A DNA stretch of 64,000 bases from the sequence record OP991903.1; one strand, given 5' to 3'. A model generated the notes under the pieces. It did no database searches. It saw only the letters and a list, made by a program, of their open reading frames with translations, and was not told where the DNA came from. Position numbers and translations under genes: made by a program. This document shows positions 1 through 64,000 of this stretch, in pieces. Positions within the stretch are counted from its first letter, which is position 1; the number at the start of each line of letters is the position of its first letter.

Positions 1-11
1 AGGATTTTGAA

Positions 12-50
12 GTATATATTCTCTCGGTGAATAAGGGTACTAAACCCCTA
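12..50 (+). promoter_or_regulatory. phiKZ-type early promoter (TATATT core) with downstream conserved hairpin-like leader
   Basis: GTATATATTCTCTCGGTGAATAAGGGTACTAAACCCCT; 34/38 identical to 50781-50818; resembles the phiKZ early TATATTAC motif. Confidence 0.7.
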
Positions 51-83
51 GATATCAATGTTACAACTACGGAGAATAACCTC

Positions 84-446
84 ATGCAACAGTATCATTT
101 TTGCATTCACACCCAGGGTAAATTGGATGTCGTGGATAATGAATGCGATGTGGAAGTGCGCATTAACCACAAGTTGATAGAGGCCATGCAGCACGCCTTT
201 AAAGAATACATTGCTGTTGGCGTGTGTGATTTTGAATTCACACTCAGTAAAGTGGCGGGGGACTACTTCTTCGACCCCACTACTCATTCCCTCATTCACT
301 TCACGGATGAGCAACGCCGCATTATCGTCACGGAAAAGTTGAAAGAAGAATGTGTGGCGGCAATGGCGCTCGACACCGAGCGGACCTACACCATCGTTGG
401 GAAGGCATCCCCTGCCCTCACCGAAGTCATGATGCAGATTCACTAA
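84..446 (+). CDS. hypothetical early protein
   Basis: ORF 27..446; start moved to ATG 84 after AACTACGGAG RBS (65-74). Confidence 0.7.
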   Translation: MQQYHFCIHTQGKLDVVDNECDVEVRINHKLIEAMQHAFKEYIAVGVCDFEFTLSKVAGDYFFDPTTHSLIHFTDEQRRIIVTEKLKEECVAAMALDTERTYTIVGKASPALTEVMMQIH

Positions 447-454
447 GTACCCCC

Positions 455-470
455 TGTTAAAACTACGGAG
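455..470 (+). promoter_or_regulatory. conserved leader/RBS motif TGTTAAAACTACGGAG
   Basis: Exact copies at 455, 3224, 3752; variants at 65, 5632, 50831; always 8-9 nt before an ATG. Confidence 0.75.
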
Positions 471-479
471 ATTAAGAAC

Positions 480-860
480 ATGTTGAATTTATTAATGAGT
501 TTGATTCTGGTTGATGAAACGAAAGCGTTGGCAAAAGAGCAAGCGGACTTTGAAAAGACCCGTGCGTTGAAGGGCGTCAAGGAACTTACCTTGAACCCGA
601 AAGAAGCCGCGAAGTTACTGGAGATTCTGGAAGAAGAGTTATCCGGTAAGATGTACGACCGTATCTACGTGATGCAATCACAGTTCGGTCGCTTTAACTC
701 GTGGTTCTGGAAACGGGACACCGAGTGGATGTTCACATGGGGTGATGCACTGCGTCTGCGTGCTTACCTGGCCTATAAACTGAACAAAGGGATTGACAAA
801 GAGTTCAAGGTTCACACCGACACCCTGAGCAAGATGCCAGTCTACCGTAAAGTTAACTAA
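480..860 (+). CDS. hypothetical protein
   Basis: 126-aa ORF preceded by leader motif with GGAG. Confidence 0.75.
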   Translation: MLNLLMSLILVDETKALAKEQADFEKTRALKGVKELTLNPKEAAKLLEILEEELSGKMYDRIYVMQSQFGRFNSWFWKRDTEWMFTWGDALRLRAYLAYKLNKGIDKEFKVHTDTLSKMPVYRKVN

Positions 861-902
861 TCCCCATTCTACAATCCTAACTATTCTTTCAGGAGTTTTA
901 TC

Positions 903-1226
903 ATGCAAATCATTCGTAACTACATCAACCGCATCGAACTGTCCAACGACGATAACCAGGTGTTCTCGTTGAACATGCACCCAACCGACCGTCAGAACCT
1001 GCGCGTCGGTCAGAAGTACCTGATGGTCACCACCATGGACCAGGAACTGAAGTTCTTCCAGGTGGACGGTCCGCTTCCGAACGATGTTCGTGAATTGACC
1101 GAGTTCTACGAGGACACCTACGGGCGTCAGATGGGCTTCACCGGTACGGTCGAATACATCGCCGTGACCGAATCTGACCGTGACTCTCACCGCGTTGTTG
1201 ACGGCGAAACTCGCCTCGTACACTAA
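903..1226 (+). CDS. hypothetical protein
   Basis: 107-aa ORF, AGGAG RBS. Confidence 0.75.
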   Translation: MQIIRNYINRIELSNDDNQVFSLNMHPTDRQNLRVGQKYLMVTTMDQELKFFQVDGPLPNDVRELTEFYEDTYGRQMGFTGTVEYIAVTESDRDSHRVVDGETRLVH

Positions 1227-1268
1227 TCACTAAAAAGTTCTCTTCGTTTGGTCGGGACATTACCGACA

Positions 1269-1293
1269 GGGGGCGTGCCGCCCCCACCTTTTT
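1269..1293 (+). terminator. intrinsic terminator
   Basis: GGGGGCG-TGC-CGCCCCC followed by a T run. Confidence 0.6.
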
Positions 1294-1314
1294 ATTCCAT
1301 AGAGGAACCTGACA

Positions 1315-1482
1315 ATGGCAAGAAATGAAACTGTTCCAGTACCACGTACACTCCCTGGTACCGGGGATTACGACAAAGCAGCGCCAGGCGAGTTCGATGA
1401 CGTACCCCTGGACCGTACCCGTTTCGAAGAAGACTTCAGTCGTATCTTCGGCGGTGACGACGTTTATCGCTTAGGCGAATAA
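1315..1482 (+). CDS. small acidic hypothetical protein (55 aa, not in ORF track)
   Basis: MARNETVPVPRTLPGTGDYDKAAPGEFDDVPLDRTRFEEDFSRIFGGDDVYRLGE; GAGG RBS; fills the gap between genes. Confidence 0.65.
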   Translation: MARNETVPVPRTLPGTGDYDKAAPGEFDDVPLDRTRFEEDFSRIFGGDDVYRLGE

Positions 1483-1492
1483 GGAATTCAAC

Positions 1493-1693
1493 ATGAAGGA
1501 CTTAGACGCTTTAATCCGTTCCGAGCACAAACGCCAGCAGGTCGATTCAACCGTCAAGTCCTTCGTTCACTACATGGCGGAGGCGATGGCTCAATCGCCG
1601 GTGCGACGCGCAGAACTCACAGAGCACACACTGGCAACAGCTCGGCTGGAGGCTGAGTTAATGCGGCAGTTATTGGAGAGCCGAATAAAATGA
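1493..1693 (+). CDS. hypothetical protein
   Basis: 66-aa ORF, AAGGA RBS, ATGA overlap with next gene. Confidence 0.7.
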   Translation: MKDLDALIRSEHKRQQVDSTVKSFVHYMAEAMAQSPVRRAELTEHTLATARLEAELMRQLLESRIK

Positions 1694-2316
1694 GCATACT
1701 GGTTTATACACGCGGGGAATTGGCCGTTGACTCTCGCGTTGTTGTAGCCCATGGCGGGAAGATGCACACTGAAGACAGTGGGCGTAAGTACCGTTACCCT
1801 CACGGCCCCTTTACCTTTCATGGTCATAAGGTCTTACTCTGGGCTTACGTCGGGAGTAACATCATGGCCCGTGCCTGGGATTATCGTTATCAACTGATGG
1901 CTGCAAAAGAGGAGACAGGATTCCTCAGCTACGCCGACACCTCTCGCTTTCTGATTCTGGAAGAAGGGATGAAGGGCGAACAGTTGATTATCACCGATGG
2001 TCCGATTTACGTCGCATCATTAGACGGGACGCTTATCGAGTACCCGCCGGAAAGCACCATCATTTTGGGTGATGCAAAAGAACGTGTTACCCACATTAGC
2101 CAATGCGTATTGGCAGCGTGGTTATACGTGGCCACGGCAATACGTCACGACGAACGTTGTGGTGGCGTGATTCACCGCTTTACCTTCAAAGAAGGGAGCG
2201 TACAAGAACAGAAACCTATCGGACGGATATTTCCGTTCACCGCACTGTACTACCAAGCGCTGGCCTGCGGCTCGCACTTTAAAGCCCACGTCCGCAAAAA
2301 ACTGACACTTAAATAA
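1690..2316 (+). CDS. Ntn-hydrolase (HslV/proteasome beta-like) family protein
   Basis: N-terminus MSILVYTRGELAVDSR in register with phage HslV-like MTTIAYxxGxLAADS; C-terminal D-x-x-C-G-G; paralog of 40049..40591. Confidence 0.55.
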   Translation: MSILVYTRGELAVDSRVVVAHGGKMHTEDSGRKYRYPHGPFTFHGHKVLLWAYVGSNIMARAWDYRYQLMAAKEETGFLSYADTSRFLILEEGMKGEQLIITDGPIYVASLDGTLIEYPPESTIILGDAKERVTHISQCVLAAWLYVATAIRHDERCGGVIHRFTFKEGSVQEQKPIGRIFPFTALYYQALACGSHFKAHVRKKLTLK

Positions 2317-2327
2317 GGGGTTGTCTC

Positions 2328-3194
2328 ATGAAAGTATCTGAATTTAAAATTAACACACTGATTATTGGTTCCCTCGTACTGGCAGAAAGCGCTAGCTACC
2401 TGCGTGATACCACCGACATCGGTAAAGCCGCATCCGGTCGTAAAGCTCAGGGTGACATGGAGCAGCGCGCTGAGGTACTGCGCAACCTGGTCCGCTTACA
2501 CCGTGACGAACCAGACTACGAACTCTCCCAGGAAGAGGAGGAGGTCATCCAGCAAGTCCGCACCTACTTCGCCGATACCATGGGGGAAATCGAAGCCGAC
2601 AAGGCGATACCAGAAGGGGAAGAGTTGTTGGTGTTACCGACCACTTACCCGGACGTGAACTTCAAAGGTTCATTCGCCGAGTTCATGACTGCCACTATCT
2701 ACTACGCCATCGCCACCCGTACCCGTAGCCAGGAAGATATCGGCACTTATCTCGATTACATCGAAAACCGTACCTGCGCACCAATGATTAAACCGATACT
2801 GAAGGCCATTGACCGTTGTGTAGATAAACACTTTATCAACGAAATGGACCTGAAGGCGACCATGGATTTTGGCCATTACCTGAATATTCATTCCTGGAAA
2901 GAAATGGGTAATGCTATCGAAAATCTGGTTAACCGTGTGAACGCCAAAGAGAGTGCACCGACTATCAGCGAACTGACGCTGTCTCTGGATGACTTCGACC
3001 GCATTGGTTCTGCGGTGGATGCGATGTACGGTACCAGTCGTGTAGCCGTCACCTTGGGTGGTCGTGAGCGTTCTGATATTCCTGGCGAACGCCCAGTGCC
3101 GCATTACACGCGTGCCAACAAGTCACGTAACCCGAATGTAGTGCTGGTGCTGAAAGGCGGTAAAATCGACGGTGTGTCTTTCACCGGTTTCTAA
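2328..3194 (+). CDS. hypothetical protein
   Basis: 288-aa ORF with RBS; no family recognised. Confidence 0.8.
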   Translation: MKVSEFKINTLIIGSLVLAESASYLRDTTDIGKAASGRKAQGDMEQRAEVLRNLVRLHRDEPDYELSQEEEEVIQQVRTYFADTMGEIEADKAIPEGEELLVLPTTYPDVNFKGSFAEFMTATIYYAIATRTRSQEDIGTYLDYIENRTCAPMIKPILKAIDRCVDKHFINEMDLKATMDFGHYLNIHSWKEMGNAIENLVNRVNAKESAPTISELTLSLDDFDRIGSAVDAMYGTSRVAVTLGGRERSDIPGERPVPHYTRANKSRNPNVVLVLKGGKIDGVSFTGF

Positions 3195-3198
3195 CCTT

Positions 3199-3224
3199 AA
3201 AAAAAAAGGGACTTCGGTCCCCTT
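3199..3224. terminator. UUCG hairpin preceded by A9 (T tract on minus strand)
   Basis: A9-GGGAC-TTCG-GTCCC. Confidence 0.5.
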
Positions 3225-3247
3225 GTTAAAACTACGGAGTGCTCGAT

Positions 3248-3745
3248 ATGTCAAGACAAACAGATTTTTTAAGAACACTTAACCTGAACAGCGGTCGCCC
3301 TAATCGCGCAATGGAATCACTCGAGATGACCATCAACCGCGGGCGCTACGGAGAACTTACCGTAAAAGAATTGACGAACTACCGCACGGATTTAGTCCGC
3401 CTTATCGAAGGTCAACGCCTTAAGACTGACCAGGGGCGCGCTTTCTACGATTACGTATTGGGTGCAGGGCGCAAGGTCGAAACCTTGCAAGAGATGGTTA
3501 GAATTGGGAAGGAGATGGTGGTTACCCTGTCGCTCACCGGTGGAACCAGAAACTTACCCATCACACCGTTAGAGTTGGTGACCAACCTCCAGTTCGCGCA
3601 CTGGGTCGTCACCAATGACATTAAGTCCCTGCGTGATTACTTTGCCACTGCCGCGGTATGCGAACAAGATAAACAATACCGGGAATGTCTACTCGCGCTC
3701 GAAGAAGACAAACTCATTAACCCACAACGCTACAGCCTTGTGTAA
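3248..3745 (+). CDS. hypothetical protein
   Basis: Start moved to ATG 3248 after leader motif 3224-3239. Confidence 0.75.
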   Translation: MSRQTDFLRTLNLNSGRPNRAMESLEMTINRGRYGELTVKELTNYRTDLVRLIEGQRLKTDQGRAFYDYVLGAGRKVETLQEMVRIGKEMVVTLSLTGGTRNLPITPLELVTNLQFAHWVVTNDIKSLRDYFATAAVCEQDKQYRECLLALEEDKLINPQRYSLV

Positions 3746-3776
3746 CTAACCTGTTAAAACTACGGAGTATTTTAAG

Positions 3777-4322
3777 ATGAACACCAACACTGACACGAAA
3801 GACATTCGCATCAACACCCTGATGACTGGCCGCATTGGCGCAGTACTGGAAGGGTTCTACTGTGGCTTCACTCCCGCTTCGGTCGCCCACTATATTCTCT
3901 ACATGGAGTTACGCCGTGGCCGTGACAGCCGGACCAAGGTGATGGAACTCCCGTATTTCCAAACGTGGTCGGCGTTGCGTAAACGGAAGATGGACGAGGA
4001 GGAAATTAACCTCATGGTCTACCCGAGTCTGGGCGAGCTGGAAACTCAGACACTCAGCGAAATCAATGGTGCGGTAATAGTGAACCGCATGGATGCAGCG
4101 AAAACAGAAACCCTGGCGGGAATGCGAGCATTGGTGGAGTGCGTGGAAACCAAACGCCTCGACGGCTGGGAATTCAACCTGTTCTTTGAAGCCGTTGTCC
4201 TTGAAGCCGAAAGACTCATGGACCACATCGGTATTACGGTCGCCCGCGGTAAAATGGGCGTACACGGTAAGTTCTACGTCTTAACTCACCCAAGCTTTGC
4301 AGTAGAAGGAGAAGCAAAATGA
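3777..4322 (+). CDS. hypothetical protein
   Basis: 181-aa ORF after leader motif 3752-3767. Confidence 0.75.
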   Translation: MNTNTDTKDIRINTLMTGRIGAVLEGFYCGFTPASVAHYILYMELRRGRDSRTKVMELPYFQTWSALRKRKMDEEEINLMVYPSLGELETQTLSEINGAVIVNRMDAAKTETLAGMRALVECVETKRLDGWEFNLFFEAVVLEAERLMDHIGITVARGKMGVHGKFYVLTHPSFAVEGEAK

Positions 4323-4792
4323 TTCGTGTATGGTTATTGGCAATCTGTGCGGTGTTCCTGGCACACCAAGTAAAAGCCCATGCGGAAGACATCCCTGTTA
4401 ACGTCCCACTCATTTTCCATTGTGAACTTGATGCGCAACACAGCGTCTCCATTATTGACGACGCTGACGGCCCACTGTACGCCTTCCATAAAGGTGACAC
4501 CACTGAACTTGCAATTTACGGGAACCGCACTAATGTGCGCTACGCGTACACGGCATTCTCCGGTGGCGGTGGGATGTATTACCGCTTCATCAAAGGTAAC
4601 ATCAGTTACGTAGTCTATTCCGCTACGCTCCCTGACGGCAGCTGGCGTGAAGGCGTGAAAGTGTACAAAGACGCCAAAGAAATCAGTGACAAGAAATGCA
4701 AGACCGAGGCAATCAGTAATGTCCCGGACTACGACCCGGTGTCAGAATTGCCGGAAGACGACCGTAACGACCAAATGACCTACGGCTTTTAA
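4319..4792 (+). CDS. putative secreted/periplasmic protein
   Basis: Sec-type signal peptide (MIRVWLLAICAVFLAHQVKAHA), two Cys in mature part, FSGGG..RF..G...YVVY beta-rich core. Confidence 0.65.
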   Translation: MIRVWLLAICAVFLAHQVKAHAEDIPVNVPLIFHCELDAQHSVSIIDDADGPLYAFHKGDTTELAIYGNRTNVRYAYTAFSGGGGMYYRFIKGNISYVVYSATLPDGSWREGVKVYKDAKEISDKKCKTEAISNVPDYDPVSELPEDDRNDQMTYGF

Positions 4793-4808
4793 TCCAGGAG
4801 ATAAAACT

Positions 4809-5081
4809 ATGGCGTATGAACACATCGGTGGCGACACCTTTAAAGTCACTGACCCGGAAGCTGTTTTACTGGCTTACCAGGAATGGCTGGCGAACGAAAT
4901 GGAAGGTAACGGTGCAGCCGACCATCCGGTTGAAGTCCCGCCTATTGACGGTTACCCAATGAACGTGACCTTCACCCGCGTCACCCGCAGCGGGGAAATC
5001 TTTGATGAATGGAAACGTGACTTGAGCGATGAGGAAATCCATCAGCTTTGGGTACAATCCGGTAACCAACAACGAGGTTAG
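4809..5081 (+). CDS. hypothetical protein, tandem paralog 1 of 3
   Basis: Shares YEH..G.(F/Y)..D...A...W(L/M)N and (Y/T)P motifs with next two ORFs. Confidence 0.75.
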   Translation: MAYEHIGGDTFKVTDPEAVLLAYQEWLANEMEGNGAADHPVEVPPIDGYPMNVTFTRVTRSGEIFDEWKRDLSDEEIHQLWVQSGNQQRG

Positions 5082-5082
5082 T

Positions 5083-5322
5083 ATGGCCGAAGAAATTGCA
5101 ACAGGTGTAGTAGAGATTGGGAACGGTCGTTTCCTGGTTAACGACGAGACTGCATACGACACCGCGTGCGTTATCTGGATGAACCGGGTCTACGGCGAGG
5201 GGGATGAAGGTCCTGATAGGGTGGTCGAAACTCGCCCTACTCGCTACCCGTGTGAAGTGCTGTGCCAACACGAAAACGAAGAAGACGGTACCGTTGCCAT
5301 CTTCACTGCCATTAACGTTTAA
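5083..5322 (+). CDS. hypothetical protein, tandem paralog 2 of 3
   Basis: Start at ATG 5083 with GAGG RBS. Confidence 0.7.
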   Translation: MAEEIATGVVEIGNGRFLVNDETAYDTACVIWMNRVYGEGDEGPDRVVETRPTRYPCEVLCQHENEEDGTVAIFTAINV

Positions 5323-5327
5323 CAAGT

Positions 5328-5355
5328 AAGGGGACACAGCGTCCCCTTCTTTTTT
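5328..5355 (+). terminator. intrinsic terminator
   Basis: AAGGGGAC-ACAGC-GTCCCCTT plus T run. Confidence 0.65.
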
Positions 5356-5368
5356 GTAAGGAATCACC

Positions 5369-5623
5369 ATGTCCACCAATAAAGGCTACGAGCACGTACA
5401 AGGGAACTTCTACATTATCCTCGACCCATTCGGTTTTGAAGAAGCGTACGCGCACTGGTTGAACGAAAACCATAAAGGGGTACTACCAGCGGTCAAACCC
5501 CTTCTGATGGAACCGTACGACACACCGTGCCACCTTGAAATCAAACGTGAGAAGATTGATGACGTGGTCACTGACACCATCGACTTCCCTGAAGACATCC
5601 CGGGTTCTGCCCTGTTCGTCTAA
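5369..5623 (+). CDS. hypothetical protein, tandem paralog 3 of 3
   Basis: 84-aa ORF, AAGGA RBS. Confidence 0.75.
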   Translation: MSTNKGYEHVQGNFYIILDPFGFEEAYAHWLNENHKGVLPAVKPLLMEPYDTPCHLEIKREKIDDVVTDTIDFPEDIPGSALFV

Positions 5624-5655
5624 CTTTAATTTGCTAAAACTACGGAGAATTGAAA

Positions 5656-6126
5656 ATGGCCTTAGACTTTGAAGTAAACCTGAATGTAACCAGCGACCGC
5701 CAGAAGTACGAACAGACTCTTATCATGGCGCTTGATGTTTACATGTCGCACATTGGTACCACACCGTACGCCAACGCAATGAAGACCCAGCAGAAAATGG
5801 CGGATGACCTGAACGAGATTCTTGGGCAGTCTCGTGAAGATGCGGTGCGGAGCTCTATGCGAAACTTGGGTAAAGTCATGCAGGAGCTGGCAATGTACAT
5901 GGGGATTGTAGGGGCGATGCGCTTCCTGTTGGCCGATGTCATTATCAAGCATGAACACCAGGCTATCGAGACGTGGTTACGCCTGGACTCCGAAGAACTA
6001 CGGGGCGTTGGATATGAATTGTCCTACCGGGTAGAAGAGAAATTGATTCACTATAAGCTTGCGTTCGCCCAGAGCAAACTTGAGATTGATACAGGAGCGG
6101 TTCCTAATCCGCTCTTTGGCCGATAA
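5656..6126 (+). CDS. hypothetical protein
   Basis: Start at ATG 5656 after TGCTAAAACTACGGAG (5632-5647). Confidence 0.75.
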   Translation: MALDFEVNLNVTSDRQKYEQTLIMALDVYMSHIGTTPYANAMKTQQKMADDLNEILGQSREDAVRSSMRNLGKVMQELAMYMGIVGAMRFLLADVIIKHEHQAIETWLRLDSEELRGVGYELSYRVEEKLIHYKLAFAQSKLEIDTGAVPNPLFGR

Positions 6127-6171
6127 CTTGCGGGGCCTGAGTGCCCCCACTTTTTCGTGCGGAGTGACACA

Positions 6172-6609
6172 ATGGGTCTGTTAAAGCAATGGGTTGTTAA
6201 GATTTTGAAGAAGAGGAAGAAAGCGCCCCCGAAAGGACCGGTCCGATTCCTGGCAACGGTGGTTGTTTTCGATAAGATGCGTTTCCCACCACTGTTAGTT
6301 CCGGTGAGTGGGGCTGCACATGCGTACTTCACGGCTGTGTCGTTGGTGGTCAGTGAGGTGTCGAAACAAGTGGGTGCGCAGTACGTTCCGGCGTCAGGGG
6401 AAGTGATGGGGTTTTACGCCGGTCAGACGGTGTCAGAACTCCTTCACCAGCGTCCGATGGCAGAAGGAACCGTACAGCACAACAGTAAGATGGTGATGGT
6501 TTCACATCGCCCTATCATGGTCCACGTGGAGAGTATCCTGGCTTGGTCAGACTCGACCGAGTACCAAGAATTCATGCGTAAACGACCTAACCATCCCGTG
6601 AGGAAATAA
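6172..6609 (+). CDS. hypothetical protein
   Basis: ATG 6172 with GGAG RBS. Confidence 0.65.
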   Translation: MGLLKQWVVKILKKRKKAPPKGPVRFLATVVVFDKMRFPPLLVPVSGAAHAYFTAVSLVVSEVSKQVGAQYVPASGEVMGFYAGQTVSELLHQRPMAEGTVQHNSKMVMVSHRPIMVHVESILAWSDSTEYQEFMRKRPNHPVRK

Positions 6610-6998
6610 TGGAAAGTCGATACACGATAAACAAGTACACGTTCAGCGATGGCTCGACGGTAGAACTTGAAGACCGCATCACCCCGTTGAACGAAATAGA
6701 AACGGACACGTCCTATCTCTCCTGTATGGTGGATGTGCGCCGTAACGACGATGGGTCATTCAGTGGCAACACCTGTTTCGTTCGTGTCGAGTTCTCTAAC
6801 CCGAAAGCCTGGGGATTGTACCGTGAATTGATGAACGACATGATGAGTGATGTCATGAGCGCGGAGACGTTGTGTGCGTTTGTGGAAGTGGTGCACGTCA
6901 TTCCAGAAAAGTCGTTTACCATCAAACACGTGACCGGTGAACTGGCACTTATCCCGATGATTTCCTGTGCCCAATCAGGAAATCTGACGGTCCATTAA
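6609..6998 (+). CDS. hypothetical protein
   Basis: 129-aa ORF coupled to previous (TAATG). Confidence 0.7.
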   Translation: MESRYTINKYTFSDGSTVELEDRITPLNEIETDTSYLSCMVDVRRNDDGSFSGNTCFVRVEFSNPKAWGLYRELMNDMMSDVMSAETLCAFVEVVHVIPEKSFTIKHVTGELALIPMISCAQSGNLTVH

Positions 6999-7000
6999 AC

Positions 7001-7028
7001 AGAGGGGCTTCGGCCCTTCTTTTTTTTT
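7001..7028 (+). terminator. intrinsic terminator
   Basis: AGAGGGGC-TTCG-GCCCTTCT plus T run. Confidence 0.8.
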
Positions 7029-7133
7029 GTTTTTTTATTACGTCATGGTGTCCTTACTATGACCGGGAGTTCTGGCGTGGGCCATTAAAGAACCGAAGGC
7101 AACTCGTATACTCGTATCTAAGGAAATAACACC

Positions 7134-7901
7134 ATGCGTAATATCGTAGACCTCGACAAAGTGTTCAACCAGCATTCTGTGGAATACACTGAACGCGAAT
7201 GGCAACTGATGAACCAGTCGTTTTTCCTCCACCTCTCCGATGTCCAATCCGGCGGAACGCTGCGGAGCATTGTCAGCAAAGAGGCGAAGGATAATGAGCG
7301 CTTAGACAACTACCTGTCTCGCAACAAGTGCGCTAATCATTCCCAGGAAATGTTTGATAAACACTTTAAAACGGCGGTCAAGGAAACGCATCGACTCTGG
7401 CTGCGTAAACGTGACATCACCTTGTTCGCCACCGGTGCGACGGAAATCGAAAAAGAACTCACGGAAATCTTGCGTGGGATTCACCACCACTTCCATACGC
7501 CCCCTACACAGTTCCTGAGCGTCTACAGCGAACCGTACCAGTTAAAAGAGCGTCTGCGGTCACACATCGACCTGAGCTTCTACAACAGTGAAGAAGTTAT
7601 GGACGTGCTAAGTAAGGTCGTTGAAGTGTTCAACACATCGGCGTACCCAACCCACACACTGAACTTTAACATCTTCGTAGTAGGGTGTACCAAACCGGCG
7701 TTGCGCGCCATGTTCGTGGTACTGGAAGACTTGCTGACGGTTGTGGCCAGGGAATTGAAAATGGTCCCGGGTTCCATTATCTGTCACGTCCAGAAGATTA
7801 CCAGTTCGAAGCTAGATGTGATTGAGGCGAGCGAAGCCCATCACGCTATCGAGCGCCATCTGGACTCAGCGCACCAGTTCAGTTGTCCGTCGACGGTGTA
7901 A
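7134..7901 (+). CDS. putative degenerate thymidylate-synthase-fold protein
   Basis: Colinear weak matches to the ThyA in this window (HFKTAVKE/HLRSIIHE; YPTH/LAPCH; LKMVPG/LNMIPG); catalytic Cys position is Thr. Confidence 0.45.
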   Translation: MRNIVDLDKVFNQHSVEYTEREWQLMNQSFFLHLSDVQSGGTLRSIVSKEAKDNERLDNYLSRNKCANHSQEMFDKHFKTAVKETHRLWLRKRDITLFATGATEIEKELTEILRGIHHHFHTPPTQFLSVYSEPYQLKERLRSHIDLSFYNSEEVMDVLSKVVEVFNTSAYPTHTLNFNIFVVGCTKPALRAMFVVLEDLLTVVARELKMVPGSIICHVQKITSSKLDVIEASEAHHAIERHLDSAHQFSCPSTV

Positions 7902-7911
7902 TTCGTTATTC

Positions 7912-7935
7912 AGAGAGGACCTCGGTCCTCTCTTT
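7912..7935 (+). terminator. intrinsic terminator
   Basis: AGAGAGGAC-CTCG-GTCCTCTCT-TT. Confidence 0.65.
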
Positions 7936-7998
7936 ATGTCGCTATGTAAGTACCGCAGAGTACCCGCTGTACCTGAAGTTCAATGTTGGGAGTTAGAA

Positions 7999-8499
7999 AT
8001 GGAAATGATGCTCGCTCGTTCGAAAGCCCCGTTAGATGACCAAGCCTACCAAGATTTTTTGACGTGGTTACAAGGTGGTAAGTTAGATGGCGTGACAATC
8101 CAGTCGGGCGCAATGAATACTTCGCTAGGCAATATCAGCCGTCCGCTGAAGATTGTTTGTAACCAGAATCCTAGTGGGACAATGTGGGGTTCGCCGTGGA
8201 ACACTAAGGTGACATACGACTCCAATCAGGGGCGCGTTATTCAACATTGCTTCCCTGACGTCGACACCATGAACGAAAACATTCTCAAACAACGGACGGT
8301 GTTGTTTAACTGGATATACCAAGGTAGCTATTCCTCATACGCCTCCGTTAACCGTAATGGGTACGCCTCGGTCGCCTACGGTACTTTTAATGGCGGCGGG
8401 TCGAACATCTTCATTTACTTCGACGCCAAGACGAAACGGATGATGCAATTGATGCCCTCGGTGGGCGGAACCCCGACTGTGTGGACCCCACCTAATTAA
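7999..8499 (+). CDS. hypothetical protein (possibly late/virion-associated)
   Basis: Start likely ATG 7999 (GGGAG RBS); TATG late-type motif at 7943. Confidence 0.6.
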   Translation: MEMMLARSKAPLDDQAYQDFLTWLQGGKLDGVTIQSGAMNTSLGNISRPLKIVCNQNPSGTMWGSPWNTKVTYDSNQGRVIQHCFPDVDTMNENILKQRTVLFNWIYQGSYSSYASVNRNGYASVAYGTFNGGGSNIFIYFDAKTKRMMQLMPSVGGTPTVWTPPN

Positions 8500-8515
8500 G
8501 AGAATAAAAGAGAAT

Positions 8516-8550
8516 AAAGAGAGGAGCATTGCGCTCCTCTCTTTTTTTTT
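8516..8550. terminator. bidirectional terminator between convergent genes
   Basis: AGAGAGGAGC-ATT-GCGCTCCTCTCT flanked by A-rich and T-rich tracts. Confidence 0.75.
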
Positions 8551-8554
8551 TGCT

Positions 8555-10738
8555 CTATCCGCGGTCACCCTTCGACAATGCCGAAAGAATCATCCCACGG
8601 TTCCCGTCAAATAACGCATTGACGCGCGAACTGACGGAGAACCACTTATCGAAGCTGCTCATGTTCGCATACCAGTTACGCTTGAGCTTGTCCATCTTGT
8701 ACACCTGCTCGGACAGGCCACATGAGGCCAGTACTGCGGTGTAGTCAGAGAAGGACGAGTCTTGCGGGAACAGGAGTTTGTTCCAGGAGGTAGGGTCGAT
8801 GACCTGCCACCCAGAGACTTCGTTCATCGGCATGTGCATGACAGAAGACAAGTCCATGATGGTCACACGAATGTCAACCCCACGGTACTTACCGTCCGAG
8901 CTCCACGGGGCGTTGGTGACGCCACGGGTAATCTGGATATCTTTAATCATCCCCAGACGACACTGACCACGACCACGGCAATACCACTCACACAGGAACG
9001 GTGCGTTGTAAGACTGCGTACCGGTTGAGCGCGGTAAGCCACCTGCCAACAACATGATGGCCGGGAGAATCTCACACTGGAAGCGAGAGAGGTCATTACC
9101 GTACGGTGCGCGCAACTGTAGGTCGAATGACATTTCCTGGAACGACGCTGACGACTCATCGTAGTGTTTCGGGATATCAACGAAGGCGTTACCGGCCAAT
9201 GCCCCCAAACCTGCAATCTGCATGGACTGCGCAAAGGACGAGGCTGCATCCTTCACAAAGTTCACCACGGTTTCCATCCCCGGGATATTGGCGATGTTAC
9301 CGTCCGCAAAAGCGTTACGCATGTTACGGTTAGATGCAGAGGTGGAGTTAATCGCAGACGCCAGCGTAGAATCACGCGCGCTGTTGGAGAACGATTCCGA
9401 TACCGATGGACGACCATCAATACGGAAGGTCACCCACATGGAACCGTCGCGCTGTGCCCCTTTGAACGTTGCGTAAGCAGAATCCACATCAGCAATCGAA
9501 CCGAAGTAGTCTGATACCGTTTCGTACGCAGAGACCAGCAAGTTCTGGTCACCCCCGCCCTGCGCCTGTAAGGCTGCCTGTTCGGTTGGAGACTTCGCGG
9601 TGTTCTCTGGGTTCGCTGTTGGTGCCGTGTTCGCCTGAGCAGGCGTAGCGGGCGCTGTAACGGTGGTCTGAACCCCTTCTTCCCCGGAACCGTCCGCTGA
9701 CTGCGTCATGTTCGCATTCAACTTCCCATCCACACCATTGTAGTACGCATTCAGGAAGTCTTCCGTCGTAGCGTAAGTAATGGTGGAGTTCTGGTTGATG
9801 TCACTTGACGCCCCGTTGTTCATCCACTTACGAATCCCCGAGATAACCCCGTTCGCAGTTCCCTGGTTTGCCTGAGCAATGCGGTTCACCCCTTCATTGA
9901 AGGCGTTCGCCAGACGCTGTGCACGGGTTGCCACCGAATAGATGTCAATCCCCGTTAGCACATTACCTTTGCCGTCCTTCGTCTTGTAGATGTCAGGAAG
10001 CATCTTGGCGTACATGTCGCGCTCATCCCCGGCAATGCGGAAGGCATCGTCGGCAGCAGACTTCACTTTCTCGTAATCCAGTTTCCCGGAGTTACCTGGC
10101 GTCATCCCCGCCTGCTCAGCAAACTTCATCCAGCTGGAAGAAGAACCGGCAGTTAGCTCCATGTTGGCGGCCACGGTGTTGGCGAAGTCGTTCACGTATT
10201 TCCAGTAGGTTCCCATCATTGGCTTCAGGTACATGAAGCGCGTTGACGTGGTGCCTGCAAAGAACTTCAGCGTAGACCCCACCAGAATGAACGGGAGCAT
10301 ACGCAGCGAGAACGCCCAACCCAACGCCTTACCGATAAAGGAACCGATGCTCCAGGAGCGACCTGTACGCACCAGACGAGAATCATCTGCGTTGTAGAAG
10401 TTACCAAAGAAGCTGGTCAAACTGTTGTACACCGGAATACCAAAGCGAATGTGCAACAGGTTAGCCGGGTCATCAATCTTCTCACTGTACCAACGGCCCA
10501 TCCCGGGAGCGTACGGCATGTCCTTCTCACGGGACAACAGGTCCATGAACCGAGGTGCCACCGGGTCGGCGTTATCACAGAACTGCGGAGGCGGGTTCAT
10601 GGCGAAGTTCCCGCCCAGCGTGGTATCGGTGAACTTGTAATACGCCGAGGTGTAGTTTCGGTAGTACGTGTCTTCCGGATTGAAGGCATTGCGTGGGAGT
10701 AGGTTACCCTGACGTACCCAACTGCTGTCAGTTATCAT
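8555..10738 (-). CDS. virion tail structural protein (phiKZ gp182-like by synteny)
   Basis: 727 aa, directly downstream of tape measure; conserved position in phiKZ-like genomes. Confidence 0.7.
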   Translation of the reverse strand: MITDSSWVRQGNLLPRNAFNPEDTYYRNYTSAYYKFTDTTLGGNFAMNPPPQFCDNADPVAPRFMDLLSREKDMPYAPGMGRWYSEKIDDPANLLHIRFGIPVYNSLTSFFGNFYNADDSRLVRTGRSWSIGSFIGKALGWAFSLRMLPFILVGSTLKFFAGTTSTRFMYLKPMMGTYWKYVNDFANTVAANMELTAGSSSSWMKFAEQAGMTPGNSGKLDYEKVKSAADDAFRIAGDERDMYAKMLPDIYKTKDGKGNVLTGIDIYSVATRAQRLANAFNEGVNRIAQANQGTANGVISGIRKWMNNGASSDINQNSTITYATTEDFLNAYYNGVDGKLNANMTQSADGSGEEGVQTTVTAPATPAQANTAPTANPENTAKSPTEQAALQAQGGGDQNLLVSAYETVSDYFGSIADVDSAYATFKGAQRDGSMWVTFRIDGRPSVSESFSNSARDSTLASAINSTSASNRNMRNAFADGNIANIPGMETVVNFVKDAASSFAQSMQIAGLGALAGNAFVDIPKHYDESSASFQEMSFDLQLRAPYGNDLSRFQCEILPAIMLLAGGLPRSTGTQSYNAPFLCEWYCRGRGQCRLGMIKDIQITRGVTNAPWSSDGKYRGVDIRVTIMDLSSVMHMPMNEVSGWQVIDPTSWNKLLFPQDSSFSDYTAVLASCGLSEQVYKMDKLKRNWYANMSSFDKWFSVSSRVNALFDGNRGMILSALSKGDRG

Positions 10739-10757
10739 TGCTTGTTACTCCGTTGCT

Positions 10758-10786
10758 AAAAAGGAAGGGGGGAGTTTCCTCCCCCT
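10758..10786 (-). terminator. intrinsic terminator (minus strand)
   Basis: GGGGGAG-TTTC-CTCCCCC with A5 on its left. Confidence 0.55.
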
Positions 10787-10790
10787 ATAG

Positions 10791-13700
10791 TTAACCGCCG
10801 CGTTTTGTACTGAACGGCAGGGCACCGCTACCATTCTGACCTAACCCCGACTTAATCGGGATATCGTTCATGGTGCGTTCTGCGGTGGACGGATTCTTCG
10901 ATTCCCCTTTCTTCTCGTTCGCGCCGCCAAAGAGGCCGCCTTCGGAGATGATTTTCACCAGCTGTTTCAGTTGGGTCAGGGAGTCGTTCTGCACGCCATA
11001 CGATTTCTCTAACCATTCCACAGCCGACCCTGTGGCTTTCGCCTGTTCGGTTACCGCCTGCTGCGTTTGACGTACTTGATTATTTTCAATCACACTACGC
11101 GCCACTTGCAGACGTTTGTGGTCAACGACCTCAGCCGATGGGTTGGCTTGCGGTTGCATCGTTGGGTTAGAGGCACTCATTCCTTTCAGGTTCTGTAGAC
11201 CGCGTCCGCTTCCCGTAGGAATTGGGTCGGTTGCAGCATTCGCGATAGACGGTACAGTTTCCTGTCCGCCAGCGGCTCCTCCTTTCGGAGAAGTGACTGA
11301 ATTGGCAATTGAGTCGTATGGGTTTGCTGCTTTAGCAGCTTGTGACAACGGTGGGGTCGTTTCCTGTCCACCGCCTGCCTGTACCTGTCCACCCGGGTTC
11401 TCGGAAGCTCCACGGTCAGACAGTGGGATGTCACCACCGCCATTCAGAATCTGTCGCCACTGGTTAGTCTTCAGAATACGGTCATCCATTCCGTTCGGCA
11501 TCCGGTCTTCGAACCAACCGTTCACCGCACGTGCTACGCTCAGAACATCGAACTTCGCACGCTTCTGTCGAATCATCGGAATGACTCGGTCTTGCCAGTA
11601 GGCCACTGCCAGTTTGTTGGCGTTCTCTGGAATCTCTGCCAGCTCAGGGTGATTCAACAAGTCGAGACCGGTCAGTTTCCCGTAGTGAGCGTAGTTGTTA
11701 CGCCCGGTCAACTGAATCCAACCACGACCTTTAAACCGCTCCCCGTCGCCAGGTTGAGTGTTCCCGAGGTTCTTGTTGTTCTCGTACTTCGCGCCCGACC
11801 CTTTCTCCAGTGTTGCAGAGAAGTTACCGGACTCGTGTGCGAGCGTTCCCATGAACAACGCCAACTCTTCTCCAGCAATCCCGTTCGCCTGTGCAAACTT
11901 CATTGCCGTGTCCGCGTGCTGTTTGGCTGAACCCGAGAGTTTCACCTTCGGCACATTACCGGACCCGTACATCCCGCCGGTCCCTGCGGACTCAAACGAG
12001 GTACCGTATGCACCCCCAGTCGGAATCCCTTGGTACCCTGATGTGTTTCCTGTGGCTTTCGCCATGTCCGCCATCAGGTTGTTCACCCGACTGGTTAGCT
12101 CAACACGACCTTTATCGGAGAGTGCATTGACTTTTACGCCCGTGTACTTCTCACGAATAGCTCGTGCTGCGGCTTCCGACTCTTGGTACTGTTCTTTCTC
12201 TTGCGCTTGCTTGAAGACTTCCAGGTTCTTTTGGATAACCGTTCCGTCCGTTCCTGCGGTTTCTCCAGGGAATGGAGACACCTTAACTGCCCACACGCTG
12301 ATGCGTTGGCCGTTAACCGTTGCACGGGCATCGGAAACGAAGTTGGCAATCTTCAGGAGGTCAGCCGCTTTGTACGACTGCCACGCGGTGAAGACGTCCT
12401 GGTTCGGGTTAATCTTCTTGGTCTGCGCCACAAAGTTCAGGAACGCTGGGAGGAAGCGGTTCTGGAACCACGTCGTCCACGTAATACGGGCATCGGTATC
12501 ACCAAAGCCCAGACTGAACTTCGCACAGTACTTGTTGTACACGTCGTCCGCATTGCCGTTGAAAGACGCCACGCCGTTATTGGCGACAGTGACGTTCTGA
12601 TACATGTCCCGTTCGAACTGCATCAGGGTATCAACGTAAATACGGTCGAGGCTGGTTAAGCCGTACACCTTGAGTCGGATAGAGGTCAGGTCATCAATGC
12701 GGTTGTTCTTCAACAACGCATCGTCCGTTGCCTGGTCACCAGTAATGCGTGCCATGGTCGAACGGTCACCCAACCCACCCATTTGGTCCAGGATACGGTT
12801 GTTTGGTCCGGCCTGGTAAGTGAGCTTCTGTCCTTTGATGACTTTCGCATCCGGGTCAACGGTCGTTGCAGCCAGATAGTTCCCGTTGGCATCGACTGCC
12901 ACTTTCCCTTTCTGCTGTTCCTGCACTTCCTGACGACCACGGTAGGTCTTCTCGTCCTTACCGTATTCTTCGACCACAGCCGCGATAGTTGCATCAACCA
13001 TGGCGGTACCCGTACGACTGGTCTGGTTCGGGAACGGCGACTGCTGCACGTAGTACGGCGATTGACTCGCCGGTGCCTCAATCTTCGTGGCCTTCGCCAG
13101 TTGTGGTTTCAAGCCGTTGTCGTAACTCCCAGACTTCGCGAGGTTTCCTTTCGGGCTCACTTTGTACAGTTCCGACACGTTCTTGATGAAGACCGGTTTA
13201 AAGCGACGGTCAAACCAGTTGGCCCAGTTGTGAACGGTGAATCGTGCAGACGGGTTAACCCCGAAGGCCTGCATCAATTCGCCGAACGGCATCGGTTGCA
13301 ATGTTACACCACCGTTACCGTCAGTCCGGGTATACTTGGAGAGTACCGTTTCCTCGAAGGCGAGGATTTTACCGCACTGCTCTTTGTTCCCCAGGTCTGC
13401 ACCGTACTGCGCCAGACGCATACGCTGCATCAGGTCGAGACGTTCAGAGTAGGCTTTCCACCCTTTGTAGATAAGGTAGGCAGCACCCCCCGCAACAGCC
13501 AGGCCCAGGACAACTGGTGCAGACAGCAGACCACCCGCCATGGAAGCGAGCGCCATCCCACCGCGCAGTAACATCCCGCCACCACCAACCGTCAAGCCTT
13601 TCGCAGCCCACCATGCCCCTTTACCTAACGCACGTGCACCACGACGTAACAAACCGCCACGACCACGACCGCCTGCACCAGAGGCCACATCCGCAATGTC

Positions 13701-16700
13701 ACCTGCCAGGTCAGCGCCCCGTTTTGCCATCAGGAGTTTTGGTAACCACCCAAAGAGTTTCCCGGCAAAGGTCCCGAAGCCCTGCTTGATTCCCATCAGC
13801 ACGCCACCGATGAGTCCGAAGCCATTCTTCAGTAACCCGAAGATACCTTCTTTCTTATCGCCCAGGGGTTTCCCTGCCTGGTAAGCGTGGTACTTATTCT
13901 TTCCTGCTTCGATTTGACGGTTGAGCCAGGAACCCGAACGCTCCTTCAACTGGTCACGGTACTCTGCGGCTTTCTGCGCAGCAACCGACCCTTTGGCCTC
14001 GTCGTACTTGCTCCGACCGAACTTCCACCATTTCCGTCCTTTGGCCACGGCTTCGTCTTTCAGTCGGGACGCCGCTTCACCCACCTTGTTCCCGGTTTCC
14101 TTCAACGCCTCACTCAGGCCTTCACCTAACGGCTTCCCTGAGAACTTGTTGTAGAGGAGGTGGAAGATGCGCTTCAGCCAGTAGGTCTGACCAATCTCCG
14201 GTTTTGTCCCACCCAACAGTTTACCCAGTCCGGTACCGATGCCCTTGATGCCGTTCTTCGCCCAATCCAGCAGACGCTTCGGTGCGTTCCACAACCCTTT
14301 GACTTTATCACGCGCCCAACCGGCTGCATTCTTGAACTTGGTCAAGAGCGAAGTCAGTTTGTTGCCACGTGAGTCGTACAGGCCCCGTTCGATTTCATCT
14401 TTGGAGATGACCACCTTGCGTTCGCCCGAGATGTTATCGAAAGTGATGATGTCGCCATCAATGTCCCCGAGGGTCTTCAACGGTTTCCCGGTGACGCCGG
14501 AATAGTAGAAGCCACGGTAGAACAAATCACCTTTACAACGAGGGGTGGTTTCACCCAACACGTAGATATCCGGAGGTGCCATCAGGAACTCTTTCGCCCC
14601 CTGCATCCCCTTCTTGATGTTCGCCCACATGCTGGTCACCGGGTTCGTTACCCAACCCATGACGCGACTACCCGCGTTCTTCACTCGACCGATGACACCG
14701 TCTTTGATTTTCTTGCCCAGCGAGTTCAGCAGTCCACCCTGGAACTCTTCTTCACTCAGGACCTGTTTCCCTAAGATGGTGTCGTACACCGCTCCGGTGA
14801 TGTCCTTGATGTTGAAAATCGGTTTCCCGGTCTTCATGTCACGGTAACGACCTTCTGCGAACCCGGCCATATCCAGCGCCCGACGGAACCCGTTGACGCC
14901 CATGACGTAAACATCGCTGCGCAGTGCATCTACCTTGGAACCGAAGTTCTTCAGCTTCTCACTGCCCCAGTTGAACATCTTCCGACCCGGTATCTTCTTC
15001 CTGGCCCAGTTCAGTGCCCGCATCGGGTAGCCGCTGATGTCCCAGATTTTCTTCCCAGCCCAGGTTCCGCCTTTACGTGCACGAGAGAGCGCCCGACGAA
15101 TCAGGGACTTCTTCCGTTCACCGGCACCCCCTGTTGAGGCACCCCCGGTTCCGTTCAAGGTGACACCCTGCTCGAGGATTTCCGCCACTTCATCAATGGC
15201 ATCAATCATGTGCTGGTACATCTCGTGGTCGGTGTGCCCTTTCGGTTCGAGGAAGGTCATCAGTTCATCGGTCTGGTCACGAATCGCTTTAATGATACCG
15301 CGGCCATTTCGGTTACTGATGTTCCCTTCTTTTTCCTCGTGTCCCTTAAAGCGGTCGAACATCCCACCGAACCCACCGGCAGCAGGCGGCGGTGGAGTAG
15401 GGCCACCACCCAGACCGGAGGAGAACCCATTCGCCCCCGCTGCGGGGTTATGGGGGTCGATACGTACACGTTGGCGTTTGTTCGCTAACAGGTCAGCAGA
15501 ACGCTCGTCGTAGTACTTGGTGTTCATGACCCAGTTGGAACCGTCCCAGATAACCAGACCTTCAGCAATCGCCGCTTCCATGTCACCCGAGTTAGTAATC
15601 CCGGTAATAGAAGGACGTAACGCTTTAACCCGGTCCTGGCCCCGCTTGAAGATTTGGGAATCCTGGTCACGCAGGTCGTTACGGGATTTCCACAGGTGGG
15701 CGGAGTACTTCCCGGTTGCCGCATCGTGCTGGAGACCGTAGCGGTCTTTCATCAGGATAGACAACAAACGGTTCCCACGTCCCGTTACACCATCGACACC
15801 TTTATTAGCAATTGCTTCCGGGTCCCAACGGTTAACGCCGTGCATCTCTTTCATCAGGTGACGTTCCAGTACATCGCGGTCTTTACCCCGCAACTTCCCG
15901 GTCGGGTCAATCTGGTCAACGAGCTGTTTGACGTACCCTTGCTGGTCTTCGATGTCGGTGTCATTCAGTGCAGATTTTCGCACCAGTTTCACCGCTTCAT
16001 CGAATTGGACGAAAGCGCCCTTCTGACCGCTGTACACCGTGCGCGGCAAGTTCTCATTGCCCGTTCGCATGATGTCAATGCTATGTAGGATGCGGGAGAG
16101 GTACCCAGGAATGATTTCTTCCAGGGCACGGACTTTACGCATCTCCATGTCATTGTTACCGGTCAAACCGGATAGACCACCGGTACGGACCACACCCCCG
16201 TCGTTATACGACTGGTCGAACGGTTTGAGCGCGCTGTGCAGGAAACCACCGTACTGTTGCTTACGGGCGAGATTCCGCATGTTCGCAGGCAAGTTCGTGG
16301 CAAACTCGTTCGCGTAACCAAAGAGGTTAGAGGCACCCTGACGGTAAGGTAAACGTTTACCAACCCAGGCCCCTGCTCTGGTTCCCACGCGTTGCATGAG
16401 AGACTGCCCGAACAGTTCCAGGGCCATCTCTTTGGGGTCCATCCCCATGTCACGCATTTGCTGCGCCTGCATCTCAATATCGTCAGCCATCTGACGACCG
16501 CTGTCGAAGAAGCCGCGGAACTGCTGCATCTTCTCCTTGGCCATGTCAGCGTAGCCTTTACCGACCTTGCTCATGTAGTTACGCATGAACTCGCCGATGT
16601 TCTCCTGAGCAGCACCAAAGAGACGCTGACGCGCTAAGCGGTGGAAGTGTTCCGACGCTTCTTCTTTGGCAAACTCTGGGAGACCGGTGTTCTTCACGAT

Positions 16701-17444
16701 ATCACGTAAGAGCTGGGAACTTTCCTCGGCGCTCTTGCGGGTAACGTCAAGGATACCGCGAGTGGCGACCAGTTGACGGATTCTGATTTCCAGTGACTTA
16801 CGTTGGTAAGCACGCTGGACCGACATCTGGTAACTGTTACTCTGCACCGTGGCGTTACGGATTGCACTGACCGCATCGAAGATTTTTGACCGGAAGTCTT
16901 CTTGCGACATGCGGTCGATGACTTTCTCCGCCCGCTCCTGATTACGGTCCTGTTGCTGCTGCTGAGCAAAGACTTCACCCAGCTGTGAATCGACAGCTGC
17001 TTGCTCCAGGTCCACTTTCCCTAAATCGGGCCCGGTGTCCTTGTTAGCCAGCAGCTTCTCAATCTTGTCCTGGAACGGGTTAGGAATCAGACGGTTAACT
17101 GTGCGGGTCATCTGCTTAAACGAGTTAAGCGTTGGGCGCAGTTCCGTACTGATGTCCTGCTGCATCTTGCGGAAATCGCCAGAGTAGCGGTCTAAGTTAT
17201 CGAGCGTGGTCGAGAACTCTTTCGGCAGTGCCACCTTAAGGGTGTCGCGCACAAATGCCGGAGTCAGTGCGGTTTCCCCCATTGACTTCAATACAGTTTT
17301 ACCGGAATTCAGTACGGGGTTACGGCTACCGTTACTACTACTTCCGGATGGGTTGAACGTTGTTTCACCGTCATCCCAATCATCATCAAAGTCGAAATCC
17401 ATACCGTAGTCGTCGATATCGACCTTTTGTTTTTTACCAGCCAT
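10791..17444 (-). CDS. tail tape-measure-like protein with C-terminal GH19 peptidoglycan hydrolase (phiKZ gp181-like)
   Basis: 2217 aa from ATG 17444; helical/basic repeats, TM-like Gly-rich segment; GH19 motifs LAHESG..E and DGERFKGRGWIQLTGRNNY. Confidence 0.85.
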   Translation of the reverse strand: MAGKKQKVDIDDYGMDFDFDDDWDDGETTFNPSGSSSNGSRNPVLNSGKTVLKSMGETALTPAFVRDTLKVALPKEFSTTLDNLDRYSGDFRKMQQDISTELRPTLNSFKQMTRTVNRLIPNPFQDKIEKLLANKDTGPDLGKVDLEQAAVDSQLGEVFAQQQQQDRNQERAEKVIDRMSQEDFRSKIFDAVSAIRNATVQSNSYQMSVQRAYQRKSLEIRIRQLVATRGILDVTRKSAEESSQLLRDIVKNTGLPEFAKEEASEHFHRLARQRLFGAAQENIGEFMRNYMSKVGKGYADMAKEKMQQFRGFFDSGRQMADDIEMQAQQMRDMGMDPKEMALELFGQSLMQRVGTRAGAWVGKRLPYRQGASNLFGYANEFATNLPANMRNLARKQQYGGFLHSALKPFDQSYNDGGVVRTGGLSGLTGNNDMEMRKVRALEEIIPGYLSRILHSIDIMRTGNENLPRTVYSGQKGAFVQFDEAVKLVRKSALNDTDIEDQQGYVKQLVDQIDPTGKLRGKDRDVLERHLMKEMHGVNRWDPEAIANKGVDGVTGRGNRLLSILMKDRYGLQHDAATGKYSAHLWKSRNDLRDQDSQIFKRGQDRVKALRPSITGITNSGDMEAAIAEGLVIWDGSNWVMNTKYYDERSADLLANKRQRVRIDPHNPAAGANGFSSGLGGGPTPPPPAAGGFGGMFDRFKGHEEKEGNISNRNGRGIIKAIRDQTDELMTFLEPKGHTDHEMYQHMIDAIDEVAEILEQGVTLNGTGGASTGGAGERKKSLIRRALSRARKGGTWAGKKIWDISGYPMRALNWARKKIPGRKMFNWGSEKLKNFGSKVDALRSDVYVMGVNGFRRALDMAGFAEGRYRDMKTGKPIFNIKDITGAVYDTILGKQVLSEEEFQGGLLNSLGKKIKDGVIGRVKNAGSRVMGWVTNPVTSMWANIKKGMQGAKEFLMAPPDIYVLGETTPRCKGDLFYRGFYYSGVTGKPLKTLGDIDGDIITFDNISGERKVVISKDEIERGLYDSRGNKLTSLLTKFKNAAGWARDKVKGLWNAPKRLLDWAKNGIKGIGTGLGKLLGGTKPEIGQTYWLKRIFHLLYNKFSGKPLGEGLSEALKETGNKVGEAASRLKDEAVAKGRKWWKFGRSKYDEAKGSVAAQKAAEYRDQLKERSGSWLNRQIEAGKNKYHAYQAGKPLGDKKEGIFGLLKNGFGLIGGVLMGIKQGFGTFAGKLFGWLPKLLMAKRGADLAGDIADVASGAGGRGRGGLLRRGARALGKGAWWAAKGLTVGGGGMLLRGGMALASMAGGLLSAPVVLGLAVAGGAAYLIYKGWKAYSERLDLMQRMRLAQYGADLGNKEQCGKILAFEETVLSKYTRTDGNGGVTLQPMPFGELMQAFGVNPSARFTVHNWANWFDRRFKPVFIKNVSELYKVSPKGNLAKSGSYDNGLKPQLAKATKIEAPASQSPYYVQQSPFPNQTSRTGTAMVDATIAAVVEEYGKDEKTYRGRQEVQEQQKGKVAVDANGNYLAATTVDPDAKVIKGQKLTYQAGPNNRILDQMGGLGDRSTMARITGDQATDDALLKNNRIDDLTSIRLKVYGLTSLDRIYVDTLMQFERDMYQNVTVANNGVASFNGNADDVYNKYCAKFSLGFGDTDARITWTTWFQNRFLPAFLNFVAQTKKINPNQDVFTAWQSYKAADLLKIANFVSDARATVNGQRISVWAVKVSPFPGETAGTDGTVIQKNLEVFKQAQEKEQYQESEAAARAIREKYTGVKVNALSDKGRVELTSRVNNLMADMAKATGNTSGYQGIPTGGAYGTSFESAGTGGMYGSGNVPKVKLSGSAKQHADTAMKFAQANGIAGEELALFMGTLAHESGNFSATLEKGSGAKYENNKNLGNTQPGDGERFKGRGWIQLTGRNNYAHYGKLTGLDLLNHPELAEIPENANKLAVAYWQDRVIPMIRQKRAKFDVLSVARAVNGWFEDRMPNGMDDRILKTNQWRQILNGGGDIPLSDRGASENPGGQVQAGGGQETTPPLSQAAKAANPYDSIANSVTSPKGGAAGGQETVPSIANAATDPIPTGSGRGLQNLKGMSASNPTMQPQANPSAEVVDHKRLQVARSVIENNQVRQTQQAVTEQAKATGSAVEWLEKSYGVQNDSLTQLKQLVKIISEGGLFGGANEKKGESKNPSTAERTMNDIPIKSGLGQNGSGALPFSTKRGG

Positions 17445-17485
17445 AAAACTTTCCCTCAACTGAACTCACATGGGGACTCCATAAG

Positions 17486-19114
17486 ATGCGTCTTAATACC
17501 GTACCCTTCAACGTCTGGCTGCTCCGCGTTACCCCAGAGCTGCTAAGGTCGATGCGACCGACGACGACCGGGGAAATCTTTGAGACCGGGACAAACAACC
17601 TTAATAAGGACGGGTTGTTCAGCGTGGAAACGTTTGGTCCCCTCGGCAGCAAGGAACGCGATAAACGTTTCAGTTACATCGAGCTGCACACCTCAATCTT
17701 CCACCCACTGATTCTCAAACGCCTGGGTACCCTGAAGCGTTTGTACCTGGACGTCATTTCCGGTAAACGTTACGCAGTGTGGAACGCAGAAGCGAAAGAC
17801 TTTGTGCCGTCTGACCCTATCGAGGGTGACACCGGGTTTGCTTTCTTCATGAAGTACTTCCCGGAACTGGTCTTTACCCCGGGTGACTCGTCTATACGTA
17901 ACATGCGTATCCAGCTGATTGACAAGAACCGTGAGAACGCCACGACGAAACACGTCCTGGTGATGCCTGCCGGTTTACGTGACATCCAGGTTGACCCGGG
18001 TACCGGGCGGACCAGTGAGGATGAAATCAACAGCTTCTATCGCAGCATGATTGCCACCTCCAACAGTATCAGCATTACCGAAACCAGTAAGAACGACCCG
18101 GTACTGAACGTGCCGCGTATGGCCTTACAGAACGCTTTTAGCCAACTCTACGATATGGTTATCAACTTTATCGACGGGAAAGGCGGGATGGCGCTCGGGA
18201 AGTGGGCATCACGTAAGGTTCGTAACGGGACGGCGAACGTTATCTCCCCGATGATTGTTACCACCAGTCGGTTAGGAGCAAAAGACGCCCCGGGGATTGA
18301 TGACATTCAGATGGGGTTGTTCCAGGGAGTGAAGTCTGTCCTGCCGCAAACCATCTACTACCTGCGTACGGGTTGGCTCGGGAAGAAGTTCGGCGGGGAG
18401 GCGGGGTCGGACGTGTTCCTGACTAACGCCAAGACCCTGAACGCGGAACGGGTCTCGGTCTCGGTGGAAGACTTCGAGAAATACTCAACTCGCGAAGGCC
18501 TGGAGTCGCTGGTCAATAAACTGGCGAAGAAGGAATACCGCCAACGTCCCATTCGTATCGACGGCTATTACCTCGGGCTGGTCTACGTAGGCCCACAAGG
18601 GTTCAAGGTGTTCTCCGACATCAACGAACTCCCTGACGGCTTCGACAAAGCGAAAGTCTATCCGTTAAATTTGACGACCCTCATCTATCTTAGTGGGTAC
18701 CGTCACTGGCATGAGTTCTCCGGAATTTCAACACGTTACCCAGTAGCAGGGGACGGCTCGACGCTGGTTGCCTACATGCGTTTGCTCACCACGACCACTT
18801 CGACCATGATTCCTGAATTGGGCGATGACTGGAAACGAATGGGCGATGACTTCGTAGCAACGGCGTTCCCGGACCAGTCTATTGATGCCACGTTCATTGA
18901 AACCCTGTCACCGCATCTGGCCAACCTGAAAGGGTTAACGGCCGACCACGATGGTGACCGTATGACCTGGACTGCCACTTACAGCCGTGAAGCGAACCAA
19001 GAGTTTGCCAAACTGCGCCGTCAGAAAGAGTGGTTCGTGCACGTCGATGGTCGCCTCAAGCGTACAGCGGTGGTAGACAACGTGGAACTCTTGCTGAGCA
19101 ACATTACAGGATAA
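17486..19114 (+). CDS. virion RNA polymerase beta' N-terminal subunit (phiKZ gp180-like)
   Basis: GLFSVETFG, VLVMPAGLRDI, K.GM..GKWASRKV, RYPV and catalytic-type ADHDGD motif. Confidence 0.9.
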   Translation: MRLNTVPFNVWLLRVTPELLRSMRPTTTGEIFETGTNNLNKDGLFSVETFGPLGSKERDKRFSYIELHTSIFHPLILKRLGTLKRLYLDVISGKRYAVWNAEAKDFVPSDPIEGDTGFAFFMKYFPELVFTPGDSSIRNMRIQLIDKNRENATTKHVLVMPAGLRDIQVDPGTGRTSEDEINSFYRSMIATSNSISITETSKNDPVLNVPRMALQNAFSQLYDMVINFIDGKGGMALGKWASRKVRNGTANVISPMIVTTSRLGAKDAPGIDDIQMGLFQGVKSVLPQTIYYLRTGWLGKKFGGEAGSDVFLTNAKTLNAERVSVSVEDFEKYSTREGLESLVNKLAKKEYRQRPIRIDGYYLGLVYVGPQGFKVFSDINELPDGFDKAKVYPLNLTTLIYLSGYRHWHEFSGISTRYPVAGDGSTLVAYMRLLTTTTSTMIPELGDDWKRMGDDFVATAFPDQSIDATFIETLSPHLANLKGLTADHDGDRMTWTATYSREANQEFAKLRRQKEWFVHVDGRLKRTAVVDNVELLLSNITG

Positions 19115-19121
19115 TCGGACA

Positions 19122-22100
19122 ATGACCGAACTCGAAATCACCGACTTCTATCGTCGGTTCGGGGTGAAGGCGGTGGGCAACCTTGGGATGCCCCGCCTGT
19201 TCGACCTTGAGAACTGGGCTGCGCCTAAAAACGCAGTCTACCATTATATCCCCCAGTCGATGGCTGACTTTGGTCCGGACATCAACTTCTTCCCTGTTCG
19301 CCTGTCGAACAAGAAACCGTATCTGCTCTCGGTGGATACGCTGGGTGAGTTGAACAGTCTGGAAGGGAATGTCCGTCGCATTGGTTCGGTGAACCTGACC
19401 AACCTGATTCGCACCTACCTGCGCAAGCACCCGGAATTCCGCCGGGTGGATAACTGGGAACGTGTGCTTCAGGACCGGAAGGTTCCGATTATGTTCAACT
19501 ACGGTCTGGCTCCGTTGCAGTATAAGTACGCACCGCTGCCGTTAACGCGCCTGTACCGTTTTAAGAACATGATGCGTTCGGTGTATGGGAACATTGCGAA
19601 GGTGGTCGGGGAATCAGACCGTAACCACTTTATCATTGTTCGTCTGCCGGAGAAGATTCCGCTGCGTATGCACCTGAATCGGGCCATCGAATCCATGTCA
19701 CTGGCGCAAATCTTTGCTCCACTGTCACACAGCCTTCAGGATACGCTCCAGGACCACCGTCAGAACCGTGAAGAGCAAGAGTTCGACACGTACGGTGAGT
19801 TCTTCCGTGCGGCGCACCCTGAGCTTTACGCGGACGATGACACGGGCCTGGAAAGCTTTGACGAAACGCCTCTCGATACCGACATGGAGCTCCACTTCAA
19901 CGTGGGTGACTCGATTGCAATGGAATCGGGGGTCTCGGTGGAAGAGATGTCGCGCATGACGCTAGGGTTGTTTGAGAATGACACCCAGCTGTTGATTGCG
20001 GACATGTGGAAATGGCTTTCGGATAACCGCGCTGATTCCCTGATGGGGTTAATCCCGGAAGAGCATCTGGATAAAGTGAACCTGGTGTTCACCGAATCCG
20101 GCAAGTTCTCCGTGTTGAACCTGGGGCGCATGAACGGGTTCCGTGAAGACAAAGAGCAAGGGAAACAAGGGCTGGGCTTCAGCGCACTGTCCAAGAACTT
20201 CTCGGTTTACCTCTCTTCCATGACCGCCCTGCGTTCCGTTGCTGACCCTGCGCGTGTACTGGAGAGCATTCCTGATAACACCGAGGACGAACCGGTGGCG
20301 TTAGCCGTGACGGGTGACAGCGGAGAGAACACGGTGCAAGCCGAGGTCTCCAGTGACCCCACGACCGGTATTGCGCCCACGGTGAACCCAGGGCAAACGT
20401 TGGGTGCTGCGGGCGCAGGGAAAAAGCTGACGGTGAAATCGGTATTGGGTAAAACCAACGAGCCGGTGAAACAACCACACTCGGTGAGTATTCCGGTAGA
20501 AGTAGAGGAAGACGTTCAGGTACCAGTAATGGTGAACAACACCGACCCACTGGTTGCCGGGATTGATGCCCAGACGCAAGAGCTGCTCTCTCAGGGCGTG
20601 TTGTCCGTGGCAGAACGTCGTCGCTTCCTGAAGATGGCTGAGCGTTACAAGGAGCTTCCCGCACCGTTCGATGACGGGACCAGCAAGACACTGGCCGAGT
20701 TTATGGACATTCCGCACGGTAAGCTGTGGGACTTCAAACCAAGGAAGATTCCGGACAACGAACACGTCCCGGATAAGTCGATGCTCGAGTCCACCCTGAT
20801 GGATTACGACCCGGTCTACATCAAAGAGGTGTTCCACAAAGACACCGCGCGGATGGTGATGCACTTCCAGAAGGCAGGCTTCGCGATTACGCAGTATGAT
20901 GTCGAACGTAACACCGACGCCCTGAACGACCTGAACAGCTACGTCCTGAAGTTCAACCCGGTCTCTGGTATCTCAACCCCTGTGAAGTTCCAGCTCCCTG
21001 TGATTCAGGAAAGCGGGAAATACATGGTGGGTGGCGTTAAGTACTACATGCGTAAGCTGCGTACTGACAAACCTATCCGTAAGATTGCGGATAACCAGGT
21101 GTCCTTGTCGACCTACTACCCGAACAAACTGATGGTCATGCGCAGTGGGAAGAAGGTGGATAACTACGGGACGTGGTTAACTGACGGGATGCGTGCCAAC
21201 ATCCTCTCTGAGTCGGCAACGATTGAGAAAGTGGTGTACGGTAAGAGCTATGCACCGCAACAACCGGTGCCGCGTACGTACTCGGCAGTGGCCATGGAGT
21301 TCGTGGAGTTCCAGACGAAGGGGTATCAGTTCTTCTTCGACTACCCGAACATCATGAACAACTTTGGTGCCACGCCAAAGAGTAACGATTACGTGCCTGT
21401 GGCGAAAGCATTGAAAGGGAACGGTCTGTTGTACATGGACCACAACGGTTATCTGTACAACGGCCTCGGTCCAGAGATGAAGACCATTGGGTCGTTCGCG
21501 GAATTCGTGGGGATGGACCCTGCGAAGGAACCGACCGAGATTGCTACGGTGACCGTGTTAGGCGAAGAAGTTCCATTGGCAGCGGTGCTGACGTATTTGG
21601 TTGGGATTAAAGGTCTGACCGAAATGATTGGCGGCCCTGACCGCCGTCGGGTGAAGGGAACCAAACGTGACACCACGGATAAAGAATTCGAGATTGCCTT
21701 CGAAGACGAAATCTGGGTGTTCCCGAAGAACGGTACAACCCGTTCTCTGGTGTGGGGGTCATTAAGCGCATGGCGTCGTGGACTTCGTTCCATGCCAATG
21801 AGCGACTTCGACTCTCGCGATTCGTTCTTCCCACTGTTCAACGAATACGGTTTGAATGCGCGTCATCTTCGTGAGATTGACCTGCTGGACAAACTGTTCA
21901 TCGACCCGATTAGTGCTGACGTGTTGCGTCAGATGAAGGAACCGGACAACTTCGTCCCGCTGCTGATTAAAGCCGCCCATTATCTCGTGACCGATGAGTA
22001 CCCGGATGACCAGTCTGCGGACTACGCCTTGTATAAAGGTTACGAACGCATGAACGGTGCCGTGTATCGCAGCATCTGTAAGTCGGTTCGTCAGTATGCG

Positions 22101-23636
22101 TCTCACCCGAACCGCGGTAAAGCCGCAGTCGACGTGAACCCGTTTGACGTGTTGATGAGCATTCAACAGGACCCGTCGGTTTCTCTGGTTGAGGAGTCGA
22201 ACCCGATTCACAACCTGAAAGAGAAAGAGAGTGTAACGTACTCCGGTGTCGGTGGGCGCTCTAAGCGTTCCATGGTTCGCCGTACACGTGCATTCCACCC
22301 AACCGATGTCGGGACTCGTTCGGAAGCCACAGTGGACTCCGGCGACGTAGGGATTAACTTCTCTCTGTCTGCGAACCCGAACCTCACCAGCCTGCGCGGA
22401 ACTACTGTTGGGTTAGATGCGGCCGAGACCGGTACCGCCAGGATGCTGAGTACGTCGGCGCTGGTGTCTCCGTTCGCCACCTACGATGACCCGAAACGTG
22501 TAAACTTTATCTCGATTCAGCAGGACCACGCCGTTGCCACGGTAGGGACTGAAATCTCCCCGATTCGTACCGGCTACGAGCGCGTCATGGCACACCGTGT
22601 GGATGACCTGTTCGCGAAGACAGCGAAGGCGGCGGGTAAGATTACCGAGAAGACGGACGAGTACGTGGTTATCACGTATGACGACCCGAAACTGGGTGAA
22701 GAACGTATCGAGATTGGTCGCCGCTTTGGTACTGTCACCGGTAAGTGCTTCCCGCACGACCTGGTCTGTGACCTGGAAGTGGGGACGAAGTTCAAAGAGG
22801 GTGCGGGGATTGCGTACAACACTGGGTTCTTTGCCCGTGACTGGCGTAACCCAATGGACCTCTGCTGGAAGAACGGTGCGCAAGCGTACGTTGGCCTGTG
22901 GGAAACTAACGACACCTACGAAGACTCCTCACGAATTTCTCGTCGCCTGTCGGGTAAACTGTTAGCCAACACCTCGCATATCCGTACCATCCTGCTCAAC
23001 TTCGACCAGAACGCACACCAGTTAGTAAAAGTGGGTGATGTCCTGGACGTTGATGACGTGCTCTGCTACATCGAAGAAGCGTTGGCGGGTCAATCCTCGC
23101 TGAACGATGAAACGGTGGAAAACCTGAAGCGTCTGAGTCGGTCAGCGCCGCGTGCCAAGTATAAAGGTACCGTGGACAAGATTGAGGTGATTTACTTCGG
23201 GGACAAGGAAGACATGTCAGCGTCACTTTCGAAGATTGCGACGAAAGCAGACGGTCAACGTGCGCGGTTAGCGAAGGCGTTAGGGAAAGGTGCAGCGACC
23301 ACGGGTCGTATCACTACCCCTGCTCGTGTTGATGGTCAGCAGGTTGACCTGAACATGGTGGCGATTCGTGTCTTTATCACGGGTCAAACGCTGATGGGAG
23401 ATGGTGACAAACTGGTGGTTGGTAACCAGTTGAAGTCGGTTATCACCGGGACCATCGAAGGAACCTTCCAGACGGACGGCGAAGTCATTAAGGGGGCGGG
23501 ACCGGTTGATGTGGACGTACAGTTCTCGTACCGCTCCATCAACGCCCGTATTGTAAACTCACCAATTCTTATGGGTATAGGCAACCTCTTACTGGAAGCC
23601 CTTGGCCGTGAGATGGCGGCGAAGTTTAACGCGTAA
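19122..23636 (+). CDS. virion RNA polymerase beta N-terminal subunit (phiKZ gp178-like)
   Basis: 1504 aa; VTYSGVGGR, FHPTDVG..SEAT.DSGDVG, SIQQDH, TYEDS..IS, GDKLVVGNQLKSV motifs. Confidence 0.9.
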   Translation: MTELEITDFYRRFGVKAVGNLGMPRLFDLENWAAPKNAVYHYIPQSMADFGPDINFFPVRLSNKKPYLLSVDTLGELNSLEGNVRRIGSVNLTNLIRTYLRKHPEFRRVDNWERVLQDRKVPIMFNYGLAPLQYKYAPLPLTRLYRFKNMMRSVYGNIAKVVGESDRNHFIIVRLPEKIPLRMHLNRAIESMSLAQIFAPLSHSLQDTLQDHRQNREEQEFDTYGEFFRAAHPELYADDDTGLESFDETPLDTDMELHFNVGDSIAMESGVSVEEMSRMTLGLFENDTQLLIADMWKWLSDNRADSLMGLIPEEHLDKVNLVFTESGKFSVLNLGRMNGFREDKEQGKQGLGFSALSKNFSVYLSSMTALRSVADPARVLESIPDNTEDEPVALAVTGDSGENTVQAEVSSDPTTGIAPTVNPGQTLGAAGAGKKLTVKSVLGKTNEPVKQPHSVSIPVEVEEDVQVPVMVNNTDPLVAGIDAQTQELLSQGVLSVAERRRFLKMAERYKELPAPFDDGTSKTLAEFMDIPHGKLWDFKPRKIPDNEHVPDKSMLESTLMDYDPVYIKEVFHKDTARMVMHFQKAGFAITQYDVERNTDALNDLNSYVLKFNPVSGISTPVKFQLPVIQESGKYMVGGVKYYMRKLRTDKPIRKIADNQVSLSTYYPNKLMVMRSGKKVDNYGTWLTDGMRANILSESATIEKVVYGKSYAPQQPVPRTYSAVAMEFVEFQTKGYQFFFDYPNIMNNFGATPKSNDYVPVAKALKGNGLLYMDHNGYLYNGLGPEMKTIGSFAEFVGMDPAKEPTEIATVTVLGEEVPLAAVLTYLVGIKGLTEMIGGPDRRRVKGTKRDTTDKEFEIAFEDEIWVFPKNGTTRSLVWGSLSAWRRGLRSMPMSDFDSRDSFFPLFNEYGLNARHLREIDLLDKLFIDPISADVLRQMKEPDNFVPLLIKAAHYLVTDEYPDDQSADYALYKGYERMNGAVYRSICKSVRQYASHPNRGKAAVDVNPFDVLMSIQQDPSVSLVEESNPIHNLKEKESVTYSGVGGRSKRSMVRRTRAFHPTDVGTRSEATVDSGDVGINFSLSANPNLTSLRGTTVGLDAAETGTARMLSTSALVSPFATYDDPKRVNFISIQQDHAVATVGTEISPIRTGYERVMAHRVDDLFAKTAKAAGKITEKTDEYVVITYDDPKLGEERIEIGRRFGTVTGKCFPHDLVCDLEVGTKFKEGAGIAYNTGFFARDWRNPMDLCWKNGAQAYVGLWETNDTYEDSSRISRRLSGKLLANTSHIRTILLNFDQNAHQLVKVGDVLDVDDVLCYIEEALAGQSSLNDETVENLKRLSRSAPRAKYKGTVDKIEVIYFGDKEDMSASLSKIATKADGQRARLAKALGKGAATTGRITTPARVDGQQVDLNMVAIRVFITGQTLMGDGDKLVVGNQLKSVITGTIEGTFQTDGEVIKGAGPVDVDVQFSYRSINARIVNSPILMGIGNLLLEALGREMAAKFNA

Positions 23637-23644
23637 AACAACCC

Positions 23645-23668
23645 ACGAGGGTAGGGCCCTACCCTCGT
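23645..23668. repeat. 24-bp perfect palindrome
   Basis: ACGAGGGTAGGGCCCTACCCTCGT is its own reverse complement. Confidence 0.95.
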
Positions 23669-23694
23669 TGCTCCTTATTAAGGATACCGGTACC

Positions 23695-23904
23695 ATGAAC
23701 GATAACGAACAGAAGACAGCACTGTTTGCGAACCTGATTGAAATTCAGAGTCGCGTGCTGCTGAAGAACAACTCCGAGGACTTCCAGATTCCGGAAGACG
23801 CGATTCCACCAGGGATGAATAAAGCCCAATGGGTTCGCGAACAAGTGGCCGCTGCTCTGGGCAACGCCGTTAATGCACAAGCCCTCATGAAGGAGGTGGC
23901 GTAA
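23695..23904 (+). CDS. small putative head protein
   Basis: Start ATG 23695 (AAGGA RBS); syntenic with small gene between vRNAP beta and head protein. Confidence 0.65.
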   Translation: MNDNEQKTALFANLIEIQSRVLLKNNSEDFQIPEDAIPPGMNKAQWVREQVAAALGNAVNAQALMKEVA

Positions 23905-23905
23905 A

Positions 23906-25396
23906 ATGTTAAGCCGTCCATCCCTTGAGTTGGCGCGCCTGTTGGCAGTCAACACCGAAAGCCTGAAAATCACCAACCCGAACCCAACGCTGTTTGATGA
24001 CGCCGTGCGTTATTCACTACCGATGGTGCGTAAGCAGGGCCAACAGGTATCGCTGGAAAGCTACGTCGAAGAAGTGGCGGTCACGGCCGATGTGACTTCC
24101 GATGACGGGTTCAGTCAACATGAAGCCGCTGTAGCCGATGCCAGTGAAGTATTGCTGGAAGGTCTGGTCACCCAGATGAGCTACGTGCGTAACACCGTGC
24201 TGCCAGTGATTTCACAAATCTCGAGCGACGTACTGGAGAAAGTGAAAGACAGCGAGCCGCGTGACCTGGAAGTGGTGCAGTACGAACCGTCACCGCTGGT
24301 GAAGTCTGCCCTGGTGCGTGAAATCGTTAGTAAGTTCAAAGTCAAACAGGAACTGAACAAACTGGTGCGTAATGCGCCGGAGCGTGAAGAGAACCGTCTG
24401 ATTGGTGGAATGCACACTGGCATCCCAGAACTCGACGATGCGCTGGCTGCGTCCATCGGTAAATATGGCACGGGTGTGGTAACCAAGTTGTACAACGCGG
24501 TGTTCCGTGGCGAGTACGACCGTTCCCCAACGAGCATGAACGACGAGATTTACCGTCTGCTCCAGAAAACCCCAAGCGGCACCTTTACCCTGATGCCGTT
24601 CACCCAGGAAAACGCCGACCTCGGTATTATCCTGTACTTCCTGGTTGACTCTCTGGTCACCGACCCGCTGGAAGGCACTGGTCTGGGTCTGGCTGAGTAC
24701 GAGAACGCCATGGGTGCGTTACGTAACCAGGTTGGCTTGGTTGCGCATATGGCCCTGCGCCAGTATGACGATGCTATCAACGCCGGTAAAATGGTTATCC
24801 GTCGTCCCCGTGCTGGTACCTTCCAGTTCCGTGACGGTGATGGCCAGGTGGTGGTGTTCGCTGAAGTGTACCGTAAGTTCCTCGACCAGGGCGGTTCTCC
24901 GGAAGCATTGATTGGTGGCGCGACCACTGACAAACCGGTGATGTTCCTGTCTGAGTACTTGCAGAACAAAGACCACTTCGCCAGCCTGTGGAAAAAGTTG
25001 ACCGACGAGCGTGAAGCGTTCAGTCGTAAGACTATCCTCACCCGTATTGGTGAAGGACTCATCCACTGTGCGGATGCGCGTATTCGTGCGCTGCCTGCTG
25101 ACCAATTCCCTGCCGGTGAAGACCGCGTGGCGAAGGTCGCAGAAATGCGTACTGCGATGCAAGACCTTCCTGCCTTCTTTAAAGGTTGGGACGTTCAGGA
25201 CACCCCGAACGTGTACGACCTGGTGAAAGATAAAGTCTGCGCCCACGTCTTCAACTTTGTTGACGCCCGCGGTATTATCGACACCATCAACGAAGAGCTG
25301 GAAGATGGCGAAGCGCACCCGGCACATGCGGCCTGGTATGCAGCCCTGCGCTACATGGCCAAATGGTCTGCGGCTAACTTCACCATCACGCAATAA
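23906..25396 (+). CDS. putative internal head (ejection) protein
   Basis: 496 aa, position in virion block, N-terminal SLE-S protease-type site. Confidence 0.65.
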   Translation: MLSRPSLELARLLAVNTESLKITNPNPTLFDDAVRYSLPMVRKQGQQVSLESYVEEVAVTADVTSDDGFSQHEAAVADASEVLLEGLVTQMSYVRNTVLPVISQISSDVLEKVKDSEPRDLEVVQYEPSPLVKSALVREIVSKFKVKQELNKLVRNAPEREENRLIGGMHTGIPELDDALAASIGKYGTGVVTKLYNAVFRGEYDRSPTSMNDEIYRLLQKTPSGTFTLMPFTQENADLGIILYFLVDSLVTDPLEGTGLGLAEYENAMGALRNQVGLVAHMALRQYDDAINAGKMVIRRPRAGTFQFRDGDGQVVVFAEVYRKFLDQGGSPEALIGGATTDKPVMFLSEYLQNKDHFASLWKKLTDEREAFSRKTILTRIGEGLIHCADARIRALPADQFPAGEDRVAKVAEMRTAMQDLPAFFKGWDVQDTPNVYDLVKDKVCAHVFNFVDARGIIDTINEELEDGEAHPAHAAWYAALRYMAKWSAANFTITQ

Positions 25397-25410
25397 GCTA
25401 AGGGACAACG

Positions 25411-26136
25411 ATGGACATTACCAAACTGAAACGTAATCCCGCCGTCGTTGTCGCTGCCTTGAAAGAACTCCCGGACGGGTCTCTTGCAGTCCTCAAACCC
25501 TGTAGGATTCACGTCCCGGAAACCTTCCGTTCGAAGCAGTTGCTGACAATGGGACGGGACACCCTGTCCATGGGGTTCTTCTCGGTAATCCTCGATAGCG
25601 GCGAGTACGGCGTTTACACTATCCCGGCCATGATTCGTTTGAATCCTGCTGAGACGGTGACCACGACCATTGACGAACGCGAGTACTACGAGTTCCGGTT
25701 CCAACCGGGACAAATCCTCGTGAAGTCCACTGACCTGGTGAAGGATAACATCCTCCTTTATTACCTGGTTGAAGAGATTGTGGCGCGTGGCCGTATTCCG
25801 TGGTATTACACCTACGAAGACCTGGGTGAGTTCTTCAACCTGATGTTGAAGTACGCCGGGTCCAGTCTGGTGTTAACGCCTGCGGTAGGGGAAATGGTTA
25901 TTGCGCAGATTGCGCGCATGATGGCTGACCGTCGTCGTCCTATCCGTGAAATCCTGAAGAAGGTAGCGGAAGACGTCTCTGACCGGGTAGCGTGGGTTCC
26001 GCTCCGTAACGTAGAGTTCGGGGCACAGGACACCACGGCGAAGGTAACCGGTAGTTACATGGCGGAAGGCCTTGATTCGGCAATCGTGAACCCTAGCGAC
26101 AAAGTCAGTAAAATGGAATCTATCCTTCGAACGTAA
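25411..26136 (+). CDS. virion RNA polymerase beta' middle subunit (phiKZ gp176-like)
   Basis: 241 aa, synteny between head protein and prohead protease; VEMVIAQIAR / AKVTGSYM.EGL.SAIV pattern. Confidence 0.7.
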   Translation: MDITKLKRNPAVVVAALKELPDGSLAVLKPCRIHVPETFRSKQLLTMGRDTLSMGFFSVILDSGEYGVYTIPAMIRLNPAETVTTTIDEREYYEFRFQPGQILVKSTDLVKDNILLYYLVEEIVARGRIPWYYTYEDLGEFFNLMLKYAGSSLVLTPAVGEMVIAQIARMMADRRRPIREILKKVAEDVSDRVAWVPLRNVEFGAQDTTAKVTGSYMAEGLDSAIVNPSDKVSKMESILRT

Positions 26137-26148
26137 GTGAGGCGCACA

Positions 26149-26877
26149 ATGGACCATGAAGTAGAAATGCTGCGTTACCTCCTGCGTCAACCTCCTCACG
26201 TGCTGCAAGGATTGGAACTTGACCCCAAGCCCGGGGTCACGTACCACGTTTCCCCCAACAAGACAATTGAGGTGTTCTCCCCGCGCAAGATTCAACGAAC
26301 GATGGAGTCGGAAGACGAACTTGTTCCGCGTGTCTGTACTGGGGTGACCATTCTTGATTGTATCCGCGGCTATGCCGTTATGGCCCGCGACTACCTGAAA
26401 GACCGAGCAACCTGTGCCGGGGATGATGACTGGTTGGGGGGTTACACCCTCTACGCCATCCCGTACCAGAGTTCGGTGTTCCCTAAACCGTCCATGGCTC
26501 CGATGGCGAAGTGGTGCCGTGAGCGGTGGTTGGTGGATTACCTGGAAGAAGAGCAGCAATACCCGGCGCAACAAGTCGGGAAGTTCTTTATTCAGGCCAT
26601 CAAGATTCAGAAAGATGACCACGCCATTAACGTGGAGGTTGACATCTATCTGGAAATCTTCGGGGACCAGGAAGTTCCGTGGGATAACACCCTCGGGCTA
26701 CTAAAAGGGTTCCATCACTTCTCGATTCCGTTCTTCGATTCTTACTACTCGAACCGCTATCAGCAGCAAGAGATTAGATATGAAGCGATTACGCGTGAAG
26801 CGTATGAAACCTGGAAAAAAAGAAAAGCTGCGTTGTTGAACTACGACGGCGCGCCGGATTGGACATCGCGCTGGTAA
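26149..26877 (+). CDS. hypothetical protein, possible ADP-ribosyltransferase-like fold
   Basis: YHVS....I..F.PR......ED...PRVC motif; start ATG 26149. Confidence 0.5.
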   Translation: MDHEVEMLRYLLRQPPHVLQGLELDPKPGVTYHVSPNKTIEVFSPRKIQRTMESEDELVPRVCTGVTILDCIRGYAVMARDYLKDRATCAGDDDWLGGYTLYAIPYQSSVFPKPSMAPMAKWCRERWLVDYLEEEQQYPAQQVGKFFIQAIKIQKDDHAINVEVDIYLEIFGDQEVPWDNTLGLLKGFHHFSIPFFDSYYSNRYQQQEIRYEAITREAYETWKKRKAALLNYDGAPDWTSRW

Positions 26878-26892
26878 AGAGGGGAATGAGGA

Positions 26893-27657
26893 ATGTCAAC
26901 GGCATTCGAGTGCACAGTGCTCAAAGGTGTGAACAACACCGGTAAAATCAAACGGTTGGACAACGGCTACGTAGAAGTCGTGCTCGGAGCACTGGAGCAC
27001 CCAAACAGCTACGGGGCGGTGTACGACGAAGGGCGTGCCCGCGAGTTCCTGCGTCAGGGGTCGGTGTTCATGCGCCGTATCTCGCAAGGGTTCTTACGTG
27101 GTGAGCTGGGGCATCCACCTCAGCGTGAATGTCGTGACTACAATGACTACGTAGAGCGCATCCACACCATCCTGGAAAAGAACGTGGCCATCCATATCCG
27201 TAAGGTGTGGATTGATTCTAACCATGTTCTGAACGACGGCCGTAAGTGTATCGCTATCATGGGTGAGATTTGCCCGGATGGTCCGCACGCACACGTGGTC
27301 GAGCGTCTGTTGAACAACCCGTCGGCGAACCTTGCCTTCAGTATTCGTTCAATGGCGACCGACAAATACGTCGCTGGGAAAAAACGCAAGTACCTGGATG
27401 CTATCATTACCTGGGACGTGGTGAACGAACCGGGCCTGGATGTGGCGACCAAGTACAATTCCCCGTCGTGCGAAAGTTTCCAGGACATCGAGCGCGTGGC
27501 AGCCAACCTGCCTGCAATCCGTGCCATGGCAGAACGTCGTACGTCCCAGGGTGTTGCAGTAGAGAGCAGCATCGCACAAACTCTGGATGCCGTGAAGCGT
27601 CTGGAGAAGAACCAGTTGTCGAATGCCCAACCGGCAGTGACCCGCTGGCTGAAATAA
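26893..27657 (+). CDS. prohead maturation protease (phiKZ gp175 / T4 gp21-like)
   Basis: GELGHP (His), FSIRS (Ser), TWDVVNEPG (Asp) catalytic motifs; C-terminal AVE-S self-cleavage-type site. Confidence 0.9.
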   Translation: MSTAFECTVLKGVNNTGKIKRLDNGYVEVVLGALEHPNSYGAVYDEGRAREFLRQGSVFMRRISQGFLRGELGHPPQRECRDYNDYVERIHTILEKNVAIHIRKVWIDSNHVLNDGRKCIAIMGEICPDGPHAHVVERLLNNPSANLAFSIRSMATDKYVAGKKRKYLDAIITWDVVNEPGLDVATKYNSPSCESFQDIERVAANLPAIRAMAERRTSQGVAVESSIAQTLDAVKRLEKNQLSNAQPAVTRWLK

Positions 27658-27661
27658 TACA

Positions 27662-27697
27662 ACGGGAGGGTTCGCCCTCCCGTGTATGCTGTTTTTT
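27662..27697 (+). terminator. terminator; 31-nt element identical to 50735-50765
   Basis: ACGGGAGGG-TTCG-CCCTCCCGT-GTATGCTGT then T run. Confidence 0.75.
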
Positions 27698-27746
27698 AAT
27701 ACGTCATCCAACCACTGTATGTTAACTACTTAAAAGGAATCTCGTG

Positions 27747-28439
27747 ATGGCCATTACTGTTGCTGACCTTCAGGACCGCTACGACGACGCTAACCTGGCT
27801 TGCATCGTACAGCCCGTGAAATGGTCGACCCCTTGGGCAACATTGCCGCAAGCCGCCCAGTTCCGTACCGCATCCACGCGCCGTAGCGTGCCGCAGATTG
27901 ACTGGGTGATTGAGATGTGGGAAGCGGATATCCGTACCGCCCTCACTGTCTGGATGAGGACCAGTCAGAACATTGACTTGGGTAACCGTCTCCAGAACCT
28001 CCCGGCGAGCTTTATCTCGTTCCTCTACCGTAACCTGTTTACGAACGTGCGGGATGAGAACAGCAGCGTATTCATGACGCGTTTAGACCATGAGCTGACC
28101 GGGGCAATTCATGCCGCACCGGCGTACTGGGTGGGATACTACCTGGCGGGTTATCTGATGGCGCAATACGCGACCGGGACCGACAACGAATCCCAGTACC
28201 GCTATAAGCAGTTGTCTGACCTGCAAGAGGTGATTGGTACAGCGATGGTGAACCTGCTGACACAGAGCCCAACCTTAACGCGTGACCAACACGTCATGGC
28301 GGCCAACACCCAAAGTGTCGGTGACCGTCAAACCATGTTCGTTGATGCCGACCGTTTGGTGACGTACCTGAACAGCGGCAAAACTATTGATGCACTGGCC
28401 ACCGGCTGGCTGCTGAATGAAATCAACCCGACCGTATAA
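27747..28439 (+). CDS. putative virion structural protein
   Basis: 230 aa, AAGGA RBS, downstream of protease; TAC-N15-TATG motif upstream. Confidence 0.7.
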   Translation: MAITVADLQDRYDDANLACIVQPVKWSTPWATLPQAAQFRTASTRRSVPQIDWVIEMWEADIRTALTVWMRTSQNIDLGNRLQNLPASFISFLYRNLFTNVRDENSSVFMTRLDHELTGAIHAAPAYWVGYYLAGYLMAQYATGTDNESQYRYKQLSDLQEVIGTAMVNLLTQSPTLTRDQHVMAANTQSVGDRQTMFVDADRLVTYLNSGKTIDALATGWLLNEINPTV

Positions 28440-28448
28440 GGACCGTAA

Positions 28449-29252
28449 ATGTCTCTTCCTTCCGTACTGACCACCAACCTGAAAGACGCCAACCGCGCTC
28501 AGCGTGTTTACATGCAGACCGTGGCGGCCCATGCGTTCTTCCGTAACTTCATTGCTGAGATTTATGGGTACACCATTGTCTCGGTAGGTCTCGGTGTAGC
28601 CAAGGGCGTGATTCCGGAGATGTTACTGGATGACGGTATCGTTACCACTACCCATCCGGGTGACGGTAAAGTCTACAGTCTGCTGCAACTGAACCGTCGT
28701 CTGCGTTCTCAGGGTGAGAGCGTATTGGGACCGAACCTGATGGCGTTCCCGGTGTCGCGTACTGACCCGCTGTTCCAGCATCAGCGTGAGCACATGGCAG
28801 AAGCCTGGGGTACGCCGATTGAATTCTGTAACACGTACGCTAACCTGGTTGCGCGTGGTATCGACAATCGTTACATGAGTAGCCGTGAAACCCGCGATGC
28901 GGTAATTGCCTCCTCTGCGTATTCAGCGTACCAGTATCTGTTTGTCATGCTTCCGGCGTTTGTGGACCAGTACACCACAGCAGAAGAGTTCGTGGACAGT
29001 TTCATCAGTCACGCGAATGACCCGGACAAAGACACGGCTTCCTGGTCGTGGCCGGTAACCTTTAACAATGCGCTGCTCCAGACGTTGTTCAAAGGTGCAG
29101 AGTTCGGTGACCCGATGGAACTCTATCGCATCTACTCGAACCTGGTGAATACCCAAAGTCAAAACGGCGAGAGAGGGGTCGATGTAGACACCATCAAAGA
29201 TGCGTTGATGTTTACCGCCCTGGGCCGCGTCACCATCGGTCCTGCTGTTTAA
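28449..29252 (+). CDS. putative virion structural protein
   Basis: 267 aa, co-transcribed with previous gene. Confidence 0.7.
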   Translation: MSLPSVLTTNLKDANRAQRVYMQTVAAHAFFRNFIAEIYGYTIVSVGLGVAKGVIPEMLLDDGIVTTTHPGDGKVYSLLQLNRRLRSQGESVLGPNLMAFPVSRTDPLFQHQREHMAEAWGTPIEFCNTYANLVARGIDNRYMSSRETRDAVIASSAYSAYQYLFVMLPAFVDQYTTAEEFVDSFISHANDPDKDTASWSWPVTFNNALLQTLFKGAEFGDPMELYRIYSNLVNTQSQNGERGVDVDTIKDALMFTALGRVTIGPAV

Positions 29253-29261
29253 AAGAAATTC

Positions 29262-29283
29262 AAGTATACATTACTTAGGTGAA
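29262..29283 (+). promoter_or_regulatory. early-type promoter
   Basis: AAGTATACATTACTTAGGTGAA fits TAYATTAC-N3-RRTGAM consensus. Confidence 0.6.
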
Positions 29284-29400
29284 CAGTAGTTCATGAAACC
29301 GAATGCGTAGTTTAAATTCTACGCATTCAACCCACTCTGTGGGGGTATACCTTCGAAGATATCCCCGCTAATAAAACCCAAGACACTCAAGGAACATTCC

Positions 29401-29859
29401 ATGTCTCAAGTAGAAAACAAAACCGCTGACGTTGCTCTCTCTAACGACCTGGTAGAACTGGCTAACAAAATTAGCCCAGATGTTGGCATCAACAGTGAAG
29501 GTAAACTGGAAGTAGCAGAAACCAACTTCCTGGCGTCTCGTCCGGCGGACAAGCTGAGCGAAGCTAACATCCTCGATACGCAGCAGTACACCAGTGAATA
29601 CGGCACCGCGCTGTTCCACGTTGCTGGTGAAAAGGCTGGTGACTTCCTGGCGGAAAACCCGGACATCAAACGCGTTGCTGGCGTAGTGAAAATCGGTCAC
29701 GATGAACTGGCGGTGAACTTCAACCGTCCGCAGGGTATGGATGCGCAAGGTAAGCCGAAGTCTGCTGCCATGAGCATGGTGCTGCGTCGCTTTGAGCACA
29801 AAGAGCATAACGACGTGCGCACTGCGCTGACCGAACGCTTCCGTAAGCTGGTCGACTAA
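29401..29859 (+). CDS. hypothetical protein (likely highly expressed)
   Basis: 152 aa, AAGGA RBS, codons typical of highly expressed enterobacterial genes, structured leader. Confidence 0.8.
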   Translation: MSQVENKTADVALSNDLVELANKISPDVGINSEGKLEVAETNFLASRPADKLSEANILDTQQYTSEYGTALFHVAGEKAGDFLAENPDIKRVAGVVKIGHDELAVNFNRPQGMDAQGKPKSAAMSMVLRRFEHKEHNDVRTALTERFRKLVD

Positions 29860-29925
29860 CAACTCAAGTCGGGGGTGAGCCATCACCCCCAATCTCTGGA
29901 AACACCGATAAAGGTAAAATTAAAC

Positions 29926-30468
29926 ATGACGTTGAACGCAGAGCAAGAAGCATTTGTCGACGAACAAATCAAAGAAAGCATCAATCTCGATGACGCCGTC
30001 AAAGCGGAAATCCAGAAAGGTGTCAAACTCGACTCCTTCGTGGAAGTTGACCTGCAATACCCTAACATGTTCGATGCGAACGGTGTTCGTCTCGATGCGA
30101 AACAAATGGCCAAGTTACACGACGATTATGCCGACCGTCAGAAACTGGCTATGCTGACCTACAGCCTGATGTCAGGCGGCGGTCTACAACCTCCGCGTGG
30201 CTATGCGCTGAACGAACAAGTGGCAGAAAACCTGCTGCGTTCGCAGAAGTACCGTGTCCGCCGCGTGAAAGGTCACTACGAAGTTGAACTGCATCTGGAC
30301 GGCCTGGATGCGACCATTAAAGATACCAACCGCTGGCTGGCCATCGTCCGTGCCCTGCACCTGATGGGTACGCGTATGGACCCGCTGCTGGAAGAATACA
30401 TCAAGCGTCGCCTGGCGCAAAAGACCGACCGTCTCGAAACCCGCCCGATTAAACTCGGTCAGGTATAA
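29926..30468 (+). CDS. hypothetical protein
   Basis: Start likely ATG 29926 (AAGGT RBS). Confidence 0.75.
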   Translation: MTLNAEQEAFVDEQIKESINLDDAVKAEIQKGVKLDSFVEVDLQYPNMFDANGVRLDAKQMAKLHDDYADRQKLAMLTYSLMSGGGLQPPRGYALNEQVAENLLRSQKYRVRRVKGHYEVELHLDGLDATIKDTNRWLAIVRALHLMGTRMDPLLEEYIKRRLAQKTDRLETRPIKLGQV

Positions 30469-30573
30469 CCTATTCTGTGAAAACGTCATTGTCCCTGAAG
30501 GTTAGGGGGCAACCTCCTGAAAGTCATCACGTCATTGATGGCTTTCTTTTTTTGTACAAATCTGGAAACTGAG

Positions 30574-31131
30574 ATGAGTGGTCGTATATTGAGCCTACCC
30601 GAAATGCGTGACATCGTTGTGGCGTTGCGCAAAGGGGAGTCACTGGAAGCTATGGCGGAAAGGTTCAAATTCTCGCGCTCTGGGATGGGCAACATAATCG
30701 AGAAACACTTCGGCGTAAACGTAAAGACCATACGTGCCGGGGTGAAGATTTCCTTAGTTCTGCGCAGAGCAATTGACCTACACCAACTGCTTCAGGTGTC
30801 TACTGACCAGTTACTGTACCACTACTTCAAGCGACATCGTGAAGGGTGGCTCAGATTGCTGTTCGATGACCTGACGTACGAGGGGGGTCAACTTCGTGAT
30901 TCTCACGGCCAGGATGTTCAGGTTGCAGTTTACCTTGAACGTTGCGGACCGATTGAAAATACGCATCGCCTCTTGGTGGTGCGCTTAGACACCTGGACTG
31001 CGGTTCGTTCTGGGTGTATGGGCTCGTTGGGTGATGCTTCCGAAGGGTTACGCAAAGTCATCACAAAACGGGTTGTTCACATCCCAAGCGAACAACACGC
31101 TGGGTTAACTTCGCTGTTAGGTTTAGTCTAA
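30574..31131 (+). CDS. putative HTH DNA-binding protein
   Basis: N-terminal LRKGESLEAMAERFKFSRSGMGNIIEK HTH-like pattern. Confidence 0.55.
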   Translation: MSGRILSLPEMRDIVVALRKGESLEAMAERFKFSRSGMGNIIEKHFGVNVKTIRAGVKISLVLRRAIDLHQLLQVSTDQLLYHYFKRHREGWLRLLFDDLTYEGGQLRDSHGQDVQVAVYLERCGPIENTHRLLVVRLDTWTAVRSGCMGSLGDASEGLRKVITKRVVHIPSEQHAGLTSLLGLV

Positions 31132-31143
31132 GGAACCGAAGAC

Positions 31144-31686
31144 ATGGCAAAGAACGATTTACAACGCCAGAACCAAGCCCGTATGATTCTGGTCGATTTG
31201 CGCAACGGACTACCGTCGAGTCACATCGAGGGTTGGTTGAAAGTGAAACGTCTCAGTGATTTCTTGCGTGCTAAGTACGGCGCGACTATCACTCAGTGGC
31301 GTGAACATGCGCACTCCATCATCACCTTCCAGCCGGTGTCCGATGACCTCGAGGAACTTCAGATTCAGCGGAGTTCTCTGGCGCGTCTTGAATCGGGTGA
31401 CTTCGCTCGGGCGAAACCGACCAGCGCAGGTAGCGTTGAACGCAAGTTCTCTCACCGGGACACGTTCACAGCACTGACCCGTAACCCGACAGCCGGTGGT
31501 GCAGCGGTGTACGATAAAGTCCACAAACTCGTGCACTATATCGTCTTCCCGAAATTATCTGGGCAACCGGTAGTGCAGTCGTTCCCTTACGATGAGGTGA
31601 AAGCCGAGTTGGAAGAGTACGGTATCCGTTTGCAGCATGTGCGGACTAACGTTGCATTTGCACGTCATCTGTTGAAAGTTTATTGA
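31144..31686 (+). CDS. hypothetical protein
   Basis: 180 aa, AAGGA RBS; N-terminus weakly similar to previous gene. Confidence 0.7.
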   Translation: MAKNDLQRQNQARMILVDLRNGLPSSHIEGWLKVKRLSDFLRAKYGATITQWREHAHSIITFQPVSDDLEELQIQRSSLARLESGDFARAKPTSAGSVERKFSHRDTFTALTRNPTAGGAAVYDKVHKLVHYIVFPKLSGQPVVQSFPYDEVKAELEEYGIRLQHVRTNVAFARHLLKVY

Positions 31687-31690
31687 TACC

Positions 31691-31725
31691 TGGGGGAGCC
31701 TTCGGGTTCCCCTAGTTATTTTTTA
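31691..31725 (+). terminator. intrinsic terminator
   Basis: GGGGAGCC-TTCG-GGTTCCCC plus T-rich tail. Confidence 0.7.
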
Positions 31726-31771
31726 TTCTGCACCGTAACTGTATGTATTAGAGGGACTGAATTAATAGAAG

Positions 31772-32170
31772 GTGCGTATGGTCTGGTCGTATAGAGAGAA
31801 AGCGTTTGAATGCTTTACGATTCAAATCGCAAAACACCGCTTACTGCACCGCACGGACGTCGAGTTTCTGGACACGACAGTCAAGAGTGGGGACAAAGTC
31901 TTCGCGCCGTCTACAGAGCTTCTGTGGGCGTATAAGTGTGGTCATCTGACAGAGGCGGAGTACGTTGAACGTTTCTACCGCTTATGTCGTCAACGCTTTC
32001 GCCGTGACCCGGAACCTTGGTTACGTTTAATCCGTAAAGGACGGGTAGCGTTAGCGTGTTACTGTCGTGACGGTGAATTTTGCCATCGTCACTTACTGGT
32101 CGACATTCTGGAAAAGATTTGTCGAAGCGAAGGTATCGCGTTTTATTACGGCGGGGAAATCACCTGCTAA
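31772..32170 (+). CDS. DUF488-family protein
   Basis: FAPS..LL...K, Y..R(F/Y), VALACYC....CHR..L motifs. Confidence 0.75.
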   Translation: MRMVWSYREKAFECFTIQIAKHRLLHRTDVEFLDTTVKSGDKVFAPSTELLWAYKCGHLTEAEYVERFYRLCRQRFRRDPEPWLRLIRKGRVALACYCRDGEFCHRHLLVDILEKICRSEGIAFYYGGEITC

Positions 32171-32179
32171 CGAGCAACC

Positions 32180-32374
32180 TCGGTGGGTGGTTATAATTCA
32201 CGCACCGAAGTAGTAATGTGAAACACTAACCAATCCATCCACAACACGTGTAAAGTTGGCTCTGGCGTTCCGAAGACATTCGAAAAATAGACAGGATAAT
32301 AAACGGGATTTCCTACGAGGAATTACCCGGTATCATGACGAACCTCTTGGGGACTTCGGTCCCCTTCTTTTTTT
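32180..32374 (+). ncRNA. candidate structured small RNA / long leader
   Basis: About 200 nt without a credible ORF; starts with hairpin TCGGTG-G-GTG..CAC-G-CACCGA, ends in GGGGAC-TTCG-GTCCCC-T run terminator. Confidence 0.3.
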
Positions 32375-32451
32375 GTTTCATCGGTTTCTATGAGGCGACG
32401 ACACTGACGTCATCGCAATGTTTAATCTGGATTAACAACGGAAGCCACGTT

Positions 32452-32832
32452 ATGAAAAAGATACATTACCTCGAGATGACTGCACAACGCGGTAAAAGCC
32501 GTACTGCCATTCTTAATCAAAGTGACCCGGAGAACGTTGCATTAGCAGCCGCGACGTTACTGGTTAAGAACTTTGCCGTGGAACTCGAAGTTCGCGGGAC
32601 CAAATACTTGTTCAACGACATCGCCTGGTATCCCGACATCCGTAAGCTGTCCTTGCGCATGTGTGACCATAAAGGTGATGTGTGGTGGACTGCATTAGAA
32701 GAACACACTGATGGTAAACTCATCTCCCAGGCCATCCTGGATAAACTCGATGAATTCAATGTGAGCGTCTGGAAAGCTAGAGAAGAAGACGCCAGTGAAC
32801 GCGGGTTCCAGAATACCTGGGCGAAGGTCTAG
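32452..32832 (+). CDS. hypothetical protein
   Basis: Start moved to ATG 32452 (upstream extension crosses a terminator). Confidence 0.7.
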   Translation: MKKIHYLEMTAQRGKSRTAILNQSDPENVALAAATLLVKNFAVELEVRGTKYLFNDIAWYPDIRKLSLRMCDHKGDVWWTALEEHTDGKLISQAILDKLDEFNVSVWKAREEDASERGFQNTWAKV

Positions 32833-32835
32833 GGT

Positions 32836-33033
32836 ATGGCAAGCCGGGCGAGTTTACAGAAGGCACAACGGCACGGTCGAAAGGTGCGGAACCTCCGCAC
32901 TTGTCGTAAAGAAGGTTTCAACTCAGGGTTCCACGACCAGGAACACCTGAACACCTGTCGTCGTCACGGGGATATTGCTGAGCTTTCTAATCGGGGCTCA
33001 GAAATATATTACTTAGATGAATCTGCTAGTTAG
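32836..33033 (+). CDS. small basic hypothetical protein
   Basis: 65 aa; early promoter motif overlaps its 3' end. Confidence 0.5.
   Translation: MASRASLQKAQRHGRKVRNLRTCRKEGFNSGFHDQEHLNTCRRHGDIAELSNRGSEIYYLDESAS
33002..33021 (+). promoter_or_regulatory. early-type promoter
   Basis: Exact TATATTAC at 33005-33012 followed by TTAGATGAA. Confidence 0.7.
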
Positions 33034-33066
33034 CAAAACCAATTCTTTCATTGGAGGGTAAAAGAA

Positions 33067-33261
33067 ATGTCATGTGGCAAATGCAAAACCTGTGCGTGTA
33101 CAGGGAAAAAAGAACCGGCGGCGTTTATCGCCGATGAGTCTGGTTTCATTGATAAAGACGGCAAGTCCGTTTATATCTTGACACCACTGGGTCGTGACAA
33201 CGCTGTGCGCCCTGACCTTTCTATTCTGGACGGATTAGCGGAAGGTCCAAGAGCAGAATGA
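33067..33261 (+). CDS. small Cys-rich hypothetical protein
   Basis: MSCGKCKTCACTG; GGAGG RBS. Confidence 0.7.
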   Translation: MSCGKCKTCACTGKKEPAAFIADESGFIDKDGKSVYILTPLGRDNAVRPDLSILDGLAEGPRAE

Positions 33262-33497
33262 AGAAGTTCCTGAAAGAGTTGTTCGTGTTCTTAGCTGCCA
33301 GCGCTTGCGCTGGCGTGCTGTCTATTTTCGTGGTCTGGGCTTTCCTGGTACACTTCCCGTTCGACTTGTTGTCGGATGAACCACCGTACCAGGAACATAT
33401 TCCGCACCGCATTCAAACGTTAACATCGTCGACGCTTTCTGAAGCCGAGACTACTGCACAGTTCGTCGACTCCGGTCGTACGGACTTTTCTAAATAA
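33258..33497 (+). CDS. small membrane protein
   Basis: One hydrophobic segment; ATGA overlap. Confidence 0.65.
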   Translation: MKKFLKELFVFLAASACAGVLSIFVVWAFLVHFPFDLLSDEPPYQEHIPHRIQTLTSSTLSEAETTAQFVDSGRTDFSK

Positions 33498-33506
33498 GGG
33501 GTTGTC

Positions 33507-33956
33507 ATGTCGTTACCAGCTAATATCACATTGTCCGAGCAGATTCTTCGCCAGAACGTATCCGCCGTCCTGCAAGGATGGTACTGGGGACATTCGGGTG
33601 AGCAGACCGCGTGGTATTTGTATTACAACCATTTCCGTCAGACCTGGCGTACGCACATCTTAGAAAATAAGCTGGCGCAACGTTGGGAACTGGGGCGTCG
33701 TGCATTGATTGCCAAGAACGAAGAGTGGAACACGTTCATCCCGTCCCTCAGTGACCTGGAAGACGGTCGCCTGCGTGTGGTTATGGCTGAACTGGAACTT
33801 CGTCGCTTTTGTACCTTGTCGTACCCACTGGAACCGCGTGACGCAGCCACTAAGATGTACCTGGCTGCCACTGACCGTCGTAAAGACGGCAACAACATCC
33901 ATGAGTTCTCTACGGAAGTAGAGCTCCACCTGAACCGTTTAATCAAATCAAAATAA
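33507..33956 (+). CDS. hypothetical protein
   Basis: 149 aa, AAGGGG RBS. Confidence 0.7.
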   Translation: MSLPANITLSEQILRQNVSAVLQGWYWGHSGEQTAWYLYYNHFRQTWRTHILENKLAQRWELGRRALIAKNEEWNTFIPSLSDLEDGRLRVVMAELELRRFCTLSYPLEPRDAATKMYLAATDRRKDGNNIHEFSTEVELHLNRLIKSK

Positions 33957-33969
33957 GAAGGTCGCTACA

Positions 33970-34434
33970 ATGGGTAAAGAATATAATCGTCATGTCGTTG
34001 TCACCATCACCGGTACAGCGCACGCGGGTAAAAGTGCAGTGGGTCGTCTGTTGCAGCAGACCCTGGAAAAACACGGGTTGACAGCGGAGTACGTGGAAAC
34101 CATTCCCGGTGACAGCAACCCGGATTGCGCACACGTCAGTGAAGCGATTGCGTCGATGGCGAACCGTCCTGACCAACCGGACATCGTAATTGTGGATGCC
34201 AGCGGTACGCGCAGTCCGTTGGCCGAGTTCAAGATTCTGCTGAACACCATGGAACCGAAGCTGCAACTGAAGTTCGGGGATGCGTACGGGATGGGTAGCG
34301 AAAAAGAAAAGATTGCCATGCGCTGCGAACACCTGCGTGATGCGTGTCGACGCTTCAATATCCCTTTCACGGTGGCAGCATTGCTAGCTCCCCAATACGT
34401 CGGTAAACGCGGCCTCTGGCACGCAGTGGAGTAA
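33970..34434 (+). CDS. small P-loop NTPase/kinase-like protein
   Basis: VVVTITGTAHAGKS Walker A and IVIVDA Walker B-like. Confidence 0.6.
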   Translation: MGKEYNRHVVVTITGTAHAGKSAVGRLLQQTLEKHGLTAEYVETIPGDSNPDCAHVSEAIASMANRPDQPDIVIVDASGTRSPLAEFKILLNTMEPKLQLKFGDAYGMGSEKEKIAMRCEHLRDACRRFNIPFTVAALLAPQYVGKRGLWHAVE

Positions 34435-34436
34435 CT

Positions 34437-34772
34437 ATGGCACGCACGGTATTGAGTCTCTTCGGAGAAGCATATCGGGTGGTTATAGACGAGAAGGGCG
34501 AGGGGTTAGACCCCTCGCTCCTTTCCCCGTTTATTTTCGACCTGAATCAAACCATTGAGAATGGGTACAACTCACTTTCAATGCACACTGGCGCACTACA
34601 ACACGGGGAGGTGCACTTAGAAGTCATTGACATTACCTGGCACAATCCAGATAAAGAAATGTTACTGGGCGGGAAAACGTTTGATGACCACATCGAAGCG
34701 TTCCTGGAAAAGCTCGAATTTTACTTCGAGGACCCTACTATTGAGGAGCAGGATTCTCTTGCTCTCCCGTAA
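34437..34772 (+). CDS. hypothetical protein
   Basis: 111 aa, GGAG RBS. Confidence 0.65.
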   Translation: MARTVLSLFGEAYRVVIDEKGEGLDPSLLSPFIFDLNQTIENGYNSLSMHTGALQHGEVHLEVIDITWHNPDKEMLLGGKTFDDHIEAFLEKLEFYFEDPTIEEQDSLALP

Positions 34773-34781
34773 GGAGTCTTT

Positions 34782-35234
34782 ATGTCTGAGAACAAGATAG
34801 ATGCTTCCGCTATCCGTGCGGGAATGCACAAAGCCGTGGACAGTTTAATCGACGTGATTGAATCGTGCCCACCTGATGTCATGACGGGTGAAGCCGACGG
34901 AGAGGAAGTCTCCTTTATTGCGTCTGACGTGGATTTCCGCGACCAGCCCTGGTTTCAGGAAACGGCCAGTGAGTACGACCAGAACACACTCCATAAGCGG
35001 ATAGTGTCGCGGGTTGAACTTAATGAACATTGGTCACGTATTAACGAGGAAACGAAAGAGTCCACGTTAGCTGCGCAAAAGGAATGGGACGAGAAACACG
35101 CCGCTGACCCTTCCTGGAACTTACCGCGTCCTCGTGCCCTGACCATCATCGACCCTGTGTCTTTGCCGGGTTATCATTTACTTGATGAGAACAGTGATTC
35201 TCTCCAGGAGCTGTTCCGTGAAAACCTCTACTGA
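34782..35234 (+). CDS. hypothetical protein
   Basis: 150 aa, AAGGAG RBS. Confidence 0.75.
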   Translation: MSENKIDASAIRAGMHKAVDSLIDVIESCPPDVMTGEADGEEVSFIASDVDFRDQPWFQETASEYDQNTLHKRIVSRVELNEHWSRINEETKESTLAAQKEWDEKHAADPSWNLPRPRALTIIDPVSLPGYHLLDENSDSLQELFRENLY

Positions 35235-35271
35235 AATACGTGACCAAATCTTTAGCACCTTGGATTCGTCG

Positions 35272-35484
35272 ATGCGCCTGACGGGCGCTATCGTTTTCCA
35301 GGAGGCGGCGTTAGAACACCTCGGTGACCAACTCCAGCTCACGTTAAAACGTGAAGGGATGCGTCGCCTCGTAGACTCCGGTATTACTGCCGAGCAGCTC
35401 TGCTACTATACCGATGTTCCGCATGACACGTGCCAGGCGACCATCGACCGTTATAAAGCCGACCCAGAATTAGGAAAAGTGTAA
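35272..35484 (+). CDS. hypothetical protein
   Basis: Start uncertain (ATG 35272); coupled to dut gene. Confidence 0.5.
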   Translation: MRLTGAIVFQEAALEHLGDQLQLTLKREGMRRLVDSGITAEQLCYYTDVPHDTCQATIDRYKADPELGKV

Positions 35485-37133
35485 TGTCTCAGAAAACTCC
35501 AGATACCCTGACCGCAGAAATCATGGCGTGCTGCCCGGTAACAAACCCCGACACTCGCCCGATGTATTTCACGGCGGAAGAGAAGAAAAAATTCACTACC
35601 TTCGTGCAAGAGCATTTCTCCGGTACCTCAATCACACCCGGTGTGACGTTCGAGGATGAGGGTAACAATCTCATCAAAGTGGTTACCGTTCTGCTCACCG
35701 AAGACCGCACTGACCCAATCGGTGCTAATTTCAGCCCGGTGGTTATTCATCACTGGTTGGCGGCGCAGGAAAAGAACGGTGAAGATGAAAACGAACAGAC
35801 GCGCAAACTTGCGGGGGCATTCCTCAGCGATTTCTCCAGAGCCCACGAAACGTATCCGGTCGCGGATGTTCCGTATGCGCTGACGCAGGACGAGATGGAG
35901 CGCTTCTACAATCACATGGTGACGTTCTTTGAAGCCGGTGGTCGCCGCGCAGAAGTTGATTTCCAAACTGGTCCCGATGGTCTGGAGAGCGCAACTGTAC
36001 TCAAAGTCATCGTCAATGTCTTCGACAGTCAGAAACAGCCACTCCCATTGGTGCTGTCAGCCGCATACGTGCGGGCGTGGTTAAACGAACAGTTGGTGGG
36101 TGACGCAGTTAACTCCCAGTCGGCTCGTAACGTGGAACGCAACTGTATCTCGGTGGAAGTTAAGGTATTGGACCAAGAACTGTATTGGGGCAAAGAGTTC
36201 GCTCCACGTGGTTCTGAAGACGCCGCCGGTATCGACCTGATGGCAGCGGTTACCGAAGAGGTTCTCCTCGAACCTGGCGAAACAAAACTGATTCCAACCG
36301 GTCTGGCATTCTTCCTGAAGAATCCGAACTACGTGGGATTGATTCACCCTCGCTCCGGTCTGGGTCACAAACACGGTATCGTACTGGGTAACCTGACGGG
36401 CGTCATTGATGCAGACTACAACGGGCAGCTGATGGTTTCACTGTGGAACCGTAACACTCAGGGACCTGCGTTTAAAATCTCTCGTGGCGACCGTATTGCG
36501 CAGTACCTGATTCAACCGGTGGTGATGGGTCTGTTCAAACAGGTGAATGAGTTCAGTACGGAAACTGAACGCGGCGCAGGTGGTTTTGGTTCCAGTGGCG
36601 CAGGTCAGGAAGTAATGCGCGGTACCATGGTTACCGATGGTAAATCCGTTCACGTCCACAGTGAGAAACCACTGGTCACCTCACTGGCCCAAATTAAAGC
36701 CGATACCGACATCGCCCCTTTACCATTAGCGCAAACCCCTACATTTGGTGAGCGCATGAACGAAGCCCGCCCGCGTGTCTTCAAGAAGGAAGGCGTCTTC
36801 ACCAAAGAAGAGATGGCGGCCAACATGGATACCATCATGGCCAACCTTCAGGTGGCCATTGACTTACACAACGGTATGAATTTCGTTGCGGAAGAACTGC
36901 GCGAAGACCAACTGGAGTCGGTCATCAAGTGGGCACTGGAATTCATCGACGGTTCTGGTGGGGATTCTTCCCTACTGAAGATTGTGGTTGAGCGCACGCA
37001 AGACTGGAACCATGAAGCGGGTCAGTTGTTCAATCGTCGTGCGAACATGAACCTGTTCTATACCGACACCAAATTCGTCCGCATCACTCACCCTGCTTGC
37101 ACGTTCATCCTCAAAACTTACGTTAGCCAATAA
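35484..37133 (+). CDS. dut: multi-domain protein with central trimeric dUTPase domain
   Basis: AAGIDL, IPTG, PRSGLG, GVIDADYNG, GDRIAQ, RGAGGFGSSG (motifs I-V); ~215-aa N- and ~175-aa C-terminal extensions. Confidence 0.9.
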   Translation: MSQKTPDTLTAEIMACCPVTNPDTRPMYFTAEEKKKFTTFVQEHFSGTSITPGVTFEDEGNNLIKVVTVLLTEDRTDPIGANFSPVVIHHWLAAQEKNGEDENEQTRKLAGAFLSDFSRAHETYPVADVPYALTQDEMERFYNHMVTFFEAGGRRAEVDFQTGPDGLESATVLKVIVNVFDSQKQPLPLVLSAAYVRAWLNEQLVGDAVNSQSARNVERNCISVEVKVLDQELYWGKEFAPRGSEDAAGIDLMAAVTEEVLLEPGETKLIPTGLAFFLKNPNYVGLIHPRSGLGHKHGIVLGNLTGVIDADYNGQLMVSLWNRNTQGPAFKISRGDRIAQYLIQPVVMGLFKQVNEFSTETERGAGGFGSSGAGQEVMRGTMVTDGKSVHVHSEKPLVTSLAQIKADTDIAPLPLAQTPTFGERMNEARPRVFKKEGVFTKEEMAANMDTIMANLQVAIDLHNGMNFVAEELREDQLESVIKWALEFIDGSGGDSSLLKIVVERTQDWNHEAGQLFNRRANMNLFYTDTKFVRITHPACTFILKTYVSQ

Positions 37134-37203
37134 CGTATGTAGTAAGCCGATGTGCGCCGGTCAAAGCGTACCCTCAAACTAATCCTTTTAAGGAAACCAA
37201 AGT

Positions 37204-37998
37204 ATGAACAACAACGAAGACTTTATGAACCTCCCGCTGGTAAACGTCGTGGCTAAAACCGAAGGTGCCCGCGTCCTTGAGTCCATTGACGTCCCTGGGC
37301 GTAAAATGATGGCTGTGGTCGTGGGTGTACCGGATGGACTTCATGTCGTTTACCATTGCTTCGGGGTGAGAAAGTCTGACGGGGTTATCACAACCCGTTT
37401 CGATACGCCTAAGCGCATTATTGCGACCCGCACCTCCTTTGCTCCAGCAGAGGGTCTGTCGGAAGACCGCATTAAGCACCTGGAACGTGTCACGCTCAAG
37501 AATGCTGCGCTGGCTCGTCTTAGCCGTAACTTCTACCGCCGGGTGGTGAAAACCCCTGAGCTGTTGGAAGGTGGGTTAGAGTACTACGGTACTTTGACTG
37601 AGACGCAGTTCGTGTGGGCATTGTGCGAGCAGGTCGCCATCTTGAACAAGTCCAAACTCCCCTCGCGGAAACCAGGTTTCCCGGAGTGGCGTGGCACCTT
37701 CCGTTTCGAGTTGGACGGCAAACAACACCAGGCCGTTCGTCGCCTGACCTATAATGCGGATACGAAGTTGGTTGCAGCCCACTACACTTTCTTTGGTGGT
37801 GTAGCGGCGAACCACAATGCGGTCGTTGGCTCGATTGACCCGGCAAAACTCCCTCTGGGAAAAGTAGCTGCCTCAATCAACATCGCTGCGTCGTATGCGA
37901 ACGGTCAGTGGGATAAAACTGAAGTGTTTGTACTCAAGAACGAAGGATTCCTGCGAGAGTTCTTCCTTGCATTTACCCCGGCTTCCATCGAGGGGTAA
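37204..37998 (+). CDS. hypothetical protein
   Basis: 264 aa, AAGGA RBS; TAC-N14-TATG motif upstream. Confidence 0.75.
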   Translation: MNNNEDFMNLPLVNVVAKTEGARVLESIDVPGRKMMAVVVGVPDGLHVVYHCFGVRKSDGVITTRFDTPKRIIATRTSFAPAEGLSEDRIKHLERVTLKNAALARLSRNFYRRVVKTPELLEGGLEYYGTLTETQFVWALCEQVAILNKSKLPSRKPGFPEWRGTFRFELDGKQHQAVRRLTYNADTKLVAAHYTFFGGVAANHNAVVGSIDPAKLPLGKVAASINIAASYANGQWDKTEVFVLKNEGFLREFFLAFTPASIEG

Positions 37999-38050
37999 TG
38001 TAAACATTCCGCCTTTCCTATGTAGGTCGACTACACCTCTGGGGAACGGA

Positions 38051-38212
38051 ATGAATACAAACATGCACAAAGCGGTAAGAGAACGGAAGGAGAAGCAATT
38101 CCCTGTCGATATCGAAGCCGCTGCGTACACACGAGTGGTGACGGAGGCAAAACCAATTGTCCAGGAGTTTCTCTTGGGCCTCGGTGTAGCCCCGGCAGCA
38201 GAAGCAGCATAA
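38051..38212 (+). CDS. small hypothetical protein (53 aa)
   Basis: ATG 38051 with GGGGA RBS; ends before terminator. Confidence 0.6.
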   Translation: MNTNMHKAVRERKEKQFPVDIEAAAYTRVVTEAKPIVQEFLLGLGVAPAAEAA

Positions 38213-38245
38213 AAGGAGGGACTTCGGTCCCTCCTTTTTTTATGC
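38207..38245. terminator. bidirectional terminator with GCATAAAA/TTTTATGC flanks
   Basis: GCATAAAAGGAGGGAC-TTCG-GTCCCTCCTTTTTTTATGC. Confidence 0.8.
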
Positions 38246-38312
38246 CACCTACCACTGTAAAAAGTGACGTGGGGGTGAACTTAGTATAGATAACCTGTTA
38301 ATGAGGTGTCCG

Positions 38313-38831
38313 ATGGTAAACGCTGAGTACCTCCCCTTTGATGCTGCTTCCCATTCACACATTGCCGAAATGATTGAGGAGAACGGTTTCGCACCGGCTT
38401 ATATTGGTAAGAGTTGTGAGATACCTGGATTCGAAGATGTCCCGTGTGGCTACCTCAGCACAATCGGACTCAACGAGCGCGGGTGGCCTGAACTAGTGGT
38501 TACTGGAATTGTCCCCATGGAAGACCTGGCGATGATTCTCAACGCAACCGTTTCCTACTGGGAAACCTATGGCGTAACCACCGGGATTATCGACATGCTC
38601 CCAACCTGCGTTAACGTAGACGACGGCTTTGCCATGTACGGACGGGTTAATATCGTCCCTATCATTGGCGAACATCCAGACGTGGTGCACGGAAACGAAC
38701 GGTACTACGGACTACAGCGCATGGTTCAGTATTACCAGGTTATCTGGTCTGACGAGGAGTTGGTACTCCCTAACGAAGAAGGGTACGACGAGACCCTTCA
38801 CCAACCTATTTTAACAGGACGCACACACTGA
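38313..38831 (+). CDS. DUF4262-like protein
   Basis: YLSTIGL...GWPELVVTG, Y......QV.W.D....P motifs. Confidence 0.65.
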   Translation: MVNAEYLPFDAASHSHIAEMIEENGFAPAYIGKSCEIPGFEDVPCGYLSTIGLNERGWPELVVTGIVPMEDLAMILNATVSYWETYGVTTGIIDMLPTCVNVDDGFAMYGRVNIVPIIGEHPDVVHGNERYYGLQRMVQYYQVIWSDEELVLPNEEGYDETLHQPILTGRTH

Positions 38832-39253
38832 TGCAATCGACCAATCTATCTGTCTACATGTTCAACACCCTGTACTCATTCTTCCAGGATAACGGTCAAA
38901 CGCCCCACATCTGGGTTCGTACCGAGAACCTCGACAACCCGGTCATTCGTGACCGGGGTCACGAAGGCGTTGTTGTGTTGAACATCGGTCCTAACTCTTG
39001 CGCCTTGACCGTGCGTGACTGGGGACTGGACTTCTCTGGTGCCTTCGACCGTAAGAAACAAGGCACCATGATTAAGTGGGAAGACATCATGCTCTTCGGC
39101 GGACGCCCGCGCGAGTGTAAGATGCCACCTCTCTGGTTTGGTGCAGCGGAGTTCCCGGACTTCAAGGATTACTCCGACGAGGCCCCGGCTGAAACACCTC
39201 CGGTGGCACCGACCCGACCGAAGTTTGGACTTATCCAGGGCGGAAAGGAATGA
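38831..39253 (+). CDS. sspB: SspB-like ClpXP adaptor (stringent starvation protein B)
   Basis: YMFNTLYSFFQDNGQTPHIWV and EGVVVLNIGP match E. coli SspB YLLRAFYEWLLDNQLTPHLVV / DGQIVLNIAP; tail RPKFGLIQGGKE resembles the ClpX-binding RPALRVVK. Confidence 0.8.
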   Translation: MQSTNLSVYMFNTLYSFFQDNGQTPHIWVRTENLDNPVIRDRGHEGVVVLNIGPNSCALTVRDWGLDFSGAFDRKKQGTMIKWEDIMLFGGRPRECKMPPLWFGAAEFPDFKDYSDEAPAETPPVAPTRPKFGLIQGGKE

Positions 39254-39453
39254 GTCTCCCTGGATTAACCGGTCTCTTCTTTCTTATCACCCTGACGGCC
39301 ATGTGTTCTTTCTCACTGGCCTGTTGGTTGGTAATTAAGAATGCGAAGCCCAGACGGCGGTGGTGGTTGGTTGGGGCGTACGTGGCATTCATGTCATTGT
39401 TCCTTTCGTACGTCCCGTTCGGCTACGCCTTGTTCATCTACAACTGGAGGTAG
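39250..39453 (+). CDS. small membrane protein (2 TM)
   Basis: Hydrophobic segments; ATGA overlap. Confidence 0.65.
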   Translation: MSLPGLTGLFFLITLTAMCSFSLACWLVIKNAKPRRRWWLVGAYVAFMSLFLSYVPFGYALFIYNWR

Positions 39454-39454
39454 G

Positions 39455-39664
39455 ATGTCAAGTTCAGATTGGGGACTCGCCCACTTCGCCTTCATGTTCG
39501 CGGTTACCGTCTTTGGTTTTGCGTGTCTGGTTATCTACGTAATAGGTCGCTTCAAAATCAATAAGTTAGCGGTATTCGTTTTTCTTTCAAGTGCAATCAC
39601 CATCATGTGCGTAATCTATTGGGCGTTAACCATAGCGTACGACCATGGCTGGCTACAAACTTAA
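39455..39664 (+). CDS. small membrane protein (2 TM)
   Basis: ATG 39455 with GGAGG RBS. Confidence 0.65.
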   Translation: MSSSDWGLAHFAFMFAVTVFGFACLVIYVIGRFKINKLAVFVFLSSAITIMCVIYWALTIAYDHGWLQT

Positions 39665-39680
39665 TCAAGAGGAAATACTG

Positions 39681-39989
39681 ATGTCTAAAACAACTCTGGC
39701 ACAACTGGCTCCACTGGCAGCATTCCTGTTCACCGATGACAACGGTAAGTACGCGCAGGCTCTGGACGTACACAACGACACCATCGACTTCCAGCTGGAT
39801 TCCGGTGTGACCTTTACCGTTAACACTGACCAGGTTCCGTTCAAAGTGAAACCGGGTTACAACGTGTACTTCAATGGTGAGTTTGAAGCTATTGCGTACG
39901 ACGTACCGAAACAACCGGCGGTGGAAACCGCTCCGGCAAAGAAAACCCAAGGCAGTGGCTCTACTCAGGCTAAACAGCAGCGCTGCTAG
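39681..39989 (+). CDS. hypothetical protein
   Basis: ATG 39681 with GAGG RBS. Confidence 0.7.
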   Translation: MSKTTLAQLAPLAAFLFTDDNGKYAQALDVHNDTIDFQLDSGVTFTVNTDQVPFKVKPGYNVYFNGEFEAIAYDVPKQPAVETAPAKKTQGSGSTQAKQQRC

Positions 39990-39996
39990 TAATCCT

Positions 39997-40027
39997 AAAA
40001 TGGGGACAAGCGTCCCCATTTTTTATT
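39997..40027 (+). terminator. intrinsic terminator
   Basis: AAAATGGGGAC-AAGC-GTCCCCATTTT. Confidence 0.75.
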
Positions 40028-40048
40028 TTGCATTCAAGGGGTTATCGC

Positions 40049-40591
40049 ATGTCGATAGTACTTTACCATCGCGGCATCATTGCCGCTGACAGCCGGGCTA
40101 TCATCGACCGAGGGTATAACAGTGAAGACCTGGGGGCGATGTTAAAGCTCTGGGATAATGAAGCAGGGGATATGGTCCTTGGGATGTGTGGTGAAAACAC
40201 CGACTTCACCACACGGGTGTCCTGGCAACTCTCGATTGAGCCGTTAGTCCGTGCGCTGGATGTGACCGACGACGTAAGTATCGAGTTACCGGAATACATG
40301 CACAAGACCTTTGGTCCTCAGGCCGACCGCAGCATGTTGGTTTTGACCAAACGTTACCTGTACGCCTTTGACGACACAACGCTCTATAAGGCCGATACAT
40401 CGCATAAAACCTACGGACATGGCAATGGGTTACGTATTGCGAAGATGGGCGCATACAACGGCCTGGACGCTGTAGCGGCTGTTAAACTGGCCATCGCTGT
40501 CAACCCGGACTGTGGCGGTACCGTGGTATCGTTTAAACAACGGGATTTGAAGTTAATCCCTAAACCAAAAAGGAAGAAGAAGGATGCGTAA
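40049..40591 (+). CDS. Ntn-hydrolase (HslV/proteasome beta-like) family protein
   Basis: MSIVLYHRGIIAADSR N-terminus; GNG..IA..G...G.DAV.AVKLA....PDCGG C-terminus. Confidence 0.65.
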   Translation: MSIVLYHRGIIAADSRAIIDRGYNSEDLGAMLKLWDNEAGDMVLGMCGENTDFTTRVSWQLSIEPLVRALDVTDDVSIELPEYMHKTFGPQADRSMLVLTKRYLYAFDDTTLYKADTSHKTYGHGNGLRIAKMGAYNGLDAVAAVKLAIAVNPDCGGTVVSFKQRDLKLIPKPKRKKKDA

Positions 40592-41126
40592 CTTCTACTT
40601 GATTCGCGATGAAGACATTACTTTTGCGGTCAAGGTACAGCAACCTAACGAGTTGAACCTGAACCCACCGCTGGAAAGTTTCTTCACTCCATGGGGTTTT
40701 GTTATCCCCTTGACGGTGGATGGGTTTGCGTTGCACGACTACCTTGAAACGGGGGAGTGGCCGTGGGTAACGTTAGCGGACGGACCGTTGGGTGCTATAC
40801 TGACCCATGACGGGAAACTGTATGATTTCTTCGTTACGGAGAAAGGGTTTTTCCGGCGGCGTGTGTTGTACGGGAAAGGGGGTACCCACGTTCGAGCATA
40901 CCGTTACGCGGTGGAGGAAGCAGTGCAGGCATCGCTCGTTATGGGCGGAACTACTGACGAGGTTGTGCGGCGTGTGGAACAAACCCAGGTAATGATTGCC
41001 GGGACATACGTGACCCTCTCAACGACCCACCTCTGTAAGATGCTAAACGAAAAGTATCCGAATCCCATTCCGCTTTCTAACAAGGCGTGCCCACGTCCGG
41101 GGAAAGAAGAGGAAAAGAAAGAATAG
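40584..41126 (+). CDS. possible degenerate Ntn-hydrolase paralog
   Basis: C-terminal AV.ASL..GGT..EVV pattern similar to previous gene; N-terminal nucleophile absent. Confidence 0.4.
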   Translation: MRNFYLIRDEDITFAVKVQQPNELNLNPPLESFFTPWGFVIPLTVDGFALHDYLETGEWPWVTLADGPLGAILTHDGKLYDFFVTEKGFFRRRVLYGKGGTHVRAYRYAVEEAVQASLVMGGTTDEVVRRVEQTQVMIAGTYVTLSTTHLCKMLNEKYPNPIPLSNKACPRPGKEEEKKE

Positions 41127-41158
41127 AAGAAGGGGCATTACGCCCCTTCTTTTTTTTT
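41127..41158. terminator. terminator between convergent genes
   Basis: AGAAGGGGC-ATTAC-GCCCCTTCT plus T run. Confidence 0.75.
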
Positions 41159-41162
41159 GCTC

Positions 41163-43067
41163 TTACTGCGGTGACGCCTTCAGTTGGATGTACTGAATCT
41201 TGTTGCCGACCTTGACCGCAAGATGTCCGTTCTCCACTTTAGACTTCACTAACAGGTATCCCTCCTGCGTGGCACCGATACCCGCGAGCTGACCAATCGA
41301 CCACTGCTCGACCACAGGCTTAACGTCGGCAATTGCCGCCATCTCCTCATCGGTCAGGGCTTTACGGTCTGGACGCCAGTATACACTCACCCCGGCTTCG
41401 AAGTGCGTTAACCCGGTCGCCGTGATGATAGGAATCACGTTACGGGTGTACGGCTTCAGCTGCACGTAAAGCGTGATGTTCCCTGCGCTGGTTGAGGTGT
41501 ACGCTACCGCCTTGATTGGACTTGAGCCCATCGGCATTAACGACAACCCTGCCGCCCCTTTCTTCGCCTGGTAGCGAATCAGGGTGTTACCTCCGCCCTG
41601 TCGGGTGTCGTCGATATCTGCCATGGTGGTAGAGATGGACAGGAAGTTCCCCGTCCCCACCATGTTGATGTCGATTTGGTCCCCTTCAGAAGGCGTGAAG
41701 AACCGTCCCAGACAGAACCATTTCGCTTTGTCAGAAGAGTTACTGAGTTTGTTGCGCGACCCCACAATCGCAGCGTCAATCGTCCCGTCAATGTAGATAC
41801 CGTGGTTGTCAATGTCGACATGCCCACGCTCCCACTGACTCAGCCATTCTACGTCCCCGTCCTGTACGTCGTAAGAGACGCTCGAACCGGATTGCAGACC
41901 CAGCTGGAAATTGATGATGCGTGCAAAGGTCAGTTTCAGCGGAGACATTTTACAGTCTTCGATGTTCAGTCCGTTGATAATCCACTGGCCGTTCGACAGG
42001 TCGCCTGGGTTGTCACTGTGCTCAATCCAACCGTTCCAGATGAAGGATTGCGTGCAACGCGGCAAGTTCAGTACCTTTCCGCCCCGACAGTTCTGGACGT
42101 TAAAGTTACTCAGCTCCACCGCCGTCATGTGGTCCCATACGCCCGCGGCACGCCCCGACCAATACCCTTTGATGACATCGCCGGTACAACCACTGGCGTA
42201 CCACTGGTCAATCTTCGAGTCAAGGGTATCCAGCATATCCACGCAAGTCCCGCCCACCTTGGACCAACGCATCATGCTGATACGGGTGTACTGTCCCCCG
42301 GCAATGATGTTTTTGTAGAACCCCTTCTTGTTCCCGTCAATGTCCGTGCGACCTTCAAAGACAAATCCGGAAATCTCGACCCAACGTGCGTTCAGACTGA
42401 ACAGGACGTTCTCGTTCGAGTCCGACGTCAGGGTAGTTGCATTGAAGTAACCGAAGTGATTGGTTGCTGTGCCGTTCAGACGGAAGCGGGCAATCTCAGT
42501 CAGGTATTCAAACTGCGACAGGAAGAACTTCCCTGCCGGGAATTGAATCGCCTGGAACCCACCACTCGCCTGTGACCACTTAAACATCGCCAGTACCGCC
42601 GGGAGGCTGTCTGTCACGCCGTCAGCTACCGCACCGAAGTGCGTCACGTCCAGCGTGTTGATGTCCCCGATAGCACGCTCCCAATACCAGTCGGTGCCAG
42701 ACGTGGCAATCACACCGCCATCGTCTTTCTTCATGCTCGCTTTCGCCACACCGATACGCCCAATGAACTGACCGCCGCCGAGGTCGGAACCGTTGTTCCA
42801 ACCACGCAGGTTAACCCGGACATTGTTTGCTGTCGGCTTGAGTTTACGTAAATCAGCAAAGGACTGCACACTCCCAAACATGGCAGTGCTGTCGACCGCT
42901 GACAACTTCTCCAGTGTCACCGCATCCCCCATTACCTGGGTCAAAAGGCTCAGGGGGAATTCAACTGGTGAACCATTTTGCAGCATTATCAATTTGTTCC
43001 CGGAGTCTACTAATTCCTGGAGCTGTTGAAGTGGGGTTTGCTGCGCAGTGGCTTGTAAGGTACTCAT
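41163..43067 (-). CDS. AmsF-like right-handed beta-helix protein (EPS-interacting / tailspike-like)
   Basis: DVTHFGAVADGVTD...IQFPAG pectate-lyase-3-type N-motif, DDGG..YWER, beta-helix body; overall pattern recalls Erwinia amylovoran protein AmsF. Confidence 0.65.
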   Translation of the reverse strand: MSTLQATAQQTPLQQLQELVDSGNKLIMLQNGSPVEFPLSLLTQVMGDAVTLEKLSAVDSTAMFGSVQSFADLRKLKPTANNVRVNLRGWNNGSDLGGGQFIGRIGVAKASMKKDDGGVIATSGTDWYWERAIGDINTLDVTHFGAVADGVTDSLPAVLAMFKWSQASGGFQAIQFPAGKFFLSQFEYLTEIARFRLNGTATNHFGYFNATTLTSDSNENVLFSLNARWVEISGFVFEGRTDIDGNKKGFYKNIIAGGQYTRISMMRWSKVGGTCVDMLDTLDSKIDQWYASGCTGDVIKGYWSGRAAGVWDHMTAVELSNFNVQNCRGGKVLNLPRCTQSFIWNGWIEHSDNPGDLSNGQWIINGLNIEDCKMSPLKLTFARIINFQLGLQSGSSVSYDVQDGDVEWLSQWERGHVDIDNHGIYIDGTIDAAIVGSRNKLSNSSDKAKWFCLGRFFTPSEGDQIDINMVGTGNFLSISTTMADIDDTRQGGGNTLIRYQAKKGAAGLSLMPMGSSPIKAVAYTSTSAGNITLYVQLKPYTRNVIPIITATGLTHFEAGVSVYWRPDRKALTDEEMAAIADVKPVVEQWSIGQLAGIGATQEGYLLVKSKVENGHLAVKVGNKIQYIQLKASPQ

Positions 43068-43274
43068 GGGCGAAACTCCTAATCGACGGTTTTTAGGACA
43101 ATAAACCCAGGTGGGTTTCAGGTCCAGTGGTCGCTAGAGTCGCAAAAACACCACCTGCATACAGTGTTTATCATTCTAATCAGTGGGTAAGGAATTAGTG
43201 AAATACGTTCTTTTTTGACGACACCAGGTTGCCTTATGAGAAATTTCTTTTACACACAGACGGGACACTTGCAC

Positions 43275-44381
43275 ATGCAACAGTATTTAGATTTGATGGC
43301 GAAAACAGTAAAGGAAGGACGTTATCGTGAAGGCCGTAACGGCGGAACGTATGGCATCTTTGGTCACCAAATGCGCTTTAACCTCGCGGACGGGTTTCCG
43401 CTAGTCACCACCAAGAAAGTTCACTTGCGCAGCATCATTCACGAGATGCTCTGGTTCATGCAGGGTTCCACGGACAACCGAGAGTTGGCCAAAGAAGGGG
43501 TTACCATCTGGAACGAGTGGGCAGCCACCAAAGAAATGGTTGAAGTCGGTGAGAACGTCAACTGGGTGGCAGCGCAACAGAACGCACCCATCACTTGTCC
43601 ACCGGGCTTTGATGACATGGCGTGGACAGATATTCTGGATTGGTTCACTAAGGCGGGTCTGGATGTAAACGATTACATGTATATCCAGGAAGGTGAAATC
43701 GGCCCGATGTACGGTAAGCAGATGCGCGCATGGCCAACAGCCTTCGGTTCCATTGACCAGATTAAGACTATCCTCGCCACGCTCAAGAAAGACCCCATGA
43801 GCCGCCGTATGTGCGTCTCTACCTGGAACCCTGAGTCATTACCGTGGGAAGACCACAGCGTCGAGGAAAACGTCATGGAAGGCCGTATGGCGTTGGCACC
43901 GTGCCATGCCTTCTTCCAGTTCTACGCTGACGAGCTGACCACCTGGGAACGTTTAACGTACGTTGACCGTCATTACCTGTCACAGCACGTTCTGCGTCAC
44001 GAAGCGCAGTTCATCAAAGAGCTGGACGAAGCGAAAGTACCGAAGTACCGCCTCAGTTGCCAGATGTATCAACGCAGTGCAGATATCCCGTTAGGTGTAC
44101 CGTTTAACATCGCGGGTTATGCGTTACTGATTCACATGTTCTCGCACATCCTGAACATGATTCCAGGTGACTTCGTGCACTCGCTGGGTGATGCGCACAT
44201 CTACGCTAACCAGATGGAGCTGACCAAGACTCAGCTGAACCGCACGCCGATGAAGTTACCGAAGCTGCGTATCGACACCAAAGGTCGTGAAGTCACCGAC
44301 CCGGCATTCTTCCAGTTTGACGATTTCATTCTGGAAGGTTACGAATCGCACGCCCACATCCCTTACCCAGTATCCAAATAA
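43275..44381 (+). CDS. thyA: thymidylate synthase
   Basis: FPLVTTKK, IHEMLWF, GPMYGKQMR, MALAPCH, YQRSAD.PLGVPFNIA.Y, GDAHIY. Confidence 0.95.
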   Translation: MQQYLDLMAKTVKEGRYREGRNGGTYGIFGHQMRFNLADGFPLVTTKKVHLRSIIHEMLWFMQGSTDNRELAKEGVTIWNEWAATKEMVEVGENVNWVAAQQNAPITCPPGFDDMAWTDILDWFTKAGLDVNDYMYIQEGEIGPMYGKQMRAWPTAFGSIDQIKTILATLKKDPMSRRMCVSTWNPESLPWEDHSVEENVMEGRMALAPCHAFFQFYADELTTWERLTYVDRHYLSQHVLRHEAQFIKELDEAKVPKYRLSCQMYQRSADIPLGVPFNIAGYALLIHMFSHILNMIPGDFVHSLGDAHIYANQMELTKTQLNRTPMKLPKLRIDTKGREVTDPAFFQFDDFILEGYESHAHIPYPVSK

Positions 44382-44399
44382 CTAACAAGGAAAAGAAAC

Positions 44400-44837
44400 A
44401 TGTCTCGTTACGGCGAAGAAAACTTTATTGTGGCGTTTGTGAAGAAGAACGCTAAGCGTACTGCCATTGGCGTTGTGGCTTTCATCGTCCTTTCCATGGC
44501 TGGTTGCCCTTACTACAATGTCTGGGAACAAGGGATGGCAGGTAAAGCTGCACTGATGAAAGCAACACAGGACCGTCAGATTTCCGTACAGGAAGCTGAG
44601 GCGAAGAAAGATTCTGCGGCGGCCTTAGCGCAGGCAGAAATCATCCGAGCCGGTGGGGTGGCTGAAGCCAACAAGATTATCGGTAACAGTCTGAAGAACA
44701 ACGAAGCCTATCTACGTTACTTGTGGGTTGACGGTCTACAGCAGACTAAGAACCAGGTCATCTACGTTCCGACTGAAGGTAACCTCCCCATCATGGAATC
44801 GACCCGAAATATCCAGACTTTGGGTAGTGGGAAATAA
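44400..44837 (+). CDS. membrane protein related to SPFH/band-7 C-terminal region
   Basis: TM helix, EAEAK..A...A.AE..RA.G.AEAN coiled coil, YLRYLW, VIYVPTE.NLPI. Confidence 0.65.
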   Translation: MSRYGEENFIVAFVKKNAKRTAIGVVAFIVLSMAGCPYYNVWEQGMAGKAALMKATQDRQISVQEAEAKKDSAAALAQAEIIRAGGVAEANKIIGNSLKNNEAYLRYLWVDGLQQTKNQVIYVPTEGNLPIMESTRNIQTLGSGK

Positions 44838-44856
44838 CTAACGCCGAGTAACCAAA

Positions 44857-45168
44857 ATGGGTAGAGAACTTAGCCGCGAGGAACAGGATGCATTAATCCG
44901 TGAAATCATGGAAGAGCAAAAGAACCCAGGTCAGAAGAAGGAGAAACGTGTGGACCCGATTGAAGAAAGGATGCGTGGACTCAAAGTCGGCCGCCGTTAT
45001 CGTAAGGACACCGGCGGAACTTACGTCCTTCATCTCCTGACCAACTTACGTGCCACGAAACCGGGCTGGGACGTACAGGTCGTTTACCACCCGGAAGGCA
45101 AACCGTTGGAGATTTGGTCGAAGCCGATTGAATACTTCATCGAACGATTCACTTTACTGGAGGCATGA
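44857..45168 (+). CDS. DUF1653-like (SH3-type) protein
   Basis: GRRYR...GGTY........QVVY......WSKP...F..RF. Confidence 0.55.
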   Translation: MGRELSREEQDALIREIMEEQKNPGQKKEKRVDPIEERMRGLKVGRRYRKDTGGTYVLHLLTNLRATKPGWDVQVVYHPEGKPLEIWSKPIEYFIERFTLLEA

Positions 45169-45623
45169 TGAACCAACGTGAACATTCTCTCGATGCGTAC
45201 GAAGCTGGCTACGCAATTTACCAACTGGCTACCGTACTAGAGGGTATCCGTAACAAGGGCGTCTCTCCGGCTGGTTGGGGAAACTTCTACTCGATGTGCG
45301 TCGAACCGATGAAGAACGTCGAAGAGAAGTACATGTGGAACTTCATGTCACCGATGCATCCTGTCGGTGTAGGCGTTTCACTTTACGATGACCGTGGTGT
45401 GCGGGTTGATGAAATCCGTGTCCCTGAAGTCGTCGACGTGATTAAAGGTGAATCGACGTTCCTGGAATGCATGGAACGCTGGGCGGTCATGCGTGACCGT
45501 GTGATGGGGACAGACGTGACTCATCCTCGACTGGTGGCGCTCCGTGACCACTTCATGGTTCCTATCGCGTCACTGGAGTATCACCTTCAGTACTGGGCAC
45601 CAGGCACCATCAACTCCGACTAA
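45165..45623 (+). CDS. hypothetical protein
   Basis: 152 aa, GGAGG RBS. Confidence 0.75.
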   Translation: MMNQREHSLDAYEAGYAIYQLATVLEGIRNKGVSPAGWGNFYSMCVEPMKNVEEKYMWNFMSPMHPVGVGVSLYDDRGVRVDEIRVPEVVDVIKGESTFLECMERWAVMRDRVMGTDVTHPRLVALRDHFMVPIASLEYHLQYWAPGTINSD

Positions 45624-45660
45624 AGTCTATATTACCCGGGTGAAGCAATAACCTTCACCC
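45623..45660 (+). promoter_or_regulatory. early-type promoter followed by hairpin
   Basis: TATATTAC at 45628-45635; hairpin GGGTGAAG-CAATAAC-CTTCACCC. Confidence 0.7.
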
Positions 45661-45680
45661 ACCTTTAACAAGGATTTACA

Positions 45681-46556
45681 ATGAAAGACAATAAAGACTT
45701 TATCTTGGGGGCGGTGAATACACTGCCGTTAGAATCCACCGTGGGTGGTTTCAAGGTGCTCTTACTGGACTGGGCACCGAACGACATTGACAAGGACGGT
45801 AAGAAGTATTGTGAAAACAATCTCTTACTGGCACTGCGTAAACACGCTAACCGTCGTGGGCCGTTCTACGTGGAGATGCCGCCGTTCACTACCCCGGACA
45901 TCAAGGAACCTAATCGTTTCGAAGGGCAGTTCATCGGGGCTACCGTCCGCCTGCACGAAATCGAACGCACGCCAGAAGGACGCATTCGTGTTCACGGTCG
46001 CCTGCACATCACAGGGCCAATGGCTGATGTTCTGCGCAGCATGAAATCAGGGTCGTTCATTCTGACGCCGTGGTTAATCGGTAGTGCCCAGGTGTTTAAA
46101 GATTTCCTCCTGTTCCAACCTACTGAAGTGGTGACCTTCCGTTTCCATTTCCACGGTGAGTGTGAACAGGCTACCAAAATCTACAGTGATAAAGGTCGGG
46201 CGTATTGGGAACTGCCGCCGGAATGCTGGAAGGTGTGGGAAGAGAATGGGGTGGTGGTGCAGCGTACCATCGTTGCAGCAGCGTTCCGTGCGACGATGAA
46301 GGATGGCACCAAGTTAACCGTCCCTTGCGCCCGTCACGGTACGCCGGATGCACACGCGTTGTTCAATGCGCTGCGCAAAGGTGAATTGCTGGAGAACGAC
46401 CACGCCATCGGTGAGGACCAGGGGTTCATCGACCAATTCGGGGACTACCACAATCGCGAACAGGCTTACCTGATTGCAAAGATTGCGGGTCAGCTTGAAG
46501 GGCGTGAGAAGACCGGTTCCCGTGAAGCGTCTTTGTACTCAGAAGACCTGTACTAA
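45681..46556 (+). CDS. two-domain hypothetical protein (degenerate prohead-protease-like N-domain plus common phage C-domain)
   Basis: C-domain IVAAA...ARH...QGFIDQ.G.Y.NRE.AY.IA...GQ...LYSEDLY is a widespread phage module. Confidence 0.6.
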   Translation: MKDNKDFILGAVNTLPLESTVGGFKVLLLDWAPNDIDKDGKKYCENNLLLALRKHANRRGPFYVEMPPFTTPDIKEPNRFEGQFIGATVRLHEIERTPEGRIRVHGRLHITGPMADVLRSMKSGSFILTPWLIGSAQVFKDFLLFQPTEVVTFRFHFHGECEQATKIYSDKGRAYWELPPECWKVWEENGVVVQRTIVAAAFRATMKDGTKLTVPCARHGTPDAHALFNALRKGELLENDHAIGEDQGFIDQFGDYHNREQAYLIAKIAGQLEGREKTGSREASLYSEDLY

Positions 46557-46569
46557 AGGAGATTGGGCG

Positions 46570-46845
46570 ATGTCGTACAGCACAGATGAATTCTGGCGCG
46601 AGTTTCGTCCAATCCGCCAGACCCTGTTTGGTCTGGTTTGTACTTGGGTACTCTCGCAACAGCTGCTCGACTGGCTTCACCCTACGTCAGAGTGCATGTA
46701 CATTCTGGCGGGGTTGTCAGCGGGCTTGATTGGGTTTGGTTTTATTTGCATGTTGGATTCACCTAAGCGGTCATTGGCGAGAGCCGATGCCTGTTGGTGG
46801 TGCTGGCACTGGGGCGTCATCCTTACTGTAATCGTCCTCTTCTAA
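46570..46845 (+). CDS. membrane protein
   Basis: ATG 46570 with AAGGAG RBS; three hydrophobic segments. Confidence 0.7.
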   Translation: MSYSTDEFWREFRPIRQTLFGLVCTWVLSQQLLDWLHPTSECMYILAGLSAGLIGFGFICMLDSPKRSLARADACWWCWHWGVILTVIVLF

Positions 46846-46886
46846 CTACACTTAGTGTGAGCAATAAGTACCGAAGGAGGTTAGAG

Positions 46887-47093
46887 GTGGGCTACTTAAC
46901 GTTGATTGCTTGGTTTACATTTGGAGGCCTCCTGTGGGATTTTCGAAAATACCGCAAGAACCCGATGCCAAGCAGTCTCATGAACTTGGCCATCATATTT
47001 GCTCTGTCAATCGCTTTGACGTTGTTGACCGTTTACGTCTGGTACGATACGGGGAGACTCTTCTCCGTGAGGTCGTTCCAGGACTTGAAGTAA
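46887..47093 (+). CDS. small membrane protein
   Basis: GTG 46887 with AAGGAGG RBS; two TM segments. Confidence 0.6.
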   Translation: MGYLTLIAWFTFGGLLWDFRKYRKNPMPSSLMNLAIIFALSIALTLLTVYVWYDTGRLFSVRSFQDLK

Positions 47094-47281
47094 GGTCACC
47101 TTCAGGATTGCCATTTAAAGTGCTCGCAGTAGGGAAACATGCGCAGGACTGTTCGCTACCCATGGTTATCTTTACCAACACCACGCCGACACACGACCGT
47201 CCGGCTGGTGAAATCTGGGTATTAGAAGAATCGTTGTTCTTAAAGAACTTCCACTTAGCTGAGGATGGCATTGATGTATAA
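46910..47281 (+). CDS. DUF1653-like protein overlapping previous gene (start uncertain)
   Basis: PG..VRSPSG..FKV....KHAQDCS..MVIF......IWV.....F..NF; only TTG 46910 seen as a start. Confidence 0.45.
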   Translation: MVYIWRPPVGFSKIPQEPDAKQSHELGHHICSVNRFDVVDRLRLVRYGETLLREVVPGLEVRSPSGLPFKVLAVGKHAQDCSLPMVIFTNTTPTHDRPAGEIWVLEESLFLKNFHLAEDGIDV

Positions 47282-47558
47282 TTTTATCCGGCGGTATCCT
47301 GTCGCCGTGTTCCTGGCATTCCTACTTGGGTTGTGTACGGAATTCATCTACGGGTCGATTCACGACCTTGTCCGACCACCCCTTTCAGAACGACGCTTTA
47401 TCGTCAAGGAAACTTCTGATGACCGTTTCACGTTGGTGATGGATATGGTAACTGGATGCCAATACCTTTCCTCATCACAGGGCGGTCTCATTCCACTGCA
47501 AACCCTCGGGGATTGTAATAAGGACCTGGCGCAACCACACAGCGTTAAGGTCCCATAA
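47274..47558 (+). CDS. DUF6440-like membrane-anchored protein
   Basis: N-terminal TM; D..TGCQYL....GG..P motif. Confidence 0.55.
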   Translation: MYNFIRRYPVAVFLAFLLGLCTEFIYGSIHDLVRPPLSERRFIVKETSDDRFTLVMDMVTGCQYLSSSQGGLIPLQTLGDCNKDLAQPHSVKVP

Positions 47559-47592
47559 CCTCTTCCCCGGTTCTCATGAAAAGGTGTAACCC

Positions 47593-48378
47593 ATGAGTAG
47601 AGCTAGACAGGCTGAACGCGGTTCTCGTAAGTCCAAACGCGGAAAGGGAGCACGAGCTAACTCAGGCTACGGTGATGATACCGTAGTTCAATTTCCCGGT
47701 ACTGAAGTGTCAGACGACCTGACACCCAAAGTGAAACGGGACAATACACCCATCGAAGCGCGCAATGAAAACCAGGTACTTTACCTCGAGCAGCTGAACA
47801 CGAAGCAATTAATCTTTGCAACGGGTGAAGCCGGTTGTGGTAAAACATTCCTGTCAACTGCGCACGCGGCCAAAGCATTGCTGGATAAAGAGGTGGAGCG
47901 CATCATCGTGACGCGTCCTGTCTTAGAGTCCGGTGAGAACCTGGGCTTCTTGCCTGGGGACATCAGCGAGAAATTCGCCCCGTATTTCCGCCCGGTTCAA
48001 GACATCCTGGAGAAACGCCTTGGTGGTACGTTCCTTCAGTACTGCTTGCGCCCGGATGTGAAGAAGGTGGAAATTGCTCCCTTCGCGTATATGCGCGGCC
48101 GCACGTTTGAGAACGCGGTAGTTATCCTGGACGAAGCCCAGAACGTAACCAAGGCACAGATGAAAATGTTCCTGACACGTCTGGGTGAGAACGTGACCGT
48201 GATTGTTAACGGAGACGTGGCTCAGTGTGATTTACCGAGAGGGGTCCAAAGTGGACTTTCCGACGCGCTACAGCGTTTCAGTACCACGTCCCGCATTGGG
48301 GTTGTAGAGTTCACGAAGGATGACTGCGTGCGCTCTGAGCTCTGTCAGGAAGTGTTGAACGCCTACAAGCACGACTAA
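47593..48378 (+). CDS. phoH: PhoH family ATPase
   Basis: GEAGCGKT, ITRP, LGFLPG, PLAYMRGR-like PFAYMRGRTF, LDEAQN, RLGE, GD..QCDL. Confidence 0.95.
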   Translation: MSRARQAERGSRKSKRGKGARANSGYGDDTVVQFPGTEVSDDLTPKVKRDNTPIEARNENQVLYLEQLNTKQLIFATGEAGCGKTFLSTAHAAKALLDKEVERIIVTRPVLESGENLGFLPGDISEKFAPYFRPVQDILEKRLGGTFLQYCLRPDVKKVEIAPFAYMRGRTFENAVVILDEAQNVTKAQMKMFLTRLGENVTVIVNGDVAQCDLPRGVQSGLSDALQRFSTTSRIGVVEFTKDDCVRSELCQEVLNAYKHD

Positions 48379-48381
48379 ACC

Positions 48382-48420
48382 AGGAAGGGACTTCGGTCCC
48401 TTCCTTTATTCTTTTATTTT
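48382..48420 (+). terminator. intrinsic terminator
   Basis: AGGAAGGGAC-TTCG-GTCCCTTCCT plus T-rich tail. Confidence 0.75.
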
Positions 48421-48432
48421 CAAGGAGTTATA

Positions 48433-48924
48433 ATGGAAAAGCAGTTGGACTTAACGATTCAGGAATACTCACGGGAAGATTTCTTCGCCCCACTGATAGA
48501 CGTTGACGAATACATCTGGGAACGGAATGTCATGCCTCATCTGAAAGAGGGTGAGCAATTCGACCTTGAAGGACTGAAAGCCTGGAACCCGGCCCGTTAC
48601 TTCAAGGTGACCAGTGCACTTATCCCGTCGTTCTTTGTGGTTATCTCTCCGTGGAACGCTAACCCAGAAAACCCGTTTACCGATACCCATCAGTGGACCA
48701 TCCTGGAAATCAGCAGTTCCGATATCGAGACGGAAGAAGCAAGTGAGCTGTCCCTAGCGGCGCACGGGCACTGGGTAAACATGCGCACCTTTAAGGTAGA
48801 CTTCTGCTCTATCTACGAACACGACGACTGGCCAATTTGGCTGGGTGTTTACATGAACTCTCTCTGGAACATTCAGAGGCAGTTAGGTTGTAACGTAATG
48901 GACGACCCGACTACTGCGGGTTAA
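48433..48924 (+). CDS. hypothetical protein
   Basis: 163 aa, AAGGAG RBS. Confidence 0.75.
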   Translation: MEKQLDLTIQEYSREDFFAPLIDVDEYIWERNVMPHLKEGEQFDLEGLKAWNPARYFKVTSALIPSFFVVISPWNANPENPFTDTHQWTILEISSSDIETEEASELSLAAHGHWVNMRTFKVDFCSIYEHDDWPIWLGVYMNSLWNIQRQLGCNVMDDPTTAG

Positions 48925-49014
48925 TTCTTACGACCCCGGAAGGTCTATGTAGTAACTCCCATCTGCCGATTATTTCCGTTTTCGGTTTTAATAATCTAAA
49001 TGAGGTTTTGTGAA

Positions 49015-49740
49015 ATGACTAAGGCTTTAAACTTTGGTGCTCCGTTCCCGGACTTAGGTGAGCGTAGCAAGAACGACCCGATGTACCTGATTAGCAGCAA
49101 TGACGTCTTACGTATCATCATTGCAAGAGAAGGCGTTAGTAATGCGCTGAACAAAACGCAGGCTGAAAGTATCCAGACGTTGCGTAAAACTGACATTACC
49201 GAAGAGATGTTACAGGGCATTGTCGATGAAGCGCGCGGACAGGGTTGGGCTGCCGCCGTTACTGCGGGCAAACAGGTTCTGTTGAGTGCTGAGACCATCA
49301 CCCCTGGCGCAGAGAAAGTTAACCCTCATCAGGTATCCCCATCTTTGACCAACCTCGGGCGTAAAACAGTCTTCGTGACCTTCGGTGACGCATTCAACGT
49401 ACTGGGGATTCTATTAGGTGGTGAGTCGGGCGACTACTTGATAGAAAGTCCGCGGTTGGAGGGCGTCTTACGTCACGATGAGACGCTACACCCGAAACTG
49501 GGGCAACGTTACTTGTCCACGAGCGATAGCCCGTACAATGGCTTCCTGCGGCCAGCGGAAGGGAACCATCGTAACCTGCTCCTTCACTACTACGACCGTG
49601 AACTGAAATACTCCATCCGTGGGGAATTGAATCAGGAAACGGGGAACATTGCCCTAAACCTGGAGGACACCTCCTTCTCCGGTGATTACGTTGGGGCGTT
49701 AATTTCATTTGAGTTGCGCGGAGTATCCAATGCTCAGTAA
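49015..49740 (+). CDS. hypothetical protein
   Basis: Start likely ATG 49015 (GAGG RBS); TAC-N14-TATG motif upstream. Confidence 0.7.
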   Translation: MTKALNFGAPFPDLGERSKNDPMYLISSNDVLRIIIAREGVSNALNKTQAESIQTLRKTDITEEMLQGIVDEARGQGWAAAVTAGKQVLLSAETITPGAEKVNPHQVSPSLTNLGRKTVFVTFGDAFNVLGILLGGESGDYLIESPRLEGVLRHDETLHPKLGQRYLSTSDSPYNGFLRPAEGNHRNLLLHYYDRELKYSIRGELNQETGNIALNLEDTSFSGDYVGALISFELRGVSNAQ

Positions 49741-50041
49741 AGGTGGAAAGATTCGCTACCGGTGTTGTGGTTGCCGCTCGGCGAATATCAAAAAAGTCCA
49801 CTGGGGGATGGTAGACCAAATCTCTTACGAGTGCAGCAACTGCAACTCCATTCGTCCCTGGTCAACCCGGTTAAAGATTCCTATCGAAAAGGATAACGTA
49901 TGTCAGCAAGTGCACGCGCAACTCAGTTCCTCCAATCTGTACAATCTATTATCTCGTCTGGACTGGAGTCCGATTACGAAAAGGCTCAAAGAATTGCCCG
50001 CCTTGCTAGCGAAAATTACAGTGCCGAAATTGAACCGTTAA
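49730..50041 (+). CDS. putative Zn-ribbon protein
   Basis: CCGC-x19-CSNC; GGAG RBS; 3' part overlaps next gene. Confidence 0.5.
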   Translation: MLSKGGKIRYRCCGCRSANIKKVHWGMVDQISYECSNCNSIRPWSTRLKIPIEKDNVCQQVHAQLSSSNLYNLLSRLDWSPITKRLKELPALLAKITVPKLNR

Positions 50042-50418
50042 AGCAGGTCGCGGTTGAAGGTAACCACTGCGTGAATCTAGCGCCTGACCGCATCTACCGG
50101 TTATCGCATTACGTAGACGATGGGTATGTGGTCACCCATGCAAAGTTGGTTGGGGTATTGTTTAACAACGGGCAGCACTGGGTTCCGCCCCACGATATGG
50201 CGGTTCTCTTAGATGACAATTTCCTGAAGAAACAGGAAGTCGAAGTCGAAGTACCTGGGGTCCATGGGATGATTCGCGTGAACGGAAGTCAGCGGGGTAA
50301 CGCCGCAGTGAACCTGCGATATACGCCACATGACCCGAACATGCGAGTAGGGGTAGACCAATATCAACTCCGTCTCTTCTATGTTAAGTCACCCACCATC
50401 TCCGTGAGCAACCTGTAA
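49900..50418 (+). CDS. hypothetical protein
   Basis: 172 aa, AAGGA RBS. Confidence 0.7.
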   Translation: MSASARATQFLQSVQSIISSGLESDYEKAQRIARLASENYSAEIEPLKQVAVEGNHCVNLAPDRIYRLSHYVDDGYVVTHAKLVGVLFNNGQHWVPPHDMAVLLDDNFLKKQEVEVEVPGVHGMIRVNGSQRGNAAVNLRYTPHDPNMRVGVDQYQLRLFYVKSPTISVSNL

Positions 50419-50729
50419 TGGAAAAGAAGATGAACATCCCTCTCGACGGTACCCCAGTAAACGTAGAACACGTCTTTGCTGCTTACCCTGACCTGATTCA
50501 CTTCGATGTGGACACGTTGATTAAGCAAGCAGCGTTCTTCCGTTGGCCAGGCACCACATTAATCAGTTGTACGTTGACGCTGGACAACGGTCATTCCGAA
50601 ACTGACGATGCCCGCCCGCGTAATGACTCGATGTACACTGATGCTGACGGTATCCGTGGCGCGTTCATGAAGGCACGCAACAAGTGTTGGGGCATCAAAG
50701 CCTATCTGGACCGTAGCAAGAAAGCATAA
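50418..50729 (+). CDS. N4 Gp49 / Sf6 gp66 family protein
   Basis: TLISCTLTLDNG......RP......G...A...A..K.W...AY pattern. Confidence 0.55.
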   Translation: MEKKMNIPLDGTPVNVEHVFAAYPDLIHFDVDTLIKQAAFFRWPGTTLISCTLTLDNGHSETDDARPRNDSMYTDADGIRGAFMKARNKCWGIKAYLDRSKKA

Positions 50730-50734
50730 AAGTC

Positions 50735-50765
50735 ACGGGAGGGTTCGCCCTCCCGTGTATGCTGT
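50735..50765. terminator. 31-nt hairpin element identical to 27662-27692
   Basis: ACGGGAGGGTTCGCCCTCCCGTGTATGCTGT. Confidence 0.75.
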
Positions 50766-50780
50766 CTAACTGGGTTTCAG

Positions 50781-50842
50781 GTATATATTCTCTTGGTGAC
50801 ATAGGGTACTAAACCCCTTAACTTATTGATTAAACTACGGAG
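50781..50842 (+). promoter_or_regulatory. early promoter plus conserved leader and AACTACGGAG RBS
   Basis: 34/38 identity to 12-49; TAAACTACGGAG at 50831-50842. Confidence 0.7.
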
Positions 50843-50850
50843 ATTGAATC

Positions 50851-51060
50851 ATGTTAGGATTCGCAAAAAGCATTGTTGACAATTTAGATGAAGTTAAAAT
50901 CCGCGAAGACTTCGAGCGAATGAAGACCCAGAAGGCACAGCGTTATGCTGAGCAAGAAAACCGGGACGCGGGGGTTGAAGAGATGGTCGGGGAAGAGGAC
51001 TGTGACCCGGTCGGTCGTAGTAGCCGAGCAAAGGATGCTTTTCGGAGGGCGCAATCATGA
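50851..51060 (+). CDS. small early hypothetical protein
   Basis: 69 aa after early promoter. Confidence 0.7.
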   Translation: MLGFAKSIVDNLDEVKIREDFERMKTQKAQRYAEQENRDAGVEEMVGEEDCDPVGRSSRAKDAFRRAQS

Positions 51061-51287
51061 GTGGGACCGAGTTGTATTACGATGGGGTGAACTACGCGAA
51101 GTTAACCGTGCGGGAACTCCAGGATGCCTCTATCGGGGTATCGAAAGCATTCGAACGCAATGTCCTCGATACGGTAGACGGTAAGCAAACTACCGAAGCG
51201 TTCATAGCCAACATGTCCCGCATTGACGGGATGAACCGTACCATCAGCGATGCCTTCGAGTACGCCCTTGACCGGGTGCTCGAATAG
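51057..51287 (+). CDS. small hypothetical protein
   Basis: 76 aa, ATGA overlap, GGAGG RBS. Confidence 0.7.
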   Translation: MSGTELYYDGVNYAKLTVRELQDASIGVSKAFERNVLDTVDGKQTTEAFIANMSRIDGMNRTISDAFEYALDRVLE

Positions 51288-51290
51288 GCA

Positions 51291-51325
51291 GCATAAAAGA
51301 GGGAGCTGACGCCCCCTCTTTTTTT
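51291..51325. terminator. bidirectional terminator
   Basis: GCATAAAAGAGGG..CCCTCTTTTTTT between convergent genes. Confidence 0.7.
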
Positions 51326-51327
51326 GG

Positions 51328-51702
51328 TCAAACGGCCGCCATTCTTCCGGTCTCGACTTGGCGACGCTGATAGTGGGAGTGGCCGCCGATGCGAACCGAC
51401 CAGTACATCACCTGGTACTTCCACCATTTGAAGCCTAAGCGCTTCATGTTCTTTTTGAGCAGTTTGTCCGCTTGCTTGCGCGGCATTGCGCCACCGTAGC
51501 AATAGTCATGCACAATACACGCAGGCAGGTCACGGCCAAAGCGTGGGAAGACGACCCGTGCAAACCAAGGAGCGCTGTTACCATCTGACTCGAAGTCGGC
51601 TGGTACAATCATTTCCGGTGTGGCGTAGGTGTCGTTGAGGCGCACCATTTCCTTATCGTAAAGGAAGGTGATAGATGGATTTGGCAATGAGTACTGGGGC
51701 AT
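51328..51702 (-). CDS. DUF1353 family protein
   Basis: VPADFESDG.SAP, A.IVHDY.Y, RKQAD, MYWSVRIGG. Confidence 0.8.
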   Translation of the reverse strand: MPQYSLPNPSITFLYDKEMVRLNDTYATPEMIVPADFESDGNSAPWFARVVFPRFGRDLPACIVHDYCYGGAMPRKQADKLLKKNMKRLGFKWWKYQVMYWSVRIGGHSHYQRRQVETGRMAAV

Positions 51703-51834
51703 CTCTAGCTTCCTTTAGTTGCGGTTACTCACAACTAGGTGGCGAAATCGCCACAAACTCGACCAACTAACGCTTCGTTAAAAGGTACGGTTAAGCTGTT
51801 CCATATGTACTCATTCACTACGCTGGAGTTTGCC

Positions 51835-52347
51835 ATGTCAAACCACATTCTGTACGGGGAAATGCACACTCGAGATGACCGCGACCGTATTGAACGGTTG
51901 ATACGGGAAGCTCACCGCGAAGCTCCGTTTAAGTACCTTCTGACCGAAGAGGCGGGTCCGTATCGCTACCTGAGCAAGTTAGCCTTACAGCAAGCCATCA
52001 AAGGGCAGATGTACAGTATCAGTGACCGTTCGTTTAAGTTGGGCATCGAGTTGGGGATTCCGGTTATTGGGATTGACAACTGGGATGACAAGACCTACGA
52101 GCGGGATAAGAAGTGGCCAGACGGTCGCTACCTGGATTGTCGATACAGTTTCAACATCCGTGAGCACCAGATGGTAAGAACATTGAACGAGTACGCCCCG
52201 AAAGGCCGCGTCGCGCTCATTGTCGGGGACAGTCACCTGCGCAGCCAGCGAAATCTGGTGATGGGAACGGCATCCCCGCTATACACGCAGTTCGTTGATA
52301 AATCAGGGTTTGAGATTATCCGCTCACCGAAAGGTGAGGCACGTTGA
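51835..52347 (+). CDS. EreA/ChaN/Tiki-superfamily-like putative metalloenzyme
   Basis: ILYGEMH, LLTEE, IGID, ALIVGDSHLR motifs; ATG 51835 with GGAG RBS. Confidence 0.5.
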   Translation: MSNHILYGEMHTRDDRDRIERLIREAHREAPFKYLLTEEAGPYRYLSKLALQQAIKGQMYSISDRSFKLGIELGIPVIGIDNWDDKTYERDKKWPDGRYLDCRYSFNIREHQMVRTLNEYAPKGRVALIVGDSHLRSQRNLVMGTASPLYTQFVDKSGFEIIRSPKGEAR

Positions 52348-52413
52348 TTAAATTTCATTCCTTTTTTACGCCGACCTGTTATTAGATGAATAACCACAGA
52401 AGAGAAAAGGCTT

Positions 52414-52584
52414 ATGTCTACACCTGCCAAAAAAGATGACGATTTGTTTGACGGTGAGTTTAACCTCCCGGACGAGGTCCTGGAGCAAGCGGCTGCCCAT
52501 GCAGATGCAGTAGCTGACCGTCCGCCGGAAGTTGAGTACAAACCTGGCGACGATGAATGCGAGGGTGGTGCCTGCAAAATCTAA
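52414..52584 (+). CDS. 56-aa acidic protein ending in NrdA-like redox tail (not in ORF track)
   Basis: MSTPAKKDDDLFDGEFNLPDEVLEQAAAHADAVADRPPEVEYKPGDDECEGGACKI; AAAGG RBS. Confidence 0.75.
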   Translation: MSTPAKKDDDLFDGEFNLPDEVLEQAAAHADAVADRPPEVEYKPGDDECEGGACKI

Positions 52585-52635
52585 GCATGTAACACTACGG
52601 TGGTTCGGGGGCACGGAGGCTCCCGTAACAATTTT

Positions 52636-52658
52636 AAGAACTATATTACCGTAGTGAC
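52636..52658 (+). promoter_or_regulatory. early-type promoter
   Basis: TATATTAC at 52642-52649 followed by CGTAGTGAC. Confidence 0.7.
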
Positions 52659-52685
52659 TGCTAAGTTAATAGGAGCAGGTACAAC

Positions 52686-53261
52686 ATGTTAATTCGACGT
52701 AAAGTAGCGCCTAGTCAATTCACCTTAACGCCGTGCCCGGACTGCAATTCGACCAACTTGCAAATCCTGGGTTCGTACAAACAAGGTGAGTTCCGGATAC
52801 GTTGCAGGCATTGCGGTCATCGTGGTCGCAACTCGCACACGTTGTTGTCCGGAATCCTGAACTGGGTAAGCCCGTGGCGAGATGACCTTCGCCATGCGCT
52901 CATCTCCCCGTTCACTGCTCGCGACATTCTGAAGAAGAACCTAAGTGAGTTTCAGGGGAAGGTAGATATACGTCCAGACTACCTGACATCATTAAACGCG
53001 ACAATTGTTCGTGTGTTTACGCCGGGCGCGGTGTATATCGCCGTCTATTACGTTACGCCAGATGGTGGAGATGGTTTTGCCGTCTTTGTTCCCGGTGATT
53101 ACGGAACACTCGGCACTCTCGTTGGTACGTTCACCGACGGGGGATACCAAACAATCGTTGAAAACCCACTGCTCGACCAAGAGGTGTTTTTAGAATTCCT
53201 CAAGGTGGTTCGTCGGGTTATCAGGGAAATCATGATAAGTCAACTGACCGAAGGAAAATAG
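52686..53261 (+). CDS. Lar-like Zn-finger protein with C-terminal extension
   Basis: LTPCPDC-x18-CRHCG.RG matches the Lar restriction-alleviation family pattern. Confidence 0.5.
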   Translation: MLIRRKVAPSQFTLTPCPDCNSTNLQILGSYKQGEFRIRCRHCGHRGRNSHTLLSGILNWVSPWRDDLRHALISPFTARDILKKNLSEFQGKVDIRPDYLTSLNATIVRVFTPGAVYIAVYYVTPDGGDGFAVFVPGDYGTLGTLVGTFTDGGYQTIVENPLLDQEVFLEFLKVVRRVIREIMISQLTEGK

Positions 53262-53262
53262 G

Positions 53263-53433
53263 ATGAGTAACGCAGACCCGAAGCTTCTGAAGAAGCCGTT
53301 CTTGACGGGGACGATTTTAAACAAACCCTGGGCATGTTTCCCGACCGACCAGGGACCGGTAATGGTTAGACTACCCGAACAACCTTCGGTGTACCACATT
53401 ACCCTCTCAGACGAAAAGCCGAGGGCTGCATGA
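53263..53433 (+). CDS. small hypothetical protein (56 aa, not in ORF track)
   Basis: MSNADPKLLKK...EKPRAA; AAGGA RBS; ATGA overlap with next gene. Confidence 0.6.
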   Translation: MSNADPKLLKKPFLTGTILNKPWACFPTDQGPVMVRLPEQPSVYHITLSDEKPRAA

Positions 53434-53852
53434 TTCTTAAACCTCAGTCGAGTGATGACCAACTTGACGACTTCCTGATGCCGTTGTCAGTATTACTTCC
53501 AGAGCCGTTGGCTCTGGTTACTGAACGGGTCGGTGGGGTTATCTCCCCTGACCTCGTCATTGCCGCGCGAGTCTTGAAACCGCTCCTCGGCAATCCCATT
53601 CTGTCTATTGATAATACTAACTGGATTACCACTGCGGTAACCTGGTGTCAGTGTTATCGCGGACAGTATAAGTTGCAAGAAGGGTGTAGCATTCTGGGCT
53701 ACAAACTGCACGAGCGCTACCAGATAGCGTTCCACGCAAAGACCCTTTGTGCACTGTTCGGGTATCTCGGTCCCATCTTGGAGGCGCACTACCCGGACGA
53801 TAAGCGTCAGTTGTTTACTGACGTGACAATTGGCGGTATAGCCCTGTCGTAG
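53430..53852 (+). CDS. hypothetical protein
   Basis: 140 aa. Confidence 0.65.
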   Translation: MILKPQSSDDQLDDFLMPLSVLLPEPLALVTERVGGVISPDLVIAARVLKPLLGNPILSIDNTNWITTAVTWCQCYRGQYKLQEGCSILGYKLHERYQIAFHAKTLCALFGYLGPILEAHYPDDKRQLFTDVTIGGIALS

Positions 53853-53931
53853 TAAAACGTTTTAAACGGACGCCCGGACACACGGGCGACGTTACTAATT
53901 CAATTCGTTACGAACAAAAGGAAAGACCACC

Positions 53932-54015
53932 ATGATTAACACGGGATGTTTGACACTGTCACCACCGTTGTTATTTATCACCATATCCGTGGGAAACGTA
54001 CACTGCACTCCTTAA
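53932..54015 (+). CDS. possible 27-aa peptide
   Basis: MINTGCLTLSPPLLFITISVGNVHCTP with AAGGA RBS in a long intergenic gap. Confidence 0.3.
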   Translation: MINTGCLTLSPPLLFITISVGNVHCTP

Positions 54016-54128
54016 AGTCATTTTTTACGGAGTCGATTGGACTTATGTAGTTAAGTGGAAGCTAAAACTCTATTCACCTGCACCCAATACGGATATGAAC
54101 TCAATCACTGTATTAAGGAGTCTCGACA

Positions 54129-54563
54129 ATGTCAATGAACAGCATTACTGAGCGCGTCCTAACTGCACATGAACGTGGGTTCACCGATGACATGATTTCG
54201 GCCTACGAAGGTGTACCAGTTGATGACGTCAAAGCGGTTATCGAAACTTTCAACGAACCATCTGTCCCCGGCAACGTAAGGGATATTCAAATCCATCGCC
54301 AGGCTCAACGTTTTCTGGACCGTCACGACCTTGAAGAAATCACCTCAAGAATTGACGACCACCGGACGAACGCGTTAGCGGATAACACTAACCCAGAGCT
54401 GGAAGCCGTTACCGGTTTAGTCGACCAATATCGACTGGACCCTGAAGTGGCAACGGAAGTCTTTGCCGATGTCTCTCGTCGCCGTCGCGTCGTGGACCTG
54501 GAGCAAGAAGACCGTGTCATGCGCAACCGTGGTCGTGTTGAGCGTACCTGGGCCGCGCGCTAA
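54129..54563 (+). CDS. hypothetical protein, HTH-like N-terminus
   Basis: 144 aa, AAGGAG RBS, TAC-N15-TATG upstream. Confidence 0.7.
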   Translation: MSMNSITERVLTAHERGFTDDMISAYEGVPVDDVKAVIETFNEPSVPGNVRDIQIHRQAQRFLDRHDLEEITSRIDDHRTNALADNTNPELEAVTGLVDQYRLDPEVATEVFADVSRRRRVVDLEQEDRVMRNRGRVERTWAAR

Positions 54564-54577
54564 GTGAAGAATGGTCG

Positions 54578-54626
54578 TAGGTAGGGTGGCCTTCGGGCTA
54601 CTCTGCCTCGGCTGTCTTTTTTATTT
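54578..54626 (+). terminator. intrinsic terminator
   Basis: GGTAGGGTGGCC-TTCG-GGCTACTCTGCC plus T run. Confidence 0.6.
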
Positions 54627-54637
54627 TCATTGGAGGA

Positions 54638-54994
54638 ATGATGGACGAAGAAGAGAATTGGCTCGACCCGTTAAAAGATGCGATTAAAAACGGGGAGAAA
54701 GGCCCATTCGTTATTGACCCTAAGGAACGGAAGGTGGTCGTTCTTGGGGCTGGGATGGGGAGTATTGGTGGGGCGTTGCTCAGGGAAATGCGTCACAGTC
54801 AAGGGCTCTTCCCCAATACTGAGGAGTATGCCCGGGGTTTACGCAGCAAGGTCGAGAACTTAGACTGTATTGCTGAACTAGGTTCGCCGGTAGAAGGTAA
54901 GCGTTTACGTAGTGATGGCCGTCGCGAACTGATGATGAACAACGCCGGGACTATGGCCTGGCCTGCACCCAAACAACGCAGAGGAAGAAGATAA
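54638..54994 (+). CDS. hypothetical protein with shared C-terminal NxxGT motif (1 of 4)
   Basis: Ends RRELMMNNAGTMAWPAPKQRRGRR. Confidence 0.75.
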   Translation: MMDEEENWLDPLKDAIKNGEKGPFVIDPKERKVVVLGAGMGSIGGALLREMRHSQGLFPNTEEYARGLRSKVENLDCIAELGSPVEGKRLRSDGRRELMMNNAGTMAWPAPKQRRGRR

Positions 54995-55869
54995 TGGAAA
55001 AGAAAGATAAAGGCGTATCGTTGAATATTGGTTCACTCAACGTTCCTAATCGCAATGGGGTAAGCTACTCGCCCGACGCAATAGAAGCGGCGCTAGAGCG
55101 GGCTCTCGATGGCAGTAAGGTCTCCGCCAACGCAGCACTGTTCCCCAACGGTCAGATTCCTAACTTCGCCCAATTCCTGAAAATGATTGCGCCGCATCTT
55201 AGTGAAGAGAAGATTCGCATGATGGCTGAGATGGCCGAACGGATGCCAGACTACCCTGACATCGCCGCTAAACATCACCATGGTCAGGAACTCTTTGACC
55301 GCATTAAAGCACGGATGGCCAATGAACCGGCGGGCTTCAAGGTTCTTACGATGCGGGCACCGACCCCGACAGACTGGAATAAAGAATTTGACGAGTTAGG
55401 CTTGGGTCGTAAAGAAGCCGACGTCGAAATCAGTATCTCGCCGCGTATGATTGACGGACAGGTTGTCTCGTACGGCGTTGTGAAAAGTCGTCAGGGTCAC
55501 CCCGATGCACTGAACGTTGAGATTGACTCTTTACCTAACTGGTTGCGTGACGTCGACCTGCCACTGGACCCCATTGACCGGGACGTTCAATGTCAGTACC
55601 TGAACGAGATTAGACCCAACGAACCAAGTGCGCGTCTAAAGCGCTCGCTTGATAAACTTGACGGTGGGGTGAAGGCGGTAACGTTGGATATCCCTGACCC
55701 CTTCGGTTCCAGTCCTGGTTGCCGTAGTCTACTTAACACCTTCGGTTCAGCGCGTCAACGGGTCAATGGTGACATCACGGTGAACGGCAAACAACGCAAG
55801 GAGTTGGTTACCAATGCCAAAGGGACGATGGTCTTCCCACGAGCAAAACAAAAGTTCGGTCGTCGATAA
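54994..55869 (+). CDS. hypothetical protein with protease-like N-motif and shared C-terminal motif (2 of 4)
   Basis: Ends RKELVTNAKGTMVFPRAKQKFGRR; N-terminal IGSLNVPNRNGVSY. Confidence 0.8.
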   Translation: MEKKDKGVSLNIGSLNVPNRNGVSYSPDAIEAALERALDGSKVSANAALFPNGQIPNFAQFLKMIAPHLSEEKIRMMAEMAERMPDYPDIAAKHHHGQELFDRIKARMANEPAGFKVLTMRAPTPTDWNKEFDELGLGRKEADVEISISPRMIDGQVVSYGVVKSRQGHPDALNVEIDSLPNWLRDVDLPLDPIDRDVQCQYLNEIRPNEPSARLKRSLDKLDGGVKAVTLDIPDPFGSSPGCRSLLNTFGSARQRVNGDITVNGKQRKELVTNAKGTMVFPRAKQKFGRR

Positions 55870-56098
55870 GAAACTGATACTCGACGCCATCGAATATATG
55901 TCGATGTCGGAGGTTATTGAACTTATCTCGGCTATTGAAGAAAAGCAATCGAAGGAGGAAAAGATGAGCTTTGTATGGTTAGGTAAAAAAGACAAGATGC
56001 CGCAGAACTCCCGGCGTCATTATCAAACGAATCCGGATGGGACATTCGCCTACCCGGTACCAGACCGCAAGAAGGGGCACCGTAAACATGGAAAATAA
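55814..56098 (+). CDS. bL12 (L7/L12) N-terminal-domain-containing protein with shared C-terminal motif (3 of 4)
   Basis: DKKLILDAIEYMSMSEVIELISAIEEK vs E. coli bL12 [27 protein letters not shown] (14/27 identical); AAGGAG RBS at 55798; internal in-frame start at 55964. Confidence 0.7.
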   Translation: MPKGRWSSHEQNKSSVVDKKLILDAIEYMSMSEVIELISAIEEKQSKEEKMSFVWLGKKDKMPQNSRRHYQTNPDGTFAYPVPDRKKGHRKHGK

Positions 56099-56333
56099 AG
56101 AAGAGCATTTACCACTTACCACCCTCACCACTGAGAAGGGTCCAGACCCGGTGAGCGACAAGGTAAAGCAGGTGGCGAACCAGTTAGTGCAGCGTTATGT
56201 GCGCCAGCAAAAACTGGAGGAACAGGCTAAAAAGGACCCCATGTTCAACCTACGGGTGGCGCTACTGCGCGGAAACCCTAACCGTTCGAACGGTACCAGC
56301 TGGAATCTTCCGGGTAAGAAACGGCGGTGGTAA
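56088..56333 (+). CDS. hypothetical protein with related basic C-terminal motif (4 of 4)
   Basis: ATG 56088; ends NRSNGTSWNLPGKKRRW. Confidence 0.65.
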   Translation: MENKEEHLPLTTLTTEKGPDPVSDKVKQVANQLVQRYVRQQKLEEQAKKDPMFNLRVALLRGNPNRSNGTSWNLPGKKRRW

Positions 56334-56398
56334 CCGCCTTTATCCGTCCCATCGGGAACTCAATTCCCTAACCCAATCATTTTTTAAGTGCGGTACTC

Positions 56399-56677
56399 AT
56401 GTCTGTGAATAACTTTGACTATCAGGAAGTGGAAGAGATAATTGATTTCCTCTCAACCATCACCCTCTGTTATCATTTTAATAATGGTAATGCTCGGAAA
56501 ATAAAGAAGTGCGCGCGCTCCATGAAAGCACGATTCACTCGCCGTACTCCGAGACGTTACTGCGATAAAATAATAGAGGAGCCTGAGGATGCGTTCTTCA
56601 TCATTAACACAATTAGCAGCGGTCACTTTAACGTTCTGGCCCTGCGCGATTCTTCAAAGCAATTCCTATCCGTTTAA
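56399..56677 (+). CDS. hypothetical protein
   Basis: 92 aa. Confidence 0.6.
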   Translation: MSVNNFDYQEVEEIIDFLSTITLCYHFNNGNARKIKKCARSMKARFTRRTPRRYCDKIIEEPEDAFFIINTISSGHFNVLALRDSSKQFLSV

Positions 56678-56710
56678 GTATAATCCCGTACCCATCTCAG
56701 GGGGTCCACC

Positions 56711-57676
56711 GTGAATAACTTTTTTGTATTTTATCACGCACTGTGCATCGACGGATTTTCCGCCGCTGCAACTTTGTGGCGTGCGTTACCGAGCGCAACT
56801 TACCGACCAGTCCACTATAACTCCCCGCTGCCGTTAGAAGGAGTTGGCCAGGGCGATACGCTGTACTTCGTTGATTTTGCACCACCGCCTGAGGAAATCA
56901 GTAACCTCGCGAAGTTAGAGCCTGCTCGCGTTGTTATCCTCGACCATCATGCGTCAATGGTTGACGCGTATGCAAAAGCGGACTGCCCAGAGTTTCAAGC
57001 CGTGCTCCGTGCTGCTAATGTTGAGCTGACATTAGACGGAACACGTTCTGGTGCAGGGTTGACCTGGGCGCATCTGTACCCGGACACACCGCTCCCCTAT
57101 GTACTCGCTTGTGTACAAGACCGTGACCTCTGGCAGTTCAAACTTCCAGACTCGCGGGACTTCTACGAGTTCTTCATCCTTTTCCTCAACAAACCGTTCT
57201 CTGAGTTCAACCGTTTAATCGACGATGTTGGCGTGGTTAACGACGGTGTCTTCTCCTCGACCATGGGTGCCACGGCATACCTCGGCGTGAAAGAAGCCTC
57301 AGAAGCGTTGAAGGAAAAACGAGATGTCGAGATTCAATTCCACCTCGATAACTGTCTGACCGAATGGCCGTTTGGCGATTCAGGTAAGATGGCTGTCGTG
57401 AACTGTCACCGCCCTATTACCTCGGAACTTTGCGACCGCATCAAAGATTCATATGACGTGGTTGCTTGTTATTTCCATCGTAAAATGGGGTCGATGGTTT
57501 CACTGCGTTCAAAAGACTATAACGTCCGCTTTCTGGCTGAGAAGCTGGGCGGGGGTGGTCATGCGAACGCGGCAGGTGTGGAGCTGTTTTTCGCCATTAC
57601 GCCGGAAACACTTGCTGCCATGCTCTTCGATGCTAACAAAGAACTTCATGCTGCAAGTGAGGCTGAGAATGGATGA
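56711..57676 (+). CDS. DHH/DHHA1 family phosphoesterase
   Basis: YH..CIDG..AA, VDF, LDHH, SLRS, GGGHANAAG. Confidence 0.9.
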   Translation: MNNFFVFYHALCIDGFSAAATLWRALPSATYRPVHYNSPLPLEGVGQGDTLYFVDFAPPPEEISNLAKLEPARVVILDHHASMVDAYAKADCPEFQAVLRAANVELTLDGTRSGAGLTWAHLYPDTPLPYVLACVQDRDLWQFKLPDSRDFYEFFILFLNKPFSEFNRLIDDVGVVNDGVFSSTMGATAYLGVKEASEALKEKRDVEIQFHLDNCLTEWPFGDSGKMAVVNCHRPITSELCDRIKDSYDVVACYFHRKMGSMVSLRSKDYNVRFLAEKLGGGGHANAAGVELFFAITPETLAAMLFDANKELHAASEAENG

Positions 57677-58172
57677 AATCTCTGGGGCACCATCACTGTT
57701 AAAGATGTGTGGCATCAGTATGGAATCACGCTACCTGGAAAAGGTGGTGGATTTCAACTATAGCGTCAATGACGATTTGGGAGGTACGGCGTCGATTGAT
57801 TTGCGCGACGTGTCCTGCATCTCTGTCAATAAGCAACGTAAAGGGAACTTGTGGGTGCTGAACTTCGGTCCACGGAGCAAGGCGAACAATTCCATTTGCA
57901 TGTACTATAAAAGCGAAATGGCGACAGAGCTGGTACGTTCGACCATGTCTGCTGAGAAGAAGCGTCAAATTGAACACGACGAGGCAGCCTATGCAAACCT
58001 TAGTATCCCGGTTGAACCAGTGCAAGCAATCCCTGCAACACTGGCTGAAGAAAATCACGACCCGCGTTTCGATGGAGAAAGTCATCCGCGTGGAAACGGC
58101 TACTGGCGTGTACTTCTTCGACGCTTGTTCGGTCGTGTCCGTGAGCGAACCCACAATGAGCGGGTTGACTAA
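57669..58172 (+). CDS. hypothetical protein
   Basis: Start ATG 57669 coupled to DHH gene. Confidence 0.6.
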   Translation: MDEISGAPSLLKMCGISMESRYLEKVVDFNYSVNDDLGGTASIDLRDVSCISVNKQRKGNLWVLNFGPRSKANNSICMYYKSEMATELVRSTMSAEKKRQIEHDEAAYANLSIPVEPVQAIPATLAEENHDPRFDGESHPRGNGYWRVLLRRLFGRVRERTHNERVD

Positions 58173-58335
58173 TTACCGTCAAGCAGTGATGGTCGTGAAG
58201 TCAACAACACAAGGCACTGTTCCAGTTACAACGGTAACGTTGGAAGAGCTGGAAGTTACGTACAGAAATCTCGTTGAGGGTATCTCGGCTATTCGGGCCC
58301 CGGTACAGACCATCCTTCAACGTACTTCTATGTAG
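58072..58335 (+). CDS. hypothetical protein
   Basis: Start ATG 58072 uncertain; overlaps previous gene. Confidence 0.45.
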   Translation: MEKVIRVETATGVYFFDACSVVSVSEPTMSGLTNYRQAVMVVKSTTQGTVPVTTVTLEELEVTYRNLVEGISAIRAPVQTILQRTSM

Positions 58336-58365
58336 CAAGTGCATTGCCGCATTATCATACCTTTT

Positions 58366-58394
58366 GAAGGAGCTTCGGCTCCTTCTTTTTTTTT
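58366..58394 (+). terminator. intrinsic terminator
   Basis: GAAGGAGC-TTCG-GCTCCTTC plus T run. Confidence 0.8.
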
Positions 58395-58405
58395 GTTTCA
58401 AACGG

Positions 58406-58439
58406 GCATAAAGGAGGGCGAAAGCCCTCCTTTTTTTTT
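58406..58439. terminator. bidirectional terminator
   Basis: GCATAAAGGAGGGC-GAAA-GCCCTCCTTTTTTTT. Confidence 0.8.
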
Positions 58440-58446
58440 GCTGTCT

Positions 58447-59361
58447 CTACAGTTGGAGTTCCAGTACGGGACGCCAGTTGTAGTAGTTACTGGACCAGGC
58501 CACGGTACTTGGCACATCTGATGCAAGCGTGGCGAACATTTGAACGATGGTTCCGTTAGCCGTCATGTGCTGCGTCAAGGCACCGGTGAAGAGGGTGTTA
58601 TTGGTGCTGTATACCGGTTTGTTACCCAGGCGTGAGCGCGTACTAAAGTTGTACGTACCACAACCCAACCGTCCCATCGTGCGGTTCCACTCACCCTCAC
58701 CCCAGCGCACGTCGCCATTCGTCAGGTCGGTCACCAGCTCCGACGTTGGCGCAGCAGTGGCCTTCATGAGGCGGACCAGGTAGGTACGGTTGTTCTTAGT
58801 CACTGTTTTCTTTTGGTTGTAGTTACCACCAGAAAACGACGCCGGGCGGTCCCCGTAACCGTCTACCCCGTACACCAAGCCAGCGCGGTAGATGTATAAC
58901 CAACCATCTGCTGCCATACATAAATCCGGGATAAACAGGATTTTCCCATCCAGGATAAACTTGTGCCAGACATTGGACGCCGTGGTGTTGACCGCACCGT
59001 TGGGGACGTAACCTAACGCGGTACACAGTTCTTGCGCGGCAAACAATTCAGCTTGCGTACAGGTTCCGAAGTACCCTTCGTTCCAGTTCCCACGCAACAG
59101 TTTAGACGGTCCAGGACCGGTGTCCGGGAAGTAACCGTATTGTTGGTTCTGCGTGAAGATGACGTCGTCACCCTTGTAGCTACCGATAACGTAATAGTAC
59201 ACGGTGTTACGCGCAGCAGTAACATCAGAGAACGATGTGGCTGTTCCCGCTAAGGTGGCGATTGGGTCAGGAAGGGCTGACAACTCAATTTTACTGGTTG
59301 CGCGGTAAACCTTAATGGTGTCAGCATTATTAGGATTAGTAAAGGCGATACGAATAGACAT
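58447..59361 (-). CDS. virion fibre-like paralog (FN3/Ig-like N-domain plus family core)
   Basis: GPGP..L.RG.W..GYFG, WHKF..DGK.L..P, YG.D, EWN, WRPVLEL. Confidence 0.75.
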   Translation of the reverse strand: MSIRIAFTNPNNADTIKVYRATSKIELSALPDPIATLAGTATSFSDVTAARNTVYYYVIGSYKGDDVIFTQNQQYGYFPDTGPGPSKLLRGNWNEGYFGTCTQAELFAAQELCTALGYVPNGAVNTTASNVWHKFILDGKILFIPDLCMAADGWLYIYRAGLVYGVDGYGDRPASFSGGNYNQKKTVTKNNRTYLVRLMKATAAPTSELVTDLTNGDVRWGEGEWNRTMGRLGCGTYNFSTRSRLGNKPVYSTNNTLFTGALTQHMTANGTIVQMFATLASDVPSTVAWSSNYYNWRPVLELQL

Positions 59362-59365
59362 GACA

Positions 59366-60328
59366 TTAACCCTCAACCAATTCTAACACGGGGTACCAGT
59401 AATACGAAGCACTCGCTGAGCTGGTTGTTACGGTAGTGCGGGAGGCGATGTACGCGCTGGTGTCGGCGGCGGTGTCGTCATTGCTGACGGCTTGTCCGCG
59501 GACGCTGGCTGACGAAATCGTGGCGAGTTCCTGGACCAGGCTGAACCCGCTCGTATTACCCGCACCACAGATAGCAGAGGTCGACTTCCCGTTGAGATAA
59601 ATGTTTTCCAGGCGCTGGTCAGCGGGCACCGCATGACCCAGTGGATAAACCAGGTCGTTCCACTCGTTAGGGGTCAGTACGGTGGCGGGGTAATCCGTAT
59701 AGGCCTGGTCCGTCATCCCTTTAAGCAAGCGGACACGAAAAACATCCTTACCGATGGTGATTTTCGCAGACTGTTTTACTGGGGCGGCAGGTGGCATCGG
59801 ACCGTTGTCATCCGTACCGTAAACCATCCCTGCCTGGTACAACTGTAACCAACTTGCCGTGCTGGCAATGGGTCCCTCTGGAATAATCAACACCTTGTTG
59901 TTACGAACGAACTTGTGCCAAATCGGGAACGGGTTCAAGACCGCTACCCCTGACGCAAAGTTTTTCACGCCGGTTAAATCAACGAACTCGGAACCGTTAA
60001 CGAACTCACCGGACTGAATGGTCCCAAAGTACCCGAGACTGTTGTCACCCTGTTTCAGTTTCTGTGGACCGGGGCCACGACGGGTAACGGCGTTGATTTT
60101 GTAGTTCTGGGACACAATACGGTCAGTGGCCGTGGTGTTCACGAACACGTAGTAGTAATCTTTCCCCAGAAGAATGTTAGACTCGTCGCGGTACGACGTC
60201 TCACCGTTAGTAAGCGTGGCAACTGGAGTACTCGGGAGGTTTAGGCGGTCAAGTGGTGCATCTCCACGAAAAATCTCCAGCTTGGTTGCTACGCTGTTCA
60301 GGTCTGTCCAGCTCAAGTCAATGAACAT
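59366..60328 (-). CDS. virion fibre-like paralog (FN3/Ig-like N-domain plus family core)
   Basis: Same motif set; LSW...TLTNGET N-domain. Confidence 0.75.
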   Translation of the reverse strand: MFIDLSWTDLNSVATKLEIFRGDAPLDRLNLPSTPVATLTNGETSYRDESNILLGKDYYYVFVNTTATDRIVSQNYKINAVTRRGPGPQKLKQGDNSLGYFGTIQSGEFVNGSEFVDLTGVKNFASGVAVLNPFPIWHKFVRNNKVLIIPEGPIASTASWLQLYQAGMVYGTDDNGPMPPAAPVKQSAKITIGKDVFRVRLLKGMTDQAYTDYPATVLTPNEWNDLVYPLGHAVPADQRLENIYLNGKSTSAICGAGNTSGFSLVQELATISSASVRGQAVSNDDTAADTSAYIASRTTVTTSSASASYYWYPVLELVEG

Positions 60329-60343
60329 AGTGGCCTCGTTCTA

Positions 60344-61597
60344 TTACGTCCCATCGGCTTCGATGGTAAAGGTTGGTGTTGGTGCGTTTTGTTTCGCGCT
60401 GTTGGAGAAGTCAACGGAACCTTCGTATCCTTTTACCGTATAATCCAGGATAGGCTGCTGTGCGGTCCTTATCGCCACCACACGCTGCGGAGAGATTAAC
60501 CCGGCATCTACAGTCTCTACGGCTGCGGTGAGCGTCACGGTGGCTTGAGGGACGTTAACGAACACTTCCTCGCGACCTGTCTGCACATTCACCGCTTGCG
60601 GCGTCATAGCACTGTTACGGAGCGTCATGTTGCGCAGAGGGACGAGTTCACTGGTGTCGGTGAAGTCAGCGGTCAGGACTTGTTTCCCAGTAGACGGTTC
60701 CAACCAGACTTGTTCGGTCTTTGTGTCGAAACCGAACATGACACCTAACTGATGGGAATTGTATCCTCTGACGTTACCGACGCCTTTGAGTGGCGCTACG
60801 CCGTCATCACCAAAGACCGGGAAGAAGTTCTTCTGTCCACCACTTACTGCGAAGTAAGGAAGGTATGGACTGAGCGCCATGTTCGGGTCATTAATGAGTT
60901 CCAACACTGGTCGCCAACTTATCGACGATGACGTGGTGTTCATCGCGATGTAGTTCTTCAGTGCGATAGTGTTGTTCCCGCCACGGGTACCGTAGTTCGT
61001 CCCGTCGCCATTTCGTTCCTTGATGGTAGCAAGACGGTTGGTGTACCCCTGGTTCATTTCCTGCCAGCCGTAGGTTTCCCACTTCTGCGCAAAGAACGGT
61101 GTCCAGAGACGGTCCCATTCCGAGCGGTCACTCGCCCAGTCATTGGTGGAGTTGATGAGGCTATTGGCCCCGGACATCAATTGAAGCTTCAACGGCCAGA
61201 TTTTATTGACTCCGACAATCTTTTCAATCTTTGTCACCATCCTGAACTGGTCAACCGCACCGCCCGCCGGTACCGGTGCATCCCCATTCCCTTTAACCCC
61301 GTATACGGCTCCGGCGGCGTACAGGTCCTCCCACTTAGTCCCCATGGTAATCGGGTACTTCGGCGTGTACAACACTCTCCCATCCAGAATGAACTTCAAC
61401 CAAACATTCAGGGCAGCATTGTTCTTGGTTCCGGTTACAGGCTTAACCATCCCCCAGACTTCATCGTTACCAAACAATTCCGCCTGTGTAACTTCCCCAA
61501 AGTACCCGAGGTCGCGGGTACCGAACTTCAACTTCTTGTTCCCGGGCCCGGACCAAGGGTAGACTCTTCCGGACCCACCCATCATCATTTCGAGCAT
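60344..61597 (-). CDS. virion fibre-like paralog (family core plus C-terminal extension)
   Basis: Start MLEMMM at 61597; core ends WRPVLEL, then ~150-aa tail. Confidence 0.75.
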   Translation of the reverse strand: MLEMMMGGSGRVYPWSGPGNKKLKFGTRDLGYFGEVTQAELFGNDEVWGMVKPVTGTKNNAALNVWLKFILDGRVLYTPKYPITMGTKWEDLYAAGAVYGVKGNGDAPVPAGGAVDQFRMVTKIEKIVGVNKIWPLKLQLMSGANSLINSTNDWASDRSEWDRLWTPFFAQKWETYGWQEMNQGYTNRLATIKERNGDGTNYGTRGGNNTIALKNYIAMNTTSSSISWRPVLELINDPNMALSPYLPYFAVSGGQKNFFPVFGDDGVAPLKGVGNVRGYNSHQLGVMFGFDTKTEQVWLEPSTGKQVLTADFTDTSELVPLRNMTLRNSAMTPQAVNVQTGREEVFVNVPQATVTLTAAVETVDAGLISPQRVVAIRTAQQPILDYTVKGYEGSVDFSNSAKQNAPTPTFTIEADGT

Positions 61598-61607
61598 GGT
61601 GCTACCC

Positions 61608-62486
61608 TCAGAGGAATTCAAGCTCCAGCACCGGTACCCAGTTGTTGAATGCCGTGGTTGGTACGTTGCTGGTTAGTCCTGATGGCGGTGCCATTATTGC
61701 GACCACGTTATTCGCAAACCAGTTGTTGGTATAAATTCCTGCGACAACCGGTAGGTCGAGGAACCTCCCCTTACCGTAAGTACCAGGGTTGTTGAGATAC
61801 ATTCGGTCAAATATCTCCAGTACTTCGGTATTCGCCCAGAGGGCGACCTGGGAGTTAATTGCGGCAGCAACCCCTTTTGGCGCTCTGAAGATAAAACTCC
61901 ACCCACCTTTTGTCATCCTTGCCATCTGATTTTTAGGTGTGGGGTTAGGGTTAGCGGCTGGAGGTACGTTTCCGTTGTCGTCGGTACCGTAGATTAGTCC
62001 AGCGGCATAGACGGCAAACCAGGATACCGTACCGATAGAAATTCCCGGGGTGAAGATTATTTTCCCGTTATAGATGAACTTGTACCAGGTGCTGATGGTA
62101 TTCAGAGTCATCCCGGCGGTAGTCGGGATTTGGGTTTTGATGTCGCCGGTGGTAAAGAGGTCAGCACTGGTCACCTCACCGAAGTACCCACAGAACCAAT
62201 CACCTCGGGCTAAGGTAGTGGGGCCTGGTCCGGTGTCGTTGTAGTTCCCCGCTGTGAACGGTACACCACCAGTAACCTTACCGTCCTTTACCCCGGCAAT
62301 GAGGTAGCTGTACGATGTGTTCTTCACAGCGGTGGTGTCGGTATACGTAACGGTATTCGCCGCCAGGTTCGCCACCAGTGGAGCAGGTAACGCCTGACTC
62401 ATGTCGAACTTACCGGCATTACGGTAAATGTTTACCCCGGTATAACCTTTAAGCGAGAGGTCTTTCCAATCGAGTTTGATGGCCAT
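61608..62486 (-). CDS. virion fibre-like paralog (FN3/Ig-like N-domain plus family core)
   Basis: Same motif set; ends WVPVLEL. Confidence 0.75.
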   Translation of the reverse strand: MAIKLDWKDLSLKGYTGVNIYRNAGKFDMSQALPAPLVANLAANTVTYTDTTAVKNTSYSYLIAGVKDGKVTGGVPFTAGNYNDTGPGPTTLARGDWFCGYFGEVTSADLFTTGDIKTQIPTTAGMTLNTISTWYKFIYNGKIIFTPGISIGTVSWFAVYAAGLIYGTDDNGNVPPAANPNPTPKNQMARMTKGGWSFIFRAPKGVAAAINSQVALWANTEVLEIFDRMYLNNPGTYGKGRFLDLPVVAGIYTNNWFANNVVAIMAPPSGLTSNVPTTAFNNWVPVLELEFL

Positions 62487-62489
62487 TCA

Positions 62490-63455
62490 TTAATCCTCTA
62501 TCAGCTCTAAAACAGGGTACCAAAGCAAGGTGGATGCGGCACGGGCAGTGGGAATCGCTTGCATATACGTCATGATGTCCCTTCCCGTCAACCCGTTCGA
62601 GTTACCGCGCGATAACATCGCCCCTTTCGAAACGCTCACTTCCTGGCACAGCACTGCACGAGTACTGGATACCACGAAGTTGGCAGCGGTAATGCTATCC
62701 ACATTGAACAGGCGCTGTTTCAACGGCGTGTTTTGGACCACTGGATAGAAGAGGTCGTTGAACTCGCACTCAGGGGTGTTCGCCACGTTATCGTGATTCA
62801 GACCGGTGGTATTACTTAGGTCGTACTGGTTGGCGTTATCGGCGTCAGCGTACCCGCGCGGTAGACGGAGGAAGTACCGGTCACTGCGATAGCTGACTAC
62901 CCGGCGCTGGTTTTGTGCCGTACTCAACTGTCCGTCGGTTGGGCCGTTATCGTCTGTACCGAACACCCAACCAGCCTGATAAAGTTGCGTCATGGTGACC
63001 GCGGAACTCAGGTACGTATTGGGTACGTACAATATTTTCCCGCGACGGACGAACTTGTGCCATGTCGCAGTTCCACTGACCGACAACCCGGACCCGGCTT
63101 GCGAAGCCTGAAGGGTGGCAGCGGGGATAAAATCGGTGGCGGCGATGGAGCCGAAGTACCCCAGACGTTCATCACCTTGTTGCAGGAGGTTCGGCCCCAG
63201 ACCACGCCCGAGTCCCGTTTGCATTACAATGTTTCGCGTGGGCGCTTTCTGAGAGCCGTCTTTCGTGACCATCTGAATCACGTAGTTGTACGTGGCCCCG
63301 TAGACAACACCCGTGTCTTCCCATGCCGTTTCCCCATTGGTCAGGGTGATGAGTGGGTTAGACAAGTTTGCGGTATCCAGCGGGGTCAGTGAACGGTAAA
63401 TCTCCACGTTCGTTGCCAGGGCGTTGTTATTTACCCAAGAGAGTTTGTTACCCAT
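62490..63455 (-). CDS. virion fibre-like paralog (FN3/Ig-like N-domain plus family core)
   Basis: Same motif set; ends WYPVLEL. Confidence 0.75.
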   Translation of the reverse strand: MGNKLSWVNNNALATNVEIYRSLTPLDTANLSNPLITLTNGETAWEDTGVVYGATYNYVIQMVTKDGSQKAPTRNIVMQTGLGRGLGPNLLQQGDERLGYFGSIAATDFIPAATLQASQAGSGLSVSGTATWHKFVRRGKILYVPNTYLSSAVTMTQLYQAGWVFGTDDNGPTDGQLSTAQNQRRVVSYRSDRYFLRLPRGYADADNANQYDLSNTTGLNHDNVANTPECEFNDLFYPVVQNTPLKQRLFNVDSITAANFVVSSTRAVLCQEVSVSKGAMLSRGNSNGLTGRDIMTYMQAIPTARAASTLLWYPVLELIED

Positions 63456-63460
63456 TGTTA

Positions 63461-64000
63461 TTACTCCGTTACGTAGGTGGCGGTACCGCGTGCAGCTGAC
63501 CAGTTATTGCTCTGGGAAACTACGGTACTGGCCGAAACTAAGGTTGCGTAGAACCCACTACCAACACCGGTATCCGGGTAACTGTTAACCGGTGGTTGTG
63601 TCGGAACAATCTGCGTGGCAGCGGATATCACGTCAAGGTCGCCCAGGTATCCACTTTTCGCTTGCTCGCCTAACACCGTGTTTCGCATCGCCACGTTCAT
63701 GGCGGCGACCAGACTTTCACCCGTACTGGTCAGTTCCAACACCGGTCGCCAATTGTACGCTGCCGTTTTGTTAGTTTGCGCCGAAGCCGTATTGAATCGT
63801 ACCCAGTTGTTGTTAGTGTTCGCCGAATACGTTGTTTGTGTCTCTTCGTAGACGTTGAGGTCCAACTGCGCTATCGTCATCGTCCCGAACTTACCGGTCG
63901 TCAACGACATCAGGAGTCGGTTGTATTCGGAAGCATCGGCGTTACTCAAAGTGGAGAGTGGGTCAGTTAACCCTCCTTTCACGGTACGCACCTTAAACCC
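63461..64000 (-). CDS. virion fibre-like paralog, 5'-truncated by window edge
   Basis: Reading frame open to the window end; SEYNRL..., WRPVLEL then C-terminal extension. Confidence 0.7.
   Translation of the reverse strand, partial: GFKVRTVKGGLTDPLSTLSNADASEYNRLLMSLTTGKFGTMTIAQLDLNVYEETQTTYSANTNNNWVRFNTASAQTNKTAAYNWRPVLELTSTGESLVAAMNVAMRNTVLGEQAKSGYLGDLDVISAATQIVPTQPPVNSYPDTGVGSGFYATLVSASTVVSQSNNWSAARGTATYVTE

Follow-up and report, generated by a model that had tools for sequence, protein, structure and literature searches.

A repeated leader in front of small genes

The DNA analysed here, bases 1-64000 of Erwinia phage vB_Ea277G (the window), comes from a member of the genus Iapetusvirus, a nucleus-forming relative of phiKZ. 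It opens with a block of small genes, five of which are preceded by the motif TGTTAAAACTACGGAG; the block and all copies of the motif are as follows.

84..6126, plus strand: block of small genes, with the motif before five (84-446, 480-860, 3248-3745, 3777-4322 and 5656-6126)
59..74, plus strand: motif copy 1, TGTTACAACTACGGAG, 15/16, 26.2 bits; 9-nt spacer to the ATG of gene 84-446
455..470, plus strand: motif copy 2, exact, 28.6 bits; 9-nt spacer to gene 480-860
3224..3239, plus strand: motif copy 3, exact; 8-nt spacer to gene 3248-3745
3752..3767, plus strand: motif copy 4, exact; 9-nt spacer to gene 3777-4322
5632..5647, plus strand: motif copy 5, TGCTAAAACTACGGAG, 15/16, 26.3 bits; 8-nt spacer to gene 5656-6126
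50827..50842, plus strand: motif copy 6, TGATTAAACTACGGAG, 14/16, 25.3 bits; 8-nt spacer to gene 50851-51060
Genome 94367-94382, outside the window, plus strand: motif copy 7, 25.2 bits; 7-nt spacer to gene 94390-94758

The exact 16-mers at 455, 3224 and 3752 and the 15/16 copy at 5632 that the original prediction listed were found again, and the distance of 8-9 nt that it gave between motif and ATG holds for all six copies in the window. The copies that it placed at 65 and 50831 are also present, but they are near-full copies starting at 59 and 50827 and not short ones. A position-weight-matrix (PWM) scan for further copies across the whole 218,506-bp genome returned exactly seven with at least 25 bits (range 25-29), the next best match scoring 16.5 bits; six lie inside the window and one outside it (genome 94367). 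Genome-wide count and positional bias both bear out the prediction: all seven copies are on the plus strand, all seven are intergenic (intergenic DNA makes up 5.6% of the genome, giving a chance probability of 1.7e-9), and in each the GGAG lies 7-9 nt from the annotated ATG (8-9 nt in the six window copies). With up to three mismatches allowed, the window gave 7 matches where 0.5 were expected, a count that no shuffle out of 100 attained. A match at 18718 (minus strand, three mismatches, within a CDS) was set aside as noise. Neither AAAACTAC nor its close variants occur in the intergenic DNA of the genome uncoupled from GGAG and ATG, and AAAANTAC and AAANTTAC are almost absent from the remaining intergenic DNA.

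Copies 2, 4 and 5 are found between genes with no preceding terminator; copy 2 starts 8 nt past the stop codon of gene 84-446, and there is no terminator in the gap. Copies 3 and 7 directly follow hairpins, the one immediately 5' of copy 3 being GGGACTTCGGTCCC (3209-3222). The proteins encoded behind the seven copies match no Pfam or PHROG family and show no detectable homologue, and none has a structural annotation in PhiEaH1. They are mutually unrelated and not paralogues, which argues that the motif is not a by-product of gene duplication.

The leader had been described as invariant, which is true of its 3' 10 nt (AACTACGGAG, identical in 7/7 copies) and fails at positions 2-6, which carry all six of the mismatches; this clustering away from AACTACGGAG has P=0.003, or P=0.016 when GGAG is left out. 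The AACTAC lying 5' of GGAG is thus unchanged in every copy. Directly 3' of GGAG, A-W-T is present in five of the seven copies compared with 6/94 other GGAG-type ribosome sites (Fisher P=1e-4), which brings the length of the element to about 19 nt, with the consensus TGTTAAAACTAC-GGAG-AWT. Within it, GGAG is the ordinary Shine-Dalgarno that it had been taken for, being used by 105 of 249 genes at a spacing of 5-10 nt, a range that includes the 7-9 nt seen at the motif. A translation enhancer working by pairing with 16S rRNA was not borne out, as the motif's strongest pairing with a proxy, E. coli 16S rRNA, did not exceed that of shuffled motifs; by the same proxy, AACTAC and AWT are conserved beyond what pairing with the 16S 3' end accounts for.

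Early promoter boxes and the relation to transcription

A further PWM scan revealed an early promoter family of 19 sites that have the box TATATTAC-N4-GTGA, as in phiKZ, where a TATATTAC-N4-(G/T)TGA box also precedes genes 005 and 006. Two of the sites lie upstream of motif copies.

12..33, plus strand: phiKZ-type early promoter box, GTATATATTCTCTCGGTGAATA, 26.1 bits (PWM); 25 nt upstream of motif copy 1
35..47, plus strand: small hairpin GGGT-ACTAA-ACCC, located where the 5' end of the early transcript is predicted; an extended repeat recognised by BLAST and by eye
50781..50802, plus strand: second early promoter box, of the 12-33 sub-type, 26.0 bits (PWM); followed by the hairpin and then, at 24 nt, by motif copy 6

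The box at 12-33 stands at the head of the 1-8500 gene block and is the sole early box in it. The hairpin GGGT-ACTAA-ACCC recurs after the boxes at 50781 and genome 93606, and copies 1 and 6, each 24-25 nt downstream of an early box (TATATT..-N-GTGA), have in common a full module of 75 nt that is made up of promoter, hairpin and motif. The centre of an early element lies some 10 nt upstream of the transcription start site (TSS) (PMC7598289), so if the boxes fire as they do in phiKZ, copies 1 and 6 should sit within early 5'UTRs. The two boxes also make it plausible that the motif genes are early, as was originally supposed. No sigma-70 promoter (-35/-10, 16-18 nt spacing) was predicted at any motif copy, and positions 1-9000 hold eight sigma-70-like sites against a shuffle expectation of 7.8. 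The only 'RNA' runs that contain the phage have it as 25-175 kb contigs, DNA-like in look.

It has to be asked whether the motif is itself a promoter. On this account it would be a compact promoter of a middle-like class for one of the phage's own RNA polymerases, with AAAACTAC as the recognition element and transcription beginning at or next to GGAG, for instance at the G that follows TAC, so that the mRNA would start with the Shine-Dalgarno. The middle-promoter element of phiKZ is AAanTTACc, and the likeness to it that had been pointed out is real: AAAACTACG has 7/9 letters of the P78M example AAAATTACC (PMC4666361), with an A-run and then TAC, as in PMC8244752. The two phages share a family and the early promoter box, and other promoter classes may accordingly be common to both; phiKZ gene 054 has early and middle promoters in tandem (PMC8244752). 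The hairpins immediately before copies 3 and 7 would also suit a promoter, as would the similarity of TACG to the late initiator TATG, at whose G transcription starts in phiKZ. The resemblance of AAAACTACG to the middle element and the two copies right after hairpins were counted against an RNA-level role, and so was the stretch GTnnAnAnTAC, which is loosely like the early box.

The geometry, however, does not fit. In phiKZ, 22-24 nt separate the centre of the middle element from the TSS downstream of it (PMC4666361, PMC8244752), and since the corresponding centre in vB_Ea277G is 15-17 nt before the ATG, transcription would start 7-9 nt inside all seven ORFs, as the original prediction had anticipated. 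The TSS in phiKZ is ~30-40 nt before the ATG, most 5'UTRs there measure 31-40 nt and leaderless transcripts were not seen (PMC8244752), whereas the vB_Ea277G motif abuts the Shine-Dalgarno; other upstream regions of vB_Ea277G keep at least 20 nt from early box or TATG to ATG. Nor do copy number and gene class agree, as phiKZ has 28-33 middle promoters and such a class would be expected in tens of copies at middle genes (replication, some structural), whereas the motif has seven, before small genes, with none at replication or structural genes. That the element never occurs apart from GGAG-ATG is a further difficulty, and a more canonical middle-like layout (AAAAAATTACT, with TATG 14 nt on) is available at genome 81936-81967. 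Every letter of TATG is required in phiKZ, so that TACG would fail there (PMC4666361). We therefore consider a compact promoter unlikely. Action on RNA, which had been favoured from the outset, is the better reading because the motif misfits the middle-promoter geometry, contains an ordinary Shine-Dalgarno and in two copies falls within predicted early 5'UTRs.

Relatives and the origin of the copies

PhiEaH1 and the IMG/VR relative G001 have all seven copies without change, although at 94-99% identity between these relatives the absence of substitutions carries little weight. A further strain has indels adjoining three copies (450, 3769 and 5647) and none within any copy compared. The related phages PCH45 and Moabite have no comparable leader family, their largest Shine-Dalgarno leader clusters having 3-5 members against 7-9 in vB_Ea277G, which indicates that the family is not a general trait of nucleus-forming phages. 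No homologues of the seven motif genes were detected in these two phages.

The missing homologues suggest that the seven genes are recent acquisitions, as they would be if the motif were a strong ribosome-site cassette acting only in cis, or a recombination relic: a good start copied before newly acquired genes by short-homology recombination, with its extra letters unread. In T4-type phages, repeated promoter/stem-loop cassettes shuffle genes in much this way, and the 75-nt module common to copies 1 and 6 speaks for such an origin. Motif start regions are also predicted to be somewhat less folded (mean -7.9 against an average of -11.2 kcal/mol, P=0.014), but the predicted accessibility of the Shine-Dalgarno is not better at motif genes than at other genes (P=0.14), and no strain-to-strain gene gain or loss bounded by motif copies was found. 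The sharp gradient of conservation, with six of the ten invariant letters outside the Shine-Dalgarno and 6/6 mismatches 5' of them, is not expected from neutral decay. Moreover, the sole exact 11-mer copy away from a gene start (191322, within a CDS) is mutated in G001; the non-start copy decays and the start copies do not. A cassette or relic is on these grounds quite improbable.

Start-associated sequences and possible control at the mRNA

Start-associated sequences (SAS; ESAS when extended) are a descriptive class (Pope et al. 2011) found in Cluster K mycobacteriophages and Microbacterium cluster EF phages (PMC3203893, PMC7302621, PMC11373665, PMC12699233). Published elements are 13 bp long and stand at the position of the ribosome-binding site, 3-7 bp before the starts of non-structural genes and in one orientation; their flanks are unexplained by 16S pairing, and some have an upstream extension holding a putative promoter (PMC3203893, PMC7302621, PMC11373665, PMC4611695). 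The vB_Ea277G motif resembles them in most of these respects. It is a short asymmetric repeat, with a copy number within the 7-19 or so of the known families and far more conserved than ordinary ribosome sites, each of the seven has a Shine-Dalgarno core inside and lies a few nucleotides before a start in a single orientation, the genes are non-structural and of different families, and pairing with 16S rRNA does not account for the conserved flanks. The early box and hairpin of copies 1 and 6 may be the counterpart of the extended subset. In contrast to ESAS, this extension is present at 2/7 copies only, ~25 nt upstream, and lacks an inverted repeat. The sequences are unrelated (GGGATAGGAGCCC or GGGAAAGGACCCC as against TGTTAAAACTACGGAGAWT), the Cluster K and EF elements have symmetric GGG...CCC flanks whereas conservation in vB_Ea277G is mostly 5' of the Shine-Dalgarno, and the phage differs too, being a lytic nucleus-forming jumbo phage that has its own RNA polymerases and a Gram-negative host. 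The motif thus matches a known kind of element whose function is poorly understood.

We judge the chances to be about even that the motif belongs to the start-associated sequences and does its work on the RNA as translation begins, and it probably co-ordinates the translation of seven early genes and not the start of their transcription. The composite element of ~19 nt around the Shine-Dalgarno would be transcribed as part of early mRNAs, and GGAG would recruit the 30S subunit as for any other gene of vB_Ea277G. AACTAC and AWT would most likely be read sequence-specifically by a putative trans-acting factor, for which a phage protein or nuclease, host S1 and the ribosome are candidates. Seven unrelated early genes, dispersed within operons, could in this way be switched or boosted together regardless of their co-transcribed neighbours. 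A search of the genome for such factors gave no RegA or RegB homologue, and no phage RNA complementary to the motif was found.

A special case of action on RNA has the opposite outcome, shut-off instead of boost. Here a sequence-specific endoribonuclease would cut in or beside the Shine-Dalgarno at the early-to-middle switch, inactivating or processing the mRNAs together, as T4 RegB does with S1. The T4 RegB/S1 site is GGAGRAYARAA, mostly GGAGAAUAAAA, in the ribosome sites of early genes (PMC1702504). Like it and the RegA operators, the motif would be a signal for gene-specific post-transcriptional control embedded in the Shine-Dalgarno region of a subset of early genes (PMC1702504, PMC3014915), and all copies are on predicted early transcripts. 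GGAG is followed by A-A-U in both phages: copies 1, 5 and 7 read GGAGAAU, and 4/7 copies fit 9-10 of the 11 positions of the RegB site. The fit of copies 3, 4 and 6 is poor, however, with 3 and 4 having a poor 3' tail, and conservation in the motif is strongest 5' of GGAG, whereas the T4 sites are conserved solely 3' of GGA (PMC1702504, PMC3014915). A six-frame search of the whole genome gave no match to RegB (PF10715), and a protein of Citrobacter phage Mordin annotated as RegB-like has no significant match in vB_Ea277G. Cleavage at the motif is therefore, in our view, a distinctly unlikely account.

For the study of start-associated sequences, vB_Ea277G offers a favourable case. They have been on record for 15 years in a few phage groups with no established function; here the set is small and clean, with seven sites and a sharp core, the Gram-negative host is genetically tractable, and promoters are now predictable because the phiKZ-type early box has been mapped at 19 sites. 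Whether a subset of early mRNAs is marked by the phage for special translation or decay thus becomes a testable question. Iapetusvirus, a genus of candidate biocontrol phages against fire blight, also gains its first map of promoters and leaders, and the short leader could serve Erwinia as a regulated or strong translation start.

The class is also known from Mordin, a FelixO1-like enterobacterial phage, in which a 26-bp repeat that includes a Shine-Dalgarno precedes some 8-12 small hypothetical genes of one genome arm; in contrast to the motif, its conservation reaches the ATG and takes in at least 14 nt upstream (PMC4611695). The Mordin core TAAACT-GGAGAAT and TAAAACTAC-GGAGAAT of vB_Ea277G have identical letters save 2-3 extra nt. 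Mordin is an unrelated phage that depends on host RNA polymerase, and to judge from the sequences the likeness may reflect convergence on the same host ribosome, or chance. At its boldest, this reading would make the 19-nt leader a label that addresses mRNAs to a translation (or mRNA-fate) system specific to the phage: a phage factor, perhaps a ribosome-acting one like the bL12-anchor protein (55814) to which the original prediction tentatively tied the leader, would recognise AACTAC-GGAG-AWT and selectively load ribosomes on the seven-gene early regulon, or later remove them. This is a long shot; were it true, the near-identical core in Mordin would suggest that the enterobacterial ribosome or S1 has a shared weak spot exploited by different phages.

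A family of seven leader motifs

Comparison with the whole record showed that the window is the first 64,000 bases of OP991903.1, the 218,506 bp genome of Erwinia phage vB_Ea277G (genus Iapetusvirus), whose bases 1–8000 were 100% identical by BLASTN to the first 8 kb of the window; against PhiEaH1 the same 8 kb gave 98.8% identity. Since PhiEaH1 is annotated with a nuclear shell protein, the tubulin PhuZ and several split RNA polymerase beta-type subunits, the phage is a nucleus-forming relative of phiKZ. The closest phages outside the genus are Serratia phages Moabite, 2050HW and PCH45 and Klebsiella phage FBKp24, with terminase identities of just 52–59%.

A mismatch scan of the window reproduced the copies of the 16-nt leader listed in the original prediction, with exact 16-mers at 455, 3224 and 3752, 15/16 matches at 59 and 5632 and a 14/16 match at 50827. 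Seven matches differing at no more than three positions occurred against 0.5 expected, a number reached by no shuffle. When the whole genome was scanned on both strands with a position weight matrix (PWM) of the motif, seven sites scored 25–29 bits, these being the six window copies (copies 1–6, in order of position) and copy 7 at genome position 94367. No site fell between 25 and 16.5 bits, which indicates that the motif is a discrete family. The placement before start codons first noted for the window held genome-wide, as all seven copies are intergenic and on the + strand, and in each of them GGAG lies 7–9 nt upstream of the annotated ATG of a 69–181 codon ORF. The intergenic share of the genome is 5.6%, giving P = 1.7e-9 for seven intergenic copies out of seven.

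The six differences among the copies all fall in positions 2–6, and AACTACGGAG is without variation in every copy (P = 0.003, or 0.016 when GGAG is not counted). The three letters 3′ of GGAG are A-W-T in 5/7 copies, compared with 6/94 other GGAG sites (P = 1e-4). The element is approximately 19 nt long, TGTTAAAACTAC-GGAG-AWT, and its strongest constraint lies in the 3′ two-thirds. GGAG is found 5–10 nt upstream of the start in 105 of 249 genes; the spacing of 7–9 nt is thus ordinary for this genome and the GGAG of the motif is a normal Shine-Dalgarno (SD) sequence. We conclude that the motif is real, specific and constrained beyond the SD sequence, and regard a cassette acting only in cis, or persisting as a relic, as an improbable account of it.

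At genome position 91014, GAATTAAACTAAGGAG lies 7 nt before an ATG and is possibly an eighth, decayed member. The sole exact copy of the 11-mer AAACTACGGAG away from a gene start is at genome 191322–191332, within the CDS 190147–192723 (approximately 0.1 expected by chance), and it carries GGGG in G001, a relative from IMG/VR.

Conservation of the motif and its downstream genes

All seven copies are identical in PhiEaH1 and G001. A further strain was present in four small sequencing runs labelled as metatranscriptomic RNA-Seq, with contigs of 25–175 kb that were 97.7% identical over window 1–6000 and look more like genomic DNA, or a preparation of virions, than transcripts. In this strain single-base indels adjoin copies 2, 4 and 5 (at 450, 3769 and 5647), so that the spacer between GGAG and ATG toggles between 8 and 9 nt, and there are zero indels within any copy; copies 1 and 2 are also free of substitutions among the differences listed, which cover these two copies. 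As the strains compared are 94–99% identical, this conservation is weak support. In the same strain the region corresponding to window 2441–2876, inside the gene at 2328–3194, is a 434-nt stretch of equal length that is too diverged to align, with flanks approximately 98% identical, and we read it as a predicted hypervariable segment of the 288-residue early protein.

Searches of GenBank phages, IMG/VR and the JGI metagenomes turned up no more distant relatives with the motif. BLASTN of bases 1–8000 in near and distant modes returned vB_Ea277G and PhiEaH1 only, a pattern scan of IMG/VR gave one close relative (G001) and otherwise single chance matches, and protein-guided locus searches for distant relatives again recovered only G001. 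The three matches from the JGI metagenome scan were all unrelated and due to chance. A scan of a genome collection with a loose pattern of 17 specified bases was uninformative, giving at least 120 scattered chance matches, with no Erwiniaceae among the matches listed. Neither the motif nor a comparable family of SD leaders was seen in PCH45 or Moabite.

The seven proteins encoded downstream have no mutual similarity, which rules out the motif being a by-product of gene duplication. They matched no Pfam or PHROG family, had no homologue in PCH45 or Moabite and gave no neighbours in the ESM Atlas.

Probable early promoters and the transcriptional context of the motif

Analysis of k-mer enrichment in intergenic DNA gave three signals: terminator T-runs with their hairpins, the octamer TATATTAC, and the motif itself. 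The octamer is part of a 22-nt box, GT(A/C)TATATTAC-N4-(G/T)TGA, that occurs at 19 genome sites at 18 bits or above, all on the + strand, with 18 intergenic and one at the 3′ end of a CDS.

Early boxes identified by PWM, all on the + strand. The six window boxes are given, with 13 more elsewhere in the genome; positions are in the window unless marked as genome.
12–33, + strand, early box of sub-type TATATATTCTCTnGGTGA; box plus hairpin GGGT-ACTAA-ACCC, at the predicted transcript 5′ end, spans 12–47
29264–29285, + strand, early box
33002–33023, + strand, early box
45625–45646, + strand, early box
50781–50802, + strand, early box of sub-type TATATATTCTCTnGGTGA; box plus the same hairpin spans 50781–50816
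52639–52660, + strand, early box
genome 93606, + strand, early box of sub-type TATATATTCTCTnGGTGA; box plus the same hairpin spans genome 93606–93640
genome 112086, + strand, early box before the shell-protein gene
genome 125937, + strand, early box before RNA polymerase subunit genes

The same box lies upstream of phiKZ genes 005 and 006, and the octamer is present 33 times in forward and 9 times in reverse orientation in the phiKZ genome, a count near the 28–32 early promoters reported for that phage (PMC8244752). In these phages the centre of an early promoter element is approximately 10 nt upstream of the start site (PMC7598289). We found no published promoter map for the genus Iapetusvirus; from homology to phiKZ, the 19 boxes very probably serve the virion RNA polymerase as early promoters. 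The GGGT-ACTAA-ACCC stem that accompanies the three TATATATTCTCTnGGTGA boxes may have an mRNA-stabilising or recognition role.

Motif copies 1 and 6 lie 24–25 nt downstream of two of the TATATATTCTCTnGGTGA boxes, within predicted 5′UTRs of approximately 55 nt, and copy 7 is in the unit begun by the third (93606), 3′ of a terminator. Copies 2, 4 and 5 are between genes, 6–9 nt past the stop codon of the preceding gene and not preceded by a terminator, and copy 3 is directly 3′ of a hairpin without a + strand T-run. This hairpin, GGGACTTCGGTCCC (window 3209–3222), recurs at approximately seven other places in the genome, with eight copies of GGACTTCGGT in all, and is mostly followed by a T-run, as in a terminator. 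At 3209 the hairpin is preceded by an A-run and lacks the T-run downstream, which formally makes this copy a minus-strand terminator within a + strand gene block. The block 1–8500 has a single early box (12–33), and between its several internal terminators and the genes there is no space for more promoters. The arrangement suggests a single early operon whose terminators are leaky, and transcription of this unit would take in all five local motif copies.

Promoter or RNA-level element

The original prediction had noted a likeness to the phiKZ middle-promoter element, and this was correct: AAAACTACG in the motif agrees with 7/9 letters of the phiKZ example AAAATTACC. The phiKZ element has been described as AAanTTACc, centred approximately 24 nt before the start (PMC4666361), and as an A-run followed by TACT, centred at -22 (PMC8244752). 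In the motif the centre of this element is 15–17 nt before the ATG, so that phiKZ geometry would place the start 7–9 nt inside each of the seven ORFs, bearing out the objection raised at the outset that transcription would begin within the gene. A promoter of other geometry, starting at or beside GGAG, is rather unlikely. In phiKZ most 5′UTRs measure 31–40 nt and leaderless transcripts were not observed (PMC8244752); in intergenic DNA the element never occurs apart from GGAG-ATG; there are just seven copies, none of which precedes a replication or structural gene; and a more canonical middle candidate, AAAAAATTACT, is present elsewhere. No sigma-70 promoter was predicted at the motif.

The best-supported reading, to which we give about an even chance, is that the motif is an RNA-level start-associated element, tagging seven early genes so that translation initiation on them is handled in common, and a booster, an operator or a cleavage site may each be compatible with this. 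The analysis lent no support to the link with the bL12-like protein at 55814 that the original prediction had put forward as possible. An enhancer pairing with rRNA was rejected, as the best duplex between the motif and 16S rRNA (E. coli 16S as proxy) was no stronger than that of shuffled versions, and so was a conserved hairpin, as a 4-bp stem CUGU/ACGG can form in only 2–4 copies and is disrupted in the rest. The motif has no antisense partner in the phage genome, and neither a tRNA nor an Rfam family was identified for it there.

In its anatomy the motif matches the start-associated sequence (SAS) known from Cluster K mycobacteriophages. The SAS is an asymmetric repeat of 13 bp, GGGATAGGAGCCC, present in 11–19 copies that share one orientation, lie 3–7 bp upstream of starts and are confined to non-structural genes of different families (PMC3203893). 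It contains an SD core with conserved flanks that are unable to pair with 16S rRNA, and approximately half of the copies are extended upstream (PMC3203893); a putative promoter was subsequently identified in this extension (PMC11373665). A separate version occurs in Microbacterium cluster EF phages. In the 2024–2025 literature the role of the SAS was still termed unknown.

Eight hypothetical genes of Citrobacter phage Mordin are preceded by a 26-bp repeat, which the authors of that study likened to the SAS (PMC4611695). Within 8685–15240 of Mordin (KT363872) we found approximately 12 copies of AACAATCCTAAACTGGAGAATCTAAAATG before small hypothetical genes. Its core TAAACT-GGAGAAT is only 2–3 extra letters apart from TAAAACTAC-GGAGAAT of the Erwinia phage, AAACT..GGAGAAT being common to both, a likeness that may reflect a common constraint from the enterobacterial ribosome or protein S1, or chance. 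Mordin gene 137, described as 'similar to RegB', matches no RegB Pfam model.

A more specific form of the RNA-level reading is that the motif is a shut-off site for a RegB-like activity. In T4, RegB/S1 targets GGAGRAYARAA, usually GGAGAAUAAAA, in the ribosome-binding sites of early genes (PMC1702504), and in 4/7 copies the motif's 3′ half overlaps this target. Homologues of RegA and RegB are both absent from the Erwinia phage, and we think this form of the reading rather improbable.

The middle-promoter candidate is at genome 81903–81967, where AAAAAATTACT comes 16 nt after an early box and is itself followed, after another 14 nt, by TATG, a layout as in the tandem early and middle promoters of phiKZ; no other clear intergenic AAANTTAC exists in the genome.

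What the first reader, a model, noticed from the sequence alone, without database searches (positions are those of the whole stretch)
52414..52584. Stand-alone mimic of the ribonucleotide reductase C-terminal redox tail
This 56-aa acidic, probably disordered ORF (below the track cutoff) ends DDECEGGACKI, nearly identical to the E. coli NrdA tail DDGCESGACKI. In NrdA that CxxxxC pair carries electrons from thioredoxin or glutaredoxin to the active site. No nrdA body is attached or adjacent. A free tail could re-reduce host or phage RNR in trans to boost dNTP supply, complement a tail-less phage NrdA, or act as a decoy or competitor for Trx/Grx and the RNR active site. I know of no description of such a gene.
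Basis: partly seen in the sequence, partly recalled or inferred. Interest (0 to 1): 0.85.

Follow-up and report, generated by a model that had tools for sequence, protein, structure and literature searches.

The report
Free-standing ribonucleotide reductase redox tail
A jumbo phage that makes no ribonucleotide reductase of its own encodes a conserved 56-residue protein ending in a near-copy of the cysteine-pair tail that recycles the host enzyme, so it probably acts on the host's DNA-precursor supply, but its function is untested.

Summary
The ORF is real. It lies at 52414-52584 (+) and encodes 56 aa. It is annotated as hypothetical in Erwinia phage vB_Ea277G, which is this window, and is identical in PhiEaH1. 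Its last 11 residues match the extreme C-terminus of Escherichia and Erwinia NrdA at 9 of 11 positions, including both redox cysteines and the terminal K-I-stop. Chance expectation in the window is 0.

It is not a decayed nrdA. The 218-kb genome has no nrdA or nrdB. The gene is under purifying selection. Orthologues in distant jumbo phages keep the tail unchanged.

It belongs to a large unnamed family of 40-60-aa proteins. I found more than 250 clusters: chimalliviruses of Enterobacterales, a T7-like phage, and Neisseria/Eikenella, where the gene sits between iscS and iscU. 164 of 180 members end C-x4-C-x-x.

Three findings tie the module to ribonucleotide reductase:
- It is fused to a deoxyribonucleotidase directly upstream of a phage nrdA that has lost its own tail.
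- It is fused to a MazG-like enzyme.
- Phage PCH45 carries the peptide and an orphan host-like NrdB, but no NrdA.

Best reading: a trans-acting redox tail for host NrdA. Whether it raises or lowers host enzyme activity is unproven. No description of it was found in the literature searched.

The parts
52414..52584 (+). Gene for the 56-aa stand-alone tail protein (whole ORF including the stop codon).
   Evidence: Compared with the orthologue in L205, dN is 0.117 and synonymous sites are saturated.
52435..52476 (+). N-terminal acidic-aromatic motif, residues 8-21 (D-D-D-L-F-D-G-E-F-N-L-P-D-E). It is the possible docking element. In other lineages it resembles the alpha-binding C-terminal heptad of NrdB.
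   Evidence: Alignments. In the position-specific scoring matrix (PSSM) test this protein is not significant (p=0.16). Klebsiella-phage orthologues and IMG/VR members reach p<=4e-4.
52471..52518 (+). Predicted central helix, residues 20-35. This is the linker between the two motifs.
   Evidence: AF2 model. pLDDT is 67-78 in this stretch only.
52549..52581 (+). NrdA-type redox tail, residues 46-56 (D-D-E-C-E-G-G-A-C-K-I). The Cys pair is at residues 49 and 54, spaced C-x4-C, and the tail ends at the C-terminus.
   Evidence: 9 of 11 identical to Escherichia NrdA 751-761. Invariant in phage orthologues. 164 of 180 family members end C-x4-C-x-x.
52585..52685 (+). Downstream intergenic region. A block of about 35 nt (about 52625-52665) is conserved with the related contig L205 and lies just ahead of the next gene. 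It is a possible regulatory element of the neighbouring gene, not of the tail gene.
   Evidence: 80 of 101 nt identical, with a perfectly conserved core; the core is not a frequent motif in the window. No sigma-70 promoter or intrinsic terminator flanks the ORF.

Best explanation
The gene encodes a small, mostly disordered, acidic protein. Its C-terminus is a working copy of the class Ia ribonucleotide reductase alpha-subunit (NrdA) redox tail.

In NrdA, the C-x4-C pair at the end of the protein reduces the active-site disulfide after each turnover. Thioredoxin or glutaredoxin then reduces the tail again. The phage has no RNR of its own. I infer that its free tail joins the host's Trx/Grx -> tail -> NrdA active-site relay in trans and helps the phage draw dNTPs from the host enzyme.

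**Shown:**
- The tail matches the NrdA tail and sits at the same position, the extreme C-terminus.
- It is conserved and under purifying selection.
- This genome has no nrdA or nrdB.
- The module travels with nucleotide-metabolism genes.
- A natural case exists where a tail-less NrdA has a tail-bearing neighbour.

**Inferred:**
- Binding to host NrdA.
- Electron transfer.
- The direction of the effect (supporting rather than blocking).
For: 1. **Tail identity and position.**. The same 25-residue R1 tail is a solved glutaredoxin-1 substrate complex (PDB 1qfn_B, listed).

2. **Motif is the NrdA terminus.** In 120 bacterial genome hits, most are the extreme C-terminus of ORFs of about 760 aa or of ORFs cut by the locus end. 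I confirmed about 85 of these as nrdA by the nrdB gene that follows.

3. **Both cysteines, the spacing and the K-[IL] end are kept.** This holds in 164 of 180 family members. It also holds across Erwinia, Klebsiella, Serratia, Dickeya and Yersinia jumbo phages. Keeping both the attacking and the resolving cysteine fits full dithiol-disulfide exchange better than a dead-end trap.

4. **Purifying selection.** dN is 0.117. There are 30.2 synonymous against 13.8 non-synonymous differences, and dS is saturated.

5. **A natural case of tail relocation.** In L209/L210 a deoxyribonucleotidase (PHROG hit at 3e-15) carries the module. It is encoded 54 nt upstream of nrdA-nrdB. That NrdA is 70% identical to E. 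coli NrdA, keeps the sequence around the catalytic cysteines, and has an insertion with a weak intein hit where E. coli C439 aligns. It stops about 20 residues early, so it has no Cys pair. All 80 related viral NrdAs keep a Cys-pair tail.

6. **A second fusion.** The module is also fused to a MazG-like nucleotide pyrophosphohydrolase.

7. **PCH45.** Serratia phage PCH45 has the peptide and an orphan NrdB that is 80.6% identical to Escherichia NrdB. It has no NrdA in 212.8 kb. That phage therefore appears to depend on host NrdA, which argues against the peptide blocking that protein.

8. **No overlap in viral contigs.** In two IMG/VR scans, 60 stand-alone or fused tails and 48 true NrdA termini never fall on the same contig.
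Against: - No experiment, expression data or complex structure exists.
- The host NrdA already has its own tethered tail, so the gain from a free one is not obvious.
- In several lineages the N-terminal motif looks like the NrdB C-terminal heptad that binds NrdA. Docking at that site would compete with NrdB, which points to inhibition.
- All natural small disordered RNR regulators that I know of (Sml1, Spd1, Hug1, Dif1) are inhibitors.
- The bacterial members sit in the isc operon or beside redox genes, not beside nrd genes.
- The tail-less-NrdA case is a single lineage, seen in two contigs from what may be one study.
- The contig-level lack of overlap used only exact tail motifs and partial contigs.
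Confidence: 0.45

Rival explanations
1. Competitive inhibitor of host RNR, working like Sml1 and binding at two sites. The N-terminal acidic-aromatic motif sits in the cleft of NrdA that normally holds the NrdB C-terminal tail. The C-terminal mimic takes the path of NrdA's own tail to the active site, or occupies Trx/Grx. Radical transfer and re-reduction are both blocked.
For: - NrdB-like heptads score strongly in several lineages. L145 scores 21.9 bits and L149 20.4 bits, both with shuffle p=2e-4. Klebsiella phages score 15.7 bits with p=2e-4 to 4e-4.
- Over 24 family members, the true column order of the matrix ranks 69th of 5040 permutations.
- The peptide is disordered, like known RNR inhibitors.
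- The module appears in T7-like phages, which are known to feed on host DNA breakdown (plus established knowledge of T7).
Against: - The window's own protein does not match the NrdB heptad without a gap (p=0.16).
- This phage and PCH45 have no NrdA of their own. PCH45 also brings a host-like NrdB that needs host NrdA.
- The tail-less phage NrdA next to a module-bearing gene implies a helping role.
- Both cysteines are conserved, which an occluding peptide would not need.
Confidence: 0.25
2. General portable Trx/Grx-dependent dithiol adaptor or decoy, not specific to RNR. The tail is simply a very good Trx/Grx substrate. The variable N-terminal part would deliver it to other clients (for example IscS/IscU in Neisseria), or soak up Trx/Grx during infection.
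For: - In Neisseria and Eikenella the gene lies between iscS and iscU, under an Rrf2 regulator.
- In Moraxella it lies next to an Old Yellow Enzyme-family (OYE) flavin reductase and an Rrf2 regulator.
- In Pasteurella testudinis it lies among redox genes.
- In a T7-like contig it lies directly upstream of a family A DNA polymerase gene. T7's polymerase of this family uses host thioredoxin (established knowledge).
- The tail is also attached to unrelated domains.
Against: The only fusion partners with a recognisable function are nucleotide-pool enzymes, and one of them is embedded in an nrdAB cluster. The match to NrdA goes beyond the Cys pair to the acidic run before it and the exact C-terminal end. 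In some NrdAs it extends to a P-E-V-E stretch upstream.
Confidence: 0.15
3. Precursor of a secreted or modified peptide (RiPP or bacteriocin-like, with a double-glycine-type leader), or a small metal-binding peptide. The likeness to NrdA would be convergent.
For: Bacterial members have a V-E-G-G motif ahead of a 16-residue Cys-loop peptide. That motif loosely recalls a double-glycine leader.
Against: The phage members, including this one, lack the G-G site. No maturase, peptidase or transporter is seen beside the gene in the window, in Neisseria, Moraxella or Pasteurella, or in the T7-like contig. The tail must stay at the extreme C-terminus with K-[IL], as in NrdA.
Confidence: 0.05
4. Non-functional remnant of a decayed nrdA, or a chance ORF.
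For: The tail is homologous to nrdA 3' ends. It shares 25-29 of 36 nt with enterobacterial nrdA ends.
Against: No other NrdA-like coding sequence is found upstream or anywhere in the genome. The gene has its own start codon. It is under purifying selection. It is kept as a 45-60-aa ORF across distant phages with an unchanged tail. Chance expectation is 0.
Confidence: 0.02

Closest known systems
C-terminal redox tail of class Ia RNR alpha subunit (E. coli NrdA C754/C759; PDB 4r1r sequence; tail peptide bound to glutaredoxin-1 in PDB 1qfn)
   Same: Same C-x4-C pair, same acidic residues before it, same G-A-C-K-I end at the extreme C-terminus. 9 of 11 residues are identical.
   Different: It is not attached to any RNR body. 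It is a separate 56-aa gene product with its own N-terminal motif and central helix, in a genome with no RNR.
Small disordered RNR regulators of fungi (Sml1, Spd1, Hug1, Dif1). Sml1 is reported to compete with the R1 C-terminal tail.
   Same: Small, largely disordered, and plausibly acting on the large subunit at the step where the tail regenerates the active site.
   Different: No sequence relation was detected. Those proteins are not copies of the tail, carry no redox Cys pair of this type, and are inhibitors. Here the comparative evidence leans towards support of the enzyme.
Split nrdA of Aeromonas phage Aeh1 (PMC3045599, found)
   Same: RNR large-subunit function divided between separate polypeptides in a phage.
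   Different: In Aeh1 both halves of the catalytic body are present and reassemble. Here only the last 11 residues are present and no body exists. The closer parallel is the L209/L210 arrangement (tail-less NrdA with the tail on a neighbouring protein).
NrdB C-terminal peptide that binds NrdA (the basis of classical peptide inhibitors of bacterial and herpesvirus RNR)
   Same: In many family members an N-terminal D-[FL]-x-x-F-x-L heptad matches the NrdB C-terminal consensus.
   Different: In the family the motif is internal, not C-terminal. In the window protein it has one extra residue and is not statistically significant.
PHROG families phrog_14561, phrog_24014 and phrog_38753 (unknown function)
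   Same: The tail module of the fusion protein P0155 hits them, at E=1e-8 for the best one. They therefore appear to be collections of the same kind of small tail protein.
   Different: The window protein hits none at E<=0.001. None of the three has a name or function.

Membership tests
Class Ia RNR alpha subunit (NrdA) | C-terminal Cys pair (C-x4-C in the enterobacterial type) at the extreme C-terminus, preceded by acidic residues | tested here: met
Class Ia RNR alpha subunit (NrdA) | Catalytic ten-stranded barrel, ATP-cone and lgN/lgC domains in the same polypeptide or genome | tested here: not met
   tblastn of NrdA against the whole genome finds only the 11-aa tail. No RNR Pfam domain in 38 large proteins or in the 656-aa and 1286-aa proteins.
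Class Ia RNR alpha subunit (NrdA) | Tail is reduced by thioredoxin or glutaredoxin and reduces the active-site disulfide | not testable with these tools
   Biochemical property. The only support here is that the same tail is a solved Grx1 substrate (1qfn).
Split or fragmented phage nrdA (Aeh1 type) | Two or more nrdA fragments in the genome that together make a full NrdA | tested here: not met
NrdB C-terminal NrdA-binding peptide (mimic) | Heptad matching the consensus of 45 NrdB C-termini | tested here: inconclusive
   Window protein: best score 2.5 bits, shuffle p=0.16. Klebsiella-phage orthologues: 15.7 bits, p=2e-4 to 4e-4. Over the family, 69 of 5040 column permutations score as well or better.
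Sml1-type RNR inhibitors | Sequence membership in a described family | tested here: not met
   No Pfam family at E<=1. No NCBIfam hit. No PDB relative.
Sml1-type RNR inhibitors | Small disordered protein that binds the large subunit and competes with its tail | not testable with these tools
   Disorder is consistent. Binding could not be tested, because no multimer prediction was available.
RiPP or double-glycine-leader peptides | G-G cleavage site plus a neighbouring maturase, peptidase or transporter | tested here: not met
   No G-G site in the phage proteins. The neighbours have no such domains.
Thioredoxin or glutaredoxin fold proteins | Trx fold with a C-x-x-C active site | tested here: not met
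   No Pfam hit. The model has a single helix.
Unnamed family of stand-alone tail proteins (defined in this report) | 40-60 aa; N-terminal acidic-aromatic motif; linker; acidic run; C-x-G-G-A-C-K-[IL] at the C-terminus | tested here: met
   Profile searches found 250 proteins at E<=1 and 76 clusters at 50% identity with E<=0.001. Alignments.

The most novel reading that the evidence does not exclude
The roughly 45-residue module is a portable tag aimed at RNR. An NrdB-tail-like anchor and an NrdA-type redox tail let any carrier dock on class Ia NrdA and take over the active-site regeneration step in trans.

- Nucleus-forming phages that lack NrdA would use the free form to exploit the host enzyme. 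PCH45 would pair it with its orphan NrdB.
- Some phages have moved the tail off their own NrdA onto a deoxyribonucleotidase.
- Neisseria and its relatives keep a chromosomal copy inside the isc operon. That copy would couple iron-sulfur status to dNTP synthesis.
Probability: 0.3. Interest if true: 0.9.

Novelty: new variant of a known kind. Interest (0 to 1): 0.8.

Why it matters
RNR sets the supply of DNA precursors and is a drug target, including in Neisseria gonorrhoeae. Regeneration of its active site by the tail has always been treated as a built-in part of the large subunit.

A widespread gene family that encodes this tail alone would show that the step can be supplied, tuned or hijacked in trans. 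The family occurs in phages without RNR, on accessory enzymes next to a tail-less NrdA, and in the isc operon of Neisseria.

It would also give a first handle on how nucleus-forming jumbo phages that lack NrdA obtain dNTPs. It would assign a role to dozens of 'hypothetical' small phage genes. And it offers a natural peptide scaffold that recognises bacterial class Ia RNR and its reductants.

Tried and rejected
**Searches that led nowhere**
- phmmer of the 56-aa protein, and of its last 20 residues, against PDB found no NrdA. The query is too short. The tail match had to be shown by tblastn and by the pattern scan.
- Pfam, NCBIfam and PHROGs have no family for the window protein.
- Sigma-70 promoter and terminator scans around the ORF were at or below chance. 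This is as expected for a PhiKZ-like phage.
- Two conserved intergenic strings are not repeated motifs in the window.
- Both metagenome scans returned nothing confirmable.
- tblastn with one IMG/VR subfamily against cultured phages found nothing.
- P0155 has no cultured relatives that carry the module.
- A paper on FBKp24 does not mention RNR.

**Ideas rejected**
- Decayed nrdA remnant, split nrdA, RiPP precursor, chance ORF.
- The idea that bacteria with the stand-alone gene have lost the tail on their NrdA. The 7mdi NrdA keeps its own tail.

- The C-terminal ends of E. coli NrdA and NrdB, before any tool had shown them.
- A nine-residue C-terminal peptide of a human herpesvirus RNR small subunit.
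- A double-glycine leader consensus.

Apart from those four motifs, none of these was given to a tool, and none is written in this report. Every comparison reported here rests on sequences that tools returned.

Full report
**What the window is.** Bases 51700-53300 are 100% identical to Erwinia phage vB_Ea277G (OP991903.1, 218.5 kb, genus Iapetusvirus), and window coordinates equal record coordinates. They are 99.4% identical to PhiEaH1. The phage is PhiKZ-like and appears to form a phage nucleus. It has a chimallin homologue, a PhiKZ-type capsid protein, a divergent family B DNA polymerase and multisubunit RNA polymerase pieces, and an annotated tubulin-like protein.

**The observation.** Both GenBank records annotate it as hypothetical.
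- The PDB sequence of E. coli R1 shows that NrdA ends with the Cys-pair tail at residues 751-761.
- tblastn of an Escherichia NrdA against the phage aligns exactly those 11 residues to window 52549-52581, with 9 identities.
- The degenerate pattern for this tail plus a stop codon occurs once in the window and never in 100 shuffles.
- AF2 predicts one helix (residues 20-35) with low-confidence ends, mean pLDDT 61.8.

**Not a remnant, not a split gene.**
- The whole genome (window plus L003-L006) has no other similarity to class Ia NrdA or NrdB.
- 38 proteins of 450 aa or more have no RNR domain.
- Two of the four long proteins left out of that set are chimallin and a fibre-like protein. The other two, ORFs of 2222 and 1504 aa, were not scanned against Pfam.
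- Against a contig about 80% identical (L205), the gene shows dN 0.117 with saturated synonymous change. The differences are 30.2 synonymous and 13.8 non-synonymous, similar to its neighbours.
- Orthologues at 46-50% identity in Klebsiella jumbo phages keep the last ten residues unchanged.
- Immediate neighbours are not conserved between these phages. Only loose synteny with a DHH phosphoesterase 4 kb away remains.

- Most hits are the extreme C-terminus of an ORF of about 760 aa, or of an ORF cut by the locus end. About 85 of these are followed by nrdB.
- Seven hits, five in Neisseria, were short free-standing ORFs with the same end.

**A large unnamed family.**
- A profile of phage and Neisseria sequences found 250 small proteins at E<=1. 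An exhaustive search found 76 clusters at 50% identity.
- 164 of 180 sequences end C-x4-C-x-x. The commonest endings are C-E-G-G-A-C-K-I (89 sequences) and C-A-G-G-A-C-K-I (31). Most of the 16 exceptions are read-through or truncated metagenome calls in which the tail is internal or cut off.
- Members occur in Neisseria and Eikenella between iscS and iscU, and in Moraxella and Pasteurella testudinis among redox genes.
- One member lies in a T7-like contig between the helicase-primase and DNA polymerase genes.
- Members occur in many jumbo phages of Erwinia, Dickeya, Klebsiella, Serratia (PCH45), Yersinia (phiR1-37) and Stenotrophomonas. All are annotated as hypothetical.
- The NrdA in PDB 7mdi keeps its own tail. 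I recall this entry as the Neisseria gonorrhoeae enzyme, but no tool confirmed the organism. If that is right, the bacterial genes are extra copies, not split-off tails.

**Links to RNR.**
- *Viral contigs.* In IMG/VR the two commonest tail variants gave 115 hits: 48 true NrdA termini, 60 stand-alone or fused tails and 7 internal chance matches. No contig appears in both of the first two classes.
- *Fusions.* Most fused partners are unknown domains. Two are nucleotide-pool enzymes: a 5'-3' deoxyribonucleotidase (P0155) and a MazG-like pyrophosphohydrolase (P0157).
- *Tail-less NrdA.* P0155 is encoded directly upstream of nrdA-nrdB.
  - That NrdA is 70% identical to E. coli NrdA over residues 1-740.
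  - It keeps the conserved sequence around C225, C439 and C462.
  - It has an insertion of about 260 residues, with a weak intein Pfam hit, where E. coli C439 aligns.
  - It ends about 20 residues early, with no Cys pair and no room for one before nrdB.
  - All 80 related viral NrdAs end in a Cys pair.
  - This looks like a natural relocation of the tail to a neighbouring protein.
- *PCH45.* This phage carries the peptide and an orphan NrdB 80.6% identical to Escherichia NrdB. It has no NrdA in its 212.8 kb. It therefore appears to rely on host NrdA.

**The N-terminal motif.** I built a scoring matrix from 45 distinct NrdB C-termini.
- Several lineages start with a heptad that matches the NrdB end. 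The best are 21.9 and 20.4 bits; Klebsiella phages score 15.7 bits (shuffle p<=4e-4).
- Over 24 members, the true column order ranks 69th of 5040 permutations.
- The window protein has one extra residue in the motif and is not significant (p=0.16). Neisseria is not significant either.

I treat this as a lead. If it is real, it implies docking in the NrdB-tail cleft of NrdA.

**Mechanism.** I commit to a trans-acting redox tail that engages host NrdA and its Trx/Grx reductants, and that supports dNTP supply for a phage without RNR (confidence 0.45).
- The main rival is an Sml1-like competitive inhibitor binding at two sites (0.25).
- A general Trx/Grx adaptor or decoy stands at 0.15.
- The RiPP/metal-binding and remnant readings are unlikely.

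Binding, electron transfer and the direction of the effect are inferred.

**Novelty.** There is no matching curated family and no paper in the searchable library. I rate it a new variant of a known kind.

Noticed in passing
L337:24783-25889 (Serratia phage PCH45, NC_091964.1 124783-125889): PCH45 encodes a class Ia NrdB that is 80.6% identical to Escherichia NrdB. tblastn finds no NrdA anywhere in its genome. A phage beta subunit that apparently must pair with the host alpha subunit is unusual in its own right.
   Followed up: partly
L209:1215-6180 (Logan SRR31968090 contig; also L210): A phage-like cluster of DHFR, deoxyribonucleotidase-with-tail, nrdA and nrdB. The NrdA has an insertion with a weak intein hit where E. 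coli C439 aligns, and it lacks the C-terminal Cys-pair tail.
   Followed up: yes
L130:6001-6210 (Neisseria meningitidis) and L207:4001-4147 (Eikenella): A conserved small ORF of about 42-48 aa with the NrdA-type tail lies between iscS and iscU, downstream of an Rrf2 (IscR-like) regulator. It is annotated only as hypothetical, when it is annotated at all.
   Followed up: partly
window 52625-52665: A block of about 35 nt ahead of the next gene (52686) is almost perfectly conserved with contig L205, although the rest of the spacer diverges. It is a possible phage promoter or regulatory site.
   Followed up: partly
window 51328-51702 (-): A DUF1353 protein (Pfam E=1.7e-16) on the opposite strand. 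RefSeq calls it a 'tail assembly chaperone' in PhiEaH1, which the domain hit does not support.
   Followed up: no
window 52686-53261 (+): The 191-aa downstream protein has a weak N-terminal zinc-ribbon signature (C-P-x-C ... C-x-x-C; several Pfam zinc-ribbon families at E about 0.01-0.04, all below their cut-offs).
   Followed up: no
window 56711-57676 (+) and 56399-56677 (+): A DHH-family phosphoesterase and the small gene before it are the only nearby genes shared with the Klebsiella jumbo phages (32% and 27% identity). This marks a loosely syntenic early-gene region.
   Followed up: partly
L206:1-1971 (OP991903.1 112216-114186, outside the window): A chimallin homologue (Pfam PF25677, E=2e-14). 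The phage is therefore expected to build a phage nucleus. The GenBank record labels it hypothetical.
   Followed up: yes
L200:1193-1582 and L147:1249-1419 / L327 (IMG/VR contigs): The same tail is also attached to an N4 gp49/Sf6 gp66-family protein and to small zinc-ribbon proteins. The window itself probably has a stand-alone gp49/66-family gene nearby (50418-50729), judged by its position relative to L205.
   Followed up: no
window, + strand, reading frame 3 (coordinates not recorded): A stop-to-stop ORF of 186 aa contains a C-G-F-S motif, the monothiol glutaredoxin signature. This is probably chance. No Trx- or Grx-like active-site motif was otherwise found in ORFs of the phage genome.
   Followed up: no

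Follow-up and report, generated by a model that had tools for sequence, protein, structure and literature searches.

We analyzed a 64,000-nucleotide stretch of sequence record OP991903.1 (the window), and we focused on a cassette of four genes, A to D, at positions 54638–56333. The window comes from Erwinia phage vB_Ea277G (Iapetusvirus), a relative of PhiEaH1; the complete vB_Ea277G genome is 218 kb. All four ORFs lay where an earlier note on this DNA had placed them, with the C-termini that it had quoted. Three neighboring genes (A, B and C) ended in a common C-terminal module of ~35 residues, referred to below as the tag. The features of the locus were:

54573..54627, + strand: long hairpin followed by a T-tract, conserved, between an upstream 144-aa gene and gene A
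54638..54994, + strand: gene A, an ORF of 118 aa; a mildly acidic, fast-evolving body, then the tag
54881..54991, + strand: tag of A, its last 37 residues (tag HMM E 6e-21)
54994..55869, + strand: gene B, 291 aa; a body without an assigned fold, then the tag
55768..55866, + strand: tag of B, its last 33 residues (tag HMM E 4e-23)
55814..56098, + strand: gene C, long form, 94 aa; leader, bL12 N-terminal-domain-like segment, linker, tag
55862..55948, + strand: bL12 N-terminal-domain-like segment, residues 17–45 of the 94-residue C, aligned with bL12 residues 2–30/3–31
55964..56098, + strand: gene C, short form, 44 aa, tag only; the sole form in loci L009, L011, L018 and L019
55976..56095, + strand: tag of C, its last 40 residues (37/40 columns invariant in 7 loci)
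56088..56333, + strand: gene D, 81 aa, helical with a basic end; a conserved cassette member without the tag

The four genes were tightly linked or overlapping: the A stop and B start shared 1 nt, and the start of D overlapped the end of C by 11 nt. The hairpin ahead of gene A had an 18-pair stem, and changes on both sides preserved 5 of the 32 predicted pairs (RNAalifold, 7-locus alignment). It may be a terminator-like, attenuator-like or 5' stabilizing hairpin; it was absent from the output of a simple terminator scan, and Rfam gave zero matches within 52000–59000. Virion genes lay directly downstream of the cassette on the opposite strand. For A–D, their neighbors, and the metagenomic proteins P0018, P0021 and P0023 described below, PADLOC defense profiles matched nothing, and NCBIfam gave one chance-level match, to the 144-aa neighbor (14 bits against a 539-bit cut-off).

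The earlier note had assigned the DNA to a nucleus-forming phage, and the genome bore this out. A chimallin, the marker of Chimalliviridae-type (nucleus-forming) phages, was encoded at genome positions 112216–114186 (PF25677, 52.9 bits, cut-off 27), and tubulin-like and RNA polymerase beta-prime-like proteins were also encoded. NCBI taxonomy places Iapetusvirus under no family. The closest studied relative of vB_Ea277G is PCH45, which forms a nucleus. Among cultured phages, the cassette was found in PhiEaH1 and vB_Ea277G only; Serratia phage 2050HW had the downstream DUF7740–DHH module in common, and genes A–D were absent from it. Our literature search found no functional work on vB_Ea277G or Iapetusvirus.

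The strict motif N-x-x-G-T-x-x-x-P occurred exactly three times in the six frames of the 64-kb window, and these were the ends of A, B and C, where the motif lay 18–22 residues ahead of the stop. No further C-terminal occurrence was present across the whole 218-kb genome. Composition-preserving shuffles attained three near-stop matches in 2 of 300 cases; thus, the expression by itself was just moderately unusual, and the profile evidence for a shared tag is stronger than the motif counts. The tag HMM matched A, B and C at E 1e-21 to 1e-23, and the next match among 5081 six-frame genome segments had an E of 0.34. HMMs built from single families also connected the three genes. The best non-self matches of the A-only HMM were B (2e-4) and C (0.012), the B-only HMM found A at 1e-5, and the C-only HMM found A at 0.019; that is, the similarity between the tags of A and B was clearer than that between B and C. 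The bodies of A and B had no detectable similarity other than in the last 24 residues, and neither gene had a paralog in the genome. Four consecutive proteins had been proposed to carry the tag, and this held for A, B and C and failed for D. The tag HMM did not match D, an hhalign comparison of the tag profile with the D family gave a probability of 0.1%, and the motif's G-T and its P were each present in only 1 of 10 orthologs. The 10 orthologs of D had their own conserved C-terminal pattern, ending in W.

In each tag, a basic cluster was followed by a predicted beta-hairpin (turn N-x-x-G), then by aromatic-Pro and a basic end; the final residues were variable. The net charge of the tags was +5 to +8 (+5 for the last 26 residues of A), whereas the bodies were mildly acidic. 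An AF2 model of A reached a pLDDT of 70–85 in the tag alone, where a turn was flanked by two short strands; the model of B was of low confidence (pLDDT 40).

Tags were retained in all orthologs, with three per locus in each of 10 related loci, and in each of A, B and C the tag was the slowest-evolving part. The pN/pS ratio was 0.02–0.20 in the tags against ~0.5 in the bodies, at near-saturated synonymous change. For A the values were 0.20 in the tag and 0.57 in the body, and for B they were 0.16 and 0.53. In B, 23 of the last 33 columns were identical across 9/9 family members, and the bodies were 35–64% identical. These values indicate strong purifying selection on the tags. Because pS in the C tag was 0.56 and pN only 0.013 (ratio 0.023), and because a search for DNA repeats or gene conversion between the tags found none, the data indicate that selection is on the protein and not on the DNA. 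The adjacency of the genes and the clearer A–B than B–C similarity could be expected of a functionless remnant left by an old tandem duplication or recombination. However, the tag is the most constrained part of each protein, with pN/pS of 0.02–0.20 where synonymous sites are nearly saturated, and the same tag recurs on other bodies in unrelated contigs. We consider this already disfavored explanation very improbable.

Searched against 1.84 billion proteins, the tag profile gave single-stretch matches to just 14 clusters. All 14 were C-terminal, ending 0–6 residues from the C-terminus. The proposal that the module is portable between unrelated bodies gained further body types from metagenomes: P0023 (207 aa) and the A-like proteins P0018, P0019, P0021 and P0029. 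Multi-stretch matches were Ig-like, cadherin-like, FG-GAP, MucBP and propeller repeat proteins, and covered the hairpin core only; many such beta-hairpin-rich repeat proteins aligned to profile positions 16–30 alone, which agrees with a hairpin core in the tag. Nothing significant was found in Pfam or in the PDB, all E. coli ribosomal proteins included (best E 0.29). A host origin of the tag was also considered, and no relative was found in 185,579 bacterial and archaeal genomes or in a JGI metagenome scan. IMG/VR held one contig with a tag match, from the same clade. Orthologs of A were present in all related loci. Remoter A-like proteins (P0014, P0016–P0019, P0021, P0029) had no recognizable conserved partner genes around them. 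Homologs of B formed only 8 clusters among 5.8 billion proteins. In a distant clade (L015–L017), the stretches covered held one tag-bearing protein only.

Gene B had been described as protease-like, and this was not supported. Residues 16–44 weakly matched the head-maturation-protease family phrog_17354 in 6/9 members (best E 7e-5), and matches to phrog_207 and phrog_3014 had E above 0.2. There was no Pfam protease match even at E 10 and no PDB match, and the 29-residue N-terminal motif was missing from one ortholog, P0007. The searches do not support B as a head maturation (prohead) protease.

In phage T4, the internal proteins come from a cluster of small genes whose products have unrelated, quickly diverging bodies but one conserved, short targeting peptide in common. 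The T4 capsid targeting sequence is N-terminal, is ~10 residues long and is cleaved by the prohead protease. Genes A, B and C resemble the T4 internal protein genes in their clustering, divergent bodies and conserved short peptide, which raises the idea that the tag is a delivery signal, either for packaging of internal or ejected proteins into the capsid or for docking to the nuclear shell or import machinery. Virion genes next to the cassette, the weak match of the B N-terminus to head-maturation-protease PHROGs, and the presence of chimallin would all fit such a role. In contrast to the T4 signal, the module shared here is C-terminal, ~35 residues long and basic; the cassette also runs on the strand opposite to the adjacent virion genes. 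No carrier besides A, B and C was found in 218 kb, and three adjacent carriers are too few for the tag to serve as a general signal for importing or packaging many cargos. The PicA nuclear import pathway (PMC11087766, PMC12908238) shares with our case the theme of selective protein targeting in a nucleus-forming phage, but known chimallivirus cargo is recognized via folded surfaces and not via a terminal signal (PMC12908238). We judged a delivery signal to be quite unlikely.

Gene C could be read in two forms. The long form begins with a 16-residue leader that overlaps the B tag in the +1 frame. Its ORF was open in the window and in L007, L008 and L010, an AAGGAG lay 9 nt upstream of its ATG, and pN/pS was 0.63 in its frame against 1.06 and 1.69 in the other frames, which is a weak signal. 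From homology and this weak signal we infer that the 94-residue protein is translated. An alternative start at 55898 lies downstream of the point where likeness to bL12 begins. The short form was preceded by a Shine-Dalgarno sequence 5–8 nt upstream in all loci; it is annotated in L011, L018 and L019, and it was present but uncalled in L009. These four loci form the one subclade from which the bL12-like part was absent.

The N-terminal domain of bL12 is a two-helix hairpin that dimerizes and binds the C-terminal helix of uL10; Diaconu et al. reportedly identified it in Cell in 2005 as the dimerizing, uL10-binding part. The most important claim of the earlier note, a bL12 N-terminal domain in the operon, held for the long form of C as a likeness in profile comparisons. 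The 10 best PDB matches of the C family profile were all L7/L12 chains (best E 1.1e-4), and hhalign against Salmonella bL12 gave a probability of 93.7% and an E of 1.9e-7, with 48% identity over 29 columns. Three of five long forms matched Pfam PF16320 (Ribosomal_L12_N; best E 2.8e-4), with the window's C at 16.8 bits and E 0.0055, below the 25-bit curated cut-off. Likeness to the bL12 N-terminal domain is thus supported at the profile level; it spans 29 residues and might serve only as a dimerization helix pair. C did not have the full bL12 architecture of hinge plus factor-binding C-terminal domain. Ribosomal_L12, the factor-binding domain, had no match in C, the hhalign alignment covered bL12 residues 3–31 only, and the C-terminal half of C was the tag. 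The bL12-like part had no DNA likeness to E. coli genomes. Searches of A, B and D as candidate uL10 mimics detected no likeness to uL10.

Arrest peptides typically contain W, P and basic residues. Each tag end adjoined or overlapped the next start, L014–L017 included, and the 33–40 conserved residues may correspond to the length of the exit tunnel. The tag could then act in cis as a nascent peptide in the tunnel, slowing termination and tuning coupled downstream translation. Yet overlapping starts are common among phage genomes, the last residues of the tags were variable, and known arrest motifs did not match. Action in cis would also leave the hairpin-like pattern and the bL12-like part unexplained, and we find it hardly plausible.

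A different role for the hairpin would be in assembly: the three tags would pack together, in the manner of C-terminal trimerization, into an A–B–C complex that does not involve the ribosome. Function would then sit in the bodies, and the bL12-like helices would merely dimerize C. Exactly three tags per genome in 10/10 loci of the clade, the tight linkage or overlap of their genes, the self-contained predicted hairpin, and a bL12 N-terminal domain that by its nature (and Pfam name) dimerizes are all in keeping with such a complex. Against it, the distant-clade stretches covered held a lone tag-bearing protein, though homo-oligomers would fit; partners in co-evolution usually change in concert, but these tags have hardly changed at all; and the two basic clusters are left without explanation. 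An assembly module that leaves the ribosome aside seems to us unlikely.

The tags were near-invariant while B bodies were as little as 35% identical, which is compatible with a target, for example a machine of the host, whose evolution is not tied to that of the phage. We tentatively favor a common docking or assembly module acting at the host ribosomal stalk, and we rate this reading as a real possibility somewhat short of an even chance. The ribosome-remodeling system suggested in the earlier note is a reasonable hypothesis. The homology of the tags, the selection on them, their rarity and the bL12 likeness of C are observations; from them we infer the ribosome as target, and every binding step. 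The tag would bring A, B and C to a single target of high conservation, for which the L7/L12 stalk of the host ribosome is the likeliest candidate. Long C would be a bL12 in which the factor-binding C-terminal domain has been swapped for the tag, and it could pair with host bL12 or sit on uL10 where a bL12 dimer would otherwise be. The tag might contact rRNA near the stalk, with A and B docking there by themselves, or it might link A and B to C. Since the bL12-like part was missing in L009, L011, L018 and L019, and L015–L017 had a single tag-bearing protein, the tag must work without the bL12-like part. In a bolder version, the phage would rebuild the stalk: long C would take the place of bL12 on uL10, and the tag would deliver A, B and the 44-residue peptide (which might compete) to the place of translation-factor recruitment. 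Alternatively, the tag would bind the nuclear shell, and C would tether ribosomes to its surface, at which phage mRNA emerges. We offer this version as speculation that is unlikely to be correct.

T4 DNA polymerase, gp33 and gp55 reach one partner, the clamp, via a short common C-terminal peptide. The tag is likewise a short C-terminal element common to different proteins, but it has no sequence likeness to the T4 ends and is longer and basic; chimalliviruses are said to lack a recognizable ring clamp (PMC13648698). Phage-encoded ribosomal protein domains are documented to enter E. coli ribosomes, and viruses encode domains of bS21, bL12 and bL9 (Mizuno et al. 2019, PMC6375957). Like those phages, vB_Ea277G apparently encodes part of an exchangeable ribosomal protein. 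In the viral bL9 of that study, the N-terminal domain that anchors the protein is kept and the C-terminal domain has been exchanged for a non-homologous sequence; we propose the same layout for C. However, the viral bL12 matches reported there are to Ribosomal_L12, the factor-binding C-terminal domain, whereas C copies the N-terminal domain only; and unlike in those cases, the bL12 piece of C is fused to a tag common to two other proteins. We found no published L12 N-terminal domain of phage origin. Binding of the 50S subunit by a chimallivirus protein is also on record: the early protein PhiKZ014 (PMC10914614), likewise from a nucleus-forming jumbo phage, targets the host large ribosomal subunit, as A–C may do. 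In contrast to what we propose, PhiKZ014 clamps 5S rRNA with folded domains, without ribosomal-protein mimicry or a shared terminal tag. PHROG scans of A–D gave no match to its family, phrog_16056.

Pieces of ribosomal proteins are known from phages, and the bL12 pieces reported are the factor-binding half. Here, in a jumbo phage of the nucleus-forming type, which relies on host ribosomes in the cytoplasm, a segment like the anchoring half of bL12 is joined to a new tag that has hardly changed and is common to two further proteins. On the sequence evidence, the combination suggests an undescribed route for phage proteins onto the host ribosome. If the proteins do not go to ribosomes, the tag would still be a clean, rare and portable C-terminal module under very strong selection. 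If they do, the cassette would show, in a defined example, a virus placing its own modules on the L7/L12 stalk, with a short peptide of known sequence targeting a conserved cellular machine, and it would offer a way into how these phages bias translation.

Four consecutive genes, A to D, with unrelated bodies occupy 54638–56333 of the window, and all four open reading frames and their C-termini were present as the earlier note had described. A, B and C end in a module of ~35 residues, which we call the tag, containing the strict motif N-x-x-G-T-x-x-x-P. The features of this cassette are:

54573–54627: conserved hairpin of 18 pairs with a T-tract, directly 5' of A's ribosome-binding site
54638–54994, + strand: A, open reading frame
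54994–55869, + strand: B, open reading frame
55814–55869, + strand: overlap of the end of B and long C; B's tag codons, in the +1 frame, encode the 16-residue leader of the 94-residue C
Candidate starts 55814, 55898 and 55964, end 56098, + strand: C, open reading frame
55950–55966, + strand: strong internal Shine-Dalgarno sequence, AAGGAGG, 5 nt before the ATG at 55964
56088–56333, + strand: D, open reading frame

The A stop and B start overlap by 1 nt, and D starts 11 nt inside C. The hairpin looks like a terminator or attenuator, with compensatory changes in 5 of 32 predicted pairs of its region (7 loci); it leaves no space for a promoter ahead of A. Just downstream of D, at 56399–58172, is a module common to many jumbo phages (DUF7740, a DHH/DHHA1 phosphoesterase and a 167-aa protein). 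In Serratia phage 2050HW the DUF7740-DHH module follows a DNA ligase instead of A–D; thus, A–D looks like a clade-specific insertion.

The strict motif occurred three times in the six frames of the window, at the ends of A, B and C, and the whole 218-kb genome held no further C-terminal instance. Because 2 of 300 shuffles gave at least three near-stop matches, the regular expression by itself is only moderately rare; the profile evidence is much stronger. Across 5081 six-frame genome segments, the tag HMM matched A, B and C with E values between 1e-21 and 1e-23, and the next best match had E 0.34. When HMMs were built from single families, their best non-self matches were the other tag families (A-only: B at 2e-4, C at 0.012; B-only: A at 1e-5; C-only: A at 0.019). 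The A and B bodies showed no similarity outside the last 24 residues, and no DNA repeat between the tags was found. The earlier claim that four proteins share the tag held for A, B and C but failed for D, which the tag HMM did not match in the six-frame genome search. The tag profile aligned to the D family with an hhalign probability of 0.1%, and among ten D orthologs the G-T and the Pro were each present in the window copy alone. D ends in a conserved basic stretch of its own whose last residue is Trp; it is a cassette member without a tag.

The motif was conserved in orthologs, with exactly three tag matches per locus in all 10 clade loci. A search of 5.8 billion proteins returned just 8 clusters of B homologs, on contigs with identical gene order and with all four genes wherever the contig reached far enough. 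In the last 33 columns of the B family, 23 were identical in 9/9 members, and the bodies shared 35–64% identity; C had 37 invariant columns among its last 40 (7 loci). Codon analysis of 8 loci gave pN/pS values of 0.20 in the tag and 0.57 in the body for A, 0.16 and 0.53 for B, and 0.023 (pS 0.56) in the tag of C, whose body value, from ~4 codons, is not meaningful. These tag values indicate that the constraint acts on the protein, not the DNA. We consider it most improbable that the tag is a remnant without function, and equally so that it acts through a nascent-peptide effect.

One Arg, an Asn, the Gly-Thr, the Pro and a late Gly were invariant across the three tags, whose net charge was +5 to +8, the bodies being mildly acidic. 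An AF2 model of A was poor overall (pLDDT 55); the tag was its sole confident stretch (block means 70, 85, 70), predicted as two short strands flanking the N-x-x-G turn. No relative of the tag was found in PDB or Pfam.

A profile of the A, B and C tags, searched against 1.84 billion representative proteins (E up to 1e-3), returned 32 matches. Fourteen were single stretches covering most of the profile, and all 14 ended 0–6 residues from the C-terminus: four B-family clusters, eight A-like, one C, and P0023, a 207-residue metagenomic protein with the tag on a new body. The other 18 were multi-stretch; the eight of these scanned against Pfam were large repeat proteins (Ig-like, cadherin-like, FG-GAP, MucBP, propellers) matching the hairpin core of the tag alone, many-fold. 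P0018, encoded on a 101-kb contig from a distant jumbo phage, could be aligned to A along 87 residues, the body among them (E 1e-11); A is thus the most widespread carrier. The stretches examined of the distant clade held one tag only. There, the A-like P0019 (L016:1528–1857) ends in basic residues and Trp, as D does, and a 250-residue neighbour (L017:9110–9862) ends in a W-P-K-P stretch missed by the tag HMM; both ends are possibly degenerate tags. A scan of 185,579 genomes of bacteria and archaea found no tag relative, IMG/VR contained one matching contig, and the only cultured phages with a match were PhiEaH1 and vB_Ea277G.

The proposed likeness of C to the bL12 N-terminal domain was supported at the profile level, although the window copy alone scored 16.8 bits against Pfam Ribosomal_L12_N, below the cut-off of 25. 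All 10 PDB matches of the C family profile were L7/L12 chains (best E 1.1e-4), with profile positions 17–45 aligning to bL12 residues 2–30. Against Salmonella bL12, taken from a Salmonella contig returned by a search, hhalign gave a probability of 93.7% (E 1.9e-7, 48% identity over 29 columns), and 3/5 long forms matched the Pfam family (best E 2.8e-4). The phage collection includes bacterial whole-genome contigs (Salmonella, AFYI01000006.1, AGRM01000005.1), which account for the host-type rplJ-rplL genes among the matches. At the DNA level the bL12-like segment did not resemble E. coli genomes, and it was not found in other phages of the collection searched.

The likeness starts at bL12's first residues and, in the DNA, exactly at B's stop; the start at 55814 is therefore needed, and it has AAGGAG 9 nt upstream within B's tag codons. 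Read in the +1 frame, those codons also hold the Shine-Dalgarno sequence and ATG of long C. The loci with the long form (the window, PhiEaH1, L020, L007, L008, L010 and L012) cover the deepest splits within the clade. In the subclade L009, L011, L018 and L019, whose D proteins resemble one another, the bL12-like segment is missing, C has 44 residues, and the +1 frame over B's tag is closed after three codons. Because the Shine-Dalgarno sequence at the 44-residue start was kept in all loci, long-form genomes may make both the 94-residue C and a 44-residue tag-only peptide.

The description of B as protease-like was not supported. B had no relatives in Pfam, NCBIfam, PADLOC or PDB and no detectable protease domain; a short N-terminal motif (residues 16–44, 55039–55125), absent from one ortholog, weakly matched head-maturation-protease PHROGs (best E 7e-5, in one ortholog). 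The A-like bodies (A residues 34–51, 54737–54790, and orthologs) share a hydrophobic strand, Gly-rich loop and helix that recall nucleotide-binding folds, a likeness limited by the shortness of the body and the poor quality of the models. No uL10 likeness was found in A, B or D.

The window matched Erwinia phage vB_Ea277G (OP991903.1) at 100% identity with the same coordinates, and PhiEaH1 at 99.3%; both are 218-kb jumbo phages of genus Iapetusvirus, and every gene of the region is annotated "hypothetical". NCBI taxonomy gives Iapetusvirus no family and does not file it under Chimalliviridae, but the earlier placement there was right in substance, given a chimallin-family gene, a tubulin-like gene, the two polymerase-related proteins named below and the phage nucleus formed by Serratia phage PCH45, the nearest studied relative. 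The first two genes lie outside the window and are annotated merely as hypothetical or tubulin-like:

OP991903.1 103210–104178 (L003:40211–41179): tubulin-like gene
OP991903.1 112216–114186 (L004:217–2187): chimallin-family gene (PF25677, 52.9 bits against a cut-off of 27)

The genome also encodes a divergent family-B DNA polymerase and an RNA polymerase beta-prime-like protein. That the tag delivers its carriers to a phage structure is nevertheless unlikely: three genes alone carry it, which disfavours a general import or packaging signal, and chimallivirus cargo is recognised without a terminal signal (PMC12908238).

Viral bL12 domains reported to date are the C-terminal factor-binding domain (PMC6375957), whereas C resembles the N-terminal domain; we found no literature report of a phage copy of that domain, nor of the A/B/C tag. 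Phage-encoded exchangeable ribosomal protein domains enter ribosomes (PMC6375957), and direct 50S binding by a phage protein is documented (PMC10914614). The tags could instead be a co-assembly module independent of the ribosome, which we regard as doubtful. The tag is basic, almost frozen across diverged phages and, in one carrier, fused to the stalk-anchoring domain of bL12. On these grounds, together with the few carriers, the cargo literature and the ribosomal precedents, our tentative preference is for a shared module for docking or assembly that would act at the host ribosome through predicted binding.
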